Assembly: GCA_017441065.1 (NCBI GenBank)
Contig: JAFSAI010000033.1
Coordinates: 2,581-66,580, forward strand
Origin: Bacilli bacterium
Lineage (GTDB): Bacteria; Bacillota_I; Bacilli_A; RF39; UBA660
Direction: 5' to 3'
Length of the DNA stretch: 64,000 nucleotides
The notes beneath the pieces were generated by a model, which was not told where the DNA came from, did not search any database, and saw only the letters and a program-made list of their open reading frames with translations. Of this stretch, positions 1 to 64,000 are shown in pieces (within the stretch, counting starts at the first letter, position 1; each line of letters starts with the position of its first letter). The translations under genes were made by a program, and so were the position numbers.

Positions 1-403
1 AACGTTCATTATAAACAAATTCTAAGGTATTTAAATCAATATAACCTATTATATGATCACTATCAACAATAAAATCTGGAGTTCCAACGCCTTCCCAATC
101 GATATCATATGCCTCATCATCTCTAAGTCGTCTTATAAATCTCTTCATACTATCTTTATATACACCAACTATTATCATTGTATTATTTTGTTTAAATTCA
201 GTCGACGCATTTGAATCAATAACTGATTCAATATCTGATAATTCTTCATCAGTGAATTCTAAAAATGATTTTTCCCATTCTGGATTAGCTACGATTATTC
301 CTTCTTCAAGTAATTTATCGCCAACTTGAGATGTTAAATGATAAAAATATCTCGCTTCTTTATCACTCGTTGCTAAAGTTATTTGTTCTTGCAATTCTTC
401 CAT
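1..403 (-). CDS. Hypothetical protein, N-terminal part only (gene continues beyond window start). Begins MEELQEQITLATSDKEARYFYHL...
   Basis: ATG at 403-401 on minus strand, 4 nt after SD GGTGAAG lying in the end of the upstream gene. Open frame runs to position 1 with no stop. Confidence 0.5.
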   Translation of the reverse strand, partial: MEELQEQITLATSDKEARYFYHLTSQVGDKLLEEGIIVANPEWEKSFLEFTDEELSDIESVIDSNASTEFKQNNTMIIVGVYKDSMKRFIRRLRDDEAYDIDWEGVGTPDFIVDSDHIIGYIDLNTLEFVYNER

Positions 404-404
404 T

Positions 405-1649
405 CTACTTCACCATTCTATAAGGATTTTCTATTGTTCCTGTTCCTTCCATTTCGATATTTTTTACTAAATTAATTACTGGTCTTACATTACGATACAA
501 ATCACCATTAATATCATTTCTAATATTTCCATTACTATCTATCATAAACAAGTTCATTGATGAAGCATCCCCTTTAGCTCCACTCATTGTATACCAAGGT
601 TCAGTAATATTACTATCATATAAATAATAATTTTTATTATATGATGTTGGAGTTGCTCCAGCTAATACAACTTCATCTATTGTAAGAAGGCCAATATTAT
701 TATTAAAGGCAGTTCCTAAACAATTAAGGGTAGGTATTTTATTTGTCATAATTCTTGTATATGAATTATAAGTATATATATCATCATATATTATATCATT
801 ACAAAATTTAGAATTTGCAATATAATCCGTATAATCGTATAAATTGTTTTCTAACCAATTTTCTAAAAACTCATTCATTGCAGATGTTTTATAATTATAA
901 CTACCATTACTTGATGAATAATAGCTTGCTATGGTATCTGTTACTCCATTTAAAATCATTCTTACTGTACCATCACCATTAATTCTTACTATTCTCCAAG
1001 TCATTCCACCAAATGAAACATAATTATTATTTACATTTCCTCTAAAATAATAAGATAATCCTATATCATCGCTACTTTTTATTAATCCTTCATTTTCAAT
1101 TCCTGCATCATATCCAACTTTAGTTAAAGAGCTTTCTGATGCTGGGGTGTTTTTAAGAATCAAATCTGCGAATGTCACACTTTTTCCTTCTTGAACACGA
1201 ATGTTTAGAATGCCTTTTAATGGTGTTTCACCGGTATTAGCTATTTCTAAAGTATATAATTTTGTTTCACCAGCTTCAATACTAATAAAATCAGTAGTTA
1301 TTTCATCAATACTTTTTAATTCACCTTCAGTAACAACTATTTCATTGTGTAACAACTTATAACTACCATTTCCTCTTACTTGAGCAAATCCTATATTGTA
1401 TAAACTTGTTTCATCACTACTATTTGTTACTGAAAATTTTATAATTTCTTTATCACTCACTAAGAAGTTTTTACCATCTATATAATTAATTGATAAGTTA
1501 CCATTAACTTCAATATCTGAACCTATTTCAGAAACTTTATCATAGAATAGATATAAAACTCCCAAACTTATCCCAATTACGATTAAAAAACCGATAAATG
1601 ATAAAAAAGATTTATATATAGCTCGCATTTTTAATTTTACCATTGTCAC
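405..1649 (-). CDS. Surface-anchored protein, member A of the GTGTxxDPY C-terminal motif family. Divergent copy: N-terminal TM, internal WRIVRINGDG block, C-term EGTGTIENPYRMVK.
   Basis: ORF track. N-terminal hydrophobic anchor. Shares the central MxxRIxxI block and the C-terminal G-T-G-T-x-x-[DN]-P-[YF] motif with the ORFs at 8304, 20506, 36857 and 43645. Confidence 0.6.
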   Translation of the reverse strand: MTMVKLKMRAIYKSFLSFIGFLIVIGISLGVLYLFYDKVSEIGSDIEVNGNLSINYIDGKNFLVSDKEIIKFSVTNSSDETSLYNIGFAQVRGNGSYKLLHNEIVVTEGELKSIDEITTDFISIEAGETKLYTLEIANTGETPLKGILNIRVQEGKSVTFADLILKNTPASESSLTKVGYDAGIENEGLIKSSDDIGLSYYFRGNVNNNYVSFGGMTWRIVRINGDGTVRMILNGVTDTIASYYSSSNGSYNYKTSAMNEFLENWLENNLYDYTDYIANSKFCNDIIYDDIYTYNSYTRIMTNKIPTLNCLGTAFNNNIGLLTIDEVVLAGATPTSYNKNYYLYDSNITEPWYTMSGAKGDASSMNLFMIDSNGNIRNDINGDLYRNVRPVINLVKNIEMEGTGTIENPYRMVK

Positions 1650-1710
1650 TTGGGCATCATCCTTACAATAACCATTATATACTAAATATTAAAATTATGT
1701 CAATTTTTGA

Positions 1711-1740
1711 CGTATAAAAAAAGAAAATCTTTTGATTTTC
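1711..1740 (-). terminator. Rho-independent terminator after dnaJ
   Basis: Hairpin GAAAATC-TTTT-GATTTTC (1723-1740) followed on the minus strand by a T7 run. It abuts the dnaJ stop codon. Confidence 0.7.
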
Positions 1741-2867
1741 TAATTTTTTAACGATTTTTTAAATTCTTTAAATTCACTTTCAGTTTCTAAATCTGTTTCT
1801 GAAAGTTCTTTTATTAATTCTTTTTGTTTTTTATTTAATTTAGTCGGGATTATGACATTTATAACTACGTACATATCACCAGGAGTTCTACTATTTACTC
1901 CTTTAATCCCCTTACCTTTAAGTTTTAACTTTGTATAATTTTGAGTTCCTGGTTTAATTTCAACATAGCCATTACCTGTTAGTGTAGGTATTTCTTTTTT
2001 ACAACCTAGTATAACATCTGTAATAGTTACTGGTAATTCCAAATAAATGTCATCTTCATGTCTTTCAAAATATTTGTGTTCTTCAACTACAAATTCTAAA
2101 TAAATATCACCATTAGGACCACCATTAATACCAGCACCACCCTTACCACTTAAACGAAGTTGGTTACCTGTATCAATACCTGCTGGCACAGTAACTGTCA
2201 ATGTTTTATTTTTAGAAACTCTTCCTTCACCATCACAATGTCTACAAATTTCTTTAAAAGTTTTCCCTTCACCACGACAATCTGGACAAGTCTTTTGTGT
2301 TTGCATTATTCCAAATAAAGTACTTTGTTGTTCACGAATAACACCTCTACCACCACAAGTAGAACATGTTGTTTCGCCAAAACCACCTTTTCCATTACAT
2401 TCATCACAAGACTCTGTAACATTTACTTTAATATCTTTTTTACAGCCATTAACTGCCTCTTCAAATGAAAGTCTAATATGCATCAACATATCTTCGCCTC
2501 TACGAGCACGGCTGCTATTTCTACTTCCTCCAAAGCCAGAGAAAGAACTAGAAAACCCTCCAAAACCGCCACCAAAGATATTTGAAAGAATATCATCTAA
2601 ATTGATATCTCCCATATCAAATCCAGCTCCACCAGGATTTCCATCAAATGCTGCATGACCAAATTGATCATATTGAGCTCTTTTATTTTTATCTGATAGT
2701 ACTGAATATGCTTCACCTATTTCTTTAAATTTTTCAGCAGCACCTTCTTCTTTATTTACATCTGGATGATATTTTTTTGCTAAAACTCTAAACGCTCTTT
2801 TTATTTCTTCATCAGTAGCAGTTTTAGAAACTCCTAAGACTTCATAATAATCTCTTTTATTGTTCAT
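1740..2867 (-). CDS. dnaJ: Chaperone DnaJ
   Basis: J-domain with HPD (KKYHPDVNK). G/F-rich linker. Four CxxCxGxG zinc-finger repeats ([32 protein letters not shown]). C-terminal substrate-binding domain. Confidence 0.95.
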
Positions 2868-4662
2868 CTAACACACTTCCTTGTAATTCTTCATAATCCT
2901 CAATTAGTTTATCCATAAATGTCATTGTATCATCAAAAACATCAGAACTTGTTATATCAATTCCAGCAACTTTTAATGAATCTATTGGATTTTTAGTACA
3001 ACCTAATTTCAAAAACTCTAAATATTTATCTCGAATTGTTTTATCTCCTTCATAAATCGCATTAGCAATTTTTACTGCCACAGTAAATCCAGTTGCATAT
3101 TGATACACATAAAAATTCATATAAAAATGTGGTATTCTTTCCCATTCGTATTTGATTTCTTCATCAATTATAACATTTTCTCCAAAATATAGTTTATTTA
3201 AATCGTAATATTTTTCACACATATTTTGACTAGTTAGGATTCCGCCTTGTTCAGCATATTCATGAATAAACAATTCAAATTCAGCAAACATAGTTTGACG
3301 ATAAATTGTAGATTTATATTTTTGTAATAAATCATCGATAATTTTGATTTTTTCTTTTTTTGATTTAGTATTATCAAGTAAATACCTACATAATAGAATT
3401 TCGTTTACTTGACTTGCAACTTCTGCCACAAAAATACTATAACCATAATCTTGATAATTTTGATATTTGCAAGCATAGTAATAATGCATTGCATGTCCAA
3501 GTTCATGAGCTAGTGTTGAAATATCATTAATCGTTCCTTCATAACTCATTAAAACATATGGATGTACTGAATAACAAGAAGTACAATAAGCGCCACCTCT
3601 TTTTCCTTCATTATTACATGAATCAATCCAGCCTTCATCAAATGATTTTTTTATATCATTTAAATAAGTTTCTCCTAATGGTTCTACTGCTTTTAGCACT
3701 AATTTTTTCGCATCATCAAAATTATATTTTTTAGAAAAACCAACATCAATATCAGCATATGTATCATATACATGTAATTCATCTAAACCTAGCAACTTTT
3801 TCTTTAAATCCCAATACTTATATAAAGATTTCAAATTTTTATGTACAGATTCAATTAAATTAACATATACTTTTGGATCTATTTCATTCGCAAATAATGA
3901 TGCTTCTAAACTATTATTAAATTTTCTAAGTTTTGCATTAACTACGTTTTTATTAACTTCGCTTCTAAGTATTGTTGCAAGTGTAGTTTTAAAATTCGCA
4001 TAAGTTTTATATAATGTTTCAAACGCAGATTTTCTAACCATTTTGTCACTATGTCTAATATAAACTGAATAATTACTTTCAGTAAGTTCTACTTCTTTGC
4101 CATCTACAACAATATTCCCAAATTTAAAATCACTATCGGTAAGAGCACCCATTATTTCATCTGGAGCATCCATTAAATTTGACAATGATGATAGGCAAGC
4201 TTCAACTTCACTACTTAAAATGTGTTCTTTATTTCTAAAAATATGTTTTAAATTTCTTTCATATTCTTTTAATTTATCACAAGATTTAATATAGTTTTCA
4301 ATCTTAGAATATTCACTTTGTAATAATTCAGGAACTATATAAGATGTTGCTTCTAAATATTTTGTATAAACATTTTTAGCTTTACCAAATAATTCTTGAT
4401 AATTAGTATCTAAAGTATCTGCATCATTATTAATATGTGCATAAATAAAAGCTTTTTCTATTCTTTTAGATATTTCTGTATCTAATTCTAATAAATTTAG
4501 CAAACTATTTGCACTTTCTAAAATTTTTCCTTTATAGTTTTCAAATTTATTTAATTCTTTCTCTATTTCTTTTAATTCATTTCCGCATTCTGTATCACTA
4601 GCATACAAATCTTTTACATTCCATTTATATTTAATATCAAAATCAGTTCTTTTCTTTGCCAT
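2857..4662 (-). CDS. pepF: Oligoendopeptidase F, M3B family metallopeptidase
   Basis: 601 aa with HELGHAMH zinc-binding HExxH motif and overall PepF-like length and composition. Overlaps the dnaJ start by 11 nt. Confidence 0.8.
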
Positions 4663-4720
4663 AAATCCCTTTCTAACTAAAAGTTAGGCTCTAGAAACCT
4701 AGAGCCTTAAATTTCTTTTA

Positions 4721-6538
4721 TTATTTTTCTTCAAATGCAGCTTCTTCTACATTATCATCTTTTTTAGATGTTTCTGTAGTTGTTTCTGAATTAGAATTTT
4801 CTGGATTTACATTTTGATAAACTTTAGCTGCTAAATCCATTGCTACTTTTGATAGTTCTTCAGTTTTTTCTTTTATTTTATCTATATCACTACCTGCAAG
4901 TAATTCTTTTAATTCTTTAATTAATTCTTCAGCTTTTTCTTTATCTTTAGAATCAACTTTATCTCCTAAATCTTCTAAAGCTTTTTCAGTTTGGAATACC
5001 ATTGAATCAGCATTATTTCTAACTTCTGCTTCATTCTTTTTCTTTTCGTCTGCTTCTTTATTAGCTTCTGCTTCTTTTACCATCTTTTCAATTTCATCAT
5101 CAGAAAGGTTTGTGCTAGATGTAATTGTGATTGATTGTTCTTTTCCAGTACCTAAGTCTTTTGCTTTAACATTAACTATACCATTAGCATCAATATCAAA
5201 TGTTACTTCAATTTGAGGTACACCTCTTTTTGCTGGAGGTAAATTTGTTAATTGGAAGTTACCTAAAGTTTTGTTATCGCTAGCCATTGGTCTTTCACCT
5301 TGTAATACATGAATATCTACTGCTGGTTGATTATCAACTGCTGTACTGAACACTTGACTCTTACTTGTAGGAATTGTTGTATTTCTTGGAATTAATACTG
5401 TCATAACATTACCTAATGTTTCAATACCTAGAGATAATGGAGTAACATCTAATAATACGATATCATCAACTTCACCAGTTAATACTCCACCTTGAATAGC
5501 AGCACCCATAGCAACTACTTCATCTGGGTTAACACCTTTATTTGGTTCTTGTCCTAATTCTTTTTTAACTAATTCTTGAATGTAAGGAATTCTTGTTGAT
5601 CCACCAACTAAAATAACTTTATCAATATCTTTATTTGTAAGTTTAGCATCTTTAAGAGCTTTTCTTACTGGTTCCATAGTTGAATCAAATAAGTCACGAC
5701 ATAAGTCTTCAAATTTAGCTTTTGATAAGCTCATTTCCATATGTAATGGTCCTTCATCACTTTGAGCAATAAATGGTAAACTAATTTGAGCATTAGTCAT
5801 ACCAGATAAATCTTTTTTAGCCTTTTCAGCAGCATCTTTAATTCTTTGCATTGCCATTTTATCTTTAGATAAATCTAAACCATGTTCTTTTTTAAATTCA
5901 CTTACTAAATATTCTGAAACTCTTTCATCAAAGTCATCTCCACCTAAACGATTATTTCCACTTGTAGATTTAACTTCGAATACACCATCACCTAATTCAA
6001 GGATAGATACGTCAAATGTACCTCCACCTAGGTCATAAACTAAAATTGTTTGTAATTTATCTTGTTTATCTAAACCATAAGCAAGCGCAGCTGCTGTTGG
6101 TTCATTAATAATCCTTTCTACTTCAAGTCCAGCAATTTTACCAGCATTCTTTGTTGCTTGTCTTTCAGCATCGTTAAAATATGCTGGAACTGTAATAACT
6201 GCTTTTGTAACTTTTTCTCCTAAATAAGCCTCTGCATCAGCTTTTAATTTAGCTAAAATTTTTGCACTTATTTCTTCTGGAGTATATTTTTTATCGTTAG
6301 CTTCTACTCTTTCACTAGTTCCCATTTTTCTTTTAATAGATGAAATAGTATTTTTTACATTAGTTACCGCTTGTCTTTTCGCAGTTTCTCCAACTAATTC
6401 ATCATCACCTTTGAAAGCTACTACTGAAGGAGTAGTACGATTACCTTCACTATTTGGAATAACTTTTGGTTCTCCACCTTCTAATACTGATACACAACTA
6501 TTTGTTGTACCTAAATCTATACCTATAATTTTTGCCAT
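4721..6538 (-). CDS. dnaK: Chaperone DnaK (Hsp70)
   Basis: Begins [14 protein letters not shown]-like. Carries the DLGGGTFD and [11 protein letters not shown] Hsp70 signatures. Acidic C-terminus. Confidence 0.97.
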
Positions 6539-6552
6539 TTAAATCATCTCCT

Positions 6553-7089
6553 CTATTCATTAACTTTGACCATGGCTGGTCTTATAACTTTATCATTATA
6601 TTTATAACCTTTTAACATTACACAAGTAACTATACCTGATTCTTTACCTTCAACACTTTCAGTCATTACTGCTTCCATTGTTTCTGGATTAAAAGGTTCA
6701 TCTAAACATTTTATTTCTTCAACCCCAACTGATTCTAAATTATTTTTTAATTCATTATAGATTAATTTAAATCCACTTAAGAACTTAGACACTTCATCTT
6801 CAGGATTATCATTATCCATATTTATCGCTCTTTCAAAATTATCAAGAACTCCTAAAGTCTTTTTAATAAAAGATTCTCCTTCATATCTATATATTTTAGA
6901 TATTTCTTCTTCATATCTTCTTTTCATATTTTGCATTTCTGCACTAACTCTTAATAATTTATCATTAAGCACATTTTTTTCTTCTTGTAATTTTTCTATT
7001 TCTTTATTACATTTTTTATCTTTTTTACAAGTTTTTTCTTCTTTTACTTCTTCCTGAAGTTCATCTGTTATCTTTTCTGTTTCTTCCAT
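6553..7089 (-). CDS. grpE: Nucleotide exchange factor GrpE
   Basis: 178 aa with a coiled-coil N-terminal half and a GrpE-like C-terminal beta domain. Sits between hrcA and dnaK. Confidence 0.85.
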   Translation of the reverse strand: MEETEKITDELQEEVKEEKTCKKDKKCNKEIEKLQEEKNVLNDKLLRVSAEMQNMKRRYEEEISKIYRYEGESFIKKTLGVLDNFERAINMDNDNPEDEVSKFLSGFKLIYNELKNNLESVGVEEIKCLDEPFNPETMEAVMTESVEGKESGIVTCVMLKGYKYNDKVIRPAMVKVNE

Positions 7090-8114
7090 TATTTTCCCTC
7101 TATTTTATCTACCATATAGTTAAGAAGTGATACAACTCTTTCATATTCCATTCGTTTAGGGCCAATGATTGCAATTGTTCCTTCTTCTCCACCTGATTTA
7201 TATTTTCTTTTAATAACTGTAACATTATCATCAAAATTAGTTTCCTCACCAATATAAATTTGTAATTCTTCACTACCATCTATACTGCTAACCATTTCTT
7301 TAAATGATTCATCTTCTAATTTTGAGGCTATTCTTTTAATATCTTCCGTATTATCATACTCAGGTTCTTTTAATAAATTAACTCTTCCTGATACATGTAT
7401 ATTTGTATTATGTAATAAGAAATCATTAAATGCATCATAGAAAATGTTATATACAGTTTCATAATTTTTTATATATTTTGCTATAACTGGTTTTATTTCA
7501 AACTCTAGTTTTTCAGCAACTTTATTAATAGGTGTTCCTACTAACATTTTATTAATCATTTCGCTTGTTCTAACTATCTCTGACACATCTGTATCTATTG
7601 GCAACATAAACTGTTTGTTTTCAACTATACCTTTATCAGTACATACTATTGCTACTACTTTATTAGGAGCTAATGTAATAATATTTATTTGTTGTAATAA
7701 ATTATCATTACTATTTTTACCTAGCACTACTGAAGTATAATTTGTTAAATCACTAATAATTTCCATACACTTAGTAACTGCGTCACTAACTTGCAACTCT
7801 GTATTAGAAAATATTGTCTGTAATTTTAACATATCTTCACCAGTTAAATCTTTTGGCTTCATCAAATTCTCAACATAATATCTATAACCTAACTCACTAG
7901 GAATTCGACCACTAGAAATATGATTCTTTTCGATATACCCCATATTTTCTAGAACTGCCATTTCATTTCTAATCGTAGCACTTGAACAGTTTAATTTTTT
8001 ACATAAAGATTTACTTCCTACTGGTTTAACAGTTTTTACATAGTTTTCTACTATTTCTTTTAATAGTTCTTTCTTCCTGTCATCCATGAACACTTTATCA
8101 CCACCATTTAGCAC
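7089..8114 (-). CDS. hrcA: Heat-inducible transcription repressor HrcA. Probable true start is the ATG at 8087 (FMDDRKK), which has SD GGTGGTGA upstream.
   Basis: 341 aa. N-terminal winged-helix, central and C-terminal HrcA domains. First gene of the hrcA-grpE-dnaK operon, with CIRCE upstream. The track ORF begins at a GTG. Confidence 0.85.
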   Translation of the reverse strand: MLNGGDKVFMDDRKKELLKEIVENYVKTVKPVGSKSLCKKLNCSSATIRNEMAVLENMGYIEKNHISSGRIPSELGYRYYVENLMKPKDLTGEDMLKLQTIFSNTELQVSDAVTKCMEIISDLTNYTSVVLGKNSNDNLLQQINIITLAPNKVVAIVCTDKGIVENKQFMLPIDTDVSEIVRTSEMINKMLVGTPINKVAEKLEFEIKPVIAKYIKNYETVYNIFYDAFNDFLLHNTNIHVSGRVNLLKEPEYDNTEDIKRIASKLEDESFKEMVSSIDGSEELQIYIGEETNFDDNVTVIKRKYKSGGEEGTIAIIGPKRMEYERVVSLLNYMVDKIEGK

Positions 8115-8181
8115 TCTTCTTTCTTTAATGCTAACCCTATTATAATATTATGCTTAGCACTTGTCAAGTTATGAGTGCTAA
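8108..8181 (-). promoter_or_regulatory. Two CIRCE (HrcA operator) inverted repeats upstream of hrcA
   Basis: 8154-8181: TTAGCACTTGTCAAGTTATGAGTGCTAA, with arms TTAGCACT/AGTGCTAA. 8108-8134: TTAGCACTC-N9-TAATGCTAA, a weaker second copy overlapping the GTG start of the ORF track. Consensus is TTAGCACTC-N9-GAGTGCTAA. Confidence 0.8.
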
Positions 8182-8208
8182 TTTCACATTTTTTTCATTT
8201 TCATATAA

Positions 8209-8236
8209 CATAAAAAAGACTAGCAATCTAGTCTTA
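8209..8236 (-). terminator. Rho-independent terminator of surface-protein gene B
   Basis: Hairpin AAGACTAG-CAAT-CTAGTCTT followed on the minus strand by T6. Confidence 0.7.
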
Positions 8237-8243
8237 TATTATC

Positions 8244-8303
8244 AAGGAAGAAAGATATGTGTGTTATCTTTCATGTTTATTTTAACGTCTTCATTGACGA
8301 TTA
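8244..8303 (-). repeat. Conserved 3' UTR element, copy 1 (plus strand: ...GGAAGAAAGATATGTGTGTTATCTTTC...TTATTTTAACGTCTTCATTGACGAT)
   Basis: About 60 nt between the stop codon and the terminator. Near-identical copies occur at 20450-20505 and 31727-31790, and a shorter copy at 43618-43644. Contains an 8-bp hairpin GAAAGATA/TATCTTTC with an ACACACA loop (as read on the mRNA strand). Confidence 0.75.
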
Positions 8304-9560
8304 TTAATTTATTAGGAATGGATCTGTTTCTGTTCCTGTTCCACCTGTTATATGTATTGTTGATTCTAGATAGAAGACTGGCTTAACATAAGTTCCTTCA
8401 CGCAACGAACCTTCTTTGTAATAACTAGCAGGTCCTACACCGCCTAAAGTAACTACACCTATAATCCAAGAAGAAAATACTTTACCACTAGTGTAAAGCG
8501 GAGTATTTAATTCAAAATAAACTCCACCATTTACATAGGAACTAAAGTCCATTAATAGTTCGTCTACTCTAGGTGTTGTTAACACCCAACTGCCATCACA
8601 TGAACTAAAACAATTGGCTCCGCTTAAATAATAGTAATCGTGTATATACATTACTCCAACTTTGGCATTTACACTATTGGAAAAAGAATTCTCTAAAGCA
8701 TATATTTCATCTGGAGTAACATTTGCTGAATTACGATTTGAAATTTCACCATATTTCCAAATTGTATTAGAAACTTTATTATACCAAACACTACTTGTGT
8801 TCATATAATCATAATTAGAACTATTTACAAAAAGATTACTATATCCACCGCCGCTTATACCATTTAGCCCTTTAAAAATATCACTATCAGCCCACAAAGC
8901 TTTTTCTTCGGTTTTGTGCCATGCGTACGCAGTATTATTTATAGGTTCCCTTTTGATTAATTTCAATTGTCCACTTGAATTCACACCTAATATTCGATAC
9001 ATATACTTATCTGTATTGTTTGTGCACGTCGACTTATTATTAGTTCCAAAACACACATAGTTATTTACTATATCATTATTGTTACTATTACCATGATATC
9101 TATACATTTCACCTTCCATATTCGTAGTGTTTAAACCTGATGTTGGATTTCTTAGTAAACATTCAGATGCTGTTTCATCTTCATTACACCACTTAGGTAT
9201 ACTAAAATACAAATAACAATAGCTTGTATTTCCTGTATCTACTGTTGCTATATTATTTGTGCTATCATAACTAAGTACTCCATCTAACTTATTTCCATTT
9301 ATATCTATACATCCTGACATAGACTCATTATATGTATATCCACTTGTTGGCCACGTACTAGTTGTATCTTCTTTATATGTTCCGTCTTCTTGTTCTAACA
9401 TTATCGCAAACATATTTGAATTATTTATATTTAAATTTACTTCATCTAAATTTGTATTTTTATTACCATATGATTTATACATCAAAAACAATGTACAGCT
9501 TTCTATTATCACTAACACTAGTATTACTATCACACATATTTTTTTGTTAACAACTTGCAT
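8304..9560 (-). CDS. Surface-anchored protein, family member B. N-term MQVVNKK + TM, C-term ITGGTGTETDPFLIN.
   Basis: ORF track. Its first 120 codons or so are about 93% identical at the DNA level to the ORF at 20506-21645. Variable centre. Conserved blocks YICFGT, YMYRIIG and KIGLMYIHDYYY. Conserved C-terminal motif. Confidence 0.8.
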   Translation of the reverse strand: MQVVNKKICVIVILVLVIIESCTLFLMYKSYGNKNTNLDEVNLNINNSNMFAIMLEQEDGTYKEDTTSTWPTSGYTYNESMSGCIDINGNKLDGVLSYDSTNNIATVDTGNTSYCYLYFSIPKWCNEDETASECLLRNPTSGLNTTNMEGEMYRYHGNSNNNDIVNNYVCFGTNNKSTCTNNTDKYMYRILGVNSSGQLKLIKREPINNTAYAWHKTEEKALWADSDIFKGLNGISGGGYSNLFVNSSNYDYMNTSSVWYNKVSNTIWKYGEISNRNSANVTPDEIYALENSFSNSVNAKVGVMYIHDYYYLSGANCFSSCDGSWVLTTPRVDELLMDFSSYVNGGVYFELNTPLYTSGKVFSSWIIGVVTLGGVGPASYYKEGSLREGTYVKPVFYLESTIHITGGTGTETDPFLIN

Positions 9561-9584
9561 AATCTTTCTTCCTTATCTATTTTA

Positions 9585-9625
9585 TAAGGTAAGTATATAT
9601 TACCCCCCCCGAAGTCAAATTTTTG
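9585..9625 (-). promoter_or_regulatory. Sigma-A-type promoter with a homopolymeric G8 tract (C8 on plus, 9603-9610) inside the -35/-10 spacer. Candidate phase-variation switch.
   Basis: Minus strand reads TTGACT-TCGGGGGGGGTAATA-TATACT, then a 5' UTR with AAGGAAGAAAG SD, then ATG at 9560. Spacer is 15 nt with G8. The same promoter occurs upstream of two paralogues with different tract lengths. Confidence 0.75.
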
Positions 9626-9858
9626 AGAAAATTTTGTTGAGAAAATCAAAAACTCTACTTACCTGTAGAGTTTGTTCACACAATTTGTTTTATTTCAATA
9701 TATTATTATAGGTGATTATATTTATGCCTTTCAAAAACAATCCAACTATATTTATTTTATTTGCAATTGGTTTAGCTATACTTATTTGCTATCAATTACT
9801 TATAACTTTCATTTTACCATTTAGATACAATATTTTTATATTAACCGTCGAAATCATA

Positions 9859-10758
9859 TTATTCATCAGTTGTGTTGCTAGAATAATATGGTGCTAAAAA
9901 AGCTTCTGTTTTATATATATAATCTAATTGTTTTCTCATTTCCTTACAACATTCAAATTCATTATCTGTAAATTTAATTTCTGGCACTAAAGATATCAAA
10001 ACAAAAAATAGTTTTTGTTCATGTTCAGAAAGAGATGCCACTCCCAAATATTTTTGAAATATCGTCGAAAATTCTAATTCCCAAAAATTATTTTGATATA
10101 GTTTAACTAAATCTAAAACAGGAGTATCAAATTTCGCTTTATCCCAACTAATTAAATAATCTTTATCACTTCTAATATAATGATCTAAACTTAAATTATT
10201 ATGAATGAGAGATATCCTCTCATTCTTTTTACTACTTACTAATGAATACCAATTATCAAGTTCATTTTCACTAAAATTCAAAGCAGAAATTATCTTTGAA
10301 TAGTTCCTTACAAATTGATATTTAGATGGTGACATATATATTTCTTTTATAAATAATTCATAATATCTTAAATAGTAATCTTTTAAATAAAGAATATTAT
10401 TTTTTATATCTTCATAAATTGCTTTATAAGTTTCTTCACTTACTTCTTTATTAAAAGATGTTTTTGAATGTAAAAGACCAACCAAATTAATTAAATCTTC
10501 ACTCTTTTGCGGATTTATAACGTCTTCATCTTCCACATATTCATATACATAAGCATCATCTCTACTATCTCCATATATGTTTGGAAAGTAGTCAAAATTT
10601 CTTGATTTAAGATAATTAAATATACTAGGTAAATCTTTATTTTTAGGTTTCTTTTTTACTACAAAATTACCACTGGTTGTTTCTAAAATAGTACAACTAC
10701 CTTTAATTGTATATCTATATGGTTTATATAAAGATTTTAAAGATTCTAATTTATTCAT
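9859..10758 (-). CDS. CotS/YsxE-like kinase-fold spore coat protein
   Basis: 299 aa, composition like a CotS-family phosphotransferase. Lies immediately downstream of a SpoVID-like gene, as in the B. subtilis spoVID-ysxE operon, and overlaps it by 8 nt. Confidence 0.45.
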   Translation of the reverse strand: MNKLESLKSLYKPYRYTIKGSCTILETTSGNFVVKKKPKNKDLPSIFNYLKSRNFDYFPNIYGDSRDDAYVYEYVEDEDVINPQKSEDLINLVGLLHSKTSFNKEVSEETYKAIYEDIKNNILYLKDYYLRYYELFIKEIYMSPSKYQFVRNYSKIISALNFSENELDNWYSLVSSKKNERISLIHNNLSLDHYIRSDKDYLISWDKAKFDTPVLDLVKLYQNNFWELEFSTIFQKYLGVASLSEHEQKLFFVLISLVPEIKFTDNEFECCKEMRKQLDYIYKTEAFLAPYYSSNTTDE

Positions 10759-11530
10759 CTAATTTAGGAATTAATATTTTATCTCCCATAGTCATATTAT
10801 CAATATTATTATATTCTTGAACTAGATTAAGTGATGCATTATACATTGAACAAATACTTTCAATTGTTTCATTTTCTTTTACTATATGAATGTGATATGT
10901 AACAAACGTATCATCACTATCTTTTATTGTATCCATAATTGTTTTTTCTTCTTCCATTGAAACCCTTTCTTCAAGAATTACTTCTTCATTTATTTTTTCA
11001 GGTTCTTCTTTTTGTACCATTTCCTTCTTTTCTTCAATTTTAACTTCATCGATTAAAGTTACTGGGGCATCTTTTCTTTCTTCTAACTCAACTTCTTCAC
11101 ATACATCTTCTTTATCTTCTTCTACAGATGTTTCTAAAAAAGAATCTATATAAGCAAGTTCACTTTCTAATTCTTCTTCATCAACTCTTTCAAATAACGT
11201 ATCATTATCTTCTTCTACTTCCGCTTTTAATGAATACTCAATATTTACTTTTAATAATTTTCCTGAAACATCATAAGAAAAATCTTCAATATTAAATTCT
11301 AAAGTATCTTTCTTAATATCATCTCTTAATTCAACAGTAAATGGCAAAGTATAATTAAATGGTTCTCTATTAATACTCACTTCATGAACACGATATTCAC
11401 CACTTATATAAAAATTACCAAGAACAACTCCATCATTAACATTAAATTCATGTTCTAAAGACATTTTTGTTATTTCACTAATATTTGTTTTAAATTCAAT
11501 TTCACTTTCAAAAGGTATTTTAATAAACAT
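10751..11530 (-). CDS. spoVID: SpoVID-like spore coat morphogenetic protein (N-terminal SpoVID domain, acidic linker, C-terminal LysM)
   Basis: N-terminal blocks align to B. subtilis SpoVID (ISGEYRV vs LTGEYNI; FNIEDFSYDVSGKLLKVNIEYSL vs FIDAFDYQLTDSRILTIQADL). Glu-rich middle. C-terminal LysM-like ETIESICSMYNASLNLVQEYNNI...GDKILIP. Confidence 0.6.
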   Translation of the reverse strand: MFIKIPFESEIEFKTNISEITKMSLEHEFNVNDGVVLGNFYISGEYRVHEVSINREPFNYTLPFTVELRDDIKKDTLEFNIEDFSYDVSGKLLKVNIEYSLKAEVEEDNDTLFERVDEEELESELAYIDSFLETSVEEDKEDVCEEVELEERKDAPVTLIDEVKIEEKKEMVQKEEPEKINEEVILEERVSMEEEKTIMDTIKDSDDTFVTYHIHIVKENETIESICSMYNASLNLVQEYNNIDNMTMGDKILIPKLDE

Positions 11531-11577
11531 ATTATCATCTCCTAAAAAATAATATGTTATAAAAAAAATAATATAAC

Positions 11578-13905
11578 TTATGCTATATTATTTTCTTCTT
11601 CATTTATTTTAAATAAATCATTATATATAGTATCAAAATTATTAACTAATTTTATATCTACATTTTCAATTATTTGTTTTGGAATATCTTTTAAATCAAC
11701 ACTATTATCTTCAGGAACATATACTGTTTCTATTCCCGCATTATAAGCAGCAATTAATTTTTCTTTTAAACCACCAACTCTTAAGATATTCCCTTTTAAT
11801 GATATTTCACCAGTAAACGCTATTTTTTCACTTACTTTTATATCTAATAGTTTAGATAGAATAACTGTAGTTATTGCTACCCCACAAGATGGTCCTTCTT
11901 TTTTTGTCGCACCATCCAATAAATGAATATGGATTGTATGATTATAAAACATTGTATTGCTTACATAATTCTTTTCTTTAATAAAAGAAGTTGCTACATG
12001 AATACTTTCTTTTAACACATCACCTAAAGAACCTGTTACAAGTATTTTCTCTTCTCCATTATAGATTGAACACTCAATTTGTAAATTAATACCACCTAAA
12101 GGTGTATAAGCAAGGGCATTAACAATACCAGATTCACTAATCTCTTTATTTTCAATATTAACAATTGGATCTTTTAAATATTTCATTAAATCAATATTAC
12201 TTACTGTATAACTATCACTTTTACTAGTAACTACTTTAGTAACTAATGTTCTAAGCACTCTAGTTAAATTTCTGACACCAGATTCTTTAGTATAATTATT
12301 AATTAAATATATTAAAGTTTCATCTTTCATCACTAATTTTTTGCTTAAACCAAATTCTTCATATATTTTAGGCAAAATGTATTTTTTTGCTATATCAATT
12401 TTTTCAAATACAGTATAACTAGATAATTCAATTATTTCTAATCTATCATATAAAGTATATGGTATATTTTCAATGTTATTAGCAGTTAACACAAAGAATA
12501 CATTGCTTAAATCAAATGGTTCTTCAATATAATTATCTACAAATTGTTTATTTTGAGTACTATCTAAAATATCTAATAATGTACTAGCAGGATCACCTTT
12601 GTAATCTTTAACCATTTTATCTACTTCATCAATTAAGATTACTGGATTATTTGTATTACATTTTTTTAATCCTTGAATAATTTTACCAGGAAGTGCTCCT
12701 AGGTAAGTACGACGATTACCTACAAGTTCAGTTGAATCGTTTAATCCTCCAACGCTTACTTTATAAAACTCTCTATTTAAAGCTTCAGCAATACTTTTAG
12801 TAATAGTAGTTTTACCAACACCTGGAGGACCTACTAAGCATATTATTGGACTGCTGATATTCGGATTAATATTTTTAACATTAATATAGTCTTCTATTCT
12901 TTCTTTAACTATATCAAGTCCATAATGACTTTTATTTAAACTATTTAAAACCGGTTTAACAGTTAATGTTTCTTTACTACTATTATTCCATGGTAAATTT
13001 AATACCCAATCCAAGTAACTTCTTATAACAGAATTTTCCGGAGAATTTATTGAAGCATTTTCTAATTTTTTAATTTCTGTTAACAATTTATTATGAGTTT
13101 TATCTGATAATTTTAATTTATCTAATTTATCATAATAATTTTTAATTTCTTCATTAGAATTATCTTTTAACCCTAAAGTATTTTCTATTTCTTTAATTTT
13201 TTCTTTTAAATAATATTCTTCTTGCTCTAAGGATAATCTAACTTGAACATTATTATCAATTTTCGCTTCTAATTTTGCATATTTAATTTCTAATTTTATA
13301 TCTCTAATTAAAGATAACGCTCTTTTCTCACAATTGATTTGTTGCATATAATCTAATTTTTTAGAAGTACTTAAAGGCAAGAATGTAGTAATTGCATCAG
13401 TAAGTAAATTTAAATCATCATTTTCATTAACAGTTTTTAAAATACTATTTGAAATATTTGGTGCTGAATTAATATAATCATTTAATATTTCTTTTAATTT
13501 TTTTCTAATGATTTTTTCTCCCGCTTCTTCTAATTTAGGAAGAATGATATCTGTTACTACTGCATCAATTATTTCGCTACTAAAAGATTCATAATCTAGT
13601 ATTTTAACTCTTTTTTCTCCTTTTAAAGTTACTCTTAAATTTCCATTAGAAAGCTCTATTTTATTTTTTATATATGCTACTACACCAACATTCGGTAAAT
13701 CTTCAATCGAAGGATCATTATTTTTAGAATTACGAGGTGAAAGAATAAGGACACGATTATCATATTTCTTACTACTAACTTTAATTATTTTTTTGCTTAT
13801 TTCATCTTTTAATTCAAGTTTTATCTCTTGAAAGGGCAAAATCACTAAATCTTTAAGCATCATTACTAGTAGTGTGTAGTCCATATTGCACCTCCGAAAA
13901 TACAA
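11578..13905 (-). CDS. lon: ATP-dependent protease Lon (LonA)
   Basis: N-terminal LON domain. AAA+ Walker A GPPGVGKTT and Walker B ILIDEVDK. C-terminal protease domain with the catalytic Ser in PKEGPSCGVAITT. The true start may be an internal Met (M8 or M15). Confidence 0.95.
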   Translation of the reverse strand: MYFRRCNMDYTLLVMMLKDLVILPFQEIKLELKDEISKKIIKVSSKKYDNRVLILSPRNSKNNDPSIEDLPNVGVVAYIKNKIELSNGNLRVTLKGEKRVKILDYESFSSEIIDAVVTDIILPKLEEAGEKIIRKKLKEILNDYINSAPNISNSILKTVNENDDLNLLTDAITTFLPLSTSKKLDYMQQINCEKRALSLIRDIKLEIKYAKLEAKIDNNVQVRLSLEQEEYYLKEKIKEIENTLGLKDNSNEEIKNYYDKLDKLKLSDKTHNKLLTEIKKLENASINSPENSVIRSYLDWVLNLPWNNSSKETLTVKPVLNSLNKSHYGLDIVKERIEDYINVKNINPNISSPIICLVGPPGVGKTTITKSIAEALNREFYKVSVGGLNDSTELVGNRRTYLGALPGKIIQGLKKCNTNNPVILIDEVDKMVKDYKGDPASTLLDILDSTQNKQFVDNYIEEPFDLSNVFFVLTANNIENIPYTLYDRLEIIELSSYTVFEKIDIAKKYILPKIYEEFGLSKKLVMKDETLIYLINNYTKESGVRNLTRVLRTLVTKVVTSKSDSYTVSNIDLMKYLKDPIVNIENKEISESGIVNALAYTPLGGINLQIECSIYNGEEKILVTGSLGDVLKESIHVATSFIKEKNYVSNTMFYNHTIHIHLLDGATKKEGPSCGVAITTVILSKLLDIKVSEKIAFTGEISLKGNILRVGGLKEKLIAAYNAGIETVYVPEDNSVDLKDIPKQIIENVDIKLVNNFDTIYNDLFKINEEENNIA

Positions 13906-13967
13906 ATTTTATTATATAGAATTATTTTACTTTTGTCCACTGCAAAAACCAATTTTATAATTTTTAT

Positions 13968-14010
13968 CACAAAAAAAAACTAAAGTACTTAGTTTAGTAC
14001 TTTAGTTTAA
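13968..14010 (-). terminator. Rho-independent terminator after tig (perfect 13-bp palindrome)
   Basis: AAACTAAAGTACT-TAGTTT-AGTACTTTAGTTT followed on the minus strand by T9. Confidence 0.8.
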
Positions 14011-14026
14011 ATAATTATAATTTCTA

Positions 14027-15292
14027 TTATTTATTATTTTCTTTTAAAATTTCTAATGCTCTATGCATTTTCATATCGTATTTAACAACGTCTAATGTTC
14101 CATAAGCACCAATTAATTCTTCAACTTTAATTCCATAGTTATCAGCCATTTCTTTAGCTTTAGCTTCAACTTCTTTTTCAGTAAAGTCAATTTTTTCTTG
14201 TTCTGCAATTTCTTCAATTACATAACGATATTTAATTCTCTTAGTTGCTTCTGGTTCCATTTGTTTATGTAAGTCTTCATGAGATGTTCCAGTTAATTGG
14301 AAGTATTGTTCCATATCAATACCTTGAGCTCTTAATTGTTGTGCATAACCATCAATCATTCTATGAACTTCTTCAGAAATAATTTCTGGATTAATTTCAA
14401 CTTCTAATTTTTCTGAAGCTGCAGCAAGTAAATCTTCTACAAATTTATCTTCAATTTCTGCTTCTTTTCTTTGTTTAATAGTTTTTTCAACTTCTTTTTC
14501 AAATTCTTCTTTAGTTTTAACTTCTAATCCTAAATCAGCATAGAAATCTTCATTAATTTCTGGTAATACTCTTGTTTTGATTTCATGAATAGTAACTTTG
14601 AAAGTAACTGGTTTATTTTTTAAATCTTCAACATAGTTTTCTGGGAATGTTAAATTAAGTTCAACTTCTTCTCCAGTTTTCTTTCCAACTAATCCTTCTT
14701 CAAATCCAGGAATAAATGTATGAGAACCAATTTCTAAAGGATAATTTTCACCTTTTCCGCCATCTAATGCTCTGCCATCAACATAACCATCAAAATCAAT
14801 TACTACAGTATCGCCATTTGCTACAACGCCGTCTTCTTTAACAACTACTTCTGCAAGTTGAGTTCTTAAAGTTTCGATTTCGGCATTTAATTCTTCTTTA
14901 GAAACTTTAGCTTTTTCTTTCTTTACTCCTAAATCTTTATAACTAGCTAATTTAACTTCAGGTTTAGTAATAATAGTAAATTTAAAAATAACAGATCCAT
15001 CACTAATTCCAGTAACATCTACTGCTGGTTCAATAATTGGATGTAAATCATTAGTTTCTAATAATTCTTTATAAGCTACATTTATTGCTTCATTAATAGC
15101 TTCACCATATAAAGATTCAACACCATATTTTTTTAAATAAACATCTTTAGGTGCAGCACCTTTTCTAAAACCATCTATTTCGATATCTTTATTTACTTTT
15201 TTAAAAGCATTATCTAAACATTTAGTCCATTTTTCGCCTTCTAATTTAATTTCTATTTCGTGTACGTTTTTCATTAAAACTCCTTCTTTCAA
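14027..15292 (-). CDS. tig: Trigger factor
   Basis: Ribosome-binding N-domain with the GFRKGAAP motif. FKBP-type PPIase middle domain. C-terminal arm. Probable start at MKNVHEIEIK. Confidence 0.95.
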   Translation of the reverse strand: MKEGVLMKNVHEIEIKLEGEKWTKCLDNAFKKVNKDIEIDGFRKGAAPKDVYLKKYGVESLYGEAINEAINVAYKELLETNDLHPIIEPAVDVTGISDGSVIFKFTIITKPEVKLASYKDLGVKKEKAKVSKEELNAEIETLRTQLAEVVVKEDGVVANGDTVVIDFDGYVDGRALDGGKGENYPLEIGSHTFIPGFEEGLVGKKTGEEVELNLTFPENYVEDLKNKPVTFKVTIHEIKTRVLPEINEDFYADLGLEVKTKEEFEKEVEKTIKQRKEAEIEDKFVEDLLAAASEKLEVEINPEIISEEVHRMIDGYAQQLRAQGIDMEQYFQLTGTSHEDLHKQMEPEATKRIKYRYVIEEIAEQEKIDFTEKEVEAKAKEMADNYGIKVEELIGAYGTLDVVKYDMKMHRALEILKENNK

Positions 15293-15366
15293 TTAGATAT
15301 TATAATATATTTAATCTTTTTTTACAACCCTTATAAACTTTTATAAAAATTAAAAAAGCCTTTAAT

Positions 15367-15837
15367 TTAGGCTACTTTTAATATTTTAATATTGTATCCA
15401 CCATTTGGGCTTTCAACTAATACTGTATCACCAGTTTTATGTCCCTTAATAGCTAAACCAATTGGTGATTCAACAGATATTTTATTATTAAATGGATCTG
15501 CTTCTACAGAAGAAACTAATTTATATTCTTCTTCATCTCCATCTTCATCTTGGATAGTAACTACTGAACCAATTCCAGCACTACCACCTTTTTTAGCAGG
15601 ATCTACAATCTTACTATGTTCTAATTTATATTCTAATTCTTTTATTCTTGCTTCAATTTGAGCTTGTTCATTTCTAGCTGCATCATAATCAGCATTTTCT
15701 GATAAATCGCCTTGAGCTCTAGCTTCTTTTAAAGCATTTATAATTTCTGGTCTTCTTACGTTTTTAAGTTCATTTACTTCAGTTTCTAACTCTAAATATC
15801 CTTCAGCAGTTAGTTCGAAAAAATCTTCATTTCTCAT
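15367..15837 (-). CDS. greA: Transcription elongation factor GreA
   Basis: 156 aa with an N-terminal coiled-coil carrying an acidic tip and a C-terminal FKBP-like domain. A terminator hairpin (AGCCT-AAATTAA-AGGCT + T6) overlaps the stop. Confidence 0.9.
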   Translation of the reverse strand: MRNEDFFELTAEGYLELETEVNELKNVRRPEIINALKEARAQGDLSENADYDAARNEQAQIEARIKELEYKLEHSKIVDPAKKGGSAGIGSVVTIQDEDGDEEEYKLVSSVEADPFNNKISVESPIGLAIKGHKTGDTVLVESPNGGYNIKILKVA

Positions 15838-15877
15838 ATCAAAAATCTCTCCTTTTTAATCAACGTACAAAATGATA

Positions 15878-17062
15878 CTATAAAACACATTTTTTGTCAA
15901 ATACTTTTATGCGCATCATTGAGTATTTTTCAACTTCAGTATCAATAGGTAATTTAACAATCATTTTTGGATGTCTAGCTATGTCAATATCATCGCCATC
16001 TTCATTCTTAATTGTACTTATAGTATATGTAAATGTTTCCATATTAGGACCAATAAATTCAACTACATCACCAACTTTGAAATAATTTCTTTGTTCTAAT
16101 GTAATCATTTTATTATTCTTATCATAATCCATTACTATACCTAAGAAATCTTGATTAGAAATTTCTACTCTATCCGAAAAATAACTTTCATTTACTCCCG
16201 GAAATTTATTATAAAATTGTGGTTTAGTATCACGATTAGCTACGCGATCTAATATCTTACTATAATAAATTTTATCTTCTTCAGTTAATGTCTTATTTAA
16301 AATGCCATCAATCATTTTACGATAACACATAATAACTGTGGCAATATAATAAACAGAACGCATTCTTCCTTCTACTTTAAAAGAATTTACCCCCATATTT
16401 ATCATATCTTCTAAATATTCAACCATATTTAAATCTTTACTCATAAAAGTAAAGTCTGGTTTATCTTTATTTTCAAATACCCAACGACATATTTGAGCAC
16501 ATCCACCACGATTTGAATCTCTATTTGTACAATAATTAGATAAAACACATTTACCACTTATTGAAGTACACATAGCTCCATGAATAAAACATTCTAATTC
16601 TACACCAGTTTCTTCTTTAATTCTAATTATGTCTTCTCTTGTTGCTTCTCTACCTAGAACAATTCTAGTAACTCCTAGATTCTTCCAAAAGTTTACAGCT
16701 TCATAATTAAGTGTACTTGCTTGCGTAGATAAAATTATATCTAAACCTACTTCTTTAGCTAGTTTTACCCCAACTATATCACTTACTATTACAGCATCAA
16801 CATTTATTTCTTTTAGTTTTTGTAAATATTCTTTTAAATTCAATAAATTTTTATCATGAAAAACTATATTAACTGTAACATATACTTTTTTTCCTAAATT
16901 ATGAGCAAATTCACAAGCTTCATTTAATTCTTCAATACTAAAGTTTTTAGCATTAGCTCTTAGGCTATAATCTCTACCACCTACATATACAGCATCAGCA
17001 CCATATAAAAGAGCCATTTTTAATCTTTCTAAGTCTCCAGCAGGAGCTAATAACTCAGTCAT
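15878..17062 (-). CDS. Peptidase U32 family protein (YrrO/TrhP-type)
   Basis: 394 aa of U32 collagenase-like family with conserved Cys residues. Third gene of the yrrM-yrrN-yrrO-like operon. Confidence 0.8.
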   Translation of the reverse strand: MTELLAPAGDLERLKMALLYGADAVYVGGRDYSLRANAKNFSIEELNEACEFAHNLGKKVYVTVNIVFHDKNLLNLKEYLQKLKEINVDAVIVSDIVGVKLAKEVGLDIILSTQASTLNYEAVNFWKNLGVTRIVLGREATREDIIRIKEETGVELECFIHGAMCTSISGKCVLSNYCTNRDSNRGGCAQICRWVFENKDKPDFTFMSKDLNMVEYLEDMINMGVNSFKVEGRMRSVYYIATVIMCYRKMIDGILNKTLTEEDKIYYSKILDRVANRDTKPQFYNKFPGVNESYFSDRVEISNQDFLGIVMDYDKNNKMITLEQRNYFKVGDVVEFIGPNMETFTYTISTIKNEDGDDIDIARHPKMIVKLPIDTEVEKYSMMRIKVFDKKCVL

Positions 17063-17840
17063 TAGAACCTCCTTTTAATTTATAAATAGTTTCAGTATAC
17101 AAGAAACCTTTATCACTATCTATTTCAGTATCTTCTTTATTTAACATTTTTATAATATCATCCATATTCATAAATACACTATTAACAAAATAATATTTAG
17201 CATCTAATTCCATTAATTCTAAACCATTAAATATTTTATTATGATAAAAATAAGTTCCATAATCATTTTCATATACTATAAATTTATGACCTGTATTATC
17301 TATTACTAATGGATTTTCTTTTTCAATATTATAAAACTTACTATAATTATCTATTAATAATCTTCTAGAATACATTACTCCTGTATAACCTAAAGTAAAT
17401 AAAGTAATTCCTTTTTTAGCATTTTTAATAATAACTTCTATTTCTTCTTTAGTTATATCAGTTGATAATATTACTGAATCAACCATATCCAAATAAATAT
17501 TAACTGACTTGCTATTAGTATTGAAATGACTTAAATAAAGTATTTTTTCAATATCTAAATCTTTAATTAATTCCATAATTCCTAAATCATCAAAAATAAT
17601 TCCTTTAATATTTTCCGGCATATTATGAAGAATTTCTCTTAAATCATCAATTCCTTTATTATCTAAAATTCTATTAATAAATATATAACCATCACAAGGT
17701 ATTTCAGAAATTAAAAAAGTATTAGGTATGCCTACACAAAATCCTTTTAAAGGAAAAACATATTTTGTTATACCTAATTCTTTTAATTTATCTATATCTT
17801 CTAAGTTGTTAATTGTAATTAAAATCTTATTATTTTTCAT
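17055..17840 (-). CDS. Peptidase U32 family protein, short form (YrrN-type)
   Basis: 261 aa. Positioned between the O-methyltransferase and the long U32 gene, exactly as in B. subtilis yrrMNO. Overlaps both neighbours. Confidence 0.6.
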   Translation of the reverse strand: MKNNKILITINNLEDIDKLKELGITKYVFPLKGFCVGIPNTFLISEIPCDGYIFINRILDNKGIDDLREILHNMPENIKGIIFDDLGIMELIKDLDIEKILYLSHFNTNSKSVNIYLDMVDSVILSTDITKEEIEVIIKNAKKGITLFTLGYTGVMYSRRLLIDNYSKFYNIEKENPLVIDNTGHKFIVYENDYGTYFYHNKIFNGLELMELDAKYYFVNSVFMNMDDIIKMLNKEDTEIDSDKGFLYTETIYKLKGGSND

Positions 17841-18426
17841 CTTTCCATGTACTTACAGAAAGTCCATCACCAATATCATAGAATGTAGTATCAAATTCTT
17901 CGTTTTCTTTTAAGAAATCTATATAATTTTCTATTTTTTGTACTAATCCTTTTAAGTTCTTACTTTCAATTTTATCAGATTTACCAACGTAACCATGAAA
18001 TTTTAAATTGTCAGTAATTATGGCACCATCTTCTTTTAAGAAATATTTATACTTTTCAAAAAATCTTTCATATTGTCCTTTTGCTGCATCAATGAAAATT
18101 AAATCATACTTTAAATCTTCTGATAAATTTACATCTAAAGCATCTTGGAATACAACATTAATTTTTTTATCTAAACCACATTTCTTAACGTTTTTTAGAC
18201 ATTCCATATACCTTTCTTCATCACGTTCAATTGTTGTAACAAATGCATCATTAGTTGCACTTGCCATAAGGATTGCAGAATACCCAATAGCTGCTCCTAT
18301 TTCTAATATATTTTTTACATTATTATCTTTAATATATTTCATAATAAATGCAATTGATTTCTTTTCAATTATAGGAACATTCTTCTCCTGGGCATAATCT
18401 TCCATTTCTAATATTAATTCTTTCAT
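17830..18426 (-). CDS. trmR: Class I SAM-dependent O-methyltransferase (YrrM/TrmR-type)
   Basis: 198 aa. SAM-binding motif LEIGAAIGYSAI. Catechol-O-methyltransferase fold. Conserved synteny with mltG and the U32 genes. Confidence 0.75.
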   Translation of the reverse strand: MKELILEMEDYAQEKNVPIIEKKSIAFIMKYIKDNNVKNILEIGAAIGYSAILMASATNDAFVTTIERDEERYMECLKNVKKCGLDKKINVVFQDALDVNLSEDLKYDLIFIDAAKGQYERFFEKYKYFLKEDGAIITDNLKFHGYVGKSDKIESKNLKGLVQKIENYIDFLKENEEFDTTFYDIGDGLSVSTWKDEK

Positions 18427-18434
18427 ATTACCAC

Positions 18435-19472
18435 CTAACCATATATTTGAATTAAATTTTGAAACTCACTATAAGTTTTGGCAAAATGTAATTTGCCTGT
18501 TTTTATATCAGCATAGAAATATATATAATCTGTATCACTAGGATTTAGCGCTGCTTTTATTGAAGCTTCACTTGGATTACATATTGGACCTACAGGTAAA
18601 CCCAAAAATGAAGTTCTCCTTGTATTATATGCATTTTCACTTTCTAAGTCACTCTTAGTTAAAGTTTCACTTAATGCTTTTTGAACACCATAATATGTTG
18701 TTACATCCATTCCTAAACTCATATTAATTGATAATCTTTTATATATAACTTGACTAGCTATGCTTCTGTCTTCGGGAACCATTGTTTCATTTTCAATTAT
18801 ACTTGCCATTGTAAGTATTTCATGAATATTATAATCTGATTCTTCCAAAGAAGTACTATAATTATCTAATACATTTTTAGTTTTATCAAGCATTTTTTCA
18901 ATTATTGTCTTTATACTAGCATCTTTATAGAACTCATATGTAGCTGGAAATAAGTATCCTTCTAATGGATAATAGATACTACTATTTAAAATAGTATCAT
19001 CTAAAAAGTCATATTTTTTAATTAACTCTTTCAAATAATTATTATCATTTAATACTTCTAAAACATCTTTTTCGCTATAACCAAATTTATCACTTATTGT
19101 TTTAACATAATCAGTTAATCTTTTTCCTTCAATAAATGTAACTGTTACAGTATCATTTATTACTCTACCACCACTAAGTATTTCAAAAATTTCTTTAGTA
19201 TCATATTTTCTATCTAATTCATATGTACCAGCTTGTATCATAATATCATTATTAAGTTTTACATATATCATACTAGATATTTTACTTTTTAAAAGCTTAG
19301 CTTCATATAAATTATTAATAACAAATTTTGTGCTTGTTCCACTTTCTACTTTAAATGTTACTTTTTCTGATTTATTACTAACACTTGTAAGCCCATAAAA
19401 ATATAAGCCAATCATTAATAATATTACTACTAAAATGCCTATCACAACTAAAATAATTCCTTTTTTCTTCAT
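18435..19472 (-). CDS. mltG: Endolytic murein transglycosylase MltG (YceG-like)
   Basis: N-terminal TM anchor followed by a YceG domain. Synteny with yrzB, ruvX and the yrrM-like gene. Confidence 0.85.
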   Translation of the reverse strand: MKKKGIILVVIGILVVILLMIGLYFYGLTSVSNKSEKVTFKVESGTSTKFVINNLYEAKLLKSKISSMIYVKLNNDIMIQAGTYELDRKYDTKEIFEILSGGRVINDTVTVTFIEGKRLTDYVKTISDKFGYSEKDVLEVLNDNNYLKELIKKYDFLDDTILNSSIYYPLEGYLFPATYEFYKDASIKTIIEKMLDKTKNVLDNYSTSLEESDYNIHEILTMASIIENETMVPEDRSIASQVIYKRLSINMSLGMDVTTYYGVQKALSETLTKSDLESENAYNTRRTSFLGLPVGPICNPSEASIKAALNPSDTDYIYFYADIKTGKLHFAKTYSEFQNLIQIYG

Positions 19473-19482
19473 ACCATCACTT

Positions 19483-19686
19483 CTATCCTTTTAACTTTTC
19501 TATCATATTATTGATAAATTCAAATTCACTATCATCTAGCACTTTTAATTTATCTTCTTCTAATCTACCACCATATATATTTTCAGTTAATCGATCTTTG
19601 TATATAACATATTTTTTATTATTCTTTTCTACTTCAAATAATATATCAAAATCTCTTTCTGTACCCTTATTATTCCTTAATATCAT
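19483..19686 (-). CDS. DUF1292 (YrzB-like) small protein
   Basis: 67 aa, acidic. Lies between ruvX and mltG as in B. subtilis. Confidence 0.7.
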   Translation of the reverse strand: MILRNNKGTERDFDILFEVEKNNKKYVIYKDRLTENIYGGRLEEDKLKVLDDSEFEFINNMIEKLKG

Positions 19687-20098
19687 TTTGACACCTTTTT
19701 AAATAACTTTCTAAAATAATACATGCTGCTATACTATCTATTCTATTCTTTGTATTCCTTACATTATCATTATTTAAATGTACTATATCTTCAGCAGTTT
19801 TTGTAGTTAGTCTTTCATCAACTAATTCTACTTGGATATTTTCATTTTCTAACATACTTTTAAATTGCATACTTCTATTACCAGCAAAGCCAATACTTCC
19901 ATCCATATTTTTAGGAAGTCCTAATACCACTAACTTAATATCATAATCATTAATAATTTTTTTTAATTCATTTAATGCAGCATTATAATCTTCAAAATTA
20001 AACTTTATTACTTTTAATGGACTAACTAAAGTGTTTGTTTTATCAGTTATACTAATTCCTAAAGTTTTAGTACCTAAATCTAAACCTAAATATCTCAT
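19670..20098 (-). CDS. ruvX: Putative pre-16S rRNA nuclease / Holliday junction resolvase-like RuvX (YqgF)
   Basis: Begins MRYLGLDLGTKTLGISITD, the YqgF signature. 142 aa. Confidence 0.9.
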   Translation of the reverse strand: MRYLGLDLGTKTLGISITDKTNTLVSPLKVIKFNFEDYNAALNELKKIINDYDIKLVVLGLPKNMDGSIGFAGNRSMQFKSMLENENIQVELVDERLTTKTAEDIVHLNNDNVRNTKNRIDSIAACIILESYLKRCQNDIKE

Positions 20099-20341
20099 TT
20101 ATCTTCCTTGATAATTATTAATCAATGCAAGTAATACTTCTTCTCTCTTTAAAGTTTTTATTTTTTCTCTTGCACCCTCATAATTTGATATATATGTAGG
20201 ATCTCCAGTCATTAGGTAACCTACTAATTGATTTTCTGCTTTATAACCTTTTCTATTTAATGATTCGATTACTTCATTTAATGTAAGTAAAATCATTTCT
20301 TGTCTCAAAGCAGCTACATTAAAAATACTAGTTCTGTCCAT
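20099..20341 (-). CDS. ireB: IreB-like UPF0297/DUF965 protein (YrzL)
   Basis: 80 aa with GYKAENQLVGYLMTGDPTYI matching the UPF0297 core. Upstream of ruvX, as in Bacilli. Confidence 0.8.
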   Translation of the reverse strand: MDRTSIFNVAALRQEMILLTLNEVIESLNRKGYKAENQLVGYLMTGDPTYISNYEGAREKIKTLKREEVLLALINNYQGR

Positions 20342-20419
20342 AAAAATACCTCATCGCTTCTTTAATAATTTTATCAAATAACACCTTTCATTTCAATATT
20401 AACCAAAAATTACTAAATA

Positions 20420-20442
20420 AGAAAAACTCGCTTTTGCGAGTT
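20420..20442 (-). terminator. Rho-independent terminator of surface-protein gene C
   Basis: Hairpin ACTCGC-TTTT-GCGAGT followed on the minus strand by TTTTTCTTATTT. Confidence 0.7.
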
Positions 20443-20449
20443 AATACTT

Positions 20450-20505
20450 TAGGAAGAAAGATATGTGTGTATCTTTCAAATTTATTTTAACGTCTTCATT
20501 GACGA
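20450..20505 (-). repeat. Conserved 3' UTR element, copy 2
   Basis: TTAGGAAGAAAGATATGTGTGTATCTTTC...TTATTTTAACGTCTTCATTGACGAT. Differs from copy 1 by a 1-nt deletion. Confidence 0.75.
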
Positions 20506-21645
20506 TTAATTTATAATATATGGATCAGTTGATGTTCCGGTTCCACCTGTTATTTTTACATCAGATTTCAAATAGAATACTGGACGAACCAAACGAGCGC
20601 TGTCCAAATAATTAAGTGTGGGAATTCCATCACTCGATGCCAAAGTCCATCCGCGAAAACTACTAGAACCACCTAAACGACTCATTAACCACTCTAGAAC
20701 ATTTGTAAGTGGAACATTATTGGATAAATGTATCCAAGCAGTTTTTGCATTACTAGGATTTTCTGGCGATCCTCCGCTAGCATAGGCGTAGTAATAATCG
20801 TGTATATACATCAAACCTATTTTTGCACTTATGGTATTCGCCCAACTATCTTCAATTGCATATATTGTTGGGCCATCATAACCACCATTACTTGTTGCAT
20901 CCCCATACTTCCACGTTGTTGTTGCTATTTTACTTTCCCATCCTGTCGGAACATATGTATTATTTAATAAGTAATCATTTCCGTTTAATGCTATATATAT
21001 TAAACTATTTGGCCATATTACATCTGTTGTATCGTCACTCCACCATGCTACTGATGTATTTAAGATTTCTTTCTTTATTAGTTTCATTTGCCCCTCTTCA
21101 GCAATTCCTATTATTCTATACATATATGTAGCTGTATTATTTGTACAATCCAACTTATTGTTTGTTCCAAAACATATATGATTATCTACATTGTCAGTTC
21201 CTTGATATCTATACATCCCTGCTTCTATTGTAGTGTTTAATCCACTAGATGGATTCTGCAAAAGGTATTCACTAGCATTAGGCCTACTAAAATACAAATA
21301 GCAATAACTAGTATTTCCTGTATCTACTGTAGCTATATTATTGGTACTATCATAGCTAAGTACACCATCTAACTTATTTCCATTTATATCTATACACCCT
21401 GACATAGAATCATTATATGTATATCCACTTGTTGGCCATGTACTCGTTGTATCTTCTTTATATGTTCCGTCTTCTTGCTCTAACATTATTGCAAACATAT
21501 TTGTATTATTTATATTTAGATTTACTTCATCTAATGTATTATTCTTATTACCATATGATTTGTACATTAGAAACAATGTACAACTTTCTATTATCACTAA
21601 CACTAATATTACTATCACACACATTTTTTTGTTAACAACTTGCAT
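20506..21645 (-). CDS. Surface-anchored protein, family member C. C-term ITGGTGTSTDPYIIN.
   Basis: ORF track. N-terminal 120 aa nearly identical to member B. Divergent centre. Conserved C-terminus. Confidence 0.8.
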   Translation of the reverse strand: MQVVNKKMCVIVILVLVIIESCTLFLMYKSYGNKNNTLDEVNLNINNTNMFAIMLEQEDGTYKEDTTSTWPTSGYTYNDSMSGCIDINGNKLDGVLSYDSTNNIATVDTGNTSYCYLYFSRPNASEYLLQNPSSGLNTTIEAGMYRYQGTDNVDNHICFGTNNKLDCTNNTATYMYRIIGIAEEGQMKLIKKEILNTSVAWWSDDTTDVIWPNSLIYIALNGNDYLLNNTYVPTGWESKIATTTWKYGDATSNGGYDGPTIYAIEDSWANTISAKIGLMYIHDYYYAYASGGSPENPSNAKTAWIHLSNNVPLTNVLEWLMSRLGGSSSFRGWTLASSDGIPTLNYLDSARLVRPVFYLKSDVKITGGTGTSTDPYIIN

Positions 21646-21659
21646 ATTCTTTCTTCCTT

Positions 21660-21712
21660 ATCTATTTTATAAGGTAAGTATATATTACCCCCCCCCGAAG
21701 TCAAATTTTTTG
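21660..21712 (-). promoter_or_regulatory. Paralogous promoter with a G9 tract (C9 on plus, 21688-21696) in the spacer
   Basis: TTGACT (plus 21699-21704 as AGTCAA), a 16-nt spacer containing G9, then TATACT (plus 21677-21682). Flanks identical to the 9585-9625 promoter. Confidence 0.75.
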
Positions 21713-21826
21713 GAATATTTTGTTATTAACTTCTAACCACAAAAAAAGAATAGATTACTATTCTTTGAATATTTTATCTACCAAATACACTTGTATATTA
21801 TTCTAACTTATAATATACTTTTCTTA

Positions 21827-21895
21827 GGAAGCGTGAATTTCACGTCGCCTGTTTAATTAGATGACGTTATTCTAATACTAGAATGACGTTTTTTA
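21827..21895 (+). ncRNA. Candidate cis-antisense small RNA, convergent with and overlapping the 3' end of the 34-aa peptide ORF
   Basis: Plus-strand promoter TTGTAT (21791-21796), 17-nt spacer, TATACT (21814-21819). Small hairpin CGTGAA-T-TTCACG. Intrinsic terminator ATTCTA-ATAC-TAGAAT + TGACGTTTTTTATTT (21868-21895) lying inside the peptide ORF's last codons. Confidence 0.35.
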
Positions 21896-21971
21896 TTTCT
21901 ATTACCAATACAATCAATAATAGCAATATTATTATTACTAATAAAAACTTGTTTAGAGTTTTTAATTTCAT
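21867..21971 (-). CDS. Small hydrophobic peptide, 34 aa (MKLKTLNKFLLVIIILLLLIVLVIEIKNVILVLE). Candidate type I toxin-like membrane peptide.
   Basis: Not in the ORF track because it is under 60 aa. Strong SD GAAGGAGGTGA 7 nt upstream of the ATG. Single TM helix with a charged tail. Extended -10 promoter (TTTACA-N17-TGaTTAAAT) about 90 nt upstream. Its own terminator lies at 21735-21760. Confidence 0.5.
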   Translation of the reverse strand: MKLKTLNKFLLVIIILLLLIVLVIEIKNVILVLE

Positions 21972-22109
21972 ACGCTCATCACCTCCTTCTCAGGACCAAT
22001 ACTACCTCCCCGTTAAGTTAGCTTTTAAGCGACGCCACATTCAACACTTCCATATTCATTTAATCACAATAGATATGTATTGTAAATTAATTTCGTATGT
22101 CATAAATCG

Positions 22110-22139
22110 ACAAAAAAATATCACTATAAAGTGATATTT
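22110..22139 (-). terminator. Rho-independent terminator after the P-loop ATPase gene
   Basis: Hairpin ATATCACT-ATAA-AGTGATAT flanked by A6 and T runs (bidirectional). Confidence 0.7.
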
Positions 22140-23168
22140 TTATATATGCAATTTTCTTTCTGGTACTATGAAACCAGTAAATATTGGATTTTTATTTATT
22201 TCAGTATCTATAAAATGTAATAAATATTGATCATATTCTGCTGGTGTTAATTCATCCATTTTTCTATATAACTCTCTTACAGCATGAGCCATATCAAACA
22301 TACTACCGTTAGTTTTTTCTATCATTGAAGCAATTGTTTCATCTTTAATTACCAATGAAATTGGCATTCTATATTTCATTTTTCCAGAGAAAATCATCTC
22401 TCTTAAATTCATTCTATCCATTAATTCTTTTACTACTTCAACATCCTTAGTGTAATCTACCATAACAAGATCATTATCTTCACTAAGTTCATTTTGTCTT
22501 TCTTGACTATATACTACTTTTTTATCAGAAATAGTTGCAAGTAATCCTACATATTGTGACAATACATTGTATATGTATTTTTGATAAGTTTGACTTGATG
22601 AACCAATAGAATCAAAATCATCTATAGCTAAAGTTATTGTTTTATAATCTAGTACATTGGTAGCTATACTCAAAAATTCTTCTAATAATATTTCAGGATG
22701 TTCTAATAATACTTTATCAATTCTTTCTGGTTTTTTATTATAATTACCAACCAAATATATTAAATCAACTTTTCTATAGATAACATCTACTCTACTTTCA
22801 AGTCCAACAAAACATTCCATATATTTTTGTGGATGATTTTGTTTTATGAATAATAACATCTTTTTAATAATTAAACATGTTTGGAATAATCTAATTAATT
22901 CAGAATCAGGAATTTGAACAAATTCACCATATCTAACTGTAGCATCAATTAATGCATGTTCTGGGTCATTATAACCATTTATGTATTCTTTAAGTACTAC
23001 TGATTTTCCACAAGCCGTATCTCCAACTAAGAATACTTTACTTTTCTTTTTACTCTTTATTTCATCTATTACCCTATTAACAGGCTCTAAGCTTATCTGC
23101 CTACATTTTTCGTCTGACATAATTGCCATAAATCTTCTCTCTTTTCTGTGAATAATATTATAATCCAC
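22140..23168 (-). CDS. P-loop NTPase of unknown function (AAA-like)
   Basis: Walker A VGDTACGKS and Walker B ITLAIDDFD. 342 aa with no recognisable family signature beyond the P-loop. Sits 19 nt downstream of the membrane protein gene. Confidence 0.6.
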   Translation of the reverse strand: MDYNIIHRKERRFMAIMSDEKCRQISLEPVNRVIDEIKSKKKSKVFLVGDTACGKSVVLKEYINGYNDPEHALIDATVRYGEFVQIPDSELIRLFQTCLIIKKMLLFIKQNHPQKYMECFVGLESRVDVIYRKVDLIYLVGNYNKKPERIDKVLLEHPEILLEEFLSIATNVLDYKTITLAIDDFDSIGSSSQTYQKYIYNVLSQYVGLLATISDKKVVYSQERQNELSEDNDLVMVDYTKDVEVVKELMDRMNLREMIFSGKMKYRMPISLVIKDETIASMIEKTNGSMFDMAHAVRELYRKMDELTPAEYDQYLLHFIDTEINKNPIFTGFIVPERKLHI

Positions 23169-23187
23169 AAAAATTAAATAGTAAATA

Positions 23188-23763
23188 TTATTTTAATAAA
23201 AATGAAAAATATTCAAATATAAATGGAGATATAAAATAAAGAATTATATTGGTTAAAAGGACAAATAATATAATATATAAACTATTTTTGAAATTAAATA
23301 TCAATTTATCAAATATTACTTCATCTTTTTTATATATAAACATTCCTATAATAAATCGGCCTATATTAATTGTTTTTTGAATAAAACAGATAATTAATAT
23401 AAAGGATATAAGTTTATTTATAAGTATAAATAAACTTGAATAAATTAAACCACTTATACCAAATGATACTAAAAAAATATTTATTAAAAATCCAATAGAT
23501 AAACTTTCATAAAATAAAAATAATATACTTAAAGGCACTCCTATAATAAAGAACGATAATACTAATAATAAAGACATGATTACTAAATATTTAATAATAA
23601 AATTATATCGGAAATTATTATAATTCTTTAAAGTATCAGCAATTTGAATTTGTGTTTCGGTACTCAAAAAATGATAATATATAAAACCACATGCTATACC
23701 AATTAGGACTACAATAAATATAAACATTAAATATTTTTTATTTTTCTTTAATATTTGCTGCAT
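23188..23763 (-). CDS. Polytopic membrane protein, possibly SpoIIM/DUF95-like
   Basis: 191 aa. Basic N-terminus followed by about 5 TM helices. Its size and topology resemble SpoIIM, but the assignment is not secure. Confidence 0.3.
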   Translation of the reverse strand: MQQILKKNKKYLMFIFIVVLIGIACGFIYYHFLSTETQIQIADTLKNYNNFRYNFIIKYLVIMSLLLVLSFFIIGVPLSILFLFYESLSIGFLINIFLVSFGISGLIYSSLFILINKLISFILIICFIQKTINIGRFIIGMFIYKKDEVIFDKLIFNFKNSLYIILFVLLTNIILYFISPFIFEYFSFLLK

Positions 23764-23853
23764 ATTCTTATCACCATTTAAGAATATGCAAAAACTCTTT
23801 TAAAAATTACTTAAATATGATATATTTTAGATATATTGAAGGTGGGATTTTTT

Positions 23854-23949
23854 ATGAATAAAAAAACTAGAAAAATTCTAGTATGGGTAATGCTATTCCT
23901 TATGGTTGCATCTTTCGTAGCAAGTATTGCAATATATGCACTAGCTTAA
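23854..23949 (+). CDS. Small hydrophobic peptide, 31 aa (MNKKTRKILVWVMLFLMVASFVASIAIYALA)
   Basis: SD AAGGTGGG 8 nt upstream of the ATG. Single TM. Its 3' end overlaps the pilD stop convergently by 9 nt. Confidence 0.4.
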   Translation: MNKKTRKILVWVMLFLMVASFVASIAIYALA

Positions 23950-24711
23950 TGAAAAGAAAACCAATAAATTAGTAAACTTTTCAATGAAAACAAACATTAT
24001 AATCATTGATGATATTAAAAATGGACCAAAAGGAAGTTCATTTTTTTTATTGAAATAAAGTGTTGCCATAGCATATGGTAATGCTAAAAATGCTGCAAAC
24101 ACAAGTGATATTAAACTAAGTCTAAATCCTATTCCAGGATATCCTAAAGTTAATCCGATTAAGAAACATAATTTAATATCTCCTCCACCAAGAGATTCTC
24201 TTTTATATATTTTATCGCCTATTATTTTTATCAAATACATAACTAAAAATAAAGCTATACCATAAAGAACAGAATAAATTGTATTTGTTAATCCTACTTC
24301 AAAATATCTTATTATAATTATTAAAATACTTCCTATTACTAATGGCGAATCTAATATAATCATATATTTAAAATCACTTACAAATATTATTAATGCCACA
24401 GATATTATTATTAAGTAAATTCCTAATTTTAAAGAAATATCAAAGTACAAATAACCTACTAAGAAAAGAATTCCTGTAGCAAGTTCCATTATTAAATGTT
24501 CTTTACTAATTTTTTTACCACAGTTACGACACTTACCTAATTGAATTATATAAGATACCAAAGGTATCAATTCATACCATTTTAATTCTTTTTTACAAGA
24601 ATCACATCTACTTCTTCCTGTAATTACATTTTCTTTTAAAGGTAATCTTGTTCCTATTACTAAATAGAAGGAGCCTAAAATGGCTCCTATAATAAACACA
24701 CAAACTCCCAT
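23941..24711 (-). CDS. pilD: Prepilin peptidase (A24 family; PilD/ComC)
   Basis: N-terminal tetra-Cys (CDSCKK...CRNCGKK) zinc motif. Polytopic. GGGDIKL and catalytic Asp-containing motifs typical of A24 peptidases. Confidence 0.85.
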   Translation of the reverse strand: MGVCVFIIGAILGSFYLVIGTRLPLKENVITGRSRCDSCKKELKWYELIPLVSYIIQLGKCRNCGKKISKEHLIMELATGILFLVGYLYFDISLKLGIYLIIISVALIIFVSDFKYMIILDSPLVIGSILIIIIRYFEVGLTNTIYSVLYGIALFLVMYLIKIIGDKIYKRESLGGGDIKLCFLIGLTLGYPGIGFRLSLISLVFAAFLALPYAMATLYFNKKNELPFGPFLISSMIIMFVFIEKFTNLLVFFSLS

Positions 24712-24724
24712 TTTTTTAATCCCC

Positions 24725-26299
24725 CTACATTACTTGTTCATACATTCCGAACATTGGAACAATAACAGCAATTATTATACCACCTACTACTATAGCTAAG
24801 AAACTAATAAGTATCGGTTCAATAAATGATTTTAAATTATTTACTACATTACGATGTAATCCTTGATAGTATTCACTAACCTTTTGCATCATATTATCAA
24901 GTTCACCAGTTGATTCACCAGTTACAATCATGAAATAGGCAACATCAGGTACTGCCCAGTGATCTTTGAATGCTTCGCTGATTTTTTCACCTTTAACTAT
25001 ATTATTAATTGTTCTATATAATATAGATTTATAAATTTCATTATTTGTAATTTTACTTAAAATATCAATACTTTCTGTAATAAATACGTTATTTCTTAAA
25101 AGAGATGCAAATGTTTTTGTAAATATGGCTAATTCATTATAAATGATAATGTCTTTTACAACAGGTATTTTCATCATCATTGTTTGCATACTTCTTCTAA
25201 ATGCTTTTACATTTTTATAAGCAACAATTAATACTATTACTGCTATTACTATTAGTAATAAGATTGTAAAGATATTGTTTTGTAAGAAGTGACTTAAATT
25301 AATTATGAATGCCGTAATACCATTTAATTCAATATTATTCTTTTCATATATTTCAACGAATTTTGGAATTATAAATACTAGGATAAATGCTACAACTGCA
25401 AAGGCAAAAATACTAATTATCAATGGATATGTCATTGCACTTTTCATTTGTTTCTTAGTTTCATCAACTTCAGTATAATAGTTAGCCATATCTTCTAGTG
25501 TTTCAATTAAAGTACCACTAGCTTCTGCAGCTTTAATCATATTAATAAGAAGCGGTGGGAACATATTTCCTTGTTTTTCTAAAGCAGATGAGAAAGACGC
25601 TCCTAATGTAAGTTCATAAGACATTGATTGGAATGCTCTGGCTTTACTTTTCTTACTAGCCATTTGTTTTGACAATATTTTAACTGCATCGTTTAAAGTG
25701 ATTCCAGCTTTTAAATATGTAGATAATTGAGTTAACCAGAATATTAATTCTTTAGTAGACATTTTTGGACTACCAAATGAAGATTCTTTAAATAAGAAAT
25801 TAATCATTGGGCTAGTTTTAATACTATATACTGTATAACCTTCATTTACTAAGAATGAATTTATATCTAATTTAGATAAACCATTCATAGTACCAGTAAT
25901 TATTTTTCCTTGTTTATCTCTAACTTTAAAATAATAAACATTAACTTCTTTACTACGAGTCGCTCCTGTAGTTTGTAAATCTTGTAATAATGCTTGATAT
26001 TCTTGTTCTAATTTTGCTAATGTTTTAGCACTATAATTATAAACTTTTTCTTTTTTCTTTTTATTATCGTAACCATCATCTTCATGAGGTCCTAAAGCTT
26101 CTTTAGTTCTTTTATATGCTTTATCTAATTTCCAACTAGTACTATTATATAAATATACAAACAAATCATAAGTACAAGCTTTTAATCCAATAAAAGCATA
26201 AGAAAAAATTGAAAATATTACTAAACAAATATTTTTTAAAAACTCTAAAAATAAAACATACCACACTTTTTTTTCGTTAGGTGTTGCAACATTATCCAT
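24725..26299 (-). CDS. pilC: Type II secretion / type IV pilus platform protein (GspF/PilC/ComGB family) with an extra N-terminal extension
   Basis: Two GspF-type repeats and 3 TM segments (about 400 aa C-terminal), preceded by an about 130-aa N-terminal region containing a TM. Adjacent to pilD. Confidence 0.8.
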   Translation of the reverse strand: MDNVATPNEKKVWYVLFLEFLKNICLVIFSIFSYAFIGLKACTYDLFVYLYNSTSWKLDKAYKRTKEALGPHEDDGYDNKKKKEKVYNYSAKTLAKLEQEYQALLQDLQTTGATRSKEVNVYYFKVRDKQGKIITGTMNGLSKLDINSFLVNEGYTVYSIKTSPMINFLFKESSFGSPKMSTKELIFWLTQLSTYLKAGITLNDAVKILSKQMASKKSKARAFQSMSYELTLGASFSSALEKQGNMFPPLLINMIKAAEASGTLIETLEDMANYYTEVDETKKQMKSAMTYPLIISIFAFAVVAFILVFIIPKFVEIYEKNNIELNGITAFIINLSHFLQNNIFTILLLIVIAVIVLIVAYKNVKAFRRSMQTMMMKIPVVKDIIIYNELAIFTKTFASLLRNNVFITESIDILSKITNNEIYKSILYRTINNIVKGEKISEAFKDHWAVPDVAYFMIVTGESTGELDNMMQKVSEYYQGLHRNVVNNLKSFIEPILISFLAIVVGGIIIAVIVPMFGMYEQVM

Positions 26300-26383
26300 A
26301 ACTATGAGCGCTCCTTACTATTCTTTTAAATTATAACATAAATAATTGTACGATTCTAGTACTTAGTTGCATAAATTATTAAT

Positions 26384-26687
26384 AGGTGATTTTATGTTTG
26401 GACCACGGTTAGGAACTTCTACTTTTTCATTTGGAAAAATACTTGGAGGACTATCTAAAACTCTAGGTGTTGTCAATCAAGTAATACCTCTATATAAAGA
26501 AGCAAAACCAATTATTCAAAATGCCAAAACAGCTTTTAGTCTTATCAAAGAAATGGGTTCAACGACTACAAATAAAATTATAAATAATACTGAAAAGAAC
26601 GTAAAACAAATTAAAGAATCAATAACTAAAATAAATGACAACAAAATAAATTATGGCAATCAAAAAGGTCCTACTTTTTTTCAATAA
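26384..26687 (+). CDS. Hypothetical protein (about 100 aa). Start moved to the ATG after SD AGGTGA.
   Basis: ORF track 26367..26687. Internal ATG at 26384 with SD AGGTGA 5 nt upstream. No recognisable motif. Confidence 0.4.
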
Positions 26688-27291
26688 GACCTTTTAATAT
26701 AAGACATTCATACAATAATTTTATTTTCTTTTTAAGTGGTACTTTTTTTATTAAATCCTTATTTTTGTTTAATAAATATTTATAATAATCTTCATTATTA
26801 CTTATACCATATTTTAATTCTTTTTTAGTTAACTTTTGTTTTTGTTTAATACATAAAAGTATTATATAGTAATGATTATTTTCATATATTGCTTGTTCAT
26901 CTACTATTTTATAACCAATTTCATTTATTTTTTTTCTTAGTTTATAGTAATCATTATTACTAGCTAAAACTAATTTGTTGGGAGTTTTTTCATTGTCTAG
27001 AATTTTTAAAATAGTACTAGTTCCCATACCTGCTATTACAGCAGTATCAAAATATACAGGAACATCTTTAAAACCATCACTTACATAAGTTTTGATATCT
27101 AAATTATATTTTTTAAAATTATTTCTGGCAACATTTAAAGCATTCTCTGATACATCACTTGCATAAACTTCTTTACACAAATTATTTTGTTTTAAATAAA
27201 TACTTAAATATCCATGGTCACAACCTACATCTAGCACAGTATCGTTTTCAGATATTTCTTTAGCTAAAACTTTAATTCGTTCACTATTCAT
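26671..27291 (-). CDS. trmK: tRNA (adenine22-N1)-methyltransferase TrmK (YqfN)
   Basis: SAM-MTase motif VLDVGCDHGYLSIYL. Conserved position immediately downstream of sigA, as in B. subtilis. Confidence 0.8.
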   Translation of the reverse strand: MNSERIKVLAKEISENDTVLDVGCDHGYLSIYLKQNNLCKEVYASDVSENALNVARNNFKKYNLDIKTYVSDGFKDVPVYFDTAVIAGMGTSTILKILDNEKTPNKLVLASNNDYYKLRKKINEIGYKIVDEQAIYENNHYYIILLCIKQKQKLTKKELKYGISNNEDYYKYLLNKNKDLIKKVPLKKKIKLLYECLILKGLIEKK

Positions 27292-28391
27292 TAATTATCT
27301 AAGAAATCTCTTAATTTTTTAGCTCTAGATGGATGACGTAATTTTCTTAATGCTTTAGCTTCAATTTGTCTGATTCTTTCTCTTGTTACATTAAATCTTT
27401 TTCCAACATCTTCTAATGTATGACAAGTTCCATCAGTAAGTCCAAAACGAAGTTCTAATACTTCTTGTTCTCTAGGTTGTAATGTTTGTAATACGTCTTT
27501 TATTTCTTCTTTTAATATTTCATTTTCTGTATATTCTTCTGGTGATAAACTACTTTCATCTTTTAGAAAATCTCCTAAATGTGAATCATCTTCTTCTCCA
27601 ATCGGAGTTTCTAAAGATACTGGTTCTTGACTAATTTTAATAACTTCTCTTACCTTATCAACAGAAATACCCATTTTCTTAGCAATTTCTTCATCAGAGG
27701 GTTCTCTATTTAATTCAAGAGTCATTTGTCTTTGAACTCTAACCATTTTATTGATTGTTTCAACCATATGAACTGGTACACGAATAGTTCTTGCTTGATC
27801 TGCTAAAGCTCTTGTTATTGCTTGTCTAATCCACCATGTAGCATATGTAGAAAATTTATAACCTTTATCATAATCAAATTTTTCTACTGCTTTCATAAGC
27901 CCAATATTTCCTTCTTGGATTAAATCTAAGAATAAAAGTCCACGACCTACATATCTTTTAGCAATACTTACAACTAAACGTAAATTACTTTCTGCTAAAA
28001 TTCTTTTAGCTTCTTCATCACCATCAGCAATACGAATACTAATATTCATTTCATCTTCACTTGATAAAAGACTAATTCTACCAATTTCTTTTAAATACAT
28101 TCTTACTGGATCGTTAATATTTACATCCTTAGTAATTTCAGCATCATCTAAAATTATTGGTTCTTCTTCTTGAATTTTAGTTGGATCTTCTCCTGAAGCT
28201 TCAGCATCTTCTTCAGTTACTACAGAAATTCCTGCATCTACAAATGAATTATATAATTCATCTAATGTATCACTATCAATTTCTAAACCTTTTAAAGCTG
28301 CTGCTAGTTCTTCAAAAGTAATATAGCCTTGTTCTTCACCTTTCTTAATTAAACTTTCTTTTCTTTCTTCAAATGTTTTAATTTCTACCAT
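27291..28391 (-). CDS. sigA: RNA polymerase principal sigma factor SigA (RpoD)
   Basis: Regions 1.2-4.2 present. Signatures [18 protein letters not shown] and [29 protein letters not shown]. Confidence 0.97.
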
Positions 28392-30156
28392 TTTTTACAC
28401 TTCCTTTTTTTAATTCTAATATTTTATTTGATATCTCAACTTGTTTGTTAATATCTGTTTCCCTTTTTAATTCTTCTTTTAATTTTTTTATTTCTTCTTT
28501 ATTCAATATATCTTTTATAGCATTAATATATTGCATAAAAGTAGTTTCTTCTAAATCTTCAAAATCAATACTACCACTTATATTATTAACTAAATCTCTA
28601 ATATTATTGTCATTTTCGCTATAACTAATAAAATCCGCAAGATTTATTTTACCATATTTTTCAATATAATACTCAATTTCTCTAACTAAATTTCTTTCTT
28701 CAGGATTTTTTAAAAAACCTAACTTAGTATTAAAAATCTTCAAATACTTCGCATCACTCATCATATAATAAAGTATTTTATTAACACATATCTGATATTT
28801 ATCTTTTCCTATTTTGATAGTAGGAATAACAGCTTGATTAATTTCTTTCACTTCTTCAAAAGTAATTTCTTGTTTTAATACTTCATAATCTATGTTATAT
28901 TCATCACTTAATTTTTTTAAAGTAATCTCTTTAGTTAAATTATCCGCACCATCTAACATCTTTAATACTGATTTAACATAATTTATTAACTCTTCTGTAT
29001 TATTTAAATTTTTATTTTCTTTTAAATAATTTAATTTGTAATCAAAATAATTTAAACTATGTTTTATTGTATCATTAAATGCTTCAATGCCATATTTAAC
29101 AATATACTCATCTGGATCTTTAGCTCCATGTAATCTAACTACTTTGGTATCAATGTTATTCTTGACTAGTTCATTACCAATGTTAACTGTTGCAAGTTCT
29201 CCTGCATTATCATTATCAAGCATTAATATTATTGGTACTCTAAGTTTTTTCAAAATATTAACTTGTTCTTTAGTCATTGCTGTACCCATTAATGCTAAAA
29301 CATTTCTAACACCACTAGAATACATTCTAATAGCATCCATATTTCCTTCAACTAAAATAGCACATTTAGCTTCTCTTATATAATTTTTGGCATTGTGATA
29401 GTTAAATAATATATTTCCTTTTTTATAAATACTAGTTTCTTTGGTATTTATATATTTAGCACTATCTTCATTATTAAATATTCTTCCTGTATAACCAACT
29501 ACACTACCATCTAAATTACATATTGGAATCATTATTCTATTAACAAATTTATCATAACCTGTTATGCCATCTTTAGTAATGAGACCTAACTCATCTAATT
29601 TATTTATATCATATCCTTTTTTTGTAAGTACATTATATAAATAAGTTGAATCATTAAGGGTAAGTCCTATTTTAAAATCTTTGATAATTTCATCCGTAAT
29701 ATTTCTTTGTTCTAAATATTCTTTGGCTTTTACCCCTTCTTTACTATTTAAATTGTTTTGTAATATTTTAGTAGTAAAATCCATTATTTCATATTCTAAC
29801 TTAAATTTACTATCTTTTTGTGTTGTCGGAACAAAATCTAAAGGGATTCCAACTTTATCTGCAACCTTTTTTACTGCTTCAATATAACTAATATTTTCAT
29901 ACTCTTTTACAAAAGTGAAAACATTACCACCTTTATTACATACAAAGCATTTAAATAATTGTCTTTCTTTAGAAACAGACATACTTGGCGAATGATCGTC
30001 ATGAAAAGGACACACGCCAAAATAATTCTTGCCTTGCATCTTTAGTGGTATATAATCAGAAACTATACTTACAATATCAGCAGAATTTCTAATGTCATTA
30101 ATTTTATCTTCACTAATTAATTGCATTTTTGTCCCCTCTATTATATATATTGTCAA
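28378..30156 (-). CDS. dnaG: DNA primase DnaG
   Basis: Zinc ribbon [13 protein letters not shown]...CFVC. TOPRIM domain (EGNMDAI, DND). C-terminal helicase-interaction domain. dnaG-sigA operon. Confidence 0.95.
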
Positions 30157-30210
30157 CTAGGTGCCAATTTCCTTTTTTTTAAAGCAAATTTTTGCAAAAA
30201 ATTGCATTTT

Positions 30211-30933
30211 TTACTTTTTTTCTTCAATTTTTATTAATTGCATTTTTAAATCTAATTCATTATTTAAAGTTTCAATAGAAATTTTTTCTCGTGCCATATT
30301 GACTAACACTTCTAAAGTTTCTTCATCTGTTTCTAAATCTTCTTGTAACATTTTTGTTATGTAAAATTTAAGTTCTTCAGGTAATTCAGTAACATTACCT
30401 CCAAATAAGATATATCCTAATGCCTCATTGGCAGCATTTATCTTGCTAATTTCTTGGTCTCTATCACTAGATTCAGATATAATTCTTTCTTCTCTTTTCT
30501 TATACTTAGCATTCATAAATGTGTCACAATTTTGAACCATTATACTAATAGTTTTTAATTGCTTTTCAACTTCTTCAGCTTGTTCATCTTCTTTTTTGTT
30601 AAATAATAATCCTCTTAACTTCATAAGTCTATGCATTGTGTACAAATTAACTGGTAATGCAAGTAATGGATTAATAAACATAAGAACTAAAACTAATATT
30701 GATAATATTCCTGTTCTTTTCATTTTCTTTTTTATTTCAGTTATTTCAATATGATTTATAATTCCAATTGAACCCACTATTGCTTCTAATTTCATAGCAA
30801 GTAAGTTTAATTTTTCTTCTATTAAACCTCTTCTATATGGAGAAATTTCATTTTGATCCATTATTTCAAAATATATTCTACTTATTTGTTGTTCAACACT
30901 ATCTATTTCTTTATATAATTCTATTTTATTCAT
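30211..30933 (-). CDS. Hypothetical membrane-associated protein, tandem paralogue 2
   Basis: 240 aa. Central TM. The C-terminal block ELPEELKFYITKMLQEDLETDEETLEVLVNMA is homologous to the upstream neighbour. Confidence 0.5.
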   Translation of the reverse strand: MNKIELYKEIDSVEQQISRIYFEIMDQNEISPYRRGLIEEKLNLLAMKLEAIVGSIGIINHIEITEIKKKMKRTGILSILVLVLMFINPLLALPVNLYTMHRLMKLRGLLFNKKEDEQAEEVEKQLKTISIMVQNCDTFMNAKYKKREERIISESSDRDQEISKINAANEALGYILFGGNVTELPEELKFYITKMLQEDLETDEETLEVLVNMAREKISIETLNNELDLKMQLIKIEEKK

Positions 30934-31640
30934 AAACTACTCCTTTTCTTACGACGTCTACTTTCACCTTTTTCTATTAATCCTATAGGTGTAGCATCCA
31001 TTGCCATATCAAGCAATCTATCTAAATTCCATTCATCAGTTTTTAGATCTTCTCTTAACATTTTAATCAAAGTCCATCTTACTTCATCTGACATTTCTGG
31101 AAGTTCTTCCGTTAGTAGATATTCTCCAAGAACCATATTTGCTGAATCAATATCTAACACTCCCTTATTTTTAATTCTTTCTTGTTCTAATTGTAAATCT
31201 CTTTCTTCTGCTAATGTATCAATATGTTTTTTACAATCATTTAAAGAACTAAGAGAATTATTCAAATGCCATTTTACTTTTTTTAAATTAGGTCCTTGAC
31301 AATCAAATTTAGCATCTTCATACAAATTTCTTGCTTTGATGAACGAAAAATAGGTAACTCCTATTCCTAAAAAAGGATTCAAAATAAATGAAACAACACT
31401 CAATAAGAAAAGTAAAAATAATTTTATTTTAAATGTTCTATTTTTTTCATCTCGAGAATTCTCATAACATTCTATTTCAAACAAGGTGCTTTTTATATCT
31501 AATTCACTAATTTTAATTTTTTCTCTAAAAACTTCTTCTTTATATAGCGAAACGCTTTCAGAACGAATAACTTCCTCAAAAACATTAAAAAATCTATGAC
31601 AAACTTCAACATATAACGCATAAATATCTGCTTTAGTCAT
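30930..31640 (-). CDS. Hypothetical membrane-associated protein, tandem paralogue 1
   Basis: 236 aa. Central TM. C-terminal block ELPEMSDEVRWTLIKMLREDLKTDEWNLDRLLDMA. Overlaps its paralogue by 4 nt. Confidence 0.5.
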   Translation of the reverse strand: MTKADIYALYVEVCHRFFNVFEEVIRSESVSLYKEEVFREKIKISELDIKSTLFEIECYENSRDEKNRTFKIKLFLLFLLSVVSFILNPFLGIGVTYFSFIKARNLYEDAKFDCQGPNLKKVKWHLNNSLSSLNDCKKHIDTLAEERDLQLEQERIKNKGVLDIDSANMVLGEYLLTEELPEMSDEVRWTLIKMLREDLKTDEWNLDRLLDMAMDATPIGLIEKGESRRRKKRSSL

Positions 31641-31726
31641 AAAATCCCCTCTTTTGAGTGATTATTATACCAAATTTTTAAAAATAATCAACAAAAAAGC
31701 TAGTTACATAAAACTAGCATCTATTT

Positions 31727-31790
31727 CTTAGGAAGAAAGATATGTGTGTTATCTTTCTGGTTTATTTTAACGTCTTCATTGACGATTATT
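31727..31790 (-). repeat. Conserved 3' UTR element, copy 3. Not attached to a family gene: it sits in the 3' UTR of the unrelated secreted-protein gene 31864-33267.
   Basis: TTAGGAAGAAAGATATGTGTGTTATCTTTC...TTATTTTAACGTCTTCATTGACGATTATT. Followed at 31698-31717 by a terminator hairpin GCTAGT-TACATAAA-ACTAGC + T6 (as read on the minus strand). Confidence 0.7.
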
Positions 31791-31863
31791 ATTTATAGGA
31801 ATATTTCTTTTGTTACTGCTTTTTTTTCATCAATTTGGATCATAATAATTAATCAAGGAAAGC

Positions 31864-33267
31864 TTAATAGCTTTCCTTCTTTATTTTTCTTATTAATTTT
31901 TTTATTAATACTAATGAAATTATAAATTCACATACATAAATATCAATATTATCAAACGTTCTGGGATTTTCAATATTATCTATAATAGTATCATTTATTT
32001 CTGGTAAAACATTACTTATTTCATCTTTACTAGTCTCTTGTAACTCTTCCATTACTTCTTCCTTATTTATATCATCTGGAACTACTACTTCTTTAATTTC
32101 GCTTTTAACAGTAATTTCTTCATCAATCGAATCTTTAACAATTATCTCTTGATAATAATCAGTATCTTTATTTTCTATATAATAAGTACCATAAGGTAAT
32201 GTTATGACATCAGTTTGAATATTTACTTTTTCATATATTTCGTTGTTGCTTTTCAAATGAATATTGTATTCATAATTATCTAAAACATTAATACTAATAT
32301 TTTTAGATATTACATATTTATCAACATTAACATCTAAACTATTACCAGAAATTTTGACAGAAAATTCCTCTATATTATTTATGCCTTCCACATTAGAAAT
32401 ATCTTTTACTTTATAAGTCCATTCTGGAACCAAATAAATATTATCTAGATCATTAGTAGTAAATAATTCTTTTTTATTATAAATAATTTGATACGTACTA
32501 TTAAGTGATGCATCACCAGTACGTCCATTAACTCCAATTAAATTTTCAATAATATTTAACTTACCACCAAAAACATGATAATCAAAAGAATAATTAATAT
32601 CTTCAGGACCTTTTAAACTTTGCCAATATATATTATTGCCTACTTTATATGTTCTAATTTCATTATCATAATCCTTACTAAAGTTAAGAGTATATTTTCC
32701 AACTTTTTTTGGATATAAACTAATTTTATTACCTACAGTTTTAATATCTATTTCATCTAATTTAGGATTATCTAAAATAATAGCTCCTTCATCATATTCA
32801 AATTTACTAGTTGTCCATATAAAATCATTATATACCTTATCAAATATATTTGACTTTAAATAATGATTATTTATTTTTTCCAATAATACATTATATTGAT
32901 TTAACATATCAGAAGATATATTTATAAATTCAATATCAAAATTACCTATTAAATTCCATACTATAAGTTGAGTTATAACATAATTTTCTATAGTGGGATT
33001 TTCTAAATAACCATAATAAACTATCGTCGAAAATTTATTTATATCTTTGTTTTCTTCAACATATTCTTCTAATGCATCATTTATATCATAATTATTAATA
33101 TCTATATTAAATAACATATTTCCATTATAACTAATTTCTTTAATATTTATTATTTCATTATTTATACTAACACTATATACAGTATCTTTTATAAAAATAT
33201 TAGCATTTACTATATTTAAATTAACAAAAAAACTAACTAATATAATAATTAATTTTATCACAAACAA
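31864..33267 (-). CDS. Secreted/anchored protein of unknown function (signal peptide, C-terminal TM + basic tail)
   Basis: N-terminal signal-like segment MFVIKLIIILVSFFVNLNIVNA. Asn/Tyr-rich body. C-terminal hydrophobic segment plus KKLIRKIKKESY. Confidence 0.5.
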   Translation of the reverse strand: MFVIKLIIILVSFFVNLNIVNANIFIKDTVYSVSINNEIINIKEISYNGNMLFNIDINNYDINDALEEYVEENKDINKFSTIVYYGYLENPTIENYVITQLIVWNLIGNFDIEFINISSDMLNQYNVLLEKINNHYLKSNIFDKVYNDFIWTTSKFEYDEGAIILDNPKLDEIDIKTVGNKISLYPKKVGKYTLNFSKDYDNEIRTYKVGNNIYWQSLKGPEDINYSFDYHVFGGKLNIIENLIGVNGRTGDASLNSTYQIIYNKKELFTTNDLDNIYLVPEWTYKVKDISNVEGINNIEEFSVKISGNSLDVNVDKYVISKNISINVLDNYEYNIHLKSNNEIYEKVNIQTDVITLPYGTYYIENKDTDYYQEIIVKDSIDEEITVKSEIKEVVVPDDINKEEVMEELQETSKDEISNVLPEINDTIIDNIENPRTFDNIDIYVCEFIISLVLIKKLIRKIKKESY

Positions 33268-33342
33268 TTCCTTTCCAATAAAAAAACACAGGAAAAAATC
33301 TTGTTACCTTTTCCTGTGTTAGTAATAATTTAACATATTGTT

Positions 33343-34209
33343 TTATTTATCAGCAATAGGAAGTTTTGTCTTCTTTTGTCGAATCGTTATATTTTGCATT
33401 AAAGACAAGATAAGTGTTGCAATATAAATACTTAAAATACTATTAAAAAACATTGAAATAATAAATGCGATGAGTGCAATCATTATTCCATATACAATTT
33501 GATTTTTTTCTTTATATGGACTATATTCTGGCAAAGTACATACAAAAACACTTGCAAATATTAATTCACTATTTAATAACAAATTACTATTATTAGTAAT
33601 AATAAAATAAATAAAAGCTAGAGCTAAATAAGTTATATTTATAACAAATGGAATCTCTTTTTTATAATAGTAATTATTAATTAAAATTGTATAAGCAATT
33701 AAACTAAATAATATACTAGTAGATGATATTCCACCAATACATCTTCCTATTAATAAATCAAAAAAATCAAAACGATAAACATAATTTTGCTCAAGTATAC
33801 TCATAAAAGTAAACTCATTAAATAAAACATTTACTAAAACAATAATTAAATACATTAAACATACTTTATTAACTTTAATATATTTTTCTAAAAACAAAGA
33901 AAATATATATGTTAAAGTAAATGTTGCTATATATAGTAGAATATTTATGTTATATGGCATAATCATACCTATTACAATTACATAAATTAAATTATAATCA
34001 ATTTTTACTTTTTTATATTTTATTAAATCAATAATAATCTTTACAATAAAACCAATCAATACTAAATATAATGGTTTTAATATCATAAATATATTTATCA
34101 AGCCTTTTTCATATATTAAATATCCATTTTTAAATATTCCATAAATTATAAGAGGTATTAATAAATAAATATTATTTAAAACTAAATCACTTGTTTTACT
34201 ATTTTTCAT
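33343..34209 (-). CDS. Polytopic membrane protein, possibly RnfD/NqrB-like
   Basis: 288 aa with 7-8 TM segments. GRCIGGISSTS is reminiscent of the RnfD/NqrB Gly-rich motif. Overlaps the upstream Fe-S protein gene by 11 nt. Confidence 0.25.
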   Translation of the reverse strand: MKNSKTSDLVLNNIYLLIPLIIYGIFKNGYLIYEKGLINIFMILKPLYLVLIGFIVKIIIDLIKYKKVKIDYNLIYVIVIGMIMPYNINILLYIATFTLTYIFSLFLEKYIKVNKVCLMYLIIVLVNVLFNEFTFMSILEQNYVYRFDFFDLLIGRCIGGISSTSILFSLIAYTILINNYYYKKEIPFVINITYLALAFIYFIITNNSNLLLNSELIFASVFVCTLPEYSPYKEKNQIVYGIMIALIAFIISMFFNSILSIYIATLILSLMQNITIRQKKTKLPIADK

Positions 34210-35359
34210 ATTTTCTACCCCATACTACTTTTTTCAAATTTATTTTGGCAGGACATATATAATTACATAATCCACATCCAATACAATTTTTATGTTTCAT
34301 TTTATCAAAATAGCAATTTTTAACATTAATATTAAACGGACATATTTTTTTACAAGCTCCACAATTAATACACTCAGTTTCGTTATCTTCTTCCATTTTA
34401 TTAATAATAACTGAATCTATATTTCTATCAATAATTACTTTACTAACATCACTTATCTTTATACCCTGTAAATAACCATTTATATATATTTCATAATTAT
34501 TATCAATTATTTCTATAAATTCTTTAATTACTTCTTCTAAAAGTGTACCAATTCTTATATTAATTACTAAAGATTTCTTAATTGCGTTTCCACTTATAGT
34601 AATTAGTTGTTCAGTAATATCTTTAGCTTTTTTTATCACATTATAAATAGCATATATTTCATTCGTAGTTAATAATAATGTTTCTTCTTTCTTTTGATTT
34701 AGATATTCACAAATAAATTCTTTATAACTGATTAAATATTTATCTGGTAATAAAGATATTTTTATATTTGGATATGTACCAATAATTGATTTTACATTTT
34801 TTATGCTTTTAAAATTAGTATTTTTAGTAGCTAAAATACCTTGAGATAAATTTAAAATGTTTAATAAAAAATCAAAAGTTTCTAAAATTTCAGGATAATT
34901 GTGAGATAAGCGCATTAATTCTTTAACAGAATAGCTTTCTTCATCAATTGAAACTACTATTATATTATTAATGTTATTTATTTCTTTTAATTTATTACTT
35001 ATATATTTTAAATTATATTCATCTAAAATATTTATTAGATCTTCTTTTGAAGTTATTTTTTTCTTTCTTTTTCTATTACTTACATTTTCTTTGAAATCAT
35101 TATCTATTTCTATTGCAGTTATTTTTTTGTTACTAACAATTATTTCTTTGCTGCCTTTAATATATCCCGAAATAGATGTTGTGTAATCGCCAAAATAAGT
35201 ATTTTTATATATATAATCATTCATTTTAAATGTTGTATCTGTATATATTGGAATATAGATTTTTGATGGATTTTTAAAGTCATAAATCTTATTGACAATA
35301 TTAAGTTCATGTTTTTCTTTTAATGTAACTAACTTTATCATATTCCACCTTAATTCCAT
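34199..35359 (-). CDS. 2x[4Fe-4S] ferredoxin-domain protein, RnfC-like
   Basis: C-terminal CINCGACKKICP and CIGCGLCNYICP (two CxxCxxCxxxCP clusters). 386 aa. Confidence 0.35.
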   Translation of the reverse strand: MELRWNMIKLVTLKEKHELNIVNKIYDFKNPSKIYIPIYTDTTFKMNDYIYKNTYFGDYTTSISGYIKGSKEIIVSNKKITAIEIDNDFKENVSNRKRKKKITSKEDLINILDEYNLKYISNKLKEINNINNIIVVSIDEESYSVKELMRLSHNYPEILETFDFLLNILNLSQGILATKNTNFKSIKNVKSIIGTYPNIKISLLPDKYLISYKEFICEYLNQKKEETLLLTTNEIYAIYNVIKKAKDITEQLITISGNAIKKSLVINIRIGTLLEEVIKEFIEIIDNNYEIYINGYLQGIKISDVSKVIIDRNIDSVIINKMEEDNETECINCGACKKICPFNINVKNCYFDKMKHKNCIGCGLCNYICPAKINLKKVVWGRKYEK

Positions 35360-35489
35360 TTATATTTTAACAAAATGTCTTTACTCTGTAAACTAACTTT
35401 AAATTTAATTTTTTAATTTTAATTGGTTGTATAATTTTCAGGAATATTGTATAATAATTTATAGTAAAAGGGAATAACGGTGATACTAA

Positions 35490-36788
35490 GTGTTTAGAGA
35501 ATTTGATTACGATAATAAACCTATTGTAGATATTGTTAACGAAATGATTATAGATGCTGTTAAAAATGGTGGATCCGATATTCACTTCGATCCTACTGAA
35601 GATGAATTAATGGTTCGTATCAGAGTTGATGGTTCACTTTTAGAATATGCTAAAGTACCAGCAACTGTAAAAAAGAATTTAATTACTCGTATAAAAATCA
35701 TTTCAGGAATGAATATTACTGAAACAAGACTTCCACAAGATGGTGCTATCAAAGGTTTAATTGAAAATATGGATGTTGACCTTCGTGTATCTAGCTTACC
35801 TATTGTTGATGGTGAAAAAGTCGTTATCCGTATTTTGGATTATCGTATGAGTTTAAATGGACTTGAATCTATTGGACTTACAAAAGATAATTTTACAAAA
35901 ATAAATGAACTTATAAAAAAACCAAATGGTATTATAATGATTACTGGTGCTACTGGTTCTGGTAAATCTACTACTGTATACTCTATGTTACAAGTACTTA
36001 ATACTACTGATAGAAATATTATTACAGTTGAAGATCCAGTAGAAATGAAAATTGCTGGTATAAACCAAGTACAAGTTATGAGTGAAATCGGTCTTACATT
36101 CGGAAGTTCTTTAAGAAGTATCTTAAGACAAGACCCCGATATCATAATGATTGGGGAAATTCGTGACGACGAAACTGCTCGTATTGCTGTTAGAGCATCA
36201 ATTACTGGACACTTAGTATTATCTACTATCCACACTAATAACTCTCTTAATACAATTGAAAGACTTTTAGATATGGATGTAGAAAGATATTTACTTGGTA
36301 GTGCTTTATCTGGTATTATTTCTCAAAGACTTGTTAAGAAATTATGTCCAAAGTGTCGAAGTGCTAGACCTACTAATAATTATGAAAAGAATCTTTTTAA
36401 AAAAGTATTAAATATGGATGTTCAACAAATTTATACTCCAGTTGGTTGTCCAGAATGTATAAATGGTTATAAAGGTAGAATTGCTGTTCATGAAGTATTG
36501 GAAATTACTCAAGAAATTAGAGATGCTATCGTAGGTAACTTAAGAAAAGAAGATTTAAGAAGACTTGTTTATGGTAAAGATGGAAGTACCCTTCTTAAAG
36601 ATGGATTAATTAAAGTTATGGAAGGTTTTACTTCAATGGATGAAATCGTAAGAGTTATTGATGTAAATGATGACTTTGGAGAAGATGATCAAGAACTAAA
36701 AGATGCAATTATTGGAAAAACTAGTAAACAAACTAATAATCAAAATGTTGCTAATCCATTTATTAAACCAAATATTGAAACATTATAA
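35490..36788 (+). CDS. pilB: Type II secretion / type IV pilus assembly ATPase (GspE/PilB/ComGA family), short form without the N-terminal domains
   Basis: Walker A GATGSGKST. Asp box. Walker B DIIMIGEIRD. His box LVLSTIHTN. Tetracysteine CPKC...CPEC. GTG start with SD GGTGA. Confidence 0.9.
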   Translation: MFREFDYDNKPIVDIVNEMIIDAVKNGGSDIHFDPTEDELMVRIRVDGSLLEYAKVPATVKKNLITRIKIISGMNITETRLPQDGAIKGLIENMDVDLRVSSLPIVDGEKVVIRILDYRMSLNGLESIGLTKDNFTKINELIKKPNGIIMITGATGSGKSTTVYSMLQVLNTTDRNIITVEDPVEMKIAGINQVQVMSEIGLTFGSSLRSILRQDPDIIMIGEIRDDETARIAVRASITGHLVLSTIHTNNSLNTIERLLDMDVERYLLGSALSGIISQRLVKKLCPKCRSARPTNNYEKNLFKKVLNMDVQQIYTPVGCPECINGYKGRIAVHEVLEITQEIRDAIVGNLRKEDLRRLVYGKDGSTLLKDGLIKVMEGFTSMDEIVRVIDVNDDFGEDDQELKDAIIGKTSKQTNNQNVANPFIKPNIETL

Positions 36789-36789
36789 G

Positions 36790-36818
36790 ATCGATATTAA
36801 TTTATCGATTTTTTTATT
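36790..36818 (+). terminator. Rho-independent terminator after pilB
   Basis: ATCGATA-TTAATT-TATCGAT followed by T7. Confidence 0.65.
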
Positions 36819-36820
36819 TT

Positions 36821-36850
36821 ATAAAAAAAGAATGATTTCTCATTCTTTAA
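36821..36850 (-). terminator. Rho-independent terminator of surface-protein gene D
   Basis: AAAGAATGA-TTTC-TCATTCTTT followed on the minus strand by T7. Confidence 0.65.
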
Positions 36851-36856
36851 AATATT

Positions 36857-38146
36857 TTAACCAATTAAATAGGGTTCTGTTTGAGTACCTTTTCCTTCAG
36901 AAATTTTAATACTACTATTTAAATAGAAAGCTGGACGTATAGAAAGGGCATGCATTGTATACTGACCTGTAGAACTTATTTCTCCTGTTCCACTTATATA
37001 CCACGCATATTGAAGATTTCTCATTGTACCAGTTCCATATCTAGACATCGTCCACTCATAACCTACTGCCCAATCATCAGGTGGTGTATCATCATTATTA
37101 CTTAAGTGAATCCATCCCGTTTTTAATATACCATAATTTGAATTCGATATATAATTTAATGCTCTCTCTCCTAATGATAACGCATAATCACTAACATACA
37201 TTAATCCTATTTTTGAAGTAACATTTTTCCATTCCCCTATAGTGCTAGTTTTTGTATTTCTATTCATTTCATGTAAATATATATTTTGTGCAGCAACACC
37301 AGAGTAGTCTAGACCACTACTTTCATTTGTTAATGTATTTATTGCTACAAAATTCCAGTCAATTATTTTACTTAACCATAAGTCTTTTTGCATATATGAA
37401 TATGTTGTATTATTTAGGAAATAATTTCCGTTTATCCCATTGTATAATTCACTTGCTTCCCAATTTGTATCAACCCTATAAGCACTATGCCATGCATAAG
37501 CTGTATTTAATGCTTCTTTTTTGATTAATTTTAAATGGTATCCACCAACCGGATCCTGAAAAATTCCAATAATACGATACATATATAAGTCTGTATTATC
37601 TATACAAGTATCTTTATCTGTAGTTCCAAAACATATATAATTATCTGGATAAGTTCCAATATAACGATATCCATCATCTTCTAATGAACTATCCCAAATA
37701 TCACTTATAAATTTTAAATTACTACTTTCTTCTTTTATACATTCATCAATATTATTATATGTTTTACACAAATCATATAGATTAGTGGCTGGCATATCAA
37801 AATATAAGTAACAATATGAAGTGTATTCAGAATTAACTTCAGCTATATTTGTTTTAGGATCATACTTTAATGCTCCTGGTATCATTTCTCCATTAATATC
37901 AACACATCCAGAAATACTACTATTGTATTTGTAACCTTCTCCAGGCCATATGGCATTATCCGCTTCTTTATATGATCCATCATCTTGCTCTATCATTATG
38001 GCAAATATGCTATCTTGAATATTATCTAATTTAAATTTTTCCCATTGAACGTTTTCGTTACCGTATATAAAAGTCACAAAAAACAAAACTAGTAATAATA
38101 CTATAGCAACGCTTACTAAACCAATTGTTGTTTTATCTGCTTTCAT
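36857..38146 (-). CDS. Surface-anchored protein, family member D. C-term ISEGKGTQTEPYLIG. No poly-G promoter.
   Basis: N-terminal TM. Shares the blocks FAIMIEQDDGSYKE, YTSYCYLYFD, YICFGT, LYMYRIIG and KIGLMYVSDY, and the C-terminal motif, with members B and C. Confidence 0.75.
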   Translation of the reverse strand: MKADKTTIGLVSVAIVLLLVLFFVTFIYGNENVQWEKFKLDNIQDSIFAIMIEQDDGSYKEADNAIWPGEGYKYNSSISGCVDINGEMIPGALKYDPKTNIAEVNSEYTSYCYLYFDMPATNLYDLCKTYNNIDECIKEESSNLKFISDIWDSSLEDDGYRYIGTYPDNYICFGTTDKDTCIDNTDLYMYRIIGIFQDPVGGYHLKLIKKEALNTAYAWHSAYRVDTNWEASELYNGINGNYFLNNTTYSYMQKDLWLSKIIDWNFVAINTLTNESSGLDYSGVAAQNIYLHEMNRNTKTSTIGEWKNVTSKIGLMYVSDYALSLGERALNYISNSNYGILKTGWIHLSNNDDTPPDDWAVGYEWTMSRYGTGTMRNLQYAWYISGTGEISSTGQYTMHALSIRPAFYLNSSIKISEGKGTQTEPYLIG

Positions 38147-38236
38147 ATTTCAAGTCCATTTCTATTATATATAAATTATATAATACTTAGTAAAACTGAG
38201 TCAAGTTAAGAGACAAAAAAAGAAGTCTTTAGACCT

Positions 38237-39235
38237 CTAATTTTCTCCTTCTTCCAACATTTTAGTTATAAACAAACCATAACCTGTTAGGGGATTATCT
38301 ACAATAACATGAGTAACTACTCCTACTATCATATCATTTTGCATTATTGGTGAACCACTCATCCCTTGTACAACGCCACCAGTTTTTTTAATCAATTTTT
38401 CATCAGTTATTTCAAACGTAATATTTTTAGTATCACTTGTCTCATTAATATTAGTTATATTAATTTCAAATTCTTCTACTTTTTCTCCATCTAACACTGT
38501 GTAAATATAAGCTTTTCCTACTTTTATATTATCTTTATCGCCTACTTTTACAAGTTCCATATCATTTATGTTATAAGCGTATTTACCAAATATACCATGA
38601 TTAGTATTTTTATAAATACTTCCATATATAGTATTATAAAAATATTTTGCATTTTTACTTCCCGCATGTCCTATTTCAGACTTATCTATTGAGGTAATTG
38701 AATTTCTAAAAATACTTCCACTTTTTATTTCTACTATTTTACTACTATTCCCTTCAATTACTTCATGACCTAAAGCACCATATATTAATGTTCCCGGATC
38801 TATATAAGTAAGAGTTCCAATTCCTGTTATACTATCTTTAACATATAGTCCAGTCTTATAAATTCCATTTTCATTTATTAATTCAAGTGTTGTACGCTTT
38901 TCATCCTTACCTCTTTTATAAGTGATTTCAACACTTCCATCAGTTGTATGTTTTTCTATTTCTTTAGAGAGTTCACTTAAAGAATAAACTTCTACATCAT
39001 TTATCTTTTTGATATAATCGCCCACTTTTAACTTTGGATTTCCTTTATTATATTTTCCATCTATTTGATAAAATCCAACAATAAGCACTCCATCACATTC
39101 AATTTCTATGCCTAAAGTATTACCACCCCTATAAATATAGTCTGAATAAGCAAATACATTAAGTGGCATCAATAAAATACTTAAAAACAATATTAATTTT
39201 TTCATACATATCACCATCAATATTATTGTGCCCAC
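38237..39235 (-). CDS. spoIVB: SpoIVB peptidase (S55 family, PDZ + serine peptidase)
   Basis: Signal anchor. PDZ domain. Catalytic motif VVQGMSGSPIMQNDMIVGVVTHV typical of SpoIVB. Confidence 0.85.
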   Translation of the reverse strand: MGTIILMVICMKKLILFLSILLMPLNVFAYSDYIYRGGNTLGIEIECDGVLIVGFYQIDGKYNKGNPKLKVGDYIKKINDVEVYSLSELSKEIEKHTTDGSVEITYKRGKDEKRTTLELINENGIYKTGLYVKDSITGIGTLTYIDPGTLIYGALGHEVIEGNSSKIVEIKSGSIFRNSITSIDKSEIGHAGSKNAKYFYNTIYGSIYKNTNHGIFGKYAYNINDMELVKVGDKDNIKVGKAYIYTVLDGEKVEEFEINITNINETSDTKNITFEITDEKLIKKTGGVVQGMSGSPIMQNDMIVGVVTHVIVDNPLTGYGLFITKMLEEGEN

Positions 39236-39294
39236 ATTTATAACAATTAAAAAACCAATAATTGGTTTGTTCCAATTATTGGTTAAAAAACAAT

Positions 39295-40908
39295 TTAGTT
39301 AGTTGTATATCCAAGTTCTTCTAATACACAATTTGTATATGCTGTAGGTCCACCTAATACATAAATTTGACAAGCATCTACTAAATCATCTACTTCATCT
39401 GAAGTAATTGTTGTATCACCAACTTTACCTAAAATTTCATCTAATTTTTTATCCATTTCAGTTAATTTAGTATCAATATTTCCAGATACTTCTATTAATT
39501 TATCAAATACTGCTTTATTTTCAGATTTAATTAATTCATTAGTTGTTCCGAATTTTTCATTAATTGATTTTTCTAAATCAGATATTTTTGTTTCAACAGA
39601 ACTTACTGCTGCAGCTAAATCAGTATCAATATCTTTTACTGCTATTGAAAGTTCTGATACATCTTCGCTTAATGCATCAATCTTTCCATTTGTAATTGTT
39701 AATTCATCTTTAACTGTTTTTGCAATTGATTCTTTAACTTCATTTAAACTTCTATTCAATATTGCTAATTCGTCTTCTATTTTATCTCCTAAGCTTGTTT
39801 CAAGTTCACCTAAAGTTTTATTTAAACTAGTTTCTAAATTAGTTATTGCAGTATTTATTTCTGCAATGTTTGAATTAATTGTAGCAACTTCTGTAGTTAA
39901 TTTTGTAATCAAATTTGTTTGAACTGCATCAATAACTCCTGCTAAATTTCCTTGTACATTTAATAGAGCTGTTAAAACCATTCCAATATTTGTATTAATA
40001 GTTTCTACATCTTTTGTTATTTTAGCAGCTAAATTACCTTCAACAGTTGTCATAACTGCACTTAAGTTTCCTTGTACATTTAATAAATCAGCACGTAAAT
40101 TATCTATGTTTGTATTAATAGATTTTACATCTTCAGTAATTTTATTAGCTAAATTACTTTCTACTGCTATCATTACACCGCTTAAATTTGTTTGTACATT
40201 TAATAAATCTGTACGTAAAGCATCAATATTTGTATTAATTAATCCAGCTTCAGTTGAAATTTTTCCAGCCAAATTACTTTCTACATTTTGTAATGAATCA
40301 AATAAGTTTGTTTGTACATTTACTAATACAGTACTTAGATTTGCTTGAACATTACTTAAATTTTCATTTAATCTATCTTCTGTATTTTGAATTTCTTCAA
40401 TAACTTCATCTGTTTCACTATCCATTTTATTAGCTAAATTTTCTTGTACATTTTCAAGTGAGTCAAATAAATTTGTTTGTACATTAACTAAAGAATTATA
40501 TAAATTTTCTTGAGTATTAACTAAATTTGTATTTATATTATCATTTGCAGCATCTACTGCATTAATTATTTCTATTGTTTTTTCATTAACACTATTTGTT
40601 AAATTTTCGTAATTTTTATTTGTTGTTTCTTCAAAATTATTAATATTATTATTTAATTTATTATAATTTTTATTAGTATTATTTTCTAAATAAGTAATAC
40701 TTTCTGATACATTATTAAATTTATTATTAAGTTCATCTTTTACATTAGTAATTTTATCACTATTATTTGAAACTGCTGTATCAATATCATTTAATGCTCC
40801 AGCGCTTTTTCCAAATTCTCCAAATAATAGAACAATTCCGATGATTAATACTAAAACTAATATTATATCCATAACTATTTTTCTAGCATTTATTTCTTTC
40901 TTTGCCAT
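39295..40908 (-). CDS. Membrane-anchored coiled-coil protein with tandem 38-40 aa repeats (LLNVQxNLSxVMxxVExNLAxKITxDVxxINTNI)
   Basis: N-terminal TM. At least four imperfect repeats, which are also visible as 117-120 bp tandem DNA repeats. Cys-containing C-terminal tail. Confidence 0.6.
   Translation of the reverse strand: MAKKEINARKIVMDIILVLVLIIGIVLLFGEFGKSAGALNDIDTAVSNNSDKITNVKDELNNKFNNVSESITYLENNTNKNYNKLNNNINNFEETTNKNYENLTNSVNEKTIEIINAVDAANDNINTNLVNTQENLYNSLVNVQTNLFDSLENVQENLANKMDSETDEVIEEIQNTEDRLNENLSNVQANLSTVLVNVQTNLFDSLQNVESNLAGKISTEAGLINTNIDALRTDLLNVQTNLSGVMIAVESNLANKITEDVKSINTNIDNLRADLLNVQGNLSAVMTTVEGNLAAKITKDVETINTNIGMVLTALLNVQGNLAGVIDAVQTNLITKLTTEVATINSNIAEINTAITNLETSLNKTLGELETSLGDKIEDELAILNRSLNEVKESIAKTVKDELTITNGKIDALSEDVSELSIAVKDIDTDLAAAVSSVETKISDLEKSINEKFGTTNELIKSENKAVFDKLIEVSGNIDTKLTEMDKKLDEILGKVGDTTITSDEVDDLVDACQIYVLGGPTAYTNCVLEELGYTTN
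39880..40340 (-). repeat. Imperfect tandem repeats of about 117-120 bp inside the CDS 39295-40908
   Basis: Repeated unit ...TTGTACATTTAATAAATCxGxACGTAAAxxATCxATxTTTGTATTAATxG... recurs 3-4 times. Confidence 0.7.
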
Positions 40909-40924
40909 AAAATTTTTACTCCTC

Positions 40925-42061
40925 CTAATTAATAGTTATTTCATTAAGATAGTCACTATTTATTACTGCTATCTTTTCTAGGTTATCAGTTATATCTTCA
41001 ACTAGTTTTTCTTCTCTCTTAGAATTATAGTAGTCTTCTAATTTAGCATTATCTAGTTTTTCTCTGATAACTATGTGGTAAGCGTAGTCTGAACTTACTA
41101 CTCCACTAATATCTCCAACTTCCAAAGAATTGACTACAGTCTTTAGTTCATCTACTAATGATGATTTTAAGTAATATTCTGATTCAATTTTTCCAGTATA
41201 ACTTTCTGAATACTTCTCAATTAAACTATCAAAATTTGCATCATCTTTGGCCATTTTAACTAAACTTTTAGCAAGTATTTCTTTTTGATTTAATACTGTA
41301 TCGCTTAAATACTTATTAGTATCCAAATCTCTTTTTAGTAAAATAATTTGTTTTATTTTTACATAGTCTTTCTTATAACTTTTTGCTAACTTATCTAGTT
41401 CATCAGTAGTTAAATCATTTCTTTTACCTTCTTTATATAATAAATCAAATATTTTTGAATATAATTTATCTACTTTAGCCACTTCTATATATGCTTCTGT
41501 ATTTGTATGATTTTTCTTTAGCAATTTCTTGTATTCATCTTTACCCCCTAATTTTTCGATAAATACTTCTCTATCTGCTTCTATTTCTTCTAAATCTTTT
41601 TCGTCAAGGGTGATGTTATTTTCTTCGGCAAGTCTTAAAATAGCAGCTGATACTTTAATTTTAGAAATTGTTTTTTCTTTTAAATATTCACCAATAGTTT
41701 GTTCACTATCATTTGATACTTGAGTATTTAAAGTTTCTTCACTCAATTCTGTACCATTAATTCCAAAGTAATCATACTTAATTAAATAAGCATACATATT
41801 AAAATCACTTTCAGTATATTCTATATTATCTATAGTTAATACAACTTTTTCTTTAGTATTTAAAACTAAAGATAGGGTTAATACTATTCCTATAATTAAA
41901 ATAGAAATTAGACCAAATATCAATTTTTTATTAGTTGCTTTTTTTCCTTTTTTATTCTTGCTAGTTTTTTTCGTAGAAATATTTTTACTACTCTTTTTAG
42001 CACTTTGTTTTTTTGTTATTTTTTCTTTATTATCAACCATATTATCCACCCTCTGACTCAA
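40925..42061 (-). CDS. PrsA/SurA-like foldase with a C-terminal parvulin-type PPIase domain
   Basis: Lys-rich N-terminus and a TM anchor. C-terminal GDISGVVSSDYAYHIVIRE matches the parvulin (x)GYHII core. Confidence 0.5.
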   Translation of the reverse strand: MSQRVDNMVDNKEKITKKQSAKKSSKNISTKKTSKNKKGKKATNKKLIFGLISILIIGIVLTLSLVLNTKEKVVLTIDNIEYTESDFNMYAYLIKYDYFGINGTELSEETLNTQVSNDSEQTIGEYLKEKTISKIKVSAAILRLAEENNITLDEKDLEEIEADREVFIEKLGGKDEYKKLLKKNHTNTEAYIEVAKVDKLYSKIFDLLYKEGKRNDLTTDELDKLAKSYKKDYVKIKQIILLKRDLDTNKYLSDTVLNQKEILAKSLVKMAKDDANFDSLIEKYSESYTGKIESEYYLKSSLVDELKTVVNSLEVGDISGVVSSDYAYHIVIREKLDNAKLEDYYNSKREEKLVEDITDNLEKIAVINSDYLNEITIN

Positions 42062-42140
42062 TTATATGCCTTATCTAAAATAACAATTATATTGTACTAA
42101 TATGTGAATAATACTGTCAAGACAATTGTCGAATTTTGTC

Positions 42141-42755
42141 TTATTTTAAAATGGTAAAAATTGCAAAATCTTTATTTCGTGCTAAAATTTCTCTTATTTC
42201 TCTAAATGTTTGACCATTATAGTTTATAAGTTTTGCATGCACACCAATACCATTTAAAGATAAATCATTTGCTATAAATAATGCTCTATACAAATGATAT
42301 TTTTGTGTAACAATTATTACACTCTTATCACTATATTTTTCTTTATAATTAAGTAGACTTTCTGATGTAGAATACCCTTCATAATCTATTAAAATATCTT
42401 CTTCATTTATACCATGTTCTATTAAGTAATTATTCATTACTTCTACTTCACTATATTCTTTAGAATGATCTCCACTAATTAATATTTTATTAACTTTATT
42501 AGATTCATATAACTCTATCCCTTTATTTAGTCTATCTCTAAGCATTAAGCTAGGTTTTCCATTTCTTAAAACACTACATCCTAATATTAATGCTATATCA
42601 TAGTTATCTTTTACTTCATTATATTCAAATATGTTATTCTTTGTTTTAAAAATCACAAAACCATTAATACCAAAAGGTATTAAACAAATTACTAAACATA
42701 TAATTATTAATAGTTTTAATTTTTTCATACTAATCACATAAAAAGTATAACACAC
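42141..42755 (-). CDS. DUF218 (YdcF/SanA/ElyC-like) membrane-anchored protein
   Basis: N-terminal TM followed by a DUF218 core (ILGCSVL...ILISGDHS...YHLYRA). Confidence 0.65.
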   Translation of the reverse strand: MCYTFYVISMKKLKLLIIICLVICLIPFGINGFVIFKTKNNIFEYNEVKDNYDIALILGCSVLRNGKPSLMLRDRLNKGIELYESNKVNKILISGDHSKEYSEVEVMNNYLIEHGINEEDILIDYEGYSTSESLLNYKEKYSDKSVIIVTQKYHLYRALFIANDLSLNGIGVHAKLINYNGQTFREIREILARNKDFAIFTILK

Positions 42756-42793
42756 AAATATTAGTAATAAGTATTATTAAGGAAGTGATTGAC

Positions 42794-43582
42794 ATGTACT
42801 TGAAAAATTTATTTTTAGGAATAATACTTGGTATTGGTTTTATTATTCCTGGTGTTTCTGGTGGAGTTTTAGCTACTATTCTAGGTATCTATGATGAAAT
42901 AATATATAGATTAAATCATTTATTTAAAAACTTTAAAGATAATATATTTTATTTAACTCCCTTAGTTACTGGTGTAATTATAAGTATTCTTTTTTTTAGT
43001 AAATTAATCCTTTATCTTTTAAATAATAAACTCAATTTTATATCTTATGTCTTTATTGGATTAATACTAGGATGCTTACCCTATTTAGTTAAAGAAATCA
43101 AAGTAAAATCAAATAAAAGTATTGCTATTATCCCTTTTATTGTTTCTCTTTTATTTGGTATATTTCTATTTATCATTGAAAAAAATTCTTTAGCTACTAC
43201 TAGCAATCCCAATTTTTTATTAATGATTATTGCCGGTGTATTTTATGCAATTGGAAAAATTGTTCCTGGCATAAGTGGCGCTGCTTTACTTATGCTTCTT
43301 GGTATCTATGAATATTTTTTAAGTATTATTGCTAATCCTTTATCACTTACAATTTCAACTATTATTAAATTTATTCCATTTATTATTTCATTTATTGTTA
43401 GTTCAATATTTATTTTAAAGCTTATTGATTATTTATTATCTAATCACTTTAGAATAACTTACAGTGCCATCATAGGTTTTGTTATCTCTTCTATATTATT
43501 TATCTATCCCAATTATTTTTCTATTTTAAGTTTATTAATAGCATCTTTATCATTTTTAATATCTTATAATTTAAGCAAATAA
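42794..43582 (+). CDS. DUF368 family polytopic membrane protein (putative polyprenyl-phosphate transporter type)
   Basis: Two repeats with PGVSGGV and PGISGAA motifs (DUF368 PGxSRSG-like). The track ORF starts at GTG 42785. The ATG at 42794 follows SD AAGGAAGTGA. Confidence 0.5.
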   Translation: MYLKNLFLGIILGIGFIIPGVSGGVLATILGIYDEIIYRLNHLFKNFKDNIFYLTPLVTGVIISILFFSKLILYLLNNKLNFISYVFIGLILGCLPYLVKEIKVKSNKSIAIIPFIVSLLFGIFLFIIEKNSLATTSNPNFLLMIIAGVFYAIGKIVPGISGAALLMLLGIYEYFLSIIANPLSLTISTIIKFIPFIISFIVSSIFILKLIDYLLSNHFRITYSAIIGFVISSILFIYPNYFSILSLLIASLSFLISYNLSK

Positions 43583-43606
43583 AAAGGAAAGTATTTCTAC
43601 TTTCCG
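43580..43606. terminator. Bidirectional terminator between the convergent DUF368 gene and surface-protein gene E
   Basis: GGAAAGTA-TTTC-TACTTTCC flanked by A5 and T runs. Confidence 0.7.
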
Positions 43607-43617
43607 AAGGGTTAAGT

Positions 43618-43644
43618 CTATTTTAACGTCTTCGTTGACGATTG
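43618..43644 (-). repeat. Conserved 3' UTR element, copy 4 (core only: TATTTTAACGTCTTCGTTGACGAT)
   Basis: Lies immediately after the stop of gene E. Lacks the GAAAGATA hairpin half. Confidence 0.65.
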
Positions 43645-45378
43645 TTAACTTATTATATATGGGTCAGTTGATGTTCCGGTTCCGCTTGTAATTTTTATAG
43701 ATGATTCTAAATAAAAGAATACTCGAAACCAATTAGAAGAAGTAGTAAGACTATAACTTGCGATTGTTCCATAACTAGGGTCCATATAATATGCAAAAGT
43801 TGTACCATTTTTTACTATCATCCACTCTTTCATACCAGCACCAATACCCCGAAACATCCACACGTTTTTTAATGCACTGTTTGCACCAGGATTTCCTCCT
43901 ATATAAGCATATAAATAATCACTTGGATACCCTAATCCTATTTTCGCAGATGTGCTATTTCCCAAATTGATTTCAGCATCGTAGGAATCATCTCCAGAAT
44001 ACATATCAACAATCGAAAAAGCAATTTGACCATATTTCCAATTAACTAGTGCTATTTTACTATCCCATCCACTTGGTACATAGGTAGTATTTGTTAGAAA
44101 TGAACTTCCATTTATTGCTAGATATATCGAAGATGCAGACCATGCAATATCACTTCTTGAGGAGTGCCATTTTAAACCACTCATTTGTTTTTGTTTAATT
44201 AATTTTAACTTACCAGATGAATCAACACCAATTATTCGATACATATATACTTCTAGATTACTTGTACATGTTGATTTGTCTGTTGTTCCAAAACATATGT
44301 AATTATTATCAACTACATCACCAGTTCCTTGGTATCTATACATATCACCATATTCAGCTGTTGAGATATTAGCTATTTCTTTTAATTTACTACTTCCATA
44401 TTTACTTGACATACATGTTCCCATATTTGTATATGATGAACATAATGTGTATAAACTTGGTACTGGTTTGGCGATGCTTATAGCACTTGTTCTATGTCCT
44501 ATGTTTCCTGCTTTATCTTTAACATGAATATAATAATTACCTGTTGCTGTTACTGCTGTTGTACTTGTAAATGTTGTTCCACTTACTTCATCCCATATAC
44601 ATCCGCTTGTTGATGTACTACTTGTATTTACACATACATGTGTTACTCCACTTCCTGTTTCTGTTACTATTACATTTGCTGTTCCTGCTCCACTATCACT
44701 TGCACTTGTTATTACTGGTGATACGGTATCAAGGAACACACTGTCACTTACTACTGGTGATATGTTTTCTGCTGCATCTCTTATAAATGCATATCTTGTA
44801 TTACTTCCTTGTGTGCTTATTGTATAACTTGGTGTTACTGAATTACCTGTTGTGCTTACCCAATTACAACTACTTGAATTGTTTTCTGGATTTATACAAT
44901 AACTTGTTATGTCATTATCTGTCCATGATAGGTATGCTGTTGTATTTGTTGTATTTATATATTCTGGATTAGTACTTCCTCCTAGATAAAATGTAAATGT
45001 TTGTGGTGGCACTTTATCTAAATCAAAGTACAAATAACAGAATAATGTTTTATTACTACTAACTGTTATTTTATTATTGTTATATGATATTACATCACTT
45101 ACTACTTTTCCTTTATTATCTGTACAATTACTTCTTTCTTCATTAAAGTAATATTTTAATCCTATGGGATAGTATTCACTATCTGTATATTCCTCGTATT
45201 CTCCATTTTTATTCTCTACATACATTGAAAACATTTCTTTATTTACTTTATTTTCTTCTTTTATTTCTTTTATATCTTTATTACCATATGATTTGACTGA
45301 TAAATATGTAAACACACATTCTATTACTACTAATAAAGTTATCGTTATTATCCAAAGTTTTTTGTTAACAACTCTCAT
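43645..45378 (-). CDS. Surface-anchored protein, family member E, with an inserted Ser/Thr-rich module. C-term ITSGTGTSTDPYIIS.
   Basis: N-term MRVVNKK + TM. An about 200-aa S/T-rich insertion (VSPVITSASDSGAGTANVIVTETGSGVTHVCVNTSSTSTSG...). Conserved blocks YICFGT, VYMYRIIG and KIGLGYPSDYLYAY. Confidence 0.8.
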   Translation of the reverse strand: MRVVNKKLWIITITLLVVIECVFTYLSVKSYGNKDIKEIKEENKVNKEMFSMYVENKNGEYEEYTDSEYYPIGLKYYFNEERSNCTDNKGKVVSDVISYNNNKITVSSNKTLFCYLYFDLDKVPPQTFTFYLGGSTNPEYINTTNTTAYLSWTDNDITSYCINPENNSSSCNWVSTTGNSVTPSYTISTQGSNTRYAFIRDAAENISPVVSDSVFLDTVSPVITSASDSGAGTANVIVTETGSGVTHVCVNTSSTSTSGCIWDEVSGTTFTSTTAVTATGNYYIHVKDKAGNIGHRTSAISIAKPVPSLYTLCSSYTNMGTCMSSKYGSSKLKEIANISTAEYGDMYRYQGTGDVVDNNYICFGTTDKSTCTSNLEVYMYRIIGVDSSGKLKLIKQKQMSGLKWHSSRSDIAWSASSIYLAINGSSFLTNTTYVPSGWDSKIALVNWKYGQIAFSIVDMYSGDDSYDAEINLGNSTSAKIGLGYPSDYLYAYIGGNPGANSALKNVWMFRGIGAGMKEWMIVKNGTTFAYYMDPSYGTIASYSLTTSSNWFRVFFYLESSIKITSGTGTSTDPYIIS

Positions 45379-45394
45379 ATTATCTTACCCTTCT

Positions 45395-45445
45395 TTTATT
45401 TATAAGGTAAGTATATATTACCCCCCCCGAAGTCAAATTTTTTCA
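45395..45445 (-). promoter_or_regulatory. Paralogous promoter with a G8 tract (C8 on plus, 45421-45428) in the spacer
   Basis: TTGACT (plus 45431-45436), 15-nt spacer, TATACT (plus 45410-45415). Flanks identical to the other two copies. Confidence 0.75.
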
Positions 45446-45679
45446 AAAAAATTGTTGAAAAGATTATGGGCTAAAATCACAAAGTAAAAATAATGGCCAA
45501 GCCATTATTTTTGGAACAAAAGAAAACATGAACTGTTTGTTAGTTTTTGGAGGTATATTTCAAAGTGGATTTGTTAAATTAATAACTAAGTGTAAATGTA
45601 ACCAAATATTCTATATTTATAAAAAATCCCCTTCACTCATAAGATATGCGAAATATCCTAAAGTGAAAGGGCTAATTAA

Positions 45680-46825
45680 TTATATTAAATAAAACACTGT
45701 ATATAATAAGAATGCTACTAATAATGTATATACTATTAATCCATTAATAGTTTCTCTTTTTGTACTTTTATATTTTACTCCTACTATCATAGTAGCTAAG
45801 TATCCACCAATAAGTCCACCAATATGAGCACCATTATCTATTCCTGACATAGTAAATCATAAAAATAAATTTACAATAATAATCGGTATAATTTGACTAG
45901 TTAGTGCATTTGATAGATATAATCTATAATGATAGCCAAAATATAATAAAGCTCCCATTAAACCAAATATAGCACCACTAGCTCCTACTGATAAAGAATT
46001 TTCATAGAATATAATACTAAATAAGCTTCCCATTAAAGCACTTAATATATAAATAATAAAGAATTTTACTTTACCTAAATAAGTTTCTACTTGAGTACCT
46101 ATTATCCATAAAGAATACATATTAACAGCTAAGTGAATAACACTTCCGTGTAAGAAAGCATTAGTAATTAATCTAAATACTTCTCCATTTAGTACTAATC
46201 CTCTGTTATTTGCTCCAAGTAGAATTAATGATTCAGTAAAATTATTTGTAAGAAATAATGATAATAAATACATTACTATACAAGCAATAATTAATAATTT
46301 AGTAACTATTATTTTCTTTGGTTTGAAAACATTTTCAAACTTTTTATTTTCTGCTTCAGTTTTCTTATTAATATCATCAGTAACATCTATAATTTTATCT
46401 AAATTATCAGTCTTTTTAAATTTATTTGTCTTTATCTTTGGATATACACTACTTAAGAATTTATCTTTTTTTACATCTTCTATATCAGTAATATTAACTG
46501 TTGCAATTAAGTTATCTTCTTCAGTAACTTCTACTCCTTTATTTAAATCTAAACATATATTTAATGCATTCATTTTAAATGATAATGTCTTCTTCTTAAT
46601 TTGTTTTATTACAAATTGCATTTTAAACATATCCATATTATATTGTTCTGTATTATGAATATATTTAGAATTAATTCTTACTATTTTATATGGTGCATCT
46701 AAATTTTCTAACCATATTTCATTTTTAACCCCTTGCACATTTATTGGAGTATAATTCTCCTCCGTTACAAAATAATGTACAAGACTCATAATCATTTCAT
46801 CTTTATTATTTAATATTGTGCTCAT
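45680..46825 (-). CDS. Rhomboid family intramembrane serine protease (YqgP/GluP-like) interrupted by a single in-frame TGA at 45857-45859
   Basis: Cytoplasmic N-domain, then TM core with the GASGAIFGL catalytic Ser motif (track ORF 45857..46825). After the in-frame TGA, the reading frame continues unchanged as FTMSGIDNGAHIGGLIGGYLA (catalytic His motif) to TAA at 45680-45682. Terminator hairpin CCCTTCACT...AGTGAAAGGG downstream. Confidence 0.6.
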
Positions 46826-46884
46826 TTAAACTCCTTTGTAATATAATTCTAACCCCATTCATAATATTAGTAAAGGGTGGAATT

Positions 46885-47205
46885 ATGAATTTATTTTTTG
46901 CTTTTTATATTGCAGTTATTTTGTATATTACTATACCAATTTGTAAAATAATTTGGAATGACTTACTTGATCGAGATTTAACTTTTTTACTCTTATCAAA
47001 TTATATCTTAATATTCTTATTATCTATAATATTTAATTATCAAACTAATTTAATTTATAGTATTTTATTAAGTCTTACTTTAATGATTTCAGCATTTTGT
47101 TTGATAAGAAAAATTAAAGATATTTATGGACATTATCAATTATTAAGTATTCCATATTTTATATTTTCAGTATTTGTATTTAGTAATATTTTAGTATTAA
47201 TCTAA
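46885..47205 (+). CDS. Small membrane protein (about 106 aa), hypothetical
   Basis: ATG at 46885 after SD AGGGTGG. 3 predicted TM helices. The track ORF 46816..47205 starts earlier without an SD. Confidence 0.4.
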   Translation: MNLFFAFYIAVILYITIPICKIIWNDLLDRDLTFLLLSNYILIFLLSIIFNYQTNLIYSILLSLTLMISAFCLIRKIKDIYGHYQLLSIPYFIFSVFVFSNILVLI

Positions 47206-48078
47206 TTTTTCTAAATATTCATTAAATTCTCTAGGTAATTCACTAGTAAATTCTAATTGTTCTTTAGTTATAGGATGGGTAAATCTTATAACTTTTGAAT
47301 GTAAAAATTGACCAAATGAAGTTGCTTCTTTATTTACATAAACTGGGTCATTAAATATTGGATAACCAATATATGACATATGTACTCTTATTTGATGGGT
47401 TCTACCAGTTTCTAATACTAAACTTACTAAAGTATAATCTTTATATCTTTTTAAAACTTTTAAATTAGTTCTAGCTACTTTCCCATCACTTCTAACTTCC
47501 ATTTTATTAAAGTTCGTTTTACTTCTTCCAATTGGAGCATCAATATGTGCTGTATCACTTGGAAAATTACCTATTAAAAGTGCATAATACTCACGATATA
47601 CTCTTTTATTTTTAAAATCATCTGATAGTATTTCATGAGCTCTATTAGATTTTGCTACTAACATTAAACCACTAGTATCTTTATCTAATCTATGTACTAT
47701 ACCTACTCGTTCATTACCACCTAGGTCACTAAGTTCATTAGTATAATACATAAGACCATTTACTAAAGTGTTATTTGTATTACCATTACCCGGATGTACT
47801 ACTAAACCACTAGGTTTATTAATAACCATTATATCATCATCTTCATAAACAATATCTAGAGTCATTTCTACTGGATTAATATCTTGTTCTATCTTGTATG
47901 TATCATCTATTTCTACAACATCTTCTAATTTTGTTTTATAACTAGGTTTTGTTATTTTTCCGTTAACTAAAATATATCCTTCTTTTAACATTTTAGTTAT
48001 AAGTTCTCTACTAAATTCAGTATTTTCTCCTAAATATTTATCTATTCTAATATCTTCTCTATCTACTACTAACTTCAT
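47197..48078 (-). CDS. rluD: 23S rRNA pseudouridine synthase, RluA family with an S4 domain (RluD-like)
   Basis: N-terminal S4 RNA-binding domain. Catalytic motif HRLDKDTSGLML. Overlaps lspA. Confidence 0.85.
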   Translation of the reverse strand: MKLVVDREDIRIDKYLGENTEFSRELITKMLKEGYILVNGKITKPSYKTKLEDVVEIDDTYKIEQDINPVEMTLDIVYEDDDIMVINKPSGLVVHPGNGNTNNTLVNGLMYYTNELSDLGGNERVGIVHRLDKDTSGLMLVAKSNRAHEILSDDFKNKRVYREYYALLIGNFPSDTAHIDAPIGRSKTNFNKMEVRSDGKVARTNLKVLKRYKDYTLVSLVLETGRTHQIRVHMSYIGYPIFNDPVYVNKEATSFGQFLHSKVIRFTHPITKEQLEFTSELPREFNEYLEKLD

Positions 48079-48538
48079 TTATATCTTCCTTTTTTAAAAT
48101 TGCTATGATTAATAAGAAGACTCCGATTACTATACATATATCTGCAAAGTTAAATACAGGAAAATCATAGTTAAAAATCGTAAAGTCTAAAAAATCTATT
48201 ACATATCCGTATATTATGCGATCAATTAAATTACCAGTTATTCCAGAATAAAGCATTCCAAATGCTATTATATTTCTAGTGTTCATTTTAAATTTAGTCT
48301 GATAATACATTAATATACCTAACATAATGATAGCTAATATTATAAGTATTACTCTATGACCTGATAAAATATTCCAAGATGCACCATCATTGTATACTTT
48401 TGTGACTGAAAAAAAATTAATAATAATAGACCTTGTTTCCATTAAATTAAAACAATTATCAATTAATAATTTTGTAATTCTATCTATAAATAATAAAAAT
48501 ACTCCTATAAAAATAATTTTTTTCTTCATAAAAATCAC
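48059..48538 (-). CDS. lspA: Lipoprotein signal peptidase II
   Basis: 159 aa, 4 TM. Conserved NxGA (VYNDGASWNIL) and FNFADI motifs. Confidence 0.9.
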   Translation of the reverse strand: MIFMKKKIIFIGVFLLFIDRITKLLIDNCFNLMETRSIIINFFSVTKVYNDGASWNILSGHRVILIILAIIMLGILMYYQTKFKMNTRNIIAFGMLYSGITGNLIDRIIYGYVIDFLDFTIFNYDFPVFNFADICIVIGVFLLIIAILKKEDINEVSSR

Positions 48539-48550
48539 AAATTTATTATA

Positions 48551-48772
48551 TCATAGTTCTACTAAAATTACATCTTCACCTATTTTTTTTATTTTTTCAA
48601 AGTTAATAGTCATATCACTACCTCTAGTCACTTTTCTAAGTATTTTCTTTTCTTCAACAACAAAATAATTTATTTTTCCACTACTATCTACTCTAGCATC
48701 AATAATTCTTCCCAAATTATTTCCATCTCTCATATTTATAACATCTTTAGTTTGTAAATCGCTTAGTAACAT
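48551..48772 (-). CDS. ylmC: YlmC/YmxH family sporulation protein (PRC-barrel)
   Basis: 73 aa (DLQTKDVINMRDGNNLGRIIDARVDSSGKI). Downstream of sigG, as in spore formers. Confidence 0.75.
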   Translation of the reverse strand: MLLSDLQTKDVINMRDGNNLGRIIDARVDSSGKINYFVVEEKKILRKVTRGSDMTINFEKIKKIGEDVILVEL

Positions 48773-48796
48773 AACTTCACCTAGTTTAAGTATATG

Positions 48797-49573
48797 CTAT
48801 TTAATCAATTTTCTAACATTCTCTATTGCATTTTTTTCTATTCTTGATACTTGAGCTTGAGATATTCCCATAGTATCTGCTATTTCCATTTGTGTTTTTC
48901 CTACAATAAATCTTGAAACTAAAATATCTTTTTCTCTATCCTTTATTTTTTGTAAAGCTTTTCTTAAAGAAATTAACATATCTCTATCTGTATTAATATC
49001 TTTTATATCTGCAATTTGATCAGATAAATAAATTGTATCTCCTCCATCATTGTAAATTGGTTCAAAAATACTCATTGGATCTTTAAGAGAATCTAGAGCA
49101 TATGATATTTCGTATTCATCAATTCCAAGTTCTTTAGAAATTTTATCATTTGTAGGTAAAATTCCATAAACACTCAAATAATCATCTTGAAATTTTATTA
49201 TTTTATATGCTAAATCTTTAACACTTCGACTTACTCTAACTGATGTATTATCTCTTATATATCTTTTAACTTCTCCAAGTATTAAAGGTACTGCATACGT
49301 CGATAATCTGAGTCCTAATGTAATATCAAAATTATCTATTGCTTTTATTAAACCGATAACGCCAACTTGAAATAAGTCATCCATATTATATTTGGTATTA
49401 CTAAATCGTTTTAATATTGATAGTACTAATTTTAAGTTACCATTAACTAATTCTTCTTTGGCCCTTTCATCACCATTTTTGAACCTTTGAAATAATTCAT
49501 TGGTTTCTTCATTGCTCAATACTTTAATTTCATTAGTATTAATTCCCGTAATATCTACTTTATATTTTGCCAT
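48797..49573 (-). CDS. sigG: Sporulation sigma factor SigG
   Basis: Near-collinear match to B. subtilis SigG: VNGNLKLVLSI, DDLFQVGVIGLIKAIDNFD, SLKDPMSIFEPIYNDGGD and GKTQMEIADTMGISQAQVSRIEK. Confidence 0.9.
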   Translation of the reverse strand: MAKYKVDITGINTNEIKVLSNEETNELFQRFKNGDERAKEELVNGNLKLVLSILKRFSNTKYNMDDLFQVGVIGLIKAIDNFDITLGLRLSTYAVPLILGEVKRYIRDNTSVRVSRSVKDLAYKIIKFQDDYLSVYGILPTNDKISKELGIDEYEISYALDSLKDPMSIFEPIYNDGGDTIYLSDQIADIKDINTDRDMLISLRKALQKIKDREKDILVSRFIVGKTQMEIADTMGISQAQVSRIEKNAIENVRKLIK

Positions 49574-49662
49574 AATCTTACCTTTCGTAAAAATTATGGT
49601 CTTTTTTTTAGTTTTTTATTCAATAAAAAAACATACTATTTTCTAGTATGCTTTATCCCTTT

Positions 49663-50739
49663 TTACCATGAACCACAGTTTAAGTTATATTGTTTACAAA
49701 CTTCACTTGTTAATGGAATATCTTCTCCACCTCCACTGCGTGAATCAAAATAATAAGTTGTTCCTTTATATGTTCCTTTATAAAGGAACCCATTTTTTGT
49801 TACTTTAATTGGTGTAATGCTATTATCATTTATTTTTATTATATAATAAACTGAGTTATCAATACTGATTGCACTAAATCCAGATAATTCCAACATATCA
49901 TTGCATCCTTTTGTTCCTTCATATAACATTGTTTGATCTTCTGTACACATAAATCCAGTAAATTTTGAAGTTATTTTTGATGTATTAGTATTAAAATTAG
50001 CAGTTCCAACAACAACTTTTTCATTTACAACTTCTTTTATAACTTTTACAGAAATTTTTTCTTTAGAAATTTCTTTGCCATTTTCATCATATGTTATTTT
50101 ATATGTGACTTCACTTATACCATTAACTCCCTTTTGAGTTACTTCTTTAGTACCACTTTTTTTATTGGCATCTTTTGTTGTTATTGTTTCATATTTTACT
50201 TCAATTTCTTCTTTTACTTCTTTTGTAGTATATTTAGATACAATTGCAGCTTGTTCATCTTCAAATAGCTTATTTTCCTCAATGTAAATATCGATATATC
50301 CTACAGATTCTCCTTTTTCTGTAACAATTGCTAAGTTGTGATTTCCAGCTTCAACTTCTAAGTCTTTCATTGCTTCTTGAAGGCCTTTAATCATTTTTAC
50401 TCCATCTTCTACAACAACTTCAAAATAACCTAAAAACTTTGGACTAGAATAAACCCAAACAGCTACTTTTTCACCACTTTGGACTGTTATTTTTTCATCA
50501 AACTTTATAACATCATTACTTAATGATACAACTTCCATTTTTTCTAATTCTTGCACTAAATTTTCAGTGTTTTCTGCTGGGGCATCTGGAATTTTAACTT
50601 CTTCGTTTTGATTATTTCCTTTGTTTCCAGAATTTCCTTCATCATTATTTTTCAATAAAATTACCGCTAATAATATTCCGATAATTAAAACAATAATTGA
50701 TGTAAGAATAATAATTAATTTTTTCTTATCTTTTAACAT
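49663..50739 (-). CDS. Secreted G5-domain protein inserted between sigE and sigG
   Basis: N-terminal TM/signal anchor. Central G5-like block (YETITTKDANKKSGTKEVTQKGVNGISEVTYKITYDENGKEISKEKISVKVIKE...VVVGT). Cys-containing C-terminal domain. Confidence 0.5.
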   Translation of the reverse strand: MLKDKKKLIIILTSIIVLIIGILLAVILLKNNDEGNSGNKGNNQNEEVKIPDAPAENTENLVQELEKMEVVSLSNDVIKFDEKITVQSGEKVAVWVYSSPKFLGYFEVVVEDGVKMIKGLQEAMKDLEVEAGNHNLAIVTEKGESVGYIDIYIEENKLFEDEQAAIVSKYTTKEVKEEIEVKYETITTKDANKKSGTKEVTQKGVNGISEVTYKITYDENGKEISKEKISVKVIKEVVNEKVVVGTANFNTNTSKITSKFTGFMCTEDQTMLYEGTKGCNDMLELSGFSAISIDNSVYYIIKINDNSITPIKVTKNGFLYKGTYKGTTYYFDSRSGGGEDIPLTSEVCKQYNLNCGSW

Positions 50740-50823
50740 TTTACTCCTCCTTATTTTATACTTTAAGTATAACTTAATAATTCCAAAAAATCTACATATA
50801 AAAATATCATTAAAAATGATATT

Positions 50824-51507
50824 TTATATTCTCATTATATTTTGTAATTTTTTTACTATTTTCTTTTCAATTCTAGAAATATAAGACTGACTAATTCCAA
50901 GCATTTCTGCAACTTCTTTTTGAGTATATTCTTCAGTATTATTAAGCCCATATCTTAAAGTCATTATTTCTTTTTCTCTTTCATCAAGAATCTCTATTTC
51001 TCTTTTTAATGTTTCTTTATCCATTACATTTTCAAATTCTTTAGGTACTACATCATCTTCAGTACCTAGGATATCTTCTAAGTGTAATTCATTGCCTTCT
51101 GCATCATAATTAAGTGTCTCTTCAAGACTTATTTCAACTTTTTTCTTTTTATTTTTTCTTAAAAACATTAATATTTCATTAGCAATGCATCGAGAAGCAT
51201 AAGTTGCTAATTTGATATTCTTATCTATTTTGTAAGTATTTATACCTTTTATTAACCCTATTGAACCAATTGAAACTAAGTCTTCAATATCAAATCCTGT
51301 ATTTTCATATTTTTTAGCTAGGAATACTACTAAACGAAGATTATGTTCAATTAAAATATTACGCGATTCGATATCTCCTTGACGTGCTTTAATTAAATAT
51401 TCTAGCTCTTTTTCTTTAGATAATGGTGGTGGTAACTTATCAGTTGCACCAACAAAAAAACATTCATTATACTTCTTTTTTAAAAATAAAATTAATTTTT
51501 TAAACAT
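50824..51507 (-). CDS. sigE: Sporulation sigma factor SigE (pro-sigma-E with an N-terminal pro-sequence)
   Basis: Pro-sequence MFKKLILFLKKKYNECFFVGATDKLPPPLSKEKE. Sigma-70 regions 2-4. Directly downstream of spoIIGA. Confidence 0.9.
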   Translation of the reverse strand: MFKKLILFLKKKYNECFFVGATDKLPPPLSKEKELEYLIKARQGDIESRNILIEHNLRLVVFLAKKYENTGFDIEDLVSIGSIGLIKGINTYKIDKNIKLATYASRCIANEILMFLRKNKKKKVEISLEETLNYDAEGNELHLEDILGTEDDVVPKEFENVMDKETLKREIEILDEREKEIMTLRYGLNNTEEYTQKEVAEMLGISQSYISRIEKKIVKKLQNIMRI

Positions 51508-51508
51508 T

Positions 51509-52297
51509 TTATTCCTCCAATAAATGATAATTAAGTAAACAATCTATTCCATCAAAACCATTAAATGTTTCAGATAATCCTAGTAAATAATCAGTATATA
51601 TTTGGTTATCGATGATCATGTTTTTAATACTAATACATTCAAGTAAACCAGTACTGTTTACAGTTTTAATGGGGACATACATTGGACTTCTTATATTATA
51701 TATGCCTTTAAGTTTATTTTTATTTACTAAAACTATATATTTATTTGTAATTGGATCTCTTAATTTGTTACCACTGTCAATAAATCCAGTAAGTTCTAAT
51801 ACTCGATTATTCTTTAAAGTAATCAATACTTTTTTATAATAATTTACAACTTTTTTTAATTTATTTTGTTCTCTTATATATAAATAAAGTATTAATGGTG
51901 CTATAGACAAACTAATTAAATAACATAAATTATTAAATTCTATTTTTAAAAAATATAAAAATCCGGCTAATATAACACTTGTCATATATAAATAAATTGT
52001 ATTATTAATAAAGTATTTTAGATTTTTATATTTAAATGTAACTAGTAGCATTATAAATCCTGCCAATATCTTTAAAATAAATAGTAGATATTTATTAATA
52101 GATATAAAAATTAGAAATGTCGATGAACTTCCTATTAAGGCTCCCAAAACTATTCTTTTAAATGAAGTATTTCTTTTTAAAGTTATACTTACTGTTAGTA
52201 AAATAATAGCATCATATATAAAATTCAAAATAAATAATAAATCTATATATATCGTCATTATTATCACCAAATTTATTATATAAAAAAAATACGGCAA
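51509..52297 (-). CDS. spoIIGA: Sigma-E processing peptidase SpoIIGA. Probable start M14 (MTIYIDLLFILNF) at 52258.
   Basis: Polytopic N-terminal half. C-terminal aspartic protease domain with GFIDSGN (the DSG active site). Confidence 0.85.
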   Translation of the reverse strand: MPYFFYIINLVIIMTIYIDLLFILNFIYDAIILLTVSITLKRNTSFKRIVLGALIGSSSTFLIFISINKYLLFILKILAGFIMLLVTFKYKNLKYFINNTIYLYMTSVILAGFLYFLKIEFNNLCYLISLSIAPLILYLYIREQNKLKKVVNYYKKVLITLKNNRVLELTGFIDSGNKLRDPITNKYIVLVNKNKLKGIYNIRSPMYVPIKTVNSTGLLECISIKNMIIDNQIYTDYLLGLSETFNGFDGIDCLLNYHLLEE

Positions 52298-52331
52298 AAC
52301 TTGTCGTATTTTAATAAACTTTTCAACTTTC

Positions 52332-53390
52332 TTAGAATAAATCGTTATTTCTTAAGAATGGTGGGATTTCTAAATCATCATCAGTTTGAACTGTTCTTCT
52401 CTTTGGAACAACTTCTCCTGGACTATATAATTCTTCAGCTTCACCTTCGTCAAATCCTGTTGCAATAACTGTAACAATTACTTCATCAGATAAGTTTTCA
52501 TTTTTGATAGCACCAAAGATAATATTAACATCACTCTTAGCTGCTTCTCTAACTGTTTCAACTGCATCTTCAATTTCAAATAATGTTAAGTTCTTTCCAC
52601 CAGTTACATTAACGATAGCATTTGTTGCCCCATCAATTGTAGCTTCAAGTAAACTATTAGCAACAGCTTGACGCGCAGCTTCAATAGCTCTATTTTCACC
52701 AGCATTGCATCCAATACCGATAATTGCTGTTCCACTTTTTTCCATTACTGCTTTTACATCAGCAAAGTCTAAGTTGATTACTCCAGTAACTGCAATTAAG
52801 TCTGATATTGATTGTACACCTCTATGTAATACATTATCTACTTCTTTAAATGCATCATCAAATGATGTAGTCTTATCAATTATATCTCTTAATTTATCGT
52901 TTGGTATAACGATTAATGTATCTACGTGTTTCTTTAAATCTTCAAGTCCAAGAAGGGCATTTTCCATTCTTCTTTTTCCTTCAAATCTAAATGGTTTAGT
53001 TACAATACCTACTGTTAATGCACCAAGTTCTTGTGCTATTTCAGCAATAATTGGAGCAGCTCCAGTACCTGTTCCTCCACCCATACCACAAGCAACAAAT
53101 ACCATATCTGCACCTTTAAGTGCTTCTTCAATTTCACTTTTGCTTTCTAATGCTGCAGCTCTTCCAATTTCAGGATTAGCACCAGCACCTCTTCCGCCAG
53201 TAATTGATTTACCAATTTGAATTTTATTAGTTGCTTTTGATATATTTAAAACTTGTAAATCTGTATTTACTACGTAAAATTCAACACTTTTTACGCCTTC
53301 TTCAATCATTCGGTTAACTGCGTTACATCCACCGCCACCTACTCCAACGACTTTTATTTTTGCTATTTGATCCATTTGTAATTCATTCAT
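52332..53390 (-). CDS. ftsZ: Cell division protein FtsZ
   Basis: GGGTGTG tubulin signature ([14 protein letters not shown]). T7 loop. Variable C-terminal tail with the conserved [10 protein letters not shown] peptide. Confidence 0.97.
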
Positions 53391-53402
53391 ATGCTTCTCT
53401 CC

Positions 53403-54644
53403 TTAATTATCAAAAAAGTATCCAAATAATTTACCTAAAACTGAATTTTCTGGAATGTTTACTCTTTTATCCATGCCACCTAATTCTTCTTGTTCTTCTA
53501 AATTAAATATTGAAAACTCGACATTTCTTAATTTTAATCTGCTATTATAATATTTTATAATTCCTACTGCAGTTCCATATTTGTTACTTCTTGCTCCAAT
53601 TTCTTCAACTTTACCAATTATTCCCATATTACCAAATAATTCTTCTGATAAAATATCAAAATCTTGAGTCTCTGTAACTCCTCCTGTAAGTATTATATAA
53701 CTAATTTCTTTTTTTGTTAAGAGATTTATTTGTTTTTTAGCCAAATTAATAATCTCTGTAAGCCTACTCATAACAATTTCTGATGCATCGTATTGATTTA
53801 TTTTTACTGTTTCCCCATGCTTATCAGTAAATGTTAATGATTCGTTTGGCTGAGCAAGTCTAGTGTGTGCTAATGCTAAATGTTCCTTTAAAAATCTAGC
53901 ATCTTCTCTAGATATTTTATAAACGTATGATAAATCGTTGTTTATTGCATCTCCACCAATATCTATTACTTCTAAATTAGTAAGAATCCCACGATTAAAT
54001 ATTGATACAGTCGTAGTTTCTTCACCAATATTTATTACTGCCCCAATATTTTTATTTAATTCTTTTGTTTTATGTTCATAATAATCCCCTAAAGGAGAAA
54101 TAACTATATCAACTAATTCTACGCCAATATTTTTAAGGCAAGCATTGATGCCTTCAATATTTTTCTTTGGTACAGTTACTACAATAGATTTCATTGTTAG
54201 TTTTTCTGAAATCATATTTAATGGATTATTTACTATTTCATCATTAATTTTAAATCCTGTAGGAAGTACTGTAACCAGTTCTCTATTATCCATTATTTTA
54301 TTATAAACGCATTTTTGCATAGCTTTTACTATATCAGCATTTCTAATTACTTTATCTTCACTTGTTACTGCAATAGTACCACTACTTAGAAAACATTCGG
54401 TATATGTACAAGGTACAGTCGCAATTACTTTTTTTACAGGAATACCTAATATGCCTTCAGCTTTTTTAAACACTTCTAAAAAAGCTTCAGTAGCACTTTC
54501 ACCATTAATTACATATCCCTTTTTAATTCCTCGAGCTGGAGTTTCCACGCATGCTAATATGTTTATCTTATTTTTTACTATTTCTCCAACTACTAATTTA
54601 ATTAGAGAAGAGCCTATATCTAAACTTGCAATAAATTTACGCAT
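53403..54644 (-). CDS. ftsA: Cell division protein FtsA. Start trimmed to MRKFIASLDIGSS after SD AGGAGTGA.
   Basis: Actin-like ATPase fold. LDIGSS phosphate-1 motif. C-terminal amphipathic helix. Confidence 0.9.
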   Translation of the reverse strand: MRKFIASLDIGSSLIKLVVGEIVKNKINILACVETPARGIKKGYVINGESATEAFLEVFKKAEGILGIPVKKVIATVPCTYTECFLSSGTIAVTSEDKVIRNADIVKAMQKCVYNKIMDNRELVTVLPTGFKINDEIVNNPLNMISEKLTMKSIVVTVPKKNIEGINACLKNIGVELVDIVISPLGDYYEHKTKELNKNIGAVINIGEETTTVSIFNRGILTNLEVIDIGGDAINNDLSYVYKISREDARFLKEHLALAHTRLAQPNESLTFTDKHGETVKINQYDASEIVMSRLTEIINLAKKQINLLTKKEISYIILTGGVTETQDFDILSEELFGNMGIIGKVEEIGARSNKYGTAVGIIKYYNSRLKLRNVEFSIFNLEEQEELGGMDKRVNIPENSVLGKLFGYFFDN

Positions 54645-54724
54645 AACGTCACTCCTATTTTCTCTATTAATTATAACTAAAAATAGGTTACTTATCAAGT
54701 TTTTTACAAATAAAAAAAGAATTA

Positions 54725-55276
54725 CTATTTTAAGTTAGATAGTAATTCGTCTTTTTTCATTGAACTATAACCTTTGATTCCTTTTTCTTTAGCAATAGCT
54801 TTTAATTCTGCTAATGTTTTCTTGCTTAAATCTTCAGTTTCAACAGTTTTAGTTTCTTCTTTAGCTTCTACTTTTTTTGTTTCTTTTTTAGCAGTAGCTT
54901 TAGGAGCTTCTATAACTTCTCCATTTAAAGCTTTAGTAGCTGTATTTACAAGTTCAGTAAATGATGCAGCATCATTTATAGCTATTTCTGATAACATTTT
55001 ACGGTTAATAGAAATACCAGCTTTAGTTAATCCATTAATGAACTTAGAATAACTAATATTATTTAATCTACAAGCAGCATTAATTCTTGTAATCCATAAT
55101 TTACGGAAGTTTCTTTTATTTTGTCTTCTATCTCTGTATGCATATGCACCACTATGGAATACTTGTTCTTGAGCTGTTTTATATAATCTATGTTTACTTC
55201 CAAAATATCCTTTTGCTTGTTTTAAAACTTTACGTCTTCTATTTTTTGATACGTTTCCGCCTTTAACTCTTGCCAT
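54725..55276 (-). CDS. rplT: 50S ribosomal protein L20 with an about 65-aa C-terminal Lys/Glu-rich extension ending in a Rho_N/SAP-like motif
   Basis: The N-terminal 118 aa is canonical L20 (MARVKGG...). The extension ends [29 protein letters not shown], matching the Rho N-terminal-domain consensus. Confidence 0.85.
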
Positions 55277-55293
55277 ATTCTAATACCCCCTAA

Positions 55294-55482
55294 CTAGATA
55301 ACAGATTTTAATCTGCTAGCTTCTCCTTTCGCTAATGTTCCTTTATTTCTTCTTTGACGAACTTGTTTAGAAGAATCCTTACTTGTTTTATGATTTCCAT
55401 TACTTAATTTATAAGTTAATGAACCATTTTTCTTTACTTTAAATACTTTACTACTTGCTTTATGTGTTTTTTGTTTTCCCAT
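55294..55482 (-). CDS. rpmI: 50S ribosomal protein L35
   Basis: 62 aa, basic (MGKQKTHKASSK...). Confidence 0.9.
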   Translation of the reverse strand: MGKQKTHKASSKVFKVKKNGSLTYKLSNGNHKTSKDSSKQVRQRRNKGTLAKGEASRLKSVI

Positions 55483-55502
55483 AAATATTTCCTCCTACTT
55501 CT

Positions 55503-56024
55503 TTATTTCTTTGGTGCTAATAACAATGACATTTGCTTTCCTTCTAACTTAGGTTCAACTTCAATAGTACTTACTTCACTAAGTTCTTCTGCAAATTTCA
55601 ATAATACATCTTTTCCTAATTCAGTATGCGCCATTTGACGACCTTTAAATCTGATAAAAGCTTTGATCTTATGTCCCTTTTTCAAATAATCTGCAGCATT
55701 TCTTTTTCTAGTATCAAAGTCATGAACATCAATTGTTACAGACAAACGATATTCTTTTACTTCTTTGTTACTTTCTCTTTGTTTCTTTTGAGCTTCTTTT
55801 AGTTTCTTTTGACGCTCATAACGGTATTTATTATAATCCATTATTTTTGCTACAGCTGGTGTAGTATTTTCACTCATTAGAACTAAATCTAATCCAGCAT
55901 AGTTTGCTAAAGTCTTAGCATCCTCTAATCTTTTTACACCCATTTTTTCTCCATTTGGGCCAATTACCATTAATTCCGCTATTCTAATTTGATCATTAAT
56001 TAGTAGCTCTTCTGTTTTTGCTAT
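55503..56024 (-). CDS. infC: Translation initiation factor IF-3, with a probable non-AUG (AUA) start
   Basis: IF3 N- and C-domains (LINDQIRIAELMVIGPNGE...; AFIRFKGRQMAHTELG). SD GGAGGTG 6 nt upstream of an ATA codon at 56024-56022. The track ORF starts at a TTG further upstream (56042). Confidence 0.85.
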   Translation of the reverse strand: MAKTEELLINDQIRIAELMVIGPNGEKMGVKRLEDAKTLANYAGLDLVLMSENTTPAVAKIMDYNKYRYERQKKLKEAQKKQRESNKEVKEYRLSVTIDVHDFDTRKRNAADYLKKGHKIKAFIRFKGRQMAHTELGKDVLLKFAEELSEVSTIEVEPKLEGKQMSLLLAPKK

Positions 56025-56182
56025 AAAAAGCACCTCCAACAATTAAAAAGTGAGTACTTTATACCCACTTAAAAACCATAAATTATAATTTAAATTTCTT
56101 GGCTTTTGACCTATCGCTTATACGCAATCAGGTGGATATAAATCGCTTTCCTTTTTAATAACACCGATATTTTATCATTATA

Positions 56183-56699
56183 TTGTATGTTTTGTCAATT
56201 AATTTTATTCAAATGTATTCTAAATCTTATTTTATATGTTATAATAACGGCTGTTTAGGTGAATTTATGGATAAATATCAATTGGGTAAATACAAATATT
56301 TTGATTTATTAGTATTAATAAATAGTTATTTCTTCCCTTCTATTCCAATTGGAGAAAACATGAGAGGATTAACTGAAGATGAATTTAAGATTTTCGATGA
56401 AAAGTTAAAATCTTTTTTTGATACAATTAGTAATACTAATAATTTAAATGATATTTCGCGTCTTTCTCTAAATTTAACTGGATATTTTTGGATGGTACAA
56501 CCATTTGGTGATGGAAATACAAGAACTCTAAGAAGTTTTTTATACTTTATATTTTCCAACTAAATTATAAATTAGATTTAACTTTTGAACCAAACGATGT
56601 ACCAATAATTCCTATTTTTTATGATGAAGATGAGGAATGTGTTGAAAATGATATTAATAATTTAATAAGAAGATTGACAAAAAAGAGTAATCAAAATTA
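56183..56699 (+). pseudogene. Degenerate Fic/Doc-family gene. The core motif is QPFGDGNTRTLR rather than HPFxDGNGRxxR, and the frame is broken by a -1 shift near 56560.
   Basis: Track ORF 56183..56563 ends after ...FLYFIFSN. The Fic-type C-terminal segment NYKLDLTFEPNDVPIIPIFYDEDEECVENDINNLIRRLTKKSNQN continues in another frame from 56563 to the TAG at 56697-56699. N-terminally short compared with typical Fic proteins. Confidence 0.55.
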
Positions 56700-56715
56700 G
56701 TGATTACTCTTTTTA

Positions 56716-58467
56716 TTATTTTCTATTTGAAATTTTATCTTCTAAATATTTAATAAATTTTTCATAACTTAATGTAGTAGTTTCTTCACTACCTGCTTCT
56801 CTATAACTTACTAAATTATTATCAACCTCTTTTTGACCAATAATTACTGTAACAGGAATTTTTCTAGTTACACTTTCGCGCATTTTATAACCCAATTTTT
56901 CATTACGATCATCAAGTTCAACGCGATAATTATCCTTTAAGTTTTCAAATAATTTTTCGCAATATTCTAAATGATATTCATTATTTACTGGAATTATATT
57001 AATTTGAGTTGGTGAAAGCCATAATGGAAGTACACCTTTAGTTTCTTCTAAAATAAAGGCAGTAAATCTATCAAATGTTCCAAAAATAGCTCTGTGAAGA
57101 ACAACTGGCACTTGTTTATTACCATCTCTATCTATATAAGATAGTTCAAATCTTCTTGGCAGTAGAAAATCTAATTGACAAGTTGAAAGTGTAACTTCTG
57201 GACCAACCGCAGGTTTAACCTCAACATCTAATTTAGGGCCATAGAATGCTGCCTCACCAATTGCTTCATAATAATCAATACCAAATTCATTTAAAACTTC
57301 TCTTAATTTATTTTCTGCTTCATTCCACATTTCATCATCATCAAAATATTTTTCTTTATCTTCAGGATCTCTTAGAGATAGTCTAAATTTATAATTTTTC
57401 AAACCAAAATCATTATATACATCAAGAATTAAAGAAACAACTTTTTTAAATTCTTCACCAATTTGATCTGGCCTTACAAAAAGATGAGCATCGTTTTGAC
57501 ACATGCAGCGAACTCTTTCAAGTCCTTTTACAGCACCACTAGCTTCATATCTAAAATCTGTAGCAAACTCACCAATTCTAATTGGTAAATCACGATAAGA
57601 ATGTAATTCATTTCCATAAACTAACATATGATGTGGACAGTTCATTGGACGCAATACAAACTCTTCTTCATCAACCTTCATTGATGGGAACATATTTTCT
57701 TTATAATGATCCCAGTGACCAGATGTTTTATATAAATCAACTGTACCAACACAAGGCGTATATACATGCTTATATCCTAATTTTTGTTCTTTTTCATAAA
57801 TATAATTTTCTAAATTTTTACGAATAACAGCACCATTTGGAAGCCATAAAGGCATACCCTTACCAACTAAATCATGAGACATAAAGATGTTTAAATTTTT
57901 GCCAATTTTACGATGGTCGCGCATTGCTGCTTCTTCTAATTCCTTTAAGCATTCTTGTAAATCTTCTTCTGTATCGAAACAAACACCATAAATTCTTTGA
58001 AGCATTTTATTTTTAGCGTCACCCTTCCAATAAGCACCACTAAATTTAAGTAATTTAAAATATTTTAATTCTTTAACTGTTTCTACATGAGGTCCACGAC
58101 AAAGGTCTGTAAAATCACCTTGTGTATAACAAGAAATAACTGTTTCTTCTTCATTCATTCTGCTGATTAAATCTTGTTTATATGGATCATCTTTAAACAT
58201 TTCTTCTGCTTCTTCTTTAGATATTTCTTTTCTAACGATTCTTTTTCCGTCTTTAGAAATTTTTTTCATTTCTTTTTCAATTAATGGAATATCTTCTTCG
58301 GTAATTACTTTATCACCTAAATCAATGTCATAGTAAAATCCTTCTTCAATAACAGGCCCTACCCAAAATTTAGCATCTGGATATAAATGTTTTATTGCTT
58401 GAGCAAGTAAATGTGCACAACTATGATTTAACTTACTTAAACGCTCATCTTCTAATATTTTTTTCAT
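56716..58467 (-). CDS. thrS: Threonine--tRNA ligase
   Basis: Class II aaRS motifs. TGS and second additional domains. Zn-binding CxxxH region. Start set at MKKILEDERLSK (SD AAGGAG 5 nt upstream). The track ORF extends a further 24 codons upstream with no SD. Confidence 0.95.
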   Translation of the reverse strand: MKKILEDERLSKLNHSCAHLLAQAIKHLYPDAKFWVGPVIEEGFYYDIDLGDKVITEEDIPLIEKEMKKISKDGKRIVRKEISKEEAEEMFKDDPYKQDLISRMNEEETVISCYTQGDFTDLCRGPHVETVKELKYFKLLKFSGAYWKGDAKNKMLQRIYGVCFDTEEDLQECLKELEEAAMRDHRKIGKNLNIFMSHDLVGKGMPLWLPNGAVIRKNLENYIYEKEQKLGYKHVYTPCVGTVDLYKTSGHWDHYKENMFPSMKVDEEEFVLRPMNCPHHMLVYGNELHSYRDLPIRIGEFATDFRYEASGAVKGLERVRCMCQNDAHLFVRPDQIGEEFKKVVSLILDVYNDFGLKNYKFRLSLRDPEDKEKYFDDDEMWNEAENKLREVLNEFGIDYYEAIGEAAFYGPKLDVEVKPAVGPEVTLSTCQLDFLLPRRFELSYIDRDGNKQVPVVLHRAIFGTFDRFTAFILEETKGVLPLWLSPTQINIIPVNNEYHLEYCEKLFENLKDNYRVELDDRNEKLGYKMRESVTRKIPVTVIIGQKEVDNNLVSYREAGSEETTTLSYEKFIKYLEDKISNRK

Positions 58468-58705
58468 AATACTCCTTCTTTCTATTTTAATCCAATAAAA
58501 AAACTCCTCATTAGAGGAGTGAATTTTACACGGTACCATCCTTTATTTAACTTAATTTTAATAACGGCTTTCACCGGAGTGGATTAGACTCTCTAGAGAA
58601 TAGTAATCATTAAACTTGTTTATTAACTTTCACCAAACGTTAACTCTCTAAAAAACATAATCTAATAATCGTGTTTCTCATAATTGATTTATGGACTAAT
58701 TTTAT
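58468..58705 (-). promoter_or_regulatory. T-box riboswitch leader of thrS
   Basis: Minus strand carries AATAAAGGATGGTACCGTG (T-box consensus AAnnnGGGTGGnACCGCG), followed by terminator CACTCCTC-TAAT-GAGGAG + T7. Upstream Stem I-like region with AGAGAG and a candidate ACU-A specifier. Confidence 0.75.
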
Positions 58706-58711
58706 CATTTT

Positions 58712-58945
58712 TTATTTTATTTTGCAACTATTATTGCGACTTGGAACTAAATCTATTCCTCCTTTATGAAACGGATTGCACTTTAATATCCTTTTGATTG
58801 TTAAATAACTGCCTTTTATACTACCGTACTTCTCTATTGCTTCTTTAGCATAATTAGAGCATGTTGGATAAAATCTACATTTAGAATGACTACGTAGCGG
58901 CATTTTTTGATATAAATCAATTAATTTTAATAAAACTTTTTTCAT
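58712..58945 (-). CDS. yidD: Membrane protein insertion efficiency factor YidD
   Basis: 77 aa. YPTCSNYA and [10 protein letters not shown] motifs. Confidence 0.85.
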
Positions 58946-59064
58946 ATTTTTAGTATACTTTTATATTAGCTTTTTAGCAATATTTTTTACCAGAAAAAGG
59001 TATTGCTATTTGATTTTGAATGTACTATACTTTATTTATACAAACAAATATTCGGAGGTAAAAA

Positions 59065-60326
59065 TGGAAGATTTATATCCTAAAAGAAACATTTTATGCA
59101 TTGATTTAAAAAGTTTTTTTGCGTCATGTGAATGCATAGAAAGAGGAATGGATCCTTTTAAATATCCACTTGTAGTAGCTAATCCCAACCAAGGAAGTGG
59201 TGCAATTACTTTAGCAGTTACTCCTTATTTAAAAGAGAAAGGAGTAAAATCTAGAGGAAGACTTTTTGAAATACCAACAAATATTAAATATACGATTGCT
59301 AAACCAAGAATGAGTTTGTATATGGAAAAATCCAAACAAGTAGTTAATATCTATTTAGATTTTATAGCAGAAGAAGACTTGTATATCTACTCTATTGACG
59401 AGTGTTTCTTAGATGTAACCAACTATTTAAAATTATATAAAAAAAGTGATGCAGAATTAGCAGAGGAAATACTGCAAACCATATATATAAAAACTGGACT
59501 TACCGCCACTTGCGGAATTGGTCCAAATATGCTTCTAGCAAAAGTTTCTATGGATATAGAAGCTAAACATAACTCCAATAATACTGCAAAATGGAATTAT
59601 GAAGATATTGAGGAAAAACTTTGGAAGATTACTCCATTATCTAAAATGTGGGGAATCGGCCCTAGAATGGAAAAAAATTTAAATAAGTTAGGAATTTACA
59701 CTATAGGCGATTTAGCGAAAACAAACAAATTTGAATTAAAGGATAAATTTGGTGTTATGGGTGTGGAATTATGGAATCATGCTAATGGTATTGATTTAAG
59801 CTTAATAAAAGATTATAAAAAATTAGCTAAATCAGAATCTTTTAGTCATTCCCAAGTACTTTTTAAAGATTATAACGAAAATAATATAAAAATTATTATT
59901 TCTGAAATGGTCGAAGTTTTAGCTTCAAGACTGAGAAAAAACAATAAACAAACTAAAAACATTGGACTTGGAATCGGTTATTCAAAAGATATTTCGGGAG
60001 GTTTTTATCATACAATTAAATTAGACAATCCAACAGATTCTGCTTACGAAATATTAAATAATTGTTTAATAATTTTTGACAAATTTTATGAATCTATGCC
60101 AATTCGTAAAGTTACCGTAAGTTGTGGATTACTTCAAAAAAAGGAAAGTGTTCAACTTAATTTGTTTGAAAATCGTAACGAAAATGATAATGAGTCAAAT
60201 ATTAATATAACTATTGATCAAATAAAAATGAAATATGGCAAAAATAGTTTATTAAAAGCAACTAATTTACTTGAAGAATCTACTGCTATCGAAAGAAACA
60301 AAAAAATTGGTGGGCATTATTCATGA
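59065..60326 (+). CDS. Y-family DNA polymerase (DinB/UvrX/ImpB-like)
   Basis: ILCIDLKSFFASCE palm motif. SIDECFLD catalytic acids. Helix-hairpin-helix MWGIGPRMEKNLNKLGIYTIGDL. Start at the ATG after SD GGAGGT. The track ORF 59010 starts earlier without an SD. Confidence 0.85.
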
Positions 60327-60634
60327 TAGATAGAGGTATAATTAAATGGCAACCTTTTAATTCTTGCATTTCACAAGCAAATATCTTAAATGAAATAAAA
60401 AGTGAAAGAAATAAATTGGCATTTCCTTCTCTTTCAGAAGATCAATTATATTTAATTGGAGAAAAAATAAAAGATGCTTATACACTGCAAGTAAATGTTA
60501 CTATAGAATATTATTTAGCTGGTAAAATTTTAAATGTTAACGGGAAAATCACTGCAATCAATTTCCAAGAAAAAAAGATTTATCTAAATCATAAATACAT
60601 ATTTTTTAAACAAATCTTAAAAATTAATTATTAG
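60323..60634 (+). CDS. YolD-like protein (UmuD-analogue partner of Y-family polymerases in Firmicutes)
   Basis: 103 aa. Overlaps the polymerase stop by 4 nt. Composition typical of the YolD/YqjX family. Confidence 0.6.
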   Translation: MIDRGIIKWQPFNSCISQANILNEIKSERNKLAFPSLSEDQLYLIGEKIKDAYTLQVNVTIEYYLAGKILNVNGKITAINFQEKKIYLNHKYIFFKQILKINY

Positions 60635-61356
60635 AAGTCACCATTTTTTAGGATGGAAACAATATCATTTTGCATATCTTCTTTCAAAATGTACAACATT
60701 TTATTTATATGAAATTCTGTTGTTTTATAATTTTTGGTGAAATCGAATAAATATTTATCATTTATTTCATATGATATATCAATTATTTCATTTTCAACTA
60801 AAGCACCATTCCAAGAAATTAAAGGTATTGGTACTATTTTGCCATTTTTATCAAGCTTTTGTGGCAATTTAATTTGTTTTTTATTTAAAATTGTTATTAT
60901 TTTATAAAATAAATCTTCATGTTTCTTTCCGACTTTTAACGTTAAATCTACCAAGTCATCATCACAGATTTCTGATTTTATTGTGTTTTGAGTAATTGTT
61001 TTTAACGCCTCATCATCAATAATTTCTCCATTAACAAAAATAGCACTATGAGCCACTTCTATATCATTTTCTATTAAAATATCGAATAATTTTAAAACTT
61101 TTTCTTGGAAAGTATCAAAATCATCTAAACTTACTTTATCCATGTTATATTGCAAATTAATTTGACTAAAAGATATATTAGTCATTTTTTTGTTGTTTAT
61201 TGCTGTTATAATAGGAGCAACTAAATTATCAGTATAATTAAAAATATTAAATTTGCTATATTCATCTTTCATTTCTTCTTGTAATAAATTCAACATATCT
61301 GAATGTTTATCAAAAATATTAAACCAAAAAGTTACGCTAAAGCAATTTATTTTCAT
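60631..61356 (-). CDS. Hypothetical protein
   Basis: ORF track, 241 aa. No recognisable motif. Confidence 0.4.
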   Translation of the reverse strand: MKINCFSVTFWFNIFDKHSDMLNLLQEEMKDEYSKFNIFNYTDNLVAPIITAINNKKMTNISFSQINLQYNMDKVSLDDFDTFQEKVLKLFDILIENDIEVAHSAIFVNGEIIDDEALKTITQNTIKSEICDDDLVDLTLKVGKKHEDLFYKIITILNKKQIKLPQKLDKNGKIVPIPLISWNGALVENEIIDISYEINDKYLFDFTKNYKTTEFHINKMLYILKEDMQNDIVSILKNGDF

Positions 61357-61406
61357 AATATCATCTCCAAAGATATTATATCATAAAAAAAATAGCCGAA
61401 GCTATT

Positions 61407-62027
61407 TTATAATTTTATTTCAAAAGAACTTAACATATAATTAATTTTATCTTCTAATTTTTTATCTAAAGTAGTATTATTTGGAGTTTTAACTGTTAAA
61501 CGATATGTTCTACCATTTGTTGAAATAAAATGTTCTTCAGTATAATTATCAATTTTTACATAGCAGTTATTATATTCCATATCTAATGAACCAGATGAAC
61601 ATGTAGTTGGAAGCATTGTTTCTTCAACTATGATTAATATTTTTTCGTCAGTTAAATATTTATAGATATCTTGTGATTTATATTTAAAAACCATAAAATT
61701 ATCAACATCGTATCTCATTGAATAAGATAAATCACTAACATATTTTTGCGTTGTAACTAATTCTTCTTTTCCGTTTAACATTACATATTCTAACTTCTTA
61801 TCTGTAGACATGTTTATTTTAATATAACTTTTTTCAACAAAAAAGTAATTCATTAAGTAAATAATTATACCACATAATATTACTACGCCTAGAAATATTA
61901 ATATCTTCATTATTATAGTGTTTCTAGTAATATTTCCTTTCTTCAAATTAGATTTTCCATTAGTTGCTTTATAATTTGTTTTTTTTGTAACATTTTTCTT
62001 GTTTGCCATTATTCTCACTACCTTCAT
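61407..62027 (-). CDS. Hypothetical membrane-anchored protein
   Basis: 206 aa. Basic N-terminus then one TM (ILIFLGVVILCGIIIYLMNYFFV). Extracytoplasmic body. Confidence 0.45.
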   Translation of the reverse strand: MKVVRIMANKKNVTKKTNYKATNGKSNLKKGNITRNTIIMKILIFLGVVILCGIIIYLMNYFFVEKSYIKINMSTDKKLEYVMLNGKEELVTTQKYVSDLSYSMRYDVDNFMVFKYKSQDIYKYLTDEKILIIVEETMLPTTCSSGSLDMEYNNCYVKIDNYTEEHFISTNGRTYRLTVKTPNNTTLDKKLEDKINYMLSSFEIKL

Positions 62028-62226
62028 TTAAATAATACTACGCATTTGCATTTTCAGCAATATTATTTATTTTATACAATGTCAATTAAATATAAAATGT
62101 CTTTTATAGTATGTGATATTTATTTTCTGTTTATTCTGCAAATCGATAAGGAGAATGATAGGTAAATGCTATGTAATTAAAAAATAAGCAACAAAAAACT
62201 CCGTAAATACGGAGTTAAATGTCAAT

Positions 62227-62303
62227 TGGTGGAGGATGTGGGATTCGAACCCGCGACCCCCTGCGTGCAGGGCAGGTGCTCTAGCCAGCTGAGCTAATCC
62301 CCC
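62227..62303 (-). tRNA. tRNA-Ala (anticodon UGC), encoded CCA, with unusual C33 and one C-A mismatch in the T-stem
   Basis: Reverse complement reads GGGGGATTAGCTCAGCTGGCTAGAGCACCTGCCCTGCACGCAGGGGGTCGCGGGTTCGAATCCCACATCCTCCACCA. G3-U70 Ala identity pair. TTCGAAT T-loop. Terminator AACTCCGTA-AAT-ACGGAGTT + T6 downstream at 62196-62220. Confidence 0.8.
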
Positions 62304-62352
62304 AAACGACATGATTATCTTATCACATAAAATTCAGATAATCAAGCTTTTT

Positions 62353-62553
62353 TTATTTTTTTACTACTTTTATTAAACCATTTTCTAATTCTTCTAAAGA
62401 TTTACCAATGTCTTTCTTAGAAATATAGTTGCTTATTCTCATTTGATAATGTGAAGTTTCTAGCATTTGTTTACTTCTTTTTGAAGCAACATGTACAAGC
62501 ATATACTTAGAATCTACAATATTTAATAGTTTATCAATTGATGGATATAACAT
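62353..62553 (-). CDS. rpoZ: DNA-directed RNA polymerase subunit omega
   Basis: MLYPSIDKLLNIVDSKYMLVHVASKRSKQM... closely parallels B. subtilis RpoZ ([30 protein letters not shown]). Confidence 0.85.
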   Translation of the reverse strand: MLYPSIDKLLNIVDSKYMLVHVASKRSKQMLETSHYQMRISNYISKKDIGKSLEELENGLIKVVKK

Positions 62554-62644
62554 AGTATCACTACTCCTTACAATAATATATTACTAAATATTTTTCTGTT
62601 AATACAATCTTTAAAGAAAATTTTACATTTATTTTACCAAATAA

Positions 62645-63016
62645 TTAACTATCTACTTCTACGCTTATATTATCTTGATCTTTTTTTATTTTTATAATAT
62701 TTGTATTTAATGTTTCATTTTCTTTTAATGGATTTTGGATGTTTCCATCCTTGTTAGCTACTAAAAAATCATTATCTATTAAATCTTGTACTTTTATATA
62801 AATAATATTTTCTTCGTTAAATAAATCTGGATACTTTTTACCATAAGCCACTGCACATTCCTCAATTGTCTTTATAGTATTATCATAAGCCATTTCTAAA
62901 TCATAATTATCAGAAAAAGCATAAGATACTTTATTAACAATTACAAAATAACCAATTGTAAATACAACTAAAATTATTGCCAAAAAAATCACTTTTTTAT
63001 CTTTAAATATTTTCAT
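62645..63016 (-). CDS. Hypothetical secreted/anchored protein
   Basis: 123 aa with an N-terminal TM/signal anchor. Confidence 0.4.
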   Translation of the reverse strand: MKIFKDKKVIFLAIILVVFTIGYFVIVNKVSYAFSDNYDLEMAYDNTIKTIEECAVAYGKKYPDLFNEENIIYIKVQDLIDNDFLVANKDGNIQNPLKENETLNTNIIKIKKDQDNISVEVDS

Positions 63017-63110
63017 ATTACACCTACTAAATTACAATTATATTATATACTATTTAGAATGAATATCCAAGTCTTATTTCTAAAATGAAAAAAATCTCAG
63101 TTAAGAGATT

Positions 63111-63416
63111 TTAATAACAACAATTTCTGTCATAAACATTTGATACAACATTTTCTTCACAAGTTGTGTAATATGGTGTATATGTATGTCTATAAACATG
63201 ATGATTTATTATTTTAGTATTGCAAGGCATTATATGAGGCACCTCATAACACATATATCTGTGACAAACTCTTTCTTGAGGACATTCTTGAATTGGAGGA
63301 CACATCATCACAGATTGATTTGTCATATACCCCATATCCATATTGCATCCACATGTGTTTGATTCCATATTGTGATCATAGTTTGTCTCTTTGTACTCAA
63401 ATTTCTTTTGTTCCAT
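63111..63416 (-). CDS. Cys/His/Tyr/Pro-rich small protein, CotD-like spore coat protein candidate
   Basis: 101 aa with many C, H, Y, P and M residues in short motifs (CGCNMDMGY, CPPIQECPQERVCHRYMCYEVPHIMPC, HHVYRHTYTPYY), like Bacillus CotD-type coat proteins. Confidence 0.35.
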   Translation of the reverse strand: MEQKKFEYKETNYDHNMESNTCGCNMDMGYMTNQSVMMCPPIQECPQERVCHRYMCYEVPHIMPCNTKIINHHVYRHTYTPYYTTCEENVVSNVYDRNCCY

Positions 63417-63474
63417 AACATTATTTCCTTTCTAATGTATAATATGAGAAATTTAAGTTTTGGTTTGGGTTATA

Positions 63475-64000
63475 TTAATTAGCGATTTTAAAGTGCTCTG
63501 TTGGAGAGTTCTCTGTAAGTGCCGAAAATTTATAGCCCCTAGCTTGAGCAAATTCTATTATATTAGGTAAAGCTTCTAAAGTACTCTTTTTTATATCATG
63601 CATCAGAATAATGTATTCTCCATCACCTTTTAAATTCATTTTGATATTTTTTAATATAGCTTTTGAAGAACTATCTTTTTTGTTTGTATCGCCACTATCA
63701 AATGTCCAGTCGAAATAAATATATCCATTATTCTCCATTATTTTGCTTAATTTACTCATTATCCCTTTATTATAACGTCTACTAATTGTATTAGAACTTC
63801 CACCAGGAAATCTAAATAATTTTGAATACATTCCTGTTTGAGCATAAACTATCTCACTAATTAAGTTAAAATCTGCTAGATATGTTTCTTCATTTTCGTA
63901 AATAGACCATTTATGGCTATATGTGTGTATTCCAATTGTATGACCTTTTTCATATTCTTTTTTTATAATATTTTGGTATTCCGGAAACTGATTGGTAACA
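63475..64000 (-). CDS. Polysaccharide deacetylase (NodB homology domain), C-terminal part. The gene continues past the window end.
   Basis: The 118 aa listed in the track (FPGGSSNTISRRYNKGIM...ILMHDIK) match the C-terminal half of the CE4 domain. The frame stays open upstream to position 64000. Confidence 0.5.
   Translation of the reverse strand, partial: VTNQFPEYQNIIKKEYEKGHTIGIHTYSHKWSIYENEETYLADFNLISEIVYAQTGMYSKLFRFPGGSSNTISRRYNKGIMSKLSKIMENNGYIYFDWTFDSGDTNKKDSSSKAILKNIKMNLKGDGEYIILMHDIKKSTLEALPNIIEFAQARGYKFSALTENSPTEHFKIAN

What the first reader, a model, noticed from the sequence alone, without database searches (positions are those of the whole stretch)
21735..22100. Candidate type I toxin-antitoxin-like locus: strongly translated 34-aa hydrophobic peptide with a convergent, 3'-overlapping small RNA
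The unannotated minus-strand ORF MKLKTLNKFLLVIIILLLLIVLVIEIKNVILVLE (21971-21867) has a near-perfect SD (GAAGGAGGTGA), an extended -10 promoter (TTTACA-N17-TGaTTAAAT) and an ~90-nt GC-enriched leader. A 3' UTR hairpin (AAAGAATAG-ATTA-CTATTCTTT + T7) terminates it at about 21740. On the opposite strand a promoter (TTGTAT-N17-TATACT) would give an ~70-nt RNA ending at an intrinsic terminator lying inside the last codons of the peptide ORF. That overlapping-3'-ends geometry is the one seen in fst/RNAII, txpA/RatA and bsrG/SR4. The module sits in accessory DNA next to a phase-variable surface gene.
Basis: partly seen in the sequence, partly recalled or inferred. Interest (0 to 1): 0.6.

Follow-up and report, generated by a model that had tools for sequence, protein, structure and literature searches.

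The report
New type I toxin-antitoxin-like module
A self-contained 400-bp cassette encodes a 34-residue membrane peptide and a converging antisense RNA; it recurs, with the same architecture, at other genomic sites in uncultured gut Bacilli, and it looks like a new family of type I toxin-antitoxin system, though toxicity is untested.

Summary
Comparison with relatives shows they form a conserved unit, not chance AT-rich motifs.

I found six further instances in metagenome contigs: five close and one divergent. Flanking genes are known for four of them and differ from the window's. Where the contigs reach, all keep these parts:
- an upstream insulating hairpin and the mRNA promoter;
- a GC-rich leader (49% GC against 26% for the window);
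- a strong Shine-Dalgarno sequence (SD, the ribosome-binding site) and a 34-36 aa K-rich/hydrophobic ORF;
- an opposite-strand terminator inside the last codons;
- a 3'UTR element, an opposite-strand TTGTAT-N17-TATACT promoter and an mRNA terminator.

The ORF stays open through about 16-35 substitutions and one in-frame 6-nt indel. Both terminators carry compensatory changes.

In the window's subfamily, the first 25 nt of the mRNA pair with the 3'UTR segment that the antisense RNA covers (-32 to -37 kcal/mol; 0 of 500 shuffles reach this). Blocking that segment lets the leader close over the ribosome-binding region.

The peptide matches nothing in Pfam, NCBIfam, PHROGs or PDB, and the RNA matches no Rfam family. 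A 78%-identical relative lacks the cassette at this site.

Best reading: a new family of type I toxin-antitoxin with the Gram-positive 3'-overlap geometry (bsrG/SR4-like). Transcription, toxicity and rescue remain untested.

The parts
22112..22140 (-). Upstream insulating hairpin plus T-run (AAAATATCACT-TTAT-AGTGATATTTT-TTT). It overlaps the stop codon of the upstream P-loop gene and forms the left edge of the cassette.
   Evidence: Inverted repeat I11, 11/11 complementary. The same hairpin precedes the cassette in L013 behind a different gene. L012, L014, L015 and L016 carry a second hairpin type at the same place.
22090..22113 (-). Conserved box TTGTCGA-N-ATGACATACGAAAT immediately upstream of the -35 hexamer. 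Function unknown; it could be an UP element or an operator.
   Evidence: Homology between cassettes begins here. The box is near-invariant in 6 sequences and recognisable in the divergent L017.
22058..22086 (-). Promoter of the peptide mRNA: TTTACA, 17 nt, TG-A-TTAAAT (extended -10).
   Evidence: Read from the sequence. Among the close copies the -35 reads TTTACA except in L014 (TTTATA). The -10 TTAAAT is kept in all, with one base changed in the extended -10 of the truncated copy L015 (TGTTTAAAT). L017 has TTTACA-N17-TAAAAT.
21972..22051 (-). 5' leader, about 80 nt and 49% GC. Nt 1-25 (22051-22027) form the 5' arm of a long-range helix. GCGUCGC(U/C)U can alternatively pair with the SD region. 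A small UCCU/AGGA hairpin covers part of the SD (GAAGGAGGTGA, 21989-21979).
   Evidence: Folds. Duplex test. GC content. The leader is almost invariant among the close homologues.
21867..21971 (-). ORF for the 34-aa peptide MKLKTLNKFLLVIIILLLLIVLVIEIKNVILVLE. It has a K-rich N-terminus, a 16-18 residue hydrophobic core, a conserved (E)IK motif and a charged C-terminal residue. This is the putative toxin.
   Evidence: ORF listed. Homologues come, aligned as A3. The ORF is 34 aa in 5 sequences and 36 aa in L017. Chance of the ORF staying intact is about 0.1 for 16 substitutions and 0.011 for 35. GRAVY is 2.0.
21826..21894 (+). Predicted convergent antisense RNA, about 70 nt. Its 5' hairpin AGG-AAGCGUGAAUUUCACGUCG-CCU is followed by a terminator hairpin (21863-21890) and a U-run. 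It is complementary to the last ~9 codons and 41 nt of the 3'UTR. This is the putative antitoxin.
   Evidence: Terminator scan and fold, z = -6.5. Consensus structure of 5 homologues has 2 compensatory pairs in the terminator stem. The G-U pairs form only on this strand.
21791..21819 (+). Promoter of the antisense RNA: TTGTAT, 17 nt, TATACT.
   Evidence: Located. Both hexamers and the 17-nt spacing are identical in the window, L013, L014 and the divergent L017, where the spacer is 12/17 identical.
21827..21850 (-). 3'UTR element AGGCGACGTGAAATTCACGCTTCC. It is the 3' arm of the long-range helix with the mRNA 5' end and also the complement of the antisense RNA's first 24 nt.
   Evidence: Minimum-free-energy folds of the window, L013 and L014. 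Duplex energies are -31.7 and -36.8 kcal/mol against -15 +/- 2.9 for shuffled 5' ends, 0 of 500. The element is identical in every copy that reaches it, while the adjacent spacer varies.
21741..21766 (-). Intrinsic terminator of the peptide mRNA (AAAGAATAG-TAAT-CTATTCTTT plus TTTT). It forms the right edge of the cassette.
   Evidence: Read from the sequence and a hairpin in all folds. L014 keeps the stem through a G-C to A-U change. L017 has a different hairpin (UUCG loop) at the same place.

Best explanation
This is a stand-alone type I toxin-antitoxin-like cassette of about 400 bp (22140-21741, minus strand).

Proposed parts and steps:
1. A constitutive-looking promoter makes a ~310-nt mRNA with a structured GC-rich leader. 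It encodes a 34-aa single-helix membrane peptide, the presumed toxin.
2. A convergent ~70-nt antisense RNA starts in the 3'UTR and terminates inside the last codons.
3. Pairing of the two RNAs over ~70 nt would create an RNase III substrate that destroys the mRNA.
4. In the window's subfamily, pairing would also evict the mRNA's 5' end from its docking site in the 3'UTR. The freed leader segment GCGUCGC(C/U)U can then pair with the SD/start region and shut translation. The exposed 5' end becomes open to 5'-dependent decay.
5. An upstream hairpin insulates the toxin promoter from read-through.

Shown here: the architecture, its conservation, the selection keeping the ORF open, and the predicted RNA structures.
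Inferred: transcription of both RNAs, peptide toxicity, and the direction of regulation.
For: (1) All sequence elements are present.

(2) Six further instances were found.
- Five close copies, L012-L016, came from phmmer and a follow-up protein search.
- One divergent copy, L017, came from a DNA scan.
- Homology starts just upstream of the -35 hexamer and ends at the mRNA terminator.
- Flanking genes differ. L012, L015 and L016 lie behind an Ala-tRNA-synthetase-like C-terminus. L013 lies behind another gene. L017 lies beside an IS3-type transposase pair. The window copy lies behind a P-loop gene.

(3) The peptide is 34 aa in five sequences and 36 aa in L017, through an in-frame indel.
- K2, K4, K8, the hydrophobic core and K27 are kept.
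- Chance ORF survival is about 0.1 for 16 substitutions and 0.011 for 35.
- The 83-aa ORF on the opposite strand is not conserved.

(4) The antisense promoter hexamers and 17-nt spacing are identical in all four copies that reach them. The antisense terminator has two compensatory pairs, and its G-U pairs work only on that strand.

(5) The 5'-3' helix is significant in the window and L013 and appears in the minimum-free-energy fold of the window, L013 and L014. With the antisense-covered segment blocked or not yet transcribed, the ribosome-binding region becomes less accessible:
- SD probability unpaired falls from 0.21-0.32 to 0.04-0.15 in L013 and L014.
- In the window, AUG accessibility falls from 0.81 to 0.11.
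This parallels the 4-bp to 8-bp SD helix reported for bsrG/SR4 (PMC3834814).

(6) The geometry matches Gram-positive type I families as summarised by T1TAdb, which also lists SD/anti-SD sequestration and 5'-3' long-distance interactions as hallmarks of toxin mRNAs.

(7) The cassette is accessory. It is absent from L004, and other genes fill the slot in L005-L010.
Against: - There is no expression, toxicity or rescue data.
- The peptide has no detectable homology to any known toxin family. Small hydrophobic peptides are not necessarily toxic.
- dN/dS is unremarkable: 0.2-0.9 against the window, and above 1 among L013, L014 and L016, with very few synonymous changes. The amino-acid sequence is therefore only loosely constrained.
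- The long-range helix is not significant in the divergent L017 (-13.0 kcal/mol, 246 of 500 shuffles). That part of the mechanism may be subfamily-specific.
- In the window copy, predicted SD accessibility does not fall on blocking (0.25 to 0.40). Only the AUG closes.
- L017 was found by searching for the exact 3'UTR element, so that element's identity there is not independent evidence.
- Only one copy was found in the 64-kb window and the 88-kb contig. None was found in GTDB representative genomes, plasmids or phages.
Confidence: 0.62

Rival explanations
1. The peptide is a non-toxic small membrane protein, for example a modulator of a transporter or sensor, whose expression is tuned by a cis-antisense RNA. 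The RNA architecture is real, but this is not a toxin-antitoxin system.
For: There is no toxicity evidence and no homology to any toxin family. Constraint on residue identity is loose. The organism encodes other conserved small membrane ORFs, such as the 31-37 aa ORF convergent with the prepilin peptidase gene, which is called in several relatives.
Against: The cassette moves as an insulated unit among unrelated neighbours, with no constant partner gene. It is absent from a close relative. Layered control (upstream insulator, SD hairpin, 5'-3' helix, overlapping antisense RNA) is typical of genes whose leaky expression is harmful.
Confidence: 0.24
2. The peptide is an exported or released membrane-active peptide, such as a PSM-like cytolysin or a leaderless bacteriocin. 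The antisense RNA would control its production rather than protect the producer in the classical way.
For: The peptide is short, helical and strongly hydrophobic with charged ends. From my own knowledge, some type I toxins such as PepA1 are also cytolytic.
Against: No immunity, transporter or processing genes travel with the cassette. There is no match to any Pfam or NCBIfam family. A hydrophobic core with GRAVY of about 4 favours membrane retention.
Confidence: 0.08
3. The unit is a regulatory element, such as a leader peptide or attenuator, for the downstream phase-variable surface gene.
For: It sits 45 nt upstream of that gene's poly-G promoter.
Against: A terminator with a T-run and a separate promoter lie between them. 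The other two paralogous surface genes in the window lack the cassette. The cassette occurs next to unrelated genes elsewhere.
Confidence: 0.03
4. The ORF is a chance feature of a non-coding structured RNA locus and is not translated.
For: Open frames of 34 codons are not rare in 26% GC DNA; my estimate is about 5% per frame. Gene callers did not call the ORF in the same-species contigs.
Against: The SD, 7-nt spacer and ATG are invariant in the close homologues. The ORF survives many substitutions and an in-frame indel. Charge and hydrophobicity pattern are kept.
Confidence: 0.03

Closest known systems
bsrG/SR4 (and bsrE/SR5, bsrH) of Bacillus subtilis
   Same: - A small hydrophobic peptide (BsrG is 38 aa) is encoded on an mRNA of a few hundred nt.
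- A convergent antisense RNA overlaps the 3' end, including the ORF end.
- A short helix at the SD lengthens on antitoxin binding, 4 to 8 bp in bsrG (PMC3834814). The folds here predict an analogous change.
   Different: - There is no sequence similarity in the peptide or the RNA.
- The antisense RNA here is shorter, about 70 nt.
- Here the SD-closing strand is released from a 5'-3' helix.
- No prophage context is evident.
txpA/RatA and yonT/SR6 (B. subtilis)
   Same: The antisense RNA lies on the 3' side and overlaps the ORF end. Antisense-promoted mRNA decay is the expected mode of action (abstract of PMC5848175).
   Different: Those toxins are 58-59 aa and unrelated in sequence, and the overlaps are longer. 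No 5'-3' docking of the mRNA ends is described in the text I read.
fst/RNAII (par of pAD1) and Fst/Ldr-like loci
   Same: The two RNAs are transcribed convergently, the peptide is about 33 aa and hydrophobic, and the antitoxin RNA is about 65-70 nt.
   Different: - In par the RNAs interact through direct DNA repeats near both 5' ends and overlap only at a shared terminator. The interaction lies outside the overlap.
- Here the repeat is inverted, so the antisense 5' end resembles the mRNA 5' end instead of complementing it.
- Here the terminators are separate.
- There is no Fst_toxin Pfam match.
hok/Sok and aapA1/IsoA1 (Gram-negative)
   Same: A long-distance pairing between the 5' and 3' ends of the toxin mRNA governs its activity. 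This feature is listed as a hallmark by T1TAdb.
   Different: In those systems the antisense RNA targets the 5' part of the mRNA. Here it targets the 3' arm of the helix itself. There is no mok-like leader ORF and no HOK_GEF match.

Membership tests
Type I toxin-antitoxin systems (class) | A small (under ~60 aa) hydrophobic peptide predicted to span the membrane, encoded on its own mRNA | tested here: met
   The ORF is 34 aa, GRAVY 2.0, core value 4.0, with charged ends. It has its own promoter and terminator.
Type I toxin-antitoxin systems (class) | An antisense RNA gene with its own promoter and terminator, complementary to the toxin mRNA | tested here: met
   A conserved TTGTAT-N17-TATACT promoter and a terminator with a U-run lie on the opposite strand, giving ~70 nt of overlap. 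This is met at sequence level only; transcription is unproven.
Type I toxin-antitoxin systems (class) | Toxin mRNA folds that restrain translation (SD/anti-SD pairing, 5'-3' long-distance interaction) | tested here: met
   A local SD hairpin is predicted in all copies. A 5'-3' helix is significant in the window's subfamily but not in L017.
Type I toxin-antitoxin systems (class) | The peptide is toxic when expressed, and the RNA neutralises it | not testable with these tools
   This needs inducible expression and rescue experiments.
Fst/RNAII (par) family | Peptide matches the Fst/Ldr-type toxin profile | tested here: not met
   No toxin family appears among Pfam hits even at E up to 10 for any of the 6 peptides.
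Fst/RNAII (par) family | Direct DNA repeats give complementarity between the 5' regions of the two RNAs, and the RNAs share one bidirectional terminator | tested here: not met
   The repeat here is inverted (I10). Two separate terminators lie at 21863-21890 (+) and 21766-21741 (-). Pairing between the antisense RNA and the mRNA 5' region is not above shuffles in the window or L013.
BsrG/SR4, BsrE/SR5, TxpA/RatA families | Sequence homology of the toxin peptide or the RNAs | tested here: not met
   Pfam, NCBIfam and PHROGs give no toxin match. Rfam gives no match beyond chance-level hits.
BsrG/SR4, BsrE/SR5, TxpA/RatA families | The antisense RNA lies on the 3' side and overlaps the end of the ORF | tested here: met
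   The antisense RNA at 21826-21894 overlaps the ORF at 21867-21894. The family definition is taken from T1TAdb.
hok/Sok | Hok peptide profile, a mok leader ORF, and a Sok RNA targeting the 5' leader | tested here: not met
   There is no HOK_GEF match. The in-frame upstream reading is closed by a stop in the window and open only incidentally in the homologues. The antisense RNA lies at the 3' end.

The most novel reading that the evidence does not exclude
The antitoxin RNA's 5' end mimics the 5' end of the toxin mRNA. Both predicted RNAs begin GGAAG-GUGAAU-CGUCGCCU-like, because the two segments are an inverted repeat in the DNA.

The mRNA would normally dock its own 5' end on the 3'UTR element. 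This circularised form is stable and has an accessible start region. The antisense RNA would compete for that same element. It would evict the mRNA 5' end, which then folds back over the ribosome-binding site and becomes exposed to 5'-dependent nucleases.

This would be an end-displacement switch not described for the known type I families I compared. It would be carried by a new toxin family that appears restricted to uncultured gut Bacilli.
Probability: 0.25. Interest if true: 0.65.

Novelty: new member of a known kind. Interest (0 to 1): 0.5.

Why it matters
Type I systems are hard to find by homology. This one was missed by gene callers and matches no profile library.

It adds a candidate new family in an uncultured low-GC Bacilli lineage, with a compact, fully delimited cassette that could be synthesised and tested directly.

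If the predicted competition between the antisense RNA and the mRNA's own 5' end for one 3'UTR site is real, it would be a simple natural RNA switch. It would link mRNA end-to-end pairing, translation and decay, and would be useful for understanding toxin mRNA control and as a design for portable RNA regulators.

It also marks a variable insertion slot between the P-loop gene and ireB, next to phase-variable surface genes.

Tried and rejected
- **Rfam.** A permissive scan of 20000-24000 and a gathering-threshold scan of the whole window gave only chance-level hits and one tRNA.
- **Protein profile libraries.** Pfam, NCBIfam, PHROGs and PDB searches of the peptide and its alignment gave nothing meaningful.
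- The search for homologous proteins and the search for related loci do not accept a 34-aa query or the alignment.
- **Exact look-up of the peptide.** It is not on record, so gene callers do not call it.
- **Synteny through the upstream P-loop protein.** Relatives L004-L011 have no cassette. This was useful as evidence that the cassette is an insertion.
- **Public DNA scans.**
  - The leader pattern gave 0 hits in GTDB representative genomes and viral contigs.
  - The 19-mer of the 3'UTR element hit only GC-rich coding sequence in unrelated phyla and two GC-rich viral contigs. All are chance matches.
  - Plasmid and phage BLAST gave nothing real.
- **A second copy.** None was found in the window or the same-species contigs.
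- **SprA1AS-style trans pairing.** Pairing of the antisense RNA with the mRNA 5' region is not above shuffles in the window or L013.
- **The 83-aa ORF on the + strand (21883-22134).** I rejected it because it is broken in L014 and L017.
- **Genetic code 4.** An in-frame TGA in a rhomboid gene suggested it, but TGA is a genuine stop in at least three genes.

Full report
**1. The observation**

The window is 26% GC.

- A hairpin with a T-run lies at 22140-22112.
- The promoter is TTTACA (22086-22081), 17 nt, TGATTAAAT (22066-22058).
- The leader is about 80 nt from a predicted start near 22051 and is 49% GC.
- The Shine-Dalgarno sequence (SD) GAAGGAGGTGA lies at 21989-21979, 7 nt before the ATG.
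- The ORF 21971-21867 encodes MKLKTLNKFLLVIIILLLLIVLVIEIKNVILVLE.
- The mRNA terminator AAAGAATAG-TAAT-CTATTCTTT plus T-run lies at 21766-21741.

On the plus strand, TTGTAT (21791-21796) and TATACT (21814-21819) are 17 nt apart. A 12-bp hairpin at 21863-21890 followed by a T-run is the only terminator-like site in 21400-22400, against 0.2 expected from shuffles. The RNA between them, about 70 nt, folds at -26.5 kcal/mol, z = -6.5.

GGAGGTGA is unique in the 64 kb. AGGAGG occurs 9 times, all on the gene-bearing strand. Besides this site, 3 precede the starts of long ORFs (358-537 aa) and 1 a 62-aa ORF.

Promoter-like hexamers alone are not significant in this AT-rich DNA: 10 found against 8.3 expected. 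A single sequence therefore could not settle the matter.

**2. Is it conserved?**

The peptide is too short for two of the search tools and is not called as a gene in the collection.

- A full phmmer scan of 1.84 billion representatives gave one hit, P0011. It is 79% identical over all 34 residues (E = 8.9e-4) and was called as 57 aa because the caller read through the leader in frame.
- Searching with P0011 gave four more proteins. Their contigs are L012-L016.
- An exact search for the 3'UTR element in JGI metagenomes gave a much more divergent copy, L017.

Alignment shows that homology begins at a box TTGTCGA..ATGACATACGAAAT just upstream of the -35 hexamer. It runs to the mRNA terminator and stops there.

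Flanking genes differ:

| Copy | Neighbours |
|---|---|
| Window | P-loop gene upstream, poly-G surface gene downstream |
| L012, L015, L016 | Ala-tRNA-synthetase-like C-terminus upstream |
| L013 | A different upstream gene |
| L014 | Upstream flank not informative (see section 7); a different gene downstream |
| L017 | A different upstream gene; an IS3-type transposase pair downstream |

The unit is therefore discrete and has moved.

In the same species it is fixed at this site in every contig that reaches it. The closest other species, L004, has a 78%-identical P-loop protein. There the P-loop terminator is followed directly by the ireB promoter. The window carries about 1.75 kb extra, made of the cassette plus the surface gene. 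More distant relatives hold other genes in that slot.

**3. Coding evidence**

Five sequences keep a 34-aa ORF. L017 keeps 36 aa through an in-frame 6-nt difference.

Invariant residues are M1, K2, K4, T5, K8, L10-I14, L16, I26, K27 and L31. Substitutions in the core are among I, L, V, M, A, S and T.

Random substitutions at AT-rich composition leave the start, frame and stop intact with probability of about 0.10 for 16 changes and 0.011 for 35. Survival of the ORF across lineages is therefore unlikely by chance.

dN/dS is 0.2-0.9 against the window and above 1 among L013, L014 and L016, with almost no synonymous changes there. Selection seems to act on being a charged-ended hydrophobic helix, not on residue identity. 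From my own knowledge, this is usual for type I toxins.

The 83-aa ORF on the opposite strand is broken in L014 and L017.

**4. RNA evidence**

*Antisense RNA.*
- Both promoter hexamers and the 17-nt spacing are identical in the window, L013, L014 and L017. The spacer is 12/17 identical in L017.
- The consensus fold has an invariant 5' hairpin and a terminator stem with two compensatory pairs and several one-sided changes that keep pairing.
- Its G-U pairs would be C-A mismatches on the mRNA strand, so the hairpin is better on the antisense strand. That strand is also where the U-run lies.

*mRNA terminator.* It keeps its stem through a G-C to A-U change in L014. L017 has a different hairpin at the same position.

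*Long-range helix.*
- The full-length mRNA folds at -76 kcal/mol, z = -4.6.
- In the window, L013 and L014 the minimum-free-energy fold pairs nt 1-25 (22051-22027) with the 3'UTR element AGGCGACGUGAAAUUCACGCUUCC (21850-21827).
- Duplex energy is -31.7 (window) and -36.8 kcal/mol (L013), against -15 +/- 2.9 for shuffled 5' ends, 0 of 500.
- That element is exactly the complement of the antisense RNA's first 24 nt. The antisense 5' end therefore resembles the mRNA 5' end, because the two are an inverted repeat in the DNA (I10).

*Effect on the ribosome-binding region.*
- When the antisense-covered segment is blocked, or not yet transcribed, the leader segment GCGUCGC(C/U)U pairs with the SD/start region.
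- SD probability unpaired falls from 0.21-0.32 to 0.04-0.15 in L013 and L014.
- In the window the SD does not close (0.25 to 0.40), but AUG accessibility falls from 0.81 to 0.11.
- In bsrG/SR4, antitoxin binding at the 3' end extends a 4-bp SD helix to 8 bp and blocks translation (PMC3834814).

*Caveats.*
- L017 shows no significant long-range helix (246 of 500 shuffles reach its energy). It has a stronger local anti-SD hairpin instead.
- L017 was found through the 3'UTR element, so that element's identity there is not independent evidence.

**5. What it is and how it probably works**

The cassette has every sequence-level hallmark that T1TAdb uses for type I systems. It has the organisation listed there for Gram-positive families, with the antisense RNA on the 3' side overlapping the ORF end.

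I conclude it is a type I toxin-antitoxin-like module. The ~70-nt antisense RNA pairs with the last codons and the 3'UTR. That should trigger duplex-dependent decay. In the window's subfamily it should also free the leader to close the ribosome-binding region and expose the 5' end.

Toxicity of the peptide, transcription of both RNAs, and the sign of the effect of the 5'-3' helix are all inferred.

**6. Comparison with known families**

There is no match in Pfam, NCBIfam, PHROGs or PDB for any of the six peptides. Rfam gives nothing either.

- **bsrG/SR4 and txpA/RatA:** the module works like these but is not a member of either family.
- **fst/RNAII:** it differs in repeat logic and in having separate terminators.
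- **hok/Sok and aapA1/IsoA1:** it shares the idea of 5'-3' pairing, but there the antisense RNA targets the 5' part of the mRNA.

Nothing similar was found in plasmid or phage records. The two exact patterns tried found nothing real in GTDB representative genomes or viral contigs.

The source organism is labelled 'MAG: Bacilli bacterium'.

**7. Verdict**

This is a real, conserved, mobile sORF/antisense cassette. It is most likely a new family of a known kind of system. Specialist interest is moderate, and higher if the end-displacement switch is confirmed.

A point I could not resolve is why several short-read contigs end inside the cassette (L002, L003, L012, L016, L041, L042). That pattern would fit a repeat present in several copies or strains, but I could not test it. 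L014 also begins with an inverted copy of the promoter-proximal box, which looks like an assembly fold-back.

Noticed in passing
window 21704-21677 (-), 9620-9590 (-), 45440-45410 (-); L001-L003, L039, L040: Three paralogous genes start at 21645, 9560 and 45378 (N-termini MQVVNKK.../MRVVNKK..., possibly lipoproteins). Each has the promoter TTGACTTC-G(8-9)-TAATATATACT, with the poly-G tract between the -35 and -10 hexamers. At the 21645 gene the tract is G9 in the window, L002, L003 and L040, but G8 in L001 and L039. In L039 and L040 the sequence just upstream of this promoter matches the paralogue at ~9650, which suggests gene conversion.
   Followed up: partly
window 45680-46825 (-), TGA at about 45859-45857: A rhomboid-like gene has an in-frame TGA between the GASG serine motif and the NGAHIGG histidine motif. 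TGA is a genuine stop in at least three other genes of the window. This therefore looks like a pseudogene, a sequencing error or a rare recoding event, not genetic code 4.
   Followed up: partly
window 9724-9897 (+): A 57-aa hydrophobic ORF (MPFKNNPTIFILFAIGLAILICYQLL...) lies on the strand opposite almost all genes. An AGGTGA motif sits 8 nt upstream. The ORF converges on and overlaps the 3' end of the 299-aa gene at 9859-10758, just upstream of another poly-G surface gene.
   Followed up: no
window 23836-23949 (+); L001 7698-7793, L005 5183-5281, L010 5182-5277: A 31-37 aa membrane ORF (…KKTRKILVWVMLFLMVASFVASIAIYALA) converges on and overlaps the 3' end of the prepilin peptidase gene. It is called at the same place in relatives whose neighbouring P-loop protein is only 36-39% identical. 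It is probably a real conserved small protein.
   Followed up: no
L015 1-604: This is a truncated copy of the cassette. The promoter spacer is 1 nt shorter, the -10 is altered, and the ORF diverges after codon 22 into unrelated sequence that continues into another gene. It is likely a decayed or recombined copy.
   Followed up: partly
L017 709-1874 (-); L010 8370-8870: Mobile-element traces lie beside the cassette or its slot. An IS3-type OrfA/OrfB pair sits immediately downstream of the divergent cassette in L017. What reads like an IS200-type transposase remnant, judged by eye only, lies in the equivalent intergenic slot of L010.
   Followed up: no
L001 11548-11976 (same contig as L038 6031-6459) vs window 19670-20098: The RuvX/YqgF gene is called as two pieces (59 + 78 aa) in contig ERZ27256748 k141_1476506. 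It is intact (142 aa) in the window, L002 and L003. This is either a strain-level disruption or an assembly error.
   Followed up: no

Follow-up and report, generated by a model that had tools for sequence, protein, structure and literature searches.

At 45.4 kb of the DNA analysed here, a run of guanines occupies most of the spacer between the two hexamers of a promoter, ahead of a gene for a large Ser/Thr-rich protein. Does the length of such a tract decide whether the gene is transcribed, or does the tract merely sit in an otherwise ordinary promoter? The initial annotation had proposed that the element is the third copy of a phase-variable promoter and that each member of the gene family behind it forms an independently switched unit. 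Throughout the text, ‘the window’ denotes the whole stretch of 64,000 nucleotides, whose GC content is 26%. The features discussed below, their positions and the tract lengths found at six genomic loci (A to F) are collected in Table 1.

Table 1. Features of the window and tract lengths at the six cassette loci (positions are those of the window; − denotes the minus strand)
Feature	Position	Strand	Remarks
Promoter copy 3 (locus A): −35 hexamer TTGACT	45431..45436	−	5/6 matches to TTGACA; unchanged in 7/7 aligned copies from six loci
Poly-G tract G8 in the promoter spacer	45421..45428	−	hypermutable element; sole indel between stretches with 99.9-100% identity
−10 hexamer TATACT	45410..45415	−	5/6 matches to TATAAT; 15 nt past the −35 hexamer
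A/T-tract stretch opening with CAACAA, CAACAATTTTTTTGAAAAAAT	45437..45457	−	conserved; putative function
Short 5′ leader	45379..45409	−	same sequence in loci A, D, E, F
Shine-Dalgarno GAAGGG	45393..45388	−	within the 5′ leader of the 577-aa gene
577-aa family gene, largest in the window	43645..45378	−	TM helix, beta N-domain, two Ig-like domains, C-terminal alpha/beta domain
Upstream hairpin of copy 3, AAAAATAATGGC-TTG-GCCATTATTTTT	45486..45512	−	12 pairs, 3-nt loop, then T5
Rhomboid gene's own terminator	45628..45671	−	hairpin, then AUUUUUU; −22.7 kcal/mol, z = −5.5
Terminator 3′ of the 577-aa gene	43586..43605	−	hairpin
Promoter copy 1 (G8 at 9603..9610)	9592..9618	−	before the 418-aa paralog
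418-aa paralog	8304-9560	−	behind copy 1
Copy 1 hairpin, upstream	9673..9650	−	terminator
Copy 1 hairpin, downstream	8235..8216	−	terminator
Promoter copy 2 (G9 at 21688..21696)	21677..21704	−	16-nt spacer; before the 379-aa paralog
379-aa paralog	20506-21645	−	behind copy 2
Copy 2 hairpin, upstream	~21766..21740	−	AT-rich; terminator-like
Copy 2 hairpin, downstream	20442..20425	−	terminator-like
Fourth family paralog, 429 aa	36857-38146	−	BLASTP against all window ORFs; 31-38% identity to the others
Fixed promoter TTGACT-18 nt-TATAAT	38175..38204	−	no G tract; before the fourth paralog
Locus A (copy 3; rhomboid, gene, VCA0040-like)			G8 in the window, L002 and L003; G9 in L001
Locus B (before hrcA)	9.6 kb		G8 in the window and L009
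Locus C (before ireB-ruvX)	21.7 kb		G9 in the window and L012; G8 in L011
Locus D (P0004; between histidine kinase and DHH-CBS genes)			G9 in L004; G8 in L005
Locus E (P0009; holA, gene, mnmA)			G9 in three assemblies, including NCBI GCA_017466775.1
Locus F (P0003)			G9 in two assemblies

The promoter element and its transcription unit

On the minus strand, positions 45436..45410 read TTGACTTCGGGGGGGGTAATATATACT, which divides into TTGACT-TC-GGGGGGGG-TAATA-TATACT, with a 15-nt spacer that consists mostly of the G8 run. This arrangement of hexamers and spacer, as initially described, is read directly from the sequence and has an exact twin at 9618..9592. Copy 2, at 21704..21677, is the same block with G9. 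The ATG of the 577-aa gene at 45378 lies 31 nt past the −10 hexamer, and the same 31-nt distance is found at all three window copies. From the position of the −10 hexamer, transcription is predicted to start at ~45403. On the other side of the promoter, the stretch at 45437..45457 resembles, possibly, an UP element or a regulator site. Alternative −10 hexamers were inspected by eye and rejected for bad spacing or poor match, namely TAATAT (10 nt), TATATA (13 nt) and TACTTA (17 nt). A search of Rfam gave no match in or near the promoter element.

The primary sigma factor is itself encoded in the window (sigA, with regions 1.1 to 4, at 27291-28391). The hrcA promoter is a perfect TTGACA-17-TATAAT at 8167..8139, and the sites just before lon, before the trigger factor gene and before the ORF at 15367-15837 have 17-nt spacers and are intergenic and on the minus strand. 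Judging from these sequences, canonical promoter rules apply in this organism. A consensus promoter scanner that takes only spacers of 16-18 nt calls the G9 copy at 21704..21677 (16 nt, 10 of 12 matches) and misses both G8 copies, in which the spacer measures 15 nt. Since this lies outside the usual 16-18 range, copy 3 with its G8 tract is predicted to be weak or OFF, and a slip of one G would move the promoter in or out of the workable spacing range.

The spacing dependence of two known promoters provides a guide to the likely output of each tract length: transcription of porA is lost at shortened spacing and tp0126 has its optimum at 17 nt (PMC7864442). By analogy with both, we infer that G10 (17 nt) would be the strongest form, G9 (16 nt) ON or intermediate and G8 weak or OFF. 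Copy 3 is then probably in a low or OFF state in this genome. The ON length is uncertain because G10 was never the assembled allele among the complete tracts, which are only G8 or G9. Furthermore, the effect of tract length could be graded instead of all-or-none.

In all three window copies, a terminator hairpin stands upstream of the promoter, 25-55 nt from the −35 hexamer. As the block lies between this terminator and the ATG, which follows the −10 hexamer at 31 nt, no other promoter is plausible for these genes. The extra hairpin that had been noticed before copy 3 is real (45512..45486; −11.7 kcal/mol, z = −3.2) and comes second to the stronger terminator of the rhomboid gene at 45671..45628. 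Being symmetric, it could act on the plus strand too. A hairpin followed by a T run is not special to copy 3, as copies 1 and 2 also have one upstream. The designation of the upstream gene as a rhomboid agrees with a Pfam match, but the gene contains an in-frame TGA in this window. An alternative genetic code was considered in view of this TGA and ruled out: the great majority of the long minus-strand frames are without an in-frame TGA, and L002 and L003 have GGA at that rhomboid codon.

The hairpins on both sides of the three genes fit insulated, monocistronic units. The window copies, at 9.6, 21.7 and 45.4 kb, have housekeeping genes between them and are not clustered. The other loci of the element adjoin HisKA, holA, mnmA and similar genes.

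The cassette and the length of its tract

The occurrence of the block is far beyond chance. In dinucleotide shuffles of the window, the 27-mer is expected 0.00 times. For runs of at least seven guanines the shuffles predict 0.21; the window has 7 overlapping matches, which fall in 3 tracts. Among the G/C runs of 5 nt or more in the 64-kb window, six have length 5, none has length 6 or 7, and three have lengths of 8, 8 and 9. These last three are the tracts of the promoter blocks.

Copies 1 and 3 match exactly over 44 nt, AAAAATTTGACTTC-G8-TAATATATACTTACCTTATAAA, and their proteins share 34-41% identity in local BLASTP alignments. When seven copies from six genomic loci are aligned, the conserved cassette spans CAACAA and the A/T tracts, both hexamers, the leader and the first codons (MRVVNKK or MQVVNKK). 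The conserved stretch reaches ~25 nt upstream of the −35 hexamer; CAACAA and the A run beside the hexamer are kept at all six loci, and the DNA further upstream is unrelated between loci. A TCAA...TTGA dyad is present in the upstream stretch at loci A, D and F; B, C and E lack it. Exact matches of 85-155 nt, running into the 5′ coding region, connect loci A, D, E and F. Read from the alignment, a ~60-nt cassette is placed before at least six dispersed paralogs. Its invariance at six loci, despite unrelated upstream DNA and diverged proteins, suggests that the cassette is under selection.

Scans of genome and metagenome contig collections with the promoter pattern, including a downstream-only pattern, returned 0 matches, and related loci were therefore gathered by exact-protein look-ups. 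One match among viral contigs (L029, 5174-5202) was discarded as a chance occurrence, located in a coding region and lacking a G run; on this evidence the cassette is not phage-borne. Over the six loci, the complete tracts are G8 in seven cases and G9 in ten. At locus A, the strain represented by L001 is 97.5% identical to the window in DNA and 94% in protein.

The comparison of nearly identical assemblies by BLASTN isolates the tract as the point of difference. L011 and the window align over 4141 nt with 2 mismatches, and L004 and L005 over 3882 nt with 0 mismatches; in both pairs the sole indel is one G of the tract. Between L011 and L012, which align over 2721 nt, the tract is again the sole indel. 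The A/T runs of 7-8 nt serve as an internal control: each compared stretch contains 2-7 of them and none differs between assemblies. With the tract as the sole indel and the A/T runs fixed, the tract must mutate much faster than the surrounding sequence. Both lengths are found at three loci, which implies no fewer than three separate changes of length; the DNA compared shows zero to two substitutions. Within the one assembly that provides the window, the three loci are in different states (G8, G8 and G9), so the loci vary independently.

Polymorphism is assessed here between assemblies, that is between majority alleles, and its rate and reversibility are judged from the recurrence at three loci. 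The initial annotation had held that a lack of tract polymorphism would speak against a switch; in public assemblies, G8/G9 differences do occur and are confined to the tract, which supports the proposed switch. As far as sequences can tell, the occurrence of G8 and G9 in otherwise identical genomes is what slipped-strand mispairing at a contingency locus is expected to leave behind.

The contigs L006-L008 and L010 end in or beside the tract. We considered such ends as a sign of within-sample mixtures and set them aside as ambiguous: loci D and F have 155 nt exactly in common across the cassette, which is longer than the assembler k of 141, and this repeat alone can break contigs.

The protein family behind the cassette

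Copy 3 precedes the largest and Ser/Thr-rich family member, as had been stated: the protein has 577 aa with a Ser+Thr content of 23.7%, compared with a background of 12.5%, and the content reaches 31.9% in residues 121-305. AF2 models were obtained with a pLDDT of 88.4 for this protein and of 88 for the 379-aa protein. The models begin with an N-terminal TM helix (residues 6-32), followed by a disordered linker and a small beta N-domain. Two Ser/Thr-rich Ig-like domains (~129-302) are present in the 577-aa protein only. The C-terminal alpha/beta domain comprises ~270 aa and ends in a conserved VRPVFYL...GTGT.TDPYII motif. Paralogs differ in size through the insertion of Ig-like domains.

Structure searches with Foldseek match the Ig-like part to the bacterial adhesins SiiE, GhpA and SraP, as well as to further proteins with Ig/FN3 domains in tandem. 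For the C-terminal domain, Foldseek against the PDB gives nothing significant, and the weak matches are mostly C-type-lectin-like. At the sequence level, the window proteins received no assignment from Pfam (E<=0.01, all three), NCBIfam or PDB sequence profiles. Weak matches to DUF6273 (PF19789) appear in 5 of 34 short family members, with a best E of 2.5e-4, and one homolog has a precomputed PF19789 match; the two window proteins scanned as first alignment members gave none. DUF6273 has been described as C-type-lectin-like and, in receptor-binding proteins of phages, as a domain that diversity-generating retroelements act on (PMC10743442). A lectin-like nature of the C-terminal head is a tentative assignment. 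The most economical reading of the models is that the proteins are membrane-anchored, outward-facing binding proteins.

The N-termini MQVVNKKICVIVILVLVIIESCTLFLMY and MRVVNKKLWIITITLLVVIECVFTYLSV contain no canonical lipobox: the Cys is preceded by E-S or I-E, which misfit such a motif, and the hydrophobic helix runs on past it. A type IV prepilin signal was considered and rejected, as the N-termini have no Gly-Phe/Thr-Leu-x-Glu motif. The window also contains a prepilin peptidase gene and a PilC-like gene, and one family homolog has an N_methyl match. In a Tandem Repeats Finder search of 43600-45600 for coding tandem repeats, only low-scoring AT-rich rows were returned (scores 38-46).

At E<=1e-3 the family has 254 homologs, of which the named ones belong to MAGs labelled as uncultured ‘Bacilli bacterium’. 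To judge by sample names such as XIEF21-1, the host probably lives in the ruminant gut. This Firmicute carries sporulation genes.

Three family members had been counted in the window; BLASTP gives four. The fourth paralog shows the same order of terminator, promoter, gene and terminator, and its promoter is of the fixed type (Table 1). Among the homologs, P0006 has a distant TTGACA-17-TATTAT promoter without a tract, and P0015, P0017 and P0019 lie beside a divergent XRE-type HTH gene, also without a tract. The proposal that each family member is independently switched therefore reaches too far in the word ‘each’: the tract varies independently by locus, but the fourth paralog and these four homologs are tractless. 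The family consequently mixes switched and conventionally controlled genes.

A probable slippage switch, its rivals and its relatives

We consider it likely that the element is a simple-sequence-repeat phase-variation switch in a sigma-A (sigma-70-type) promoter. In such a switch, slipped-strand mispairing during replication would add or drop one G of the tract. The spacer would thereby change between 15 and 16 nt, with 17 nt as a presumed further state, and the contact of RNA polymerase with both hexamers would be altered. As the genes lie between terminators, each would switch alone, and a population would display combinatorial mixtures of the family proteins. The pay-off may be an escape from phage or from host antibody, or else variable adhesion. 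A broader proposition describes Vlp-style combinatorial surface variation in a ruminant-gut commensal that bears sporulation genes, with a portable cassette spread by duplication or gene conversion to at least six paralogs of a lectin-like, Ig-stalked membrane protein, each switching on its own; on this our judgement is evenly balanced.

Three other explanations can be given for the same observations. The hypermutable tract could act as a rheostat, where a regulator bound to the CAACAA/A-T stretch sets expression and tract length tunes it. The ~25 conserved nucleotides upstream of the −35 hexamer and an observed difference of only 1 nt (15 against 16) are in its favour, and so is the divergent XRE-type HTH gene beside other members, which implies that the family is under classical regulation too. 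In addition, CRP works jointly with poly-G length at the Treponema tprE/G/J promoters (PMC7864442). However, the upstream stretch of the cassette is only partly conserved, with the dyad restricted to three loci, and looks like generic UP-element A/T tracts; moreover, no regulator gene was found adjacent to any of the poly-G loci examined. We regard this explanation as unlikely. It is still less probable, and indeed very doubtful, that the G8/G9 differences are a sequencing or assembly artefact around a fixed, ordinary promoter. Poly-G is error-prone with Illumina chemistry, all comparison sequences are short-read metagenome assemblies and several contigs end at the tract. Yet the alleles differ reproducibly over at least two pipelines (MEGAHIT-style k141 contigs and ‘XIEF21’ scaffolds), several assemblies back each length and three assemblies, including the MAG GCA_017466775.1, agree on G9 at locus E. 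An artefact would explain neither the exact placement of the tract in the spacer family-wide nor the absence of other G/C runs longer than 5.

We give the least credence to the view that the block only marks where a 5′ cassette was recently duplicated or gene-converted, with a G run that is carried along and contributes nothing to expression. The exact identity of 85-155 nt into the 5′ coding region (A, D, E, F) is typical of gene conversion between paralogs. However, copies 1 and 3 keep the 44-nt core exactly and are diverged in leader and coding sequence and in the upstream flanks. A neutral tract of G8-9 would be expected to decay at 26% GC, whereas it is kept at six loci and in two strains. 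Lastly, some paralogs are on other promoters, which shows that the cassette is not needed merely for expression of the family.

The favoured reading, a length-variable promoter spacer, has close parallels in well-known systems. In porA of Neisseria meningitidis and tp0126 of Treponema pallidum, the promoter of a surface protein likewise has a poly-G tract in its sigma-70-type spacer, and slips of single Gs shift the spacing about the 17-nt optimum; tracts of this type, with lengths of 8-11, are comparable to that of the cassette. In contrast to these single genes of Gram-negative or spirochaete pathogens, the cassette recurs in front of six or more dispersed paralogs, and its host is a Firmicute that is uncultured and lives as a commensal. 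Furthermore, only 15- and 16-nt spacers have been observed for the cassette, unlike in porA and tp0126. The tprE/G/J/L genes of Treponema pallidum form another paralogous surface-protein family with poly-G promoters, mostly of 8-9 G. Their tracts contain ~7-11 G, vary within and between isolates and are mostly 8-9 G long (PMC7864442). The tpr tract, however, lies just upstream of the transcription start and not between the hexamers, and tracts of at most 8 G are permissive. The geometry of the cassette predicts the opposite, with longer tracts (to G10) giving stronger promoters.

The organisation of the family recalls mycoplasmas, where spacer tracts switch vlp of Mycoplasma hyorhinis, maa2 of M. 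arthritidis and vmm of M. mycoides. Vlp proteins belong to a multigene family in which each gene has its own spacer tract, which results in independent combinatorial ON/OFF expression (PMC2268961 for both statements). As with Mycoplasma hyorhinis Vlp, several paralogs here have their own tract promoter, and the 5′ end with the signal region is conserved whereas the distal parts diverge. The vlp tract is poly-A and that of vmm consists of TA repeats; the cassette differs in using poly-G although its genome has a GC content of 26%. The Vlp proteins are lipoproteins, vary in size through tandem repeats in frame and are encoded by clustered genes, and none of these three properties is shared by the cassette family. 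Instead of the Vlp lipobox, its members have a TM anchor, in which IIESC or VIEC is followed by more hydrophobic residues. By its sequence features, the system would operate in the manner of Vlp but falls outside the Vlp family.

A further likeness concerns the domain composition. The C-terminal domain with its weak DUF6273 matches is joined to Ig-like/FN3 domains, as in the DUF6273 proteins of PMC10743442. The variation would arise differently, namely by switching of paralogs and not by retroelement mutagenesis as in the targets of diversity-generating retroelements or the phage ‘tentaclins’. Within the limited coverage of our literature search, no account of the cassette came up, nor any of poly-G spacer switches in Firmicute MAGs from the gut or rumen.

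To our knowledge, phase variation by slippage has been worked out nearly wholly in pathogens, namely Neisseria, Haemophilus, Campylobacter, Treponema and mycoplasmas. The mechanism proposed here is a textbook one; novelty lies in the host lineage, in a hitherto uncharacterised family of surface proteins and in the portable cassette used at several loci. The same switch logic would thereby extend to an uncultured, low-GC commensal Firmicute, with length differences that are visible in public metagenomes. For such data, the signature TTGACT-YC-Gn-TAATATATACT can serve to count the putative ON and OFF states per locus in rumen reads. There is also a caution for annotation and assembly pipelines, in which contigs tend to break at such tracts or to give one arbitrary state. 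The switch offers a handle on the family, whose proteins probably lie exposed and face selection that fluctuates; they might serve, for instance, as receptors for phages, as adhesins or as targets of antibodies. If the broader proposition holds, simple-sequence-repeat phasomes would exist in uncultured gut Firmicutes too, beyond the classical pathogens and mycoplasmas, and could provide a defence against phages or host IgA aimed at the proteins of this family.

The rhomboid gene and the inter-terminator stretch at locus A

The rhomboid gene upstream of the 45.4 kb promoter copy (locus A) is interrupted in frame: one codon reads TGA in the window versus GGA (Gly) in L002 and L003, two locus A contigs of other assemblies (Table). 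This base is the sole difference between the window and these contigs across 4.4-7.7 kb. The stop cuts the product to 322 of 381 aa, and the lost part comprises the last transmembrane segment with its GAHIGG motif. An alternative genetic code was considered as the cause and rejected because the large majority of long minus-strand frames contain no in-frame TGA. The TGA is either a nonsense allele of the window strain or an assembly error.

Between the gene's own terminator and the second terminator lies a short stretch which is conserved in L001-L003 and whose minus strand carries a CCTCC motif. It contains no convincing ORF, and Rfam searches of it returned matches at chance level only. The stretch may encode a small RNA or be no more than spacer DNA.

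Coordinates of the features considered
Feature	Sequence	Position	Strand	Remarks
Rhomboid gene	window	45680-46825	minus	in-frame TGA at 45857-45859
Inter-terminator stretch (~115 nt)	window	45513-45627		between rhomboid terminator and second terminator, upstream of promoter
Fourth surface-protein paralog (429 aa)	window	36857-38146	minus	promoter 38204..38175
SpoIVB peptidase gene	window	38237-39235		
Prepilin peptidase (Peptidase_A24), PilC-like T2SSF, trmK-like, sigA and dnaG genes	window	23941-26299 and 27291-30156 region		first two genes adjoin the other three
Contig start at tract	L006	first bases		G8
Contig start at tract	L007	first bases		GGGGG
Contig starts near tract	L008, L010	first bases		14-15 nt past tract

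Contig ends and allelic differences at the cassette loci

Four contigs of other assemblies end in or beside the G tract. These ends may reflect mixed tract lengths, a reading confounded by a 155-nt exact repeat which is common to loci D and F (cassette loci outside the window) and exceeds the assembler k-mer of 141. When the collections were scanned with the promoter pattern, the sole match was found on an IMG/VR contig (L029, 5174-5202). It was rejected as a cassette copy and taken as a chance match: it lies within a coding region (TTTGACTTAACAAGTAATATATACTTACC) and the G run is absent.

At locus C, the 21.7 kb copy, the window (19670-20098) and L012 both have an uninterrupted ruvX of 142 aa, whereas in L011 (3048-3476) the gene is called as two fragments of 59 and 78 aa. 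Since L011 differs from the window by two substitutions only in 4.1 kb, a stop codon in ruvX has probably arisen through one of the two.

Host gene content and family members lacking the cassette

The prepilin peptidase and PilC-like genes indicate a putative apparatus for a type IV pilus or a competence pseudopilus; two ORFs beside them (23188-23763, 191 aa; 22140-23168, 342 aa) have no Pfam match. Together with SpoIVB, a GerQ gene adjoining family members on related contigs (L019, L021, L022, L024-L026) marks the host, judged by gene content, as a carrier of sporulation genes; even with 26% GC, it is therefore no reduced lineage of the mollicute kind.

Some family members do not carry the poly-G cassette. 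Three homologs on contigs L018-L026 (P0015, P0017, P0019) lack it. They are adjoined by an XRE-type HTH gene of 77-100 aa that is transcribed divergently, an arrangement suggesting that a classical repressor controls this subset. Directly behind the spoIVB terminator, the fourth paralog is 31-38% identical to the other family members in the window, and its promoter is a fixed TTGACT-18 nt-TATAAT from which the G tract is absent. This gene offers a naturally occurring, non-switching reference against which the three poly-G copies can be compared.
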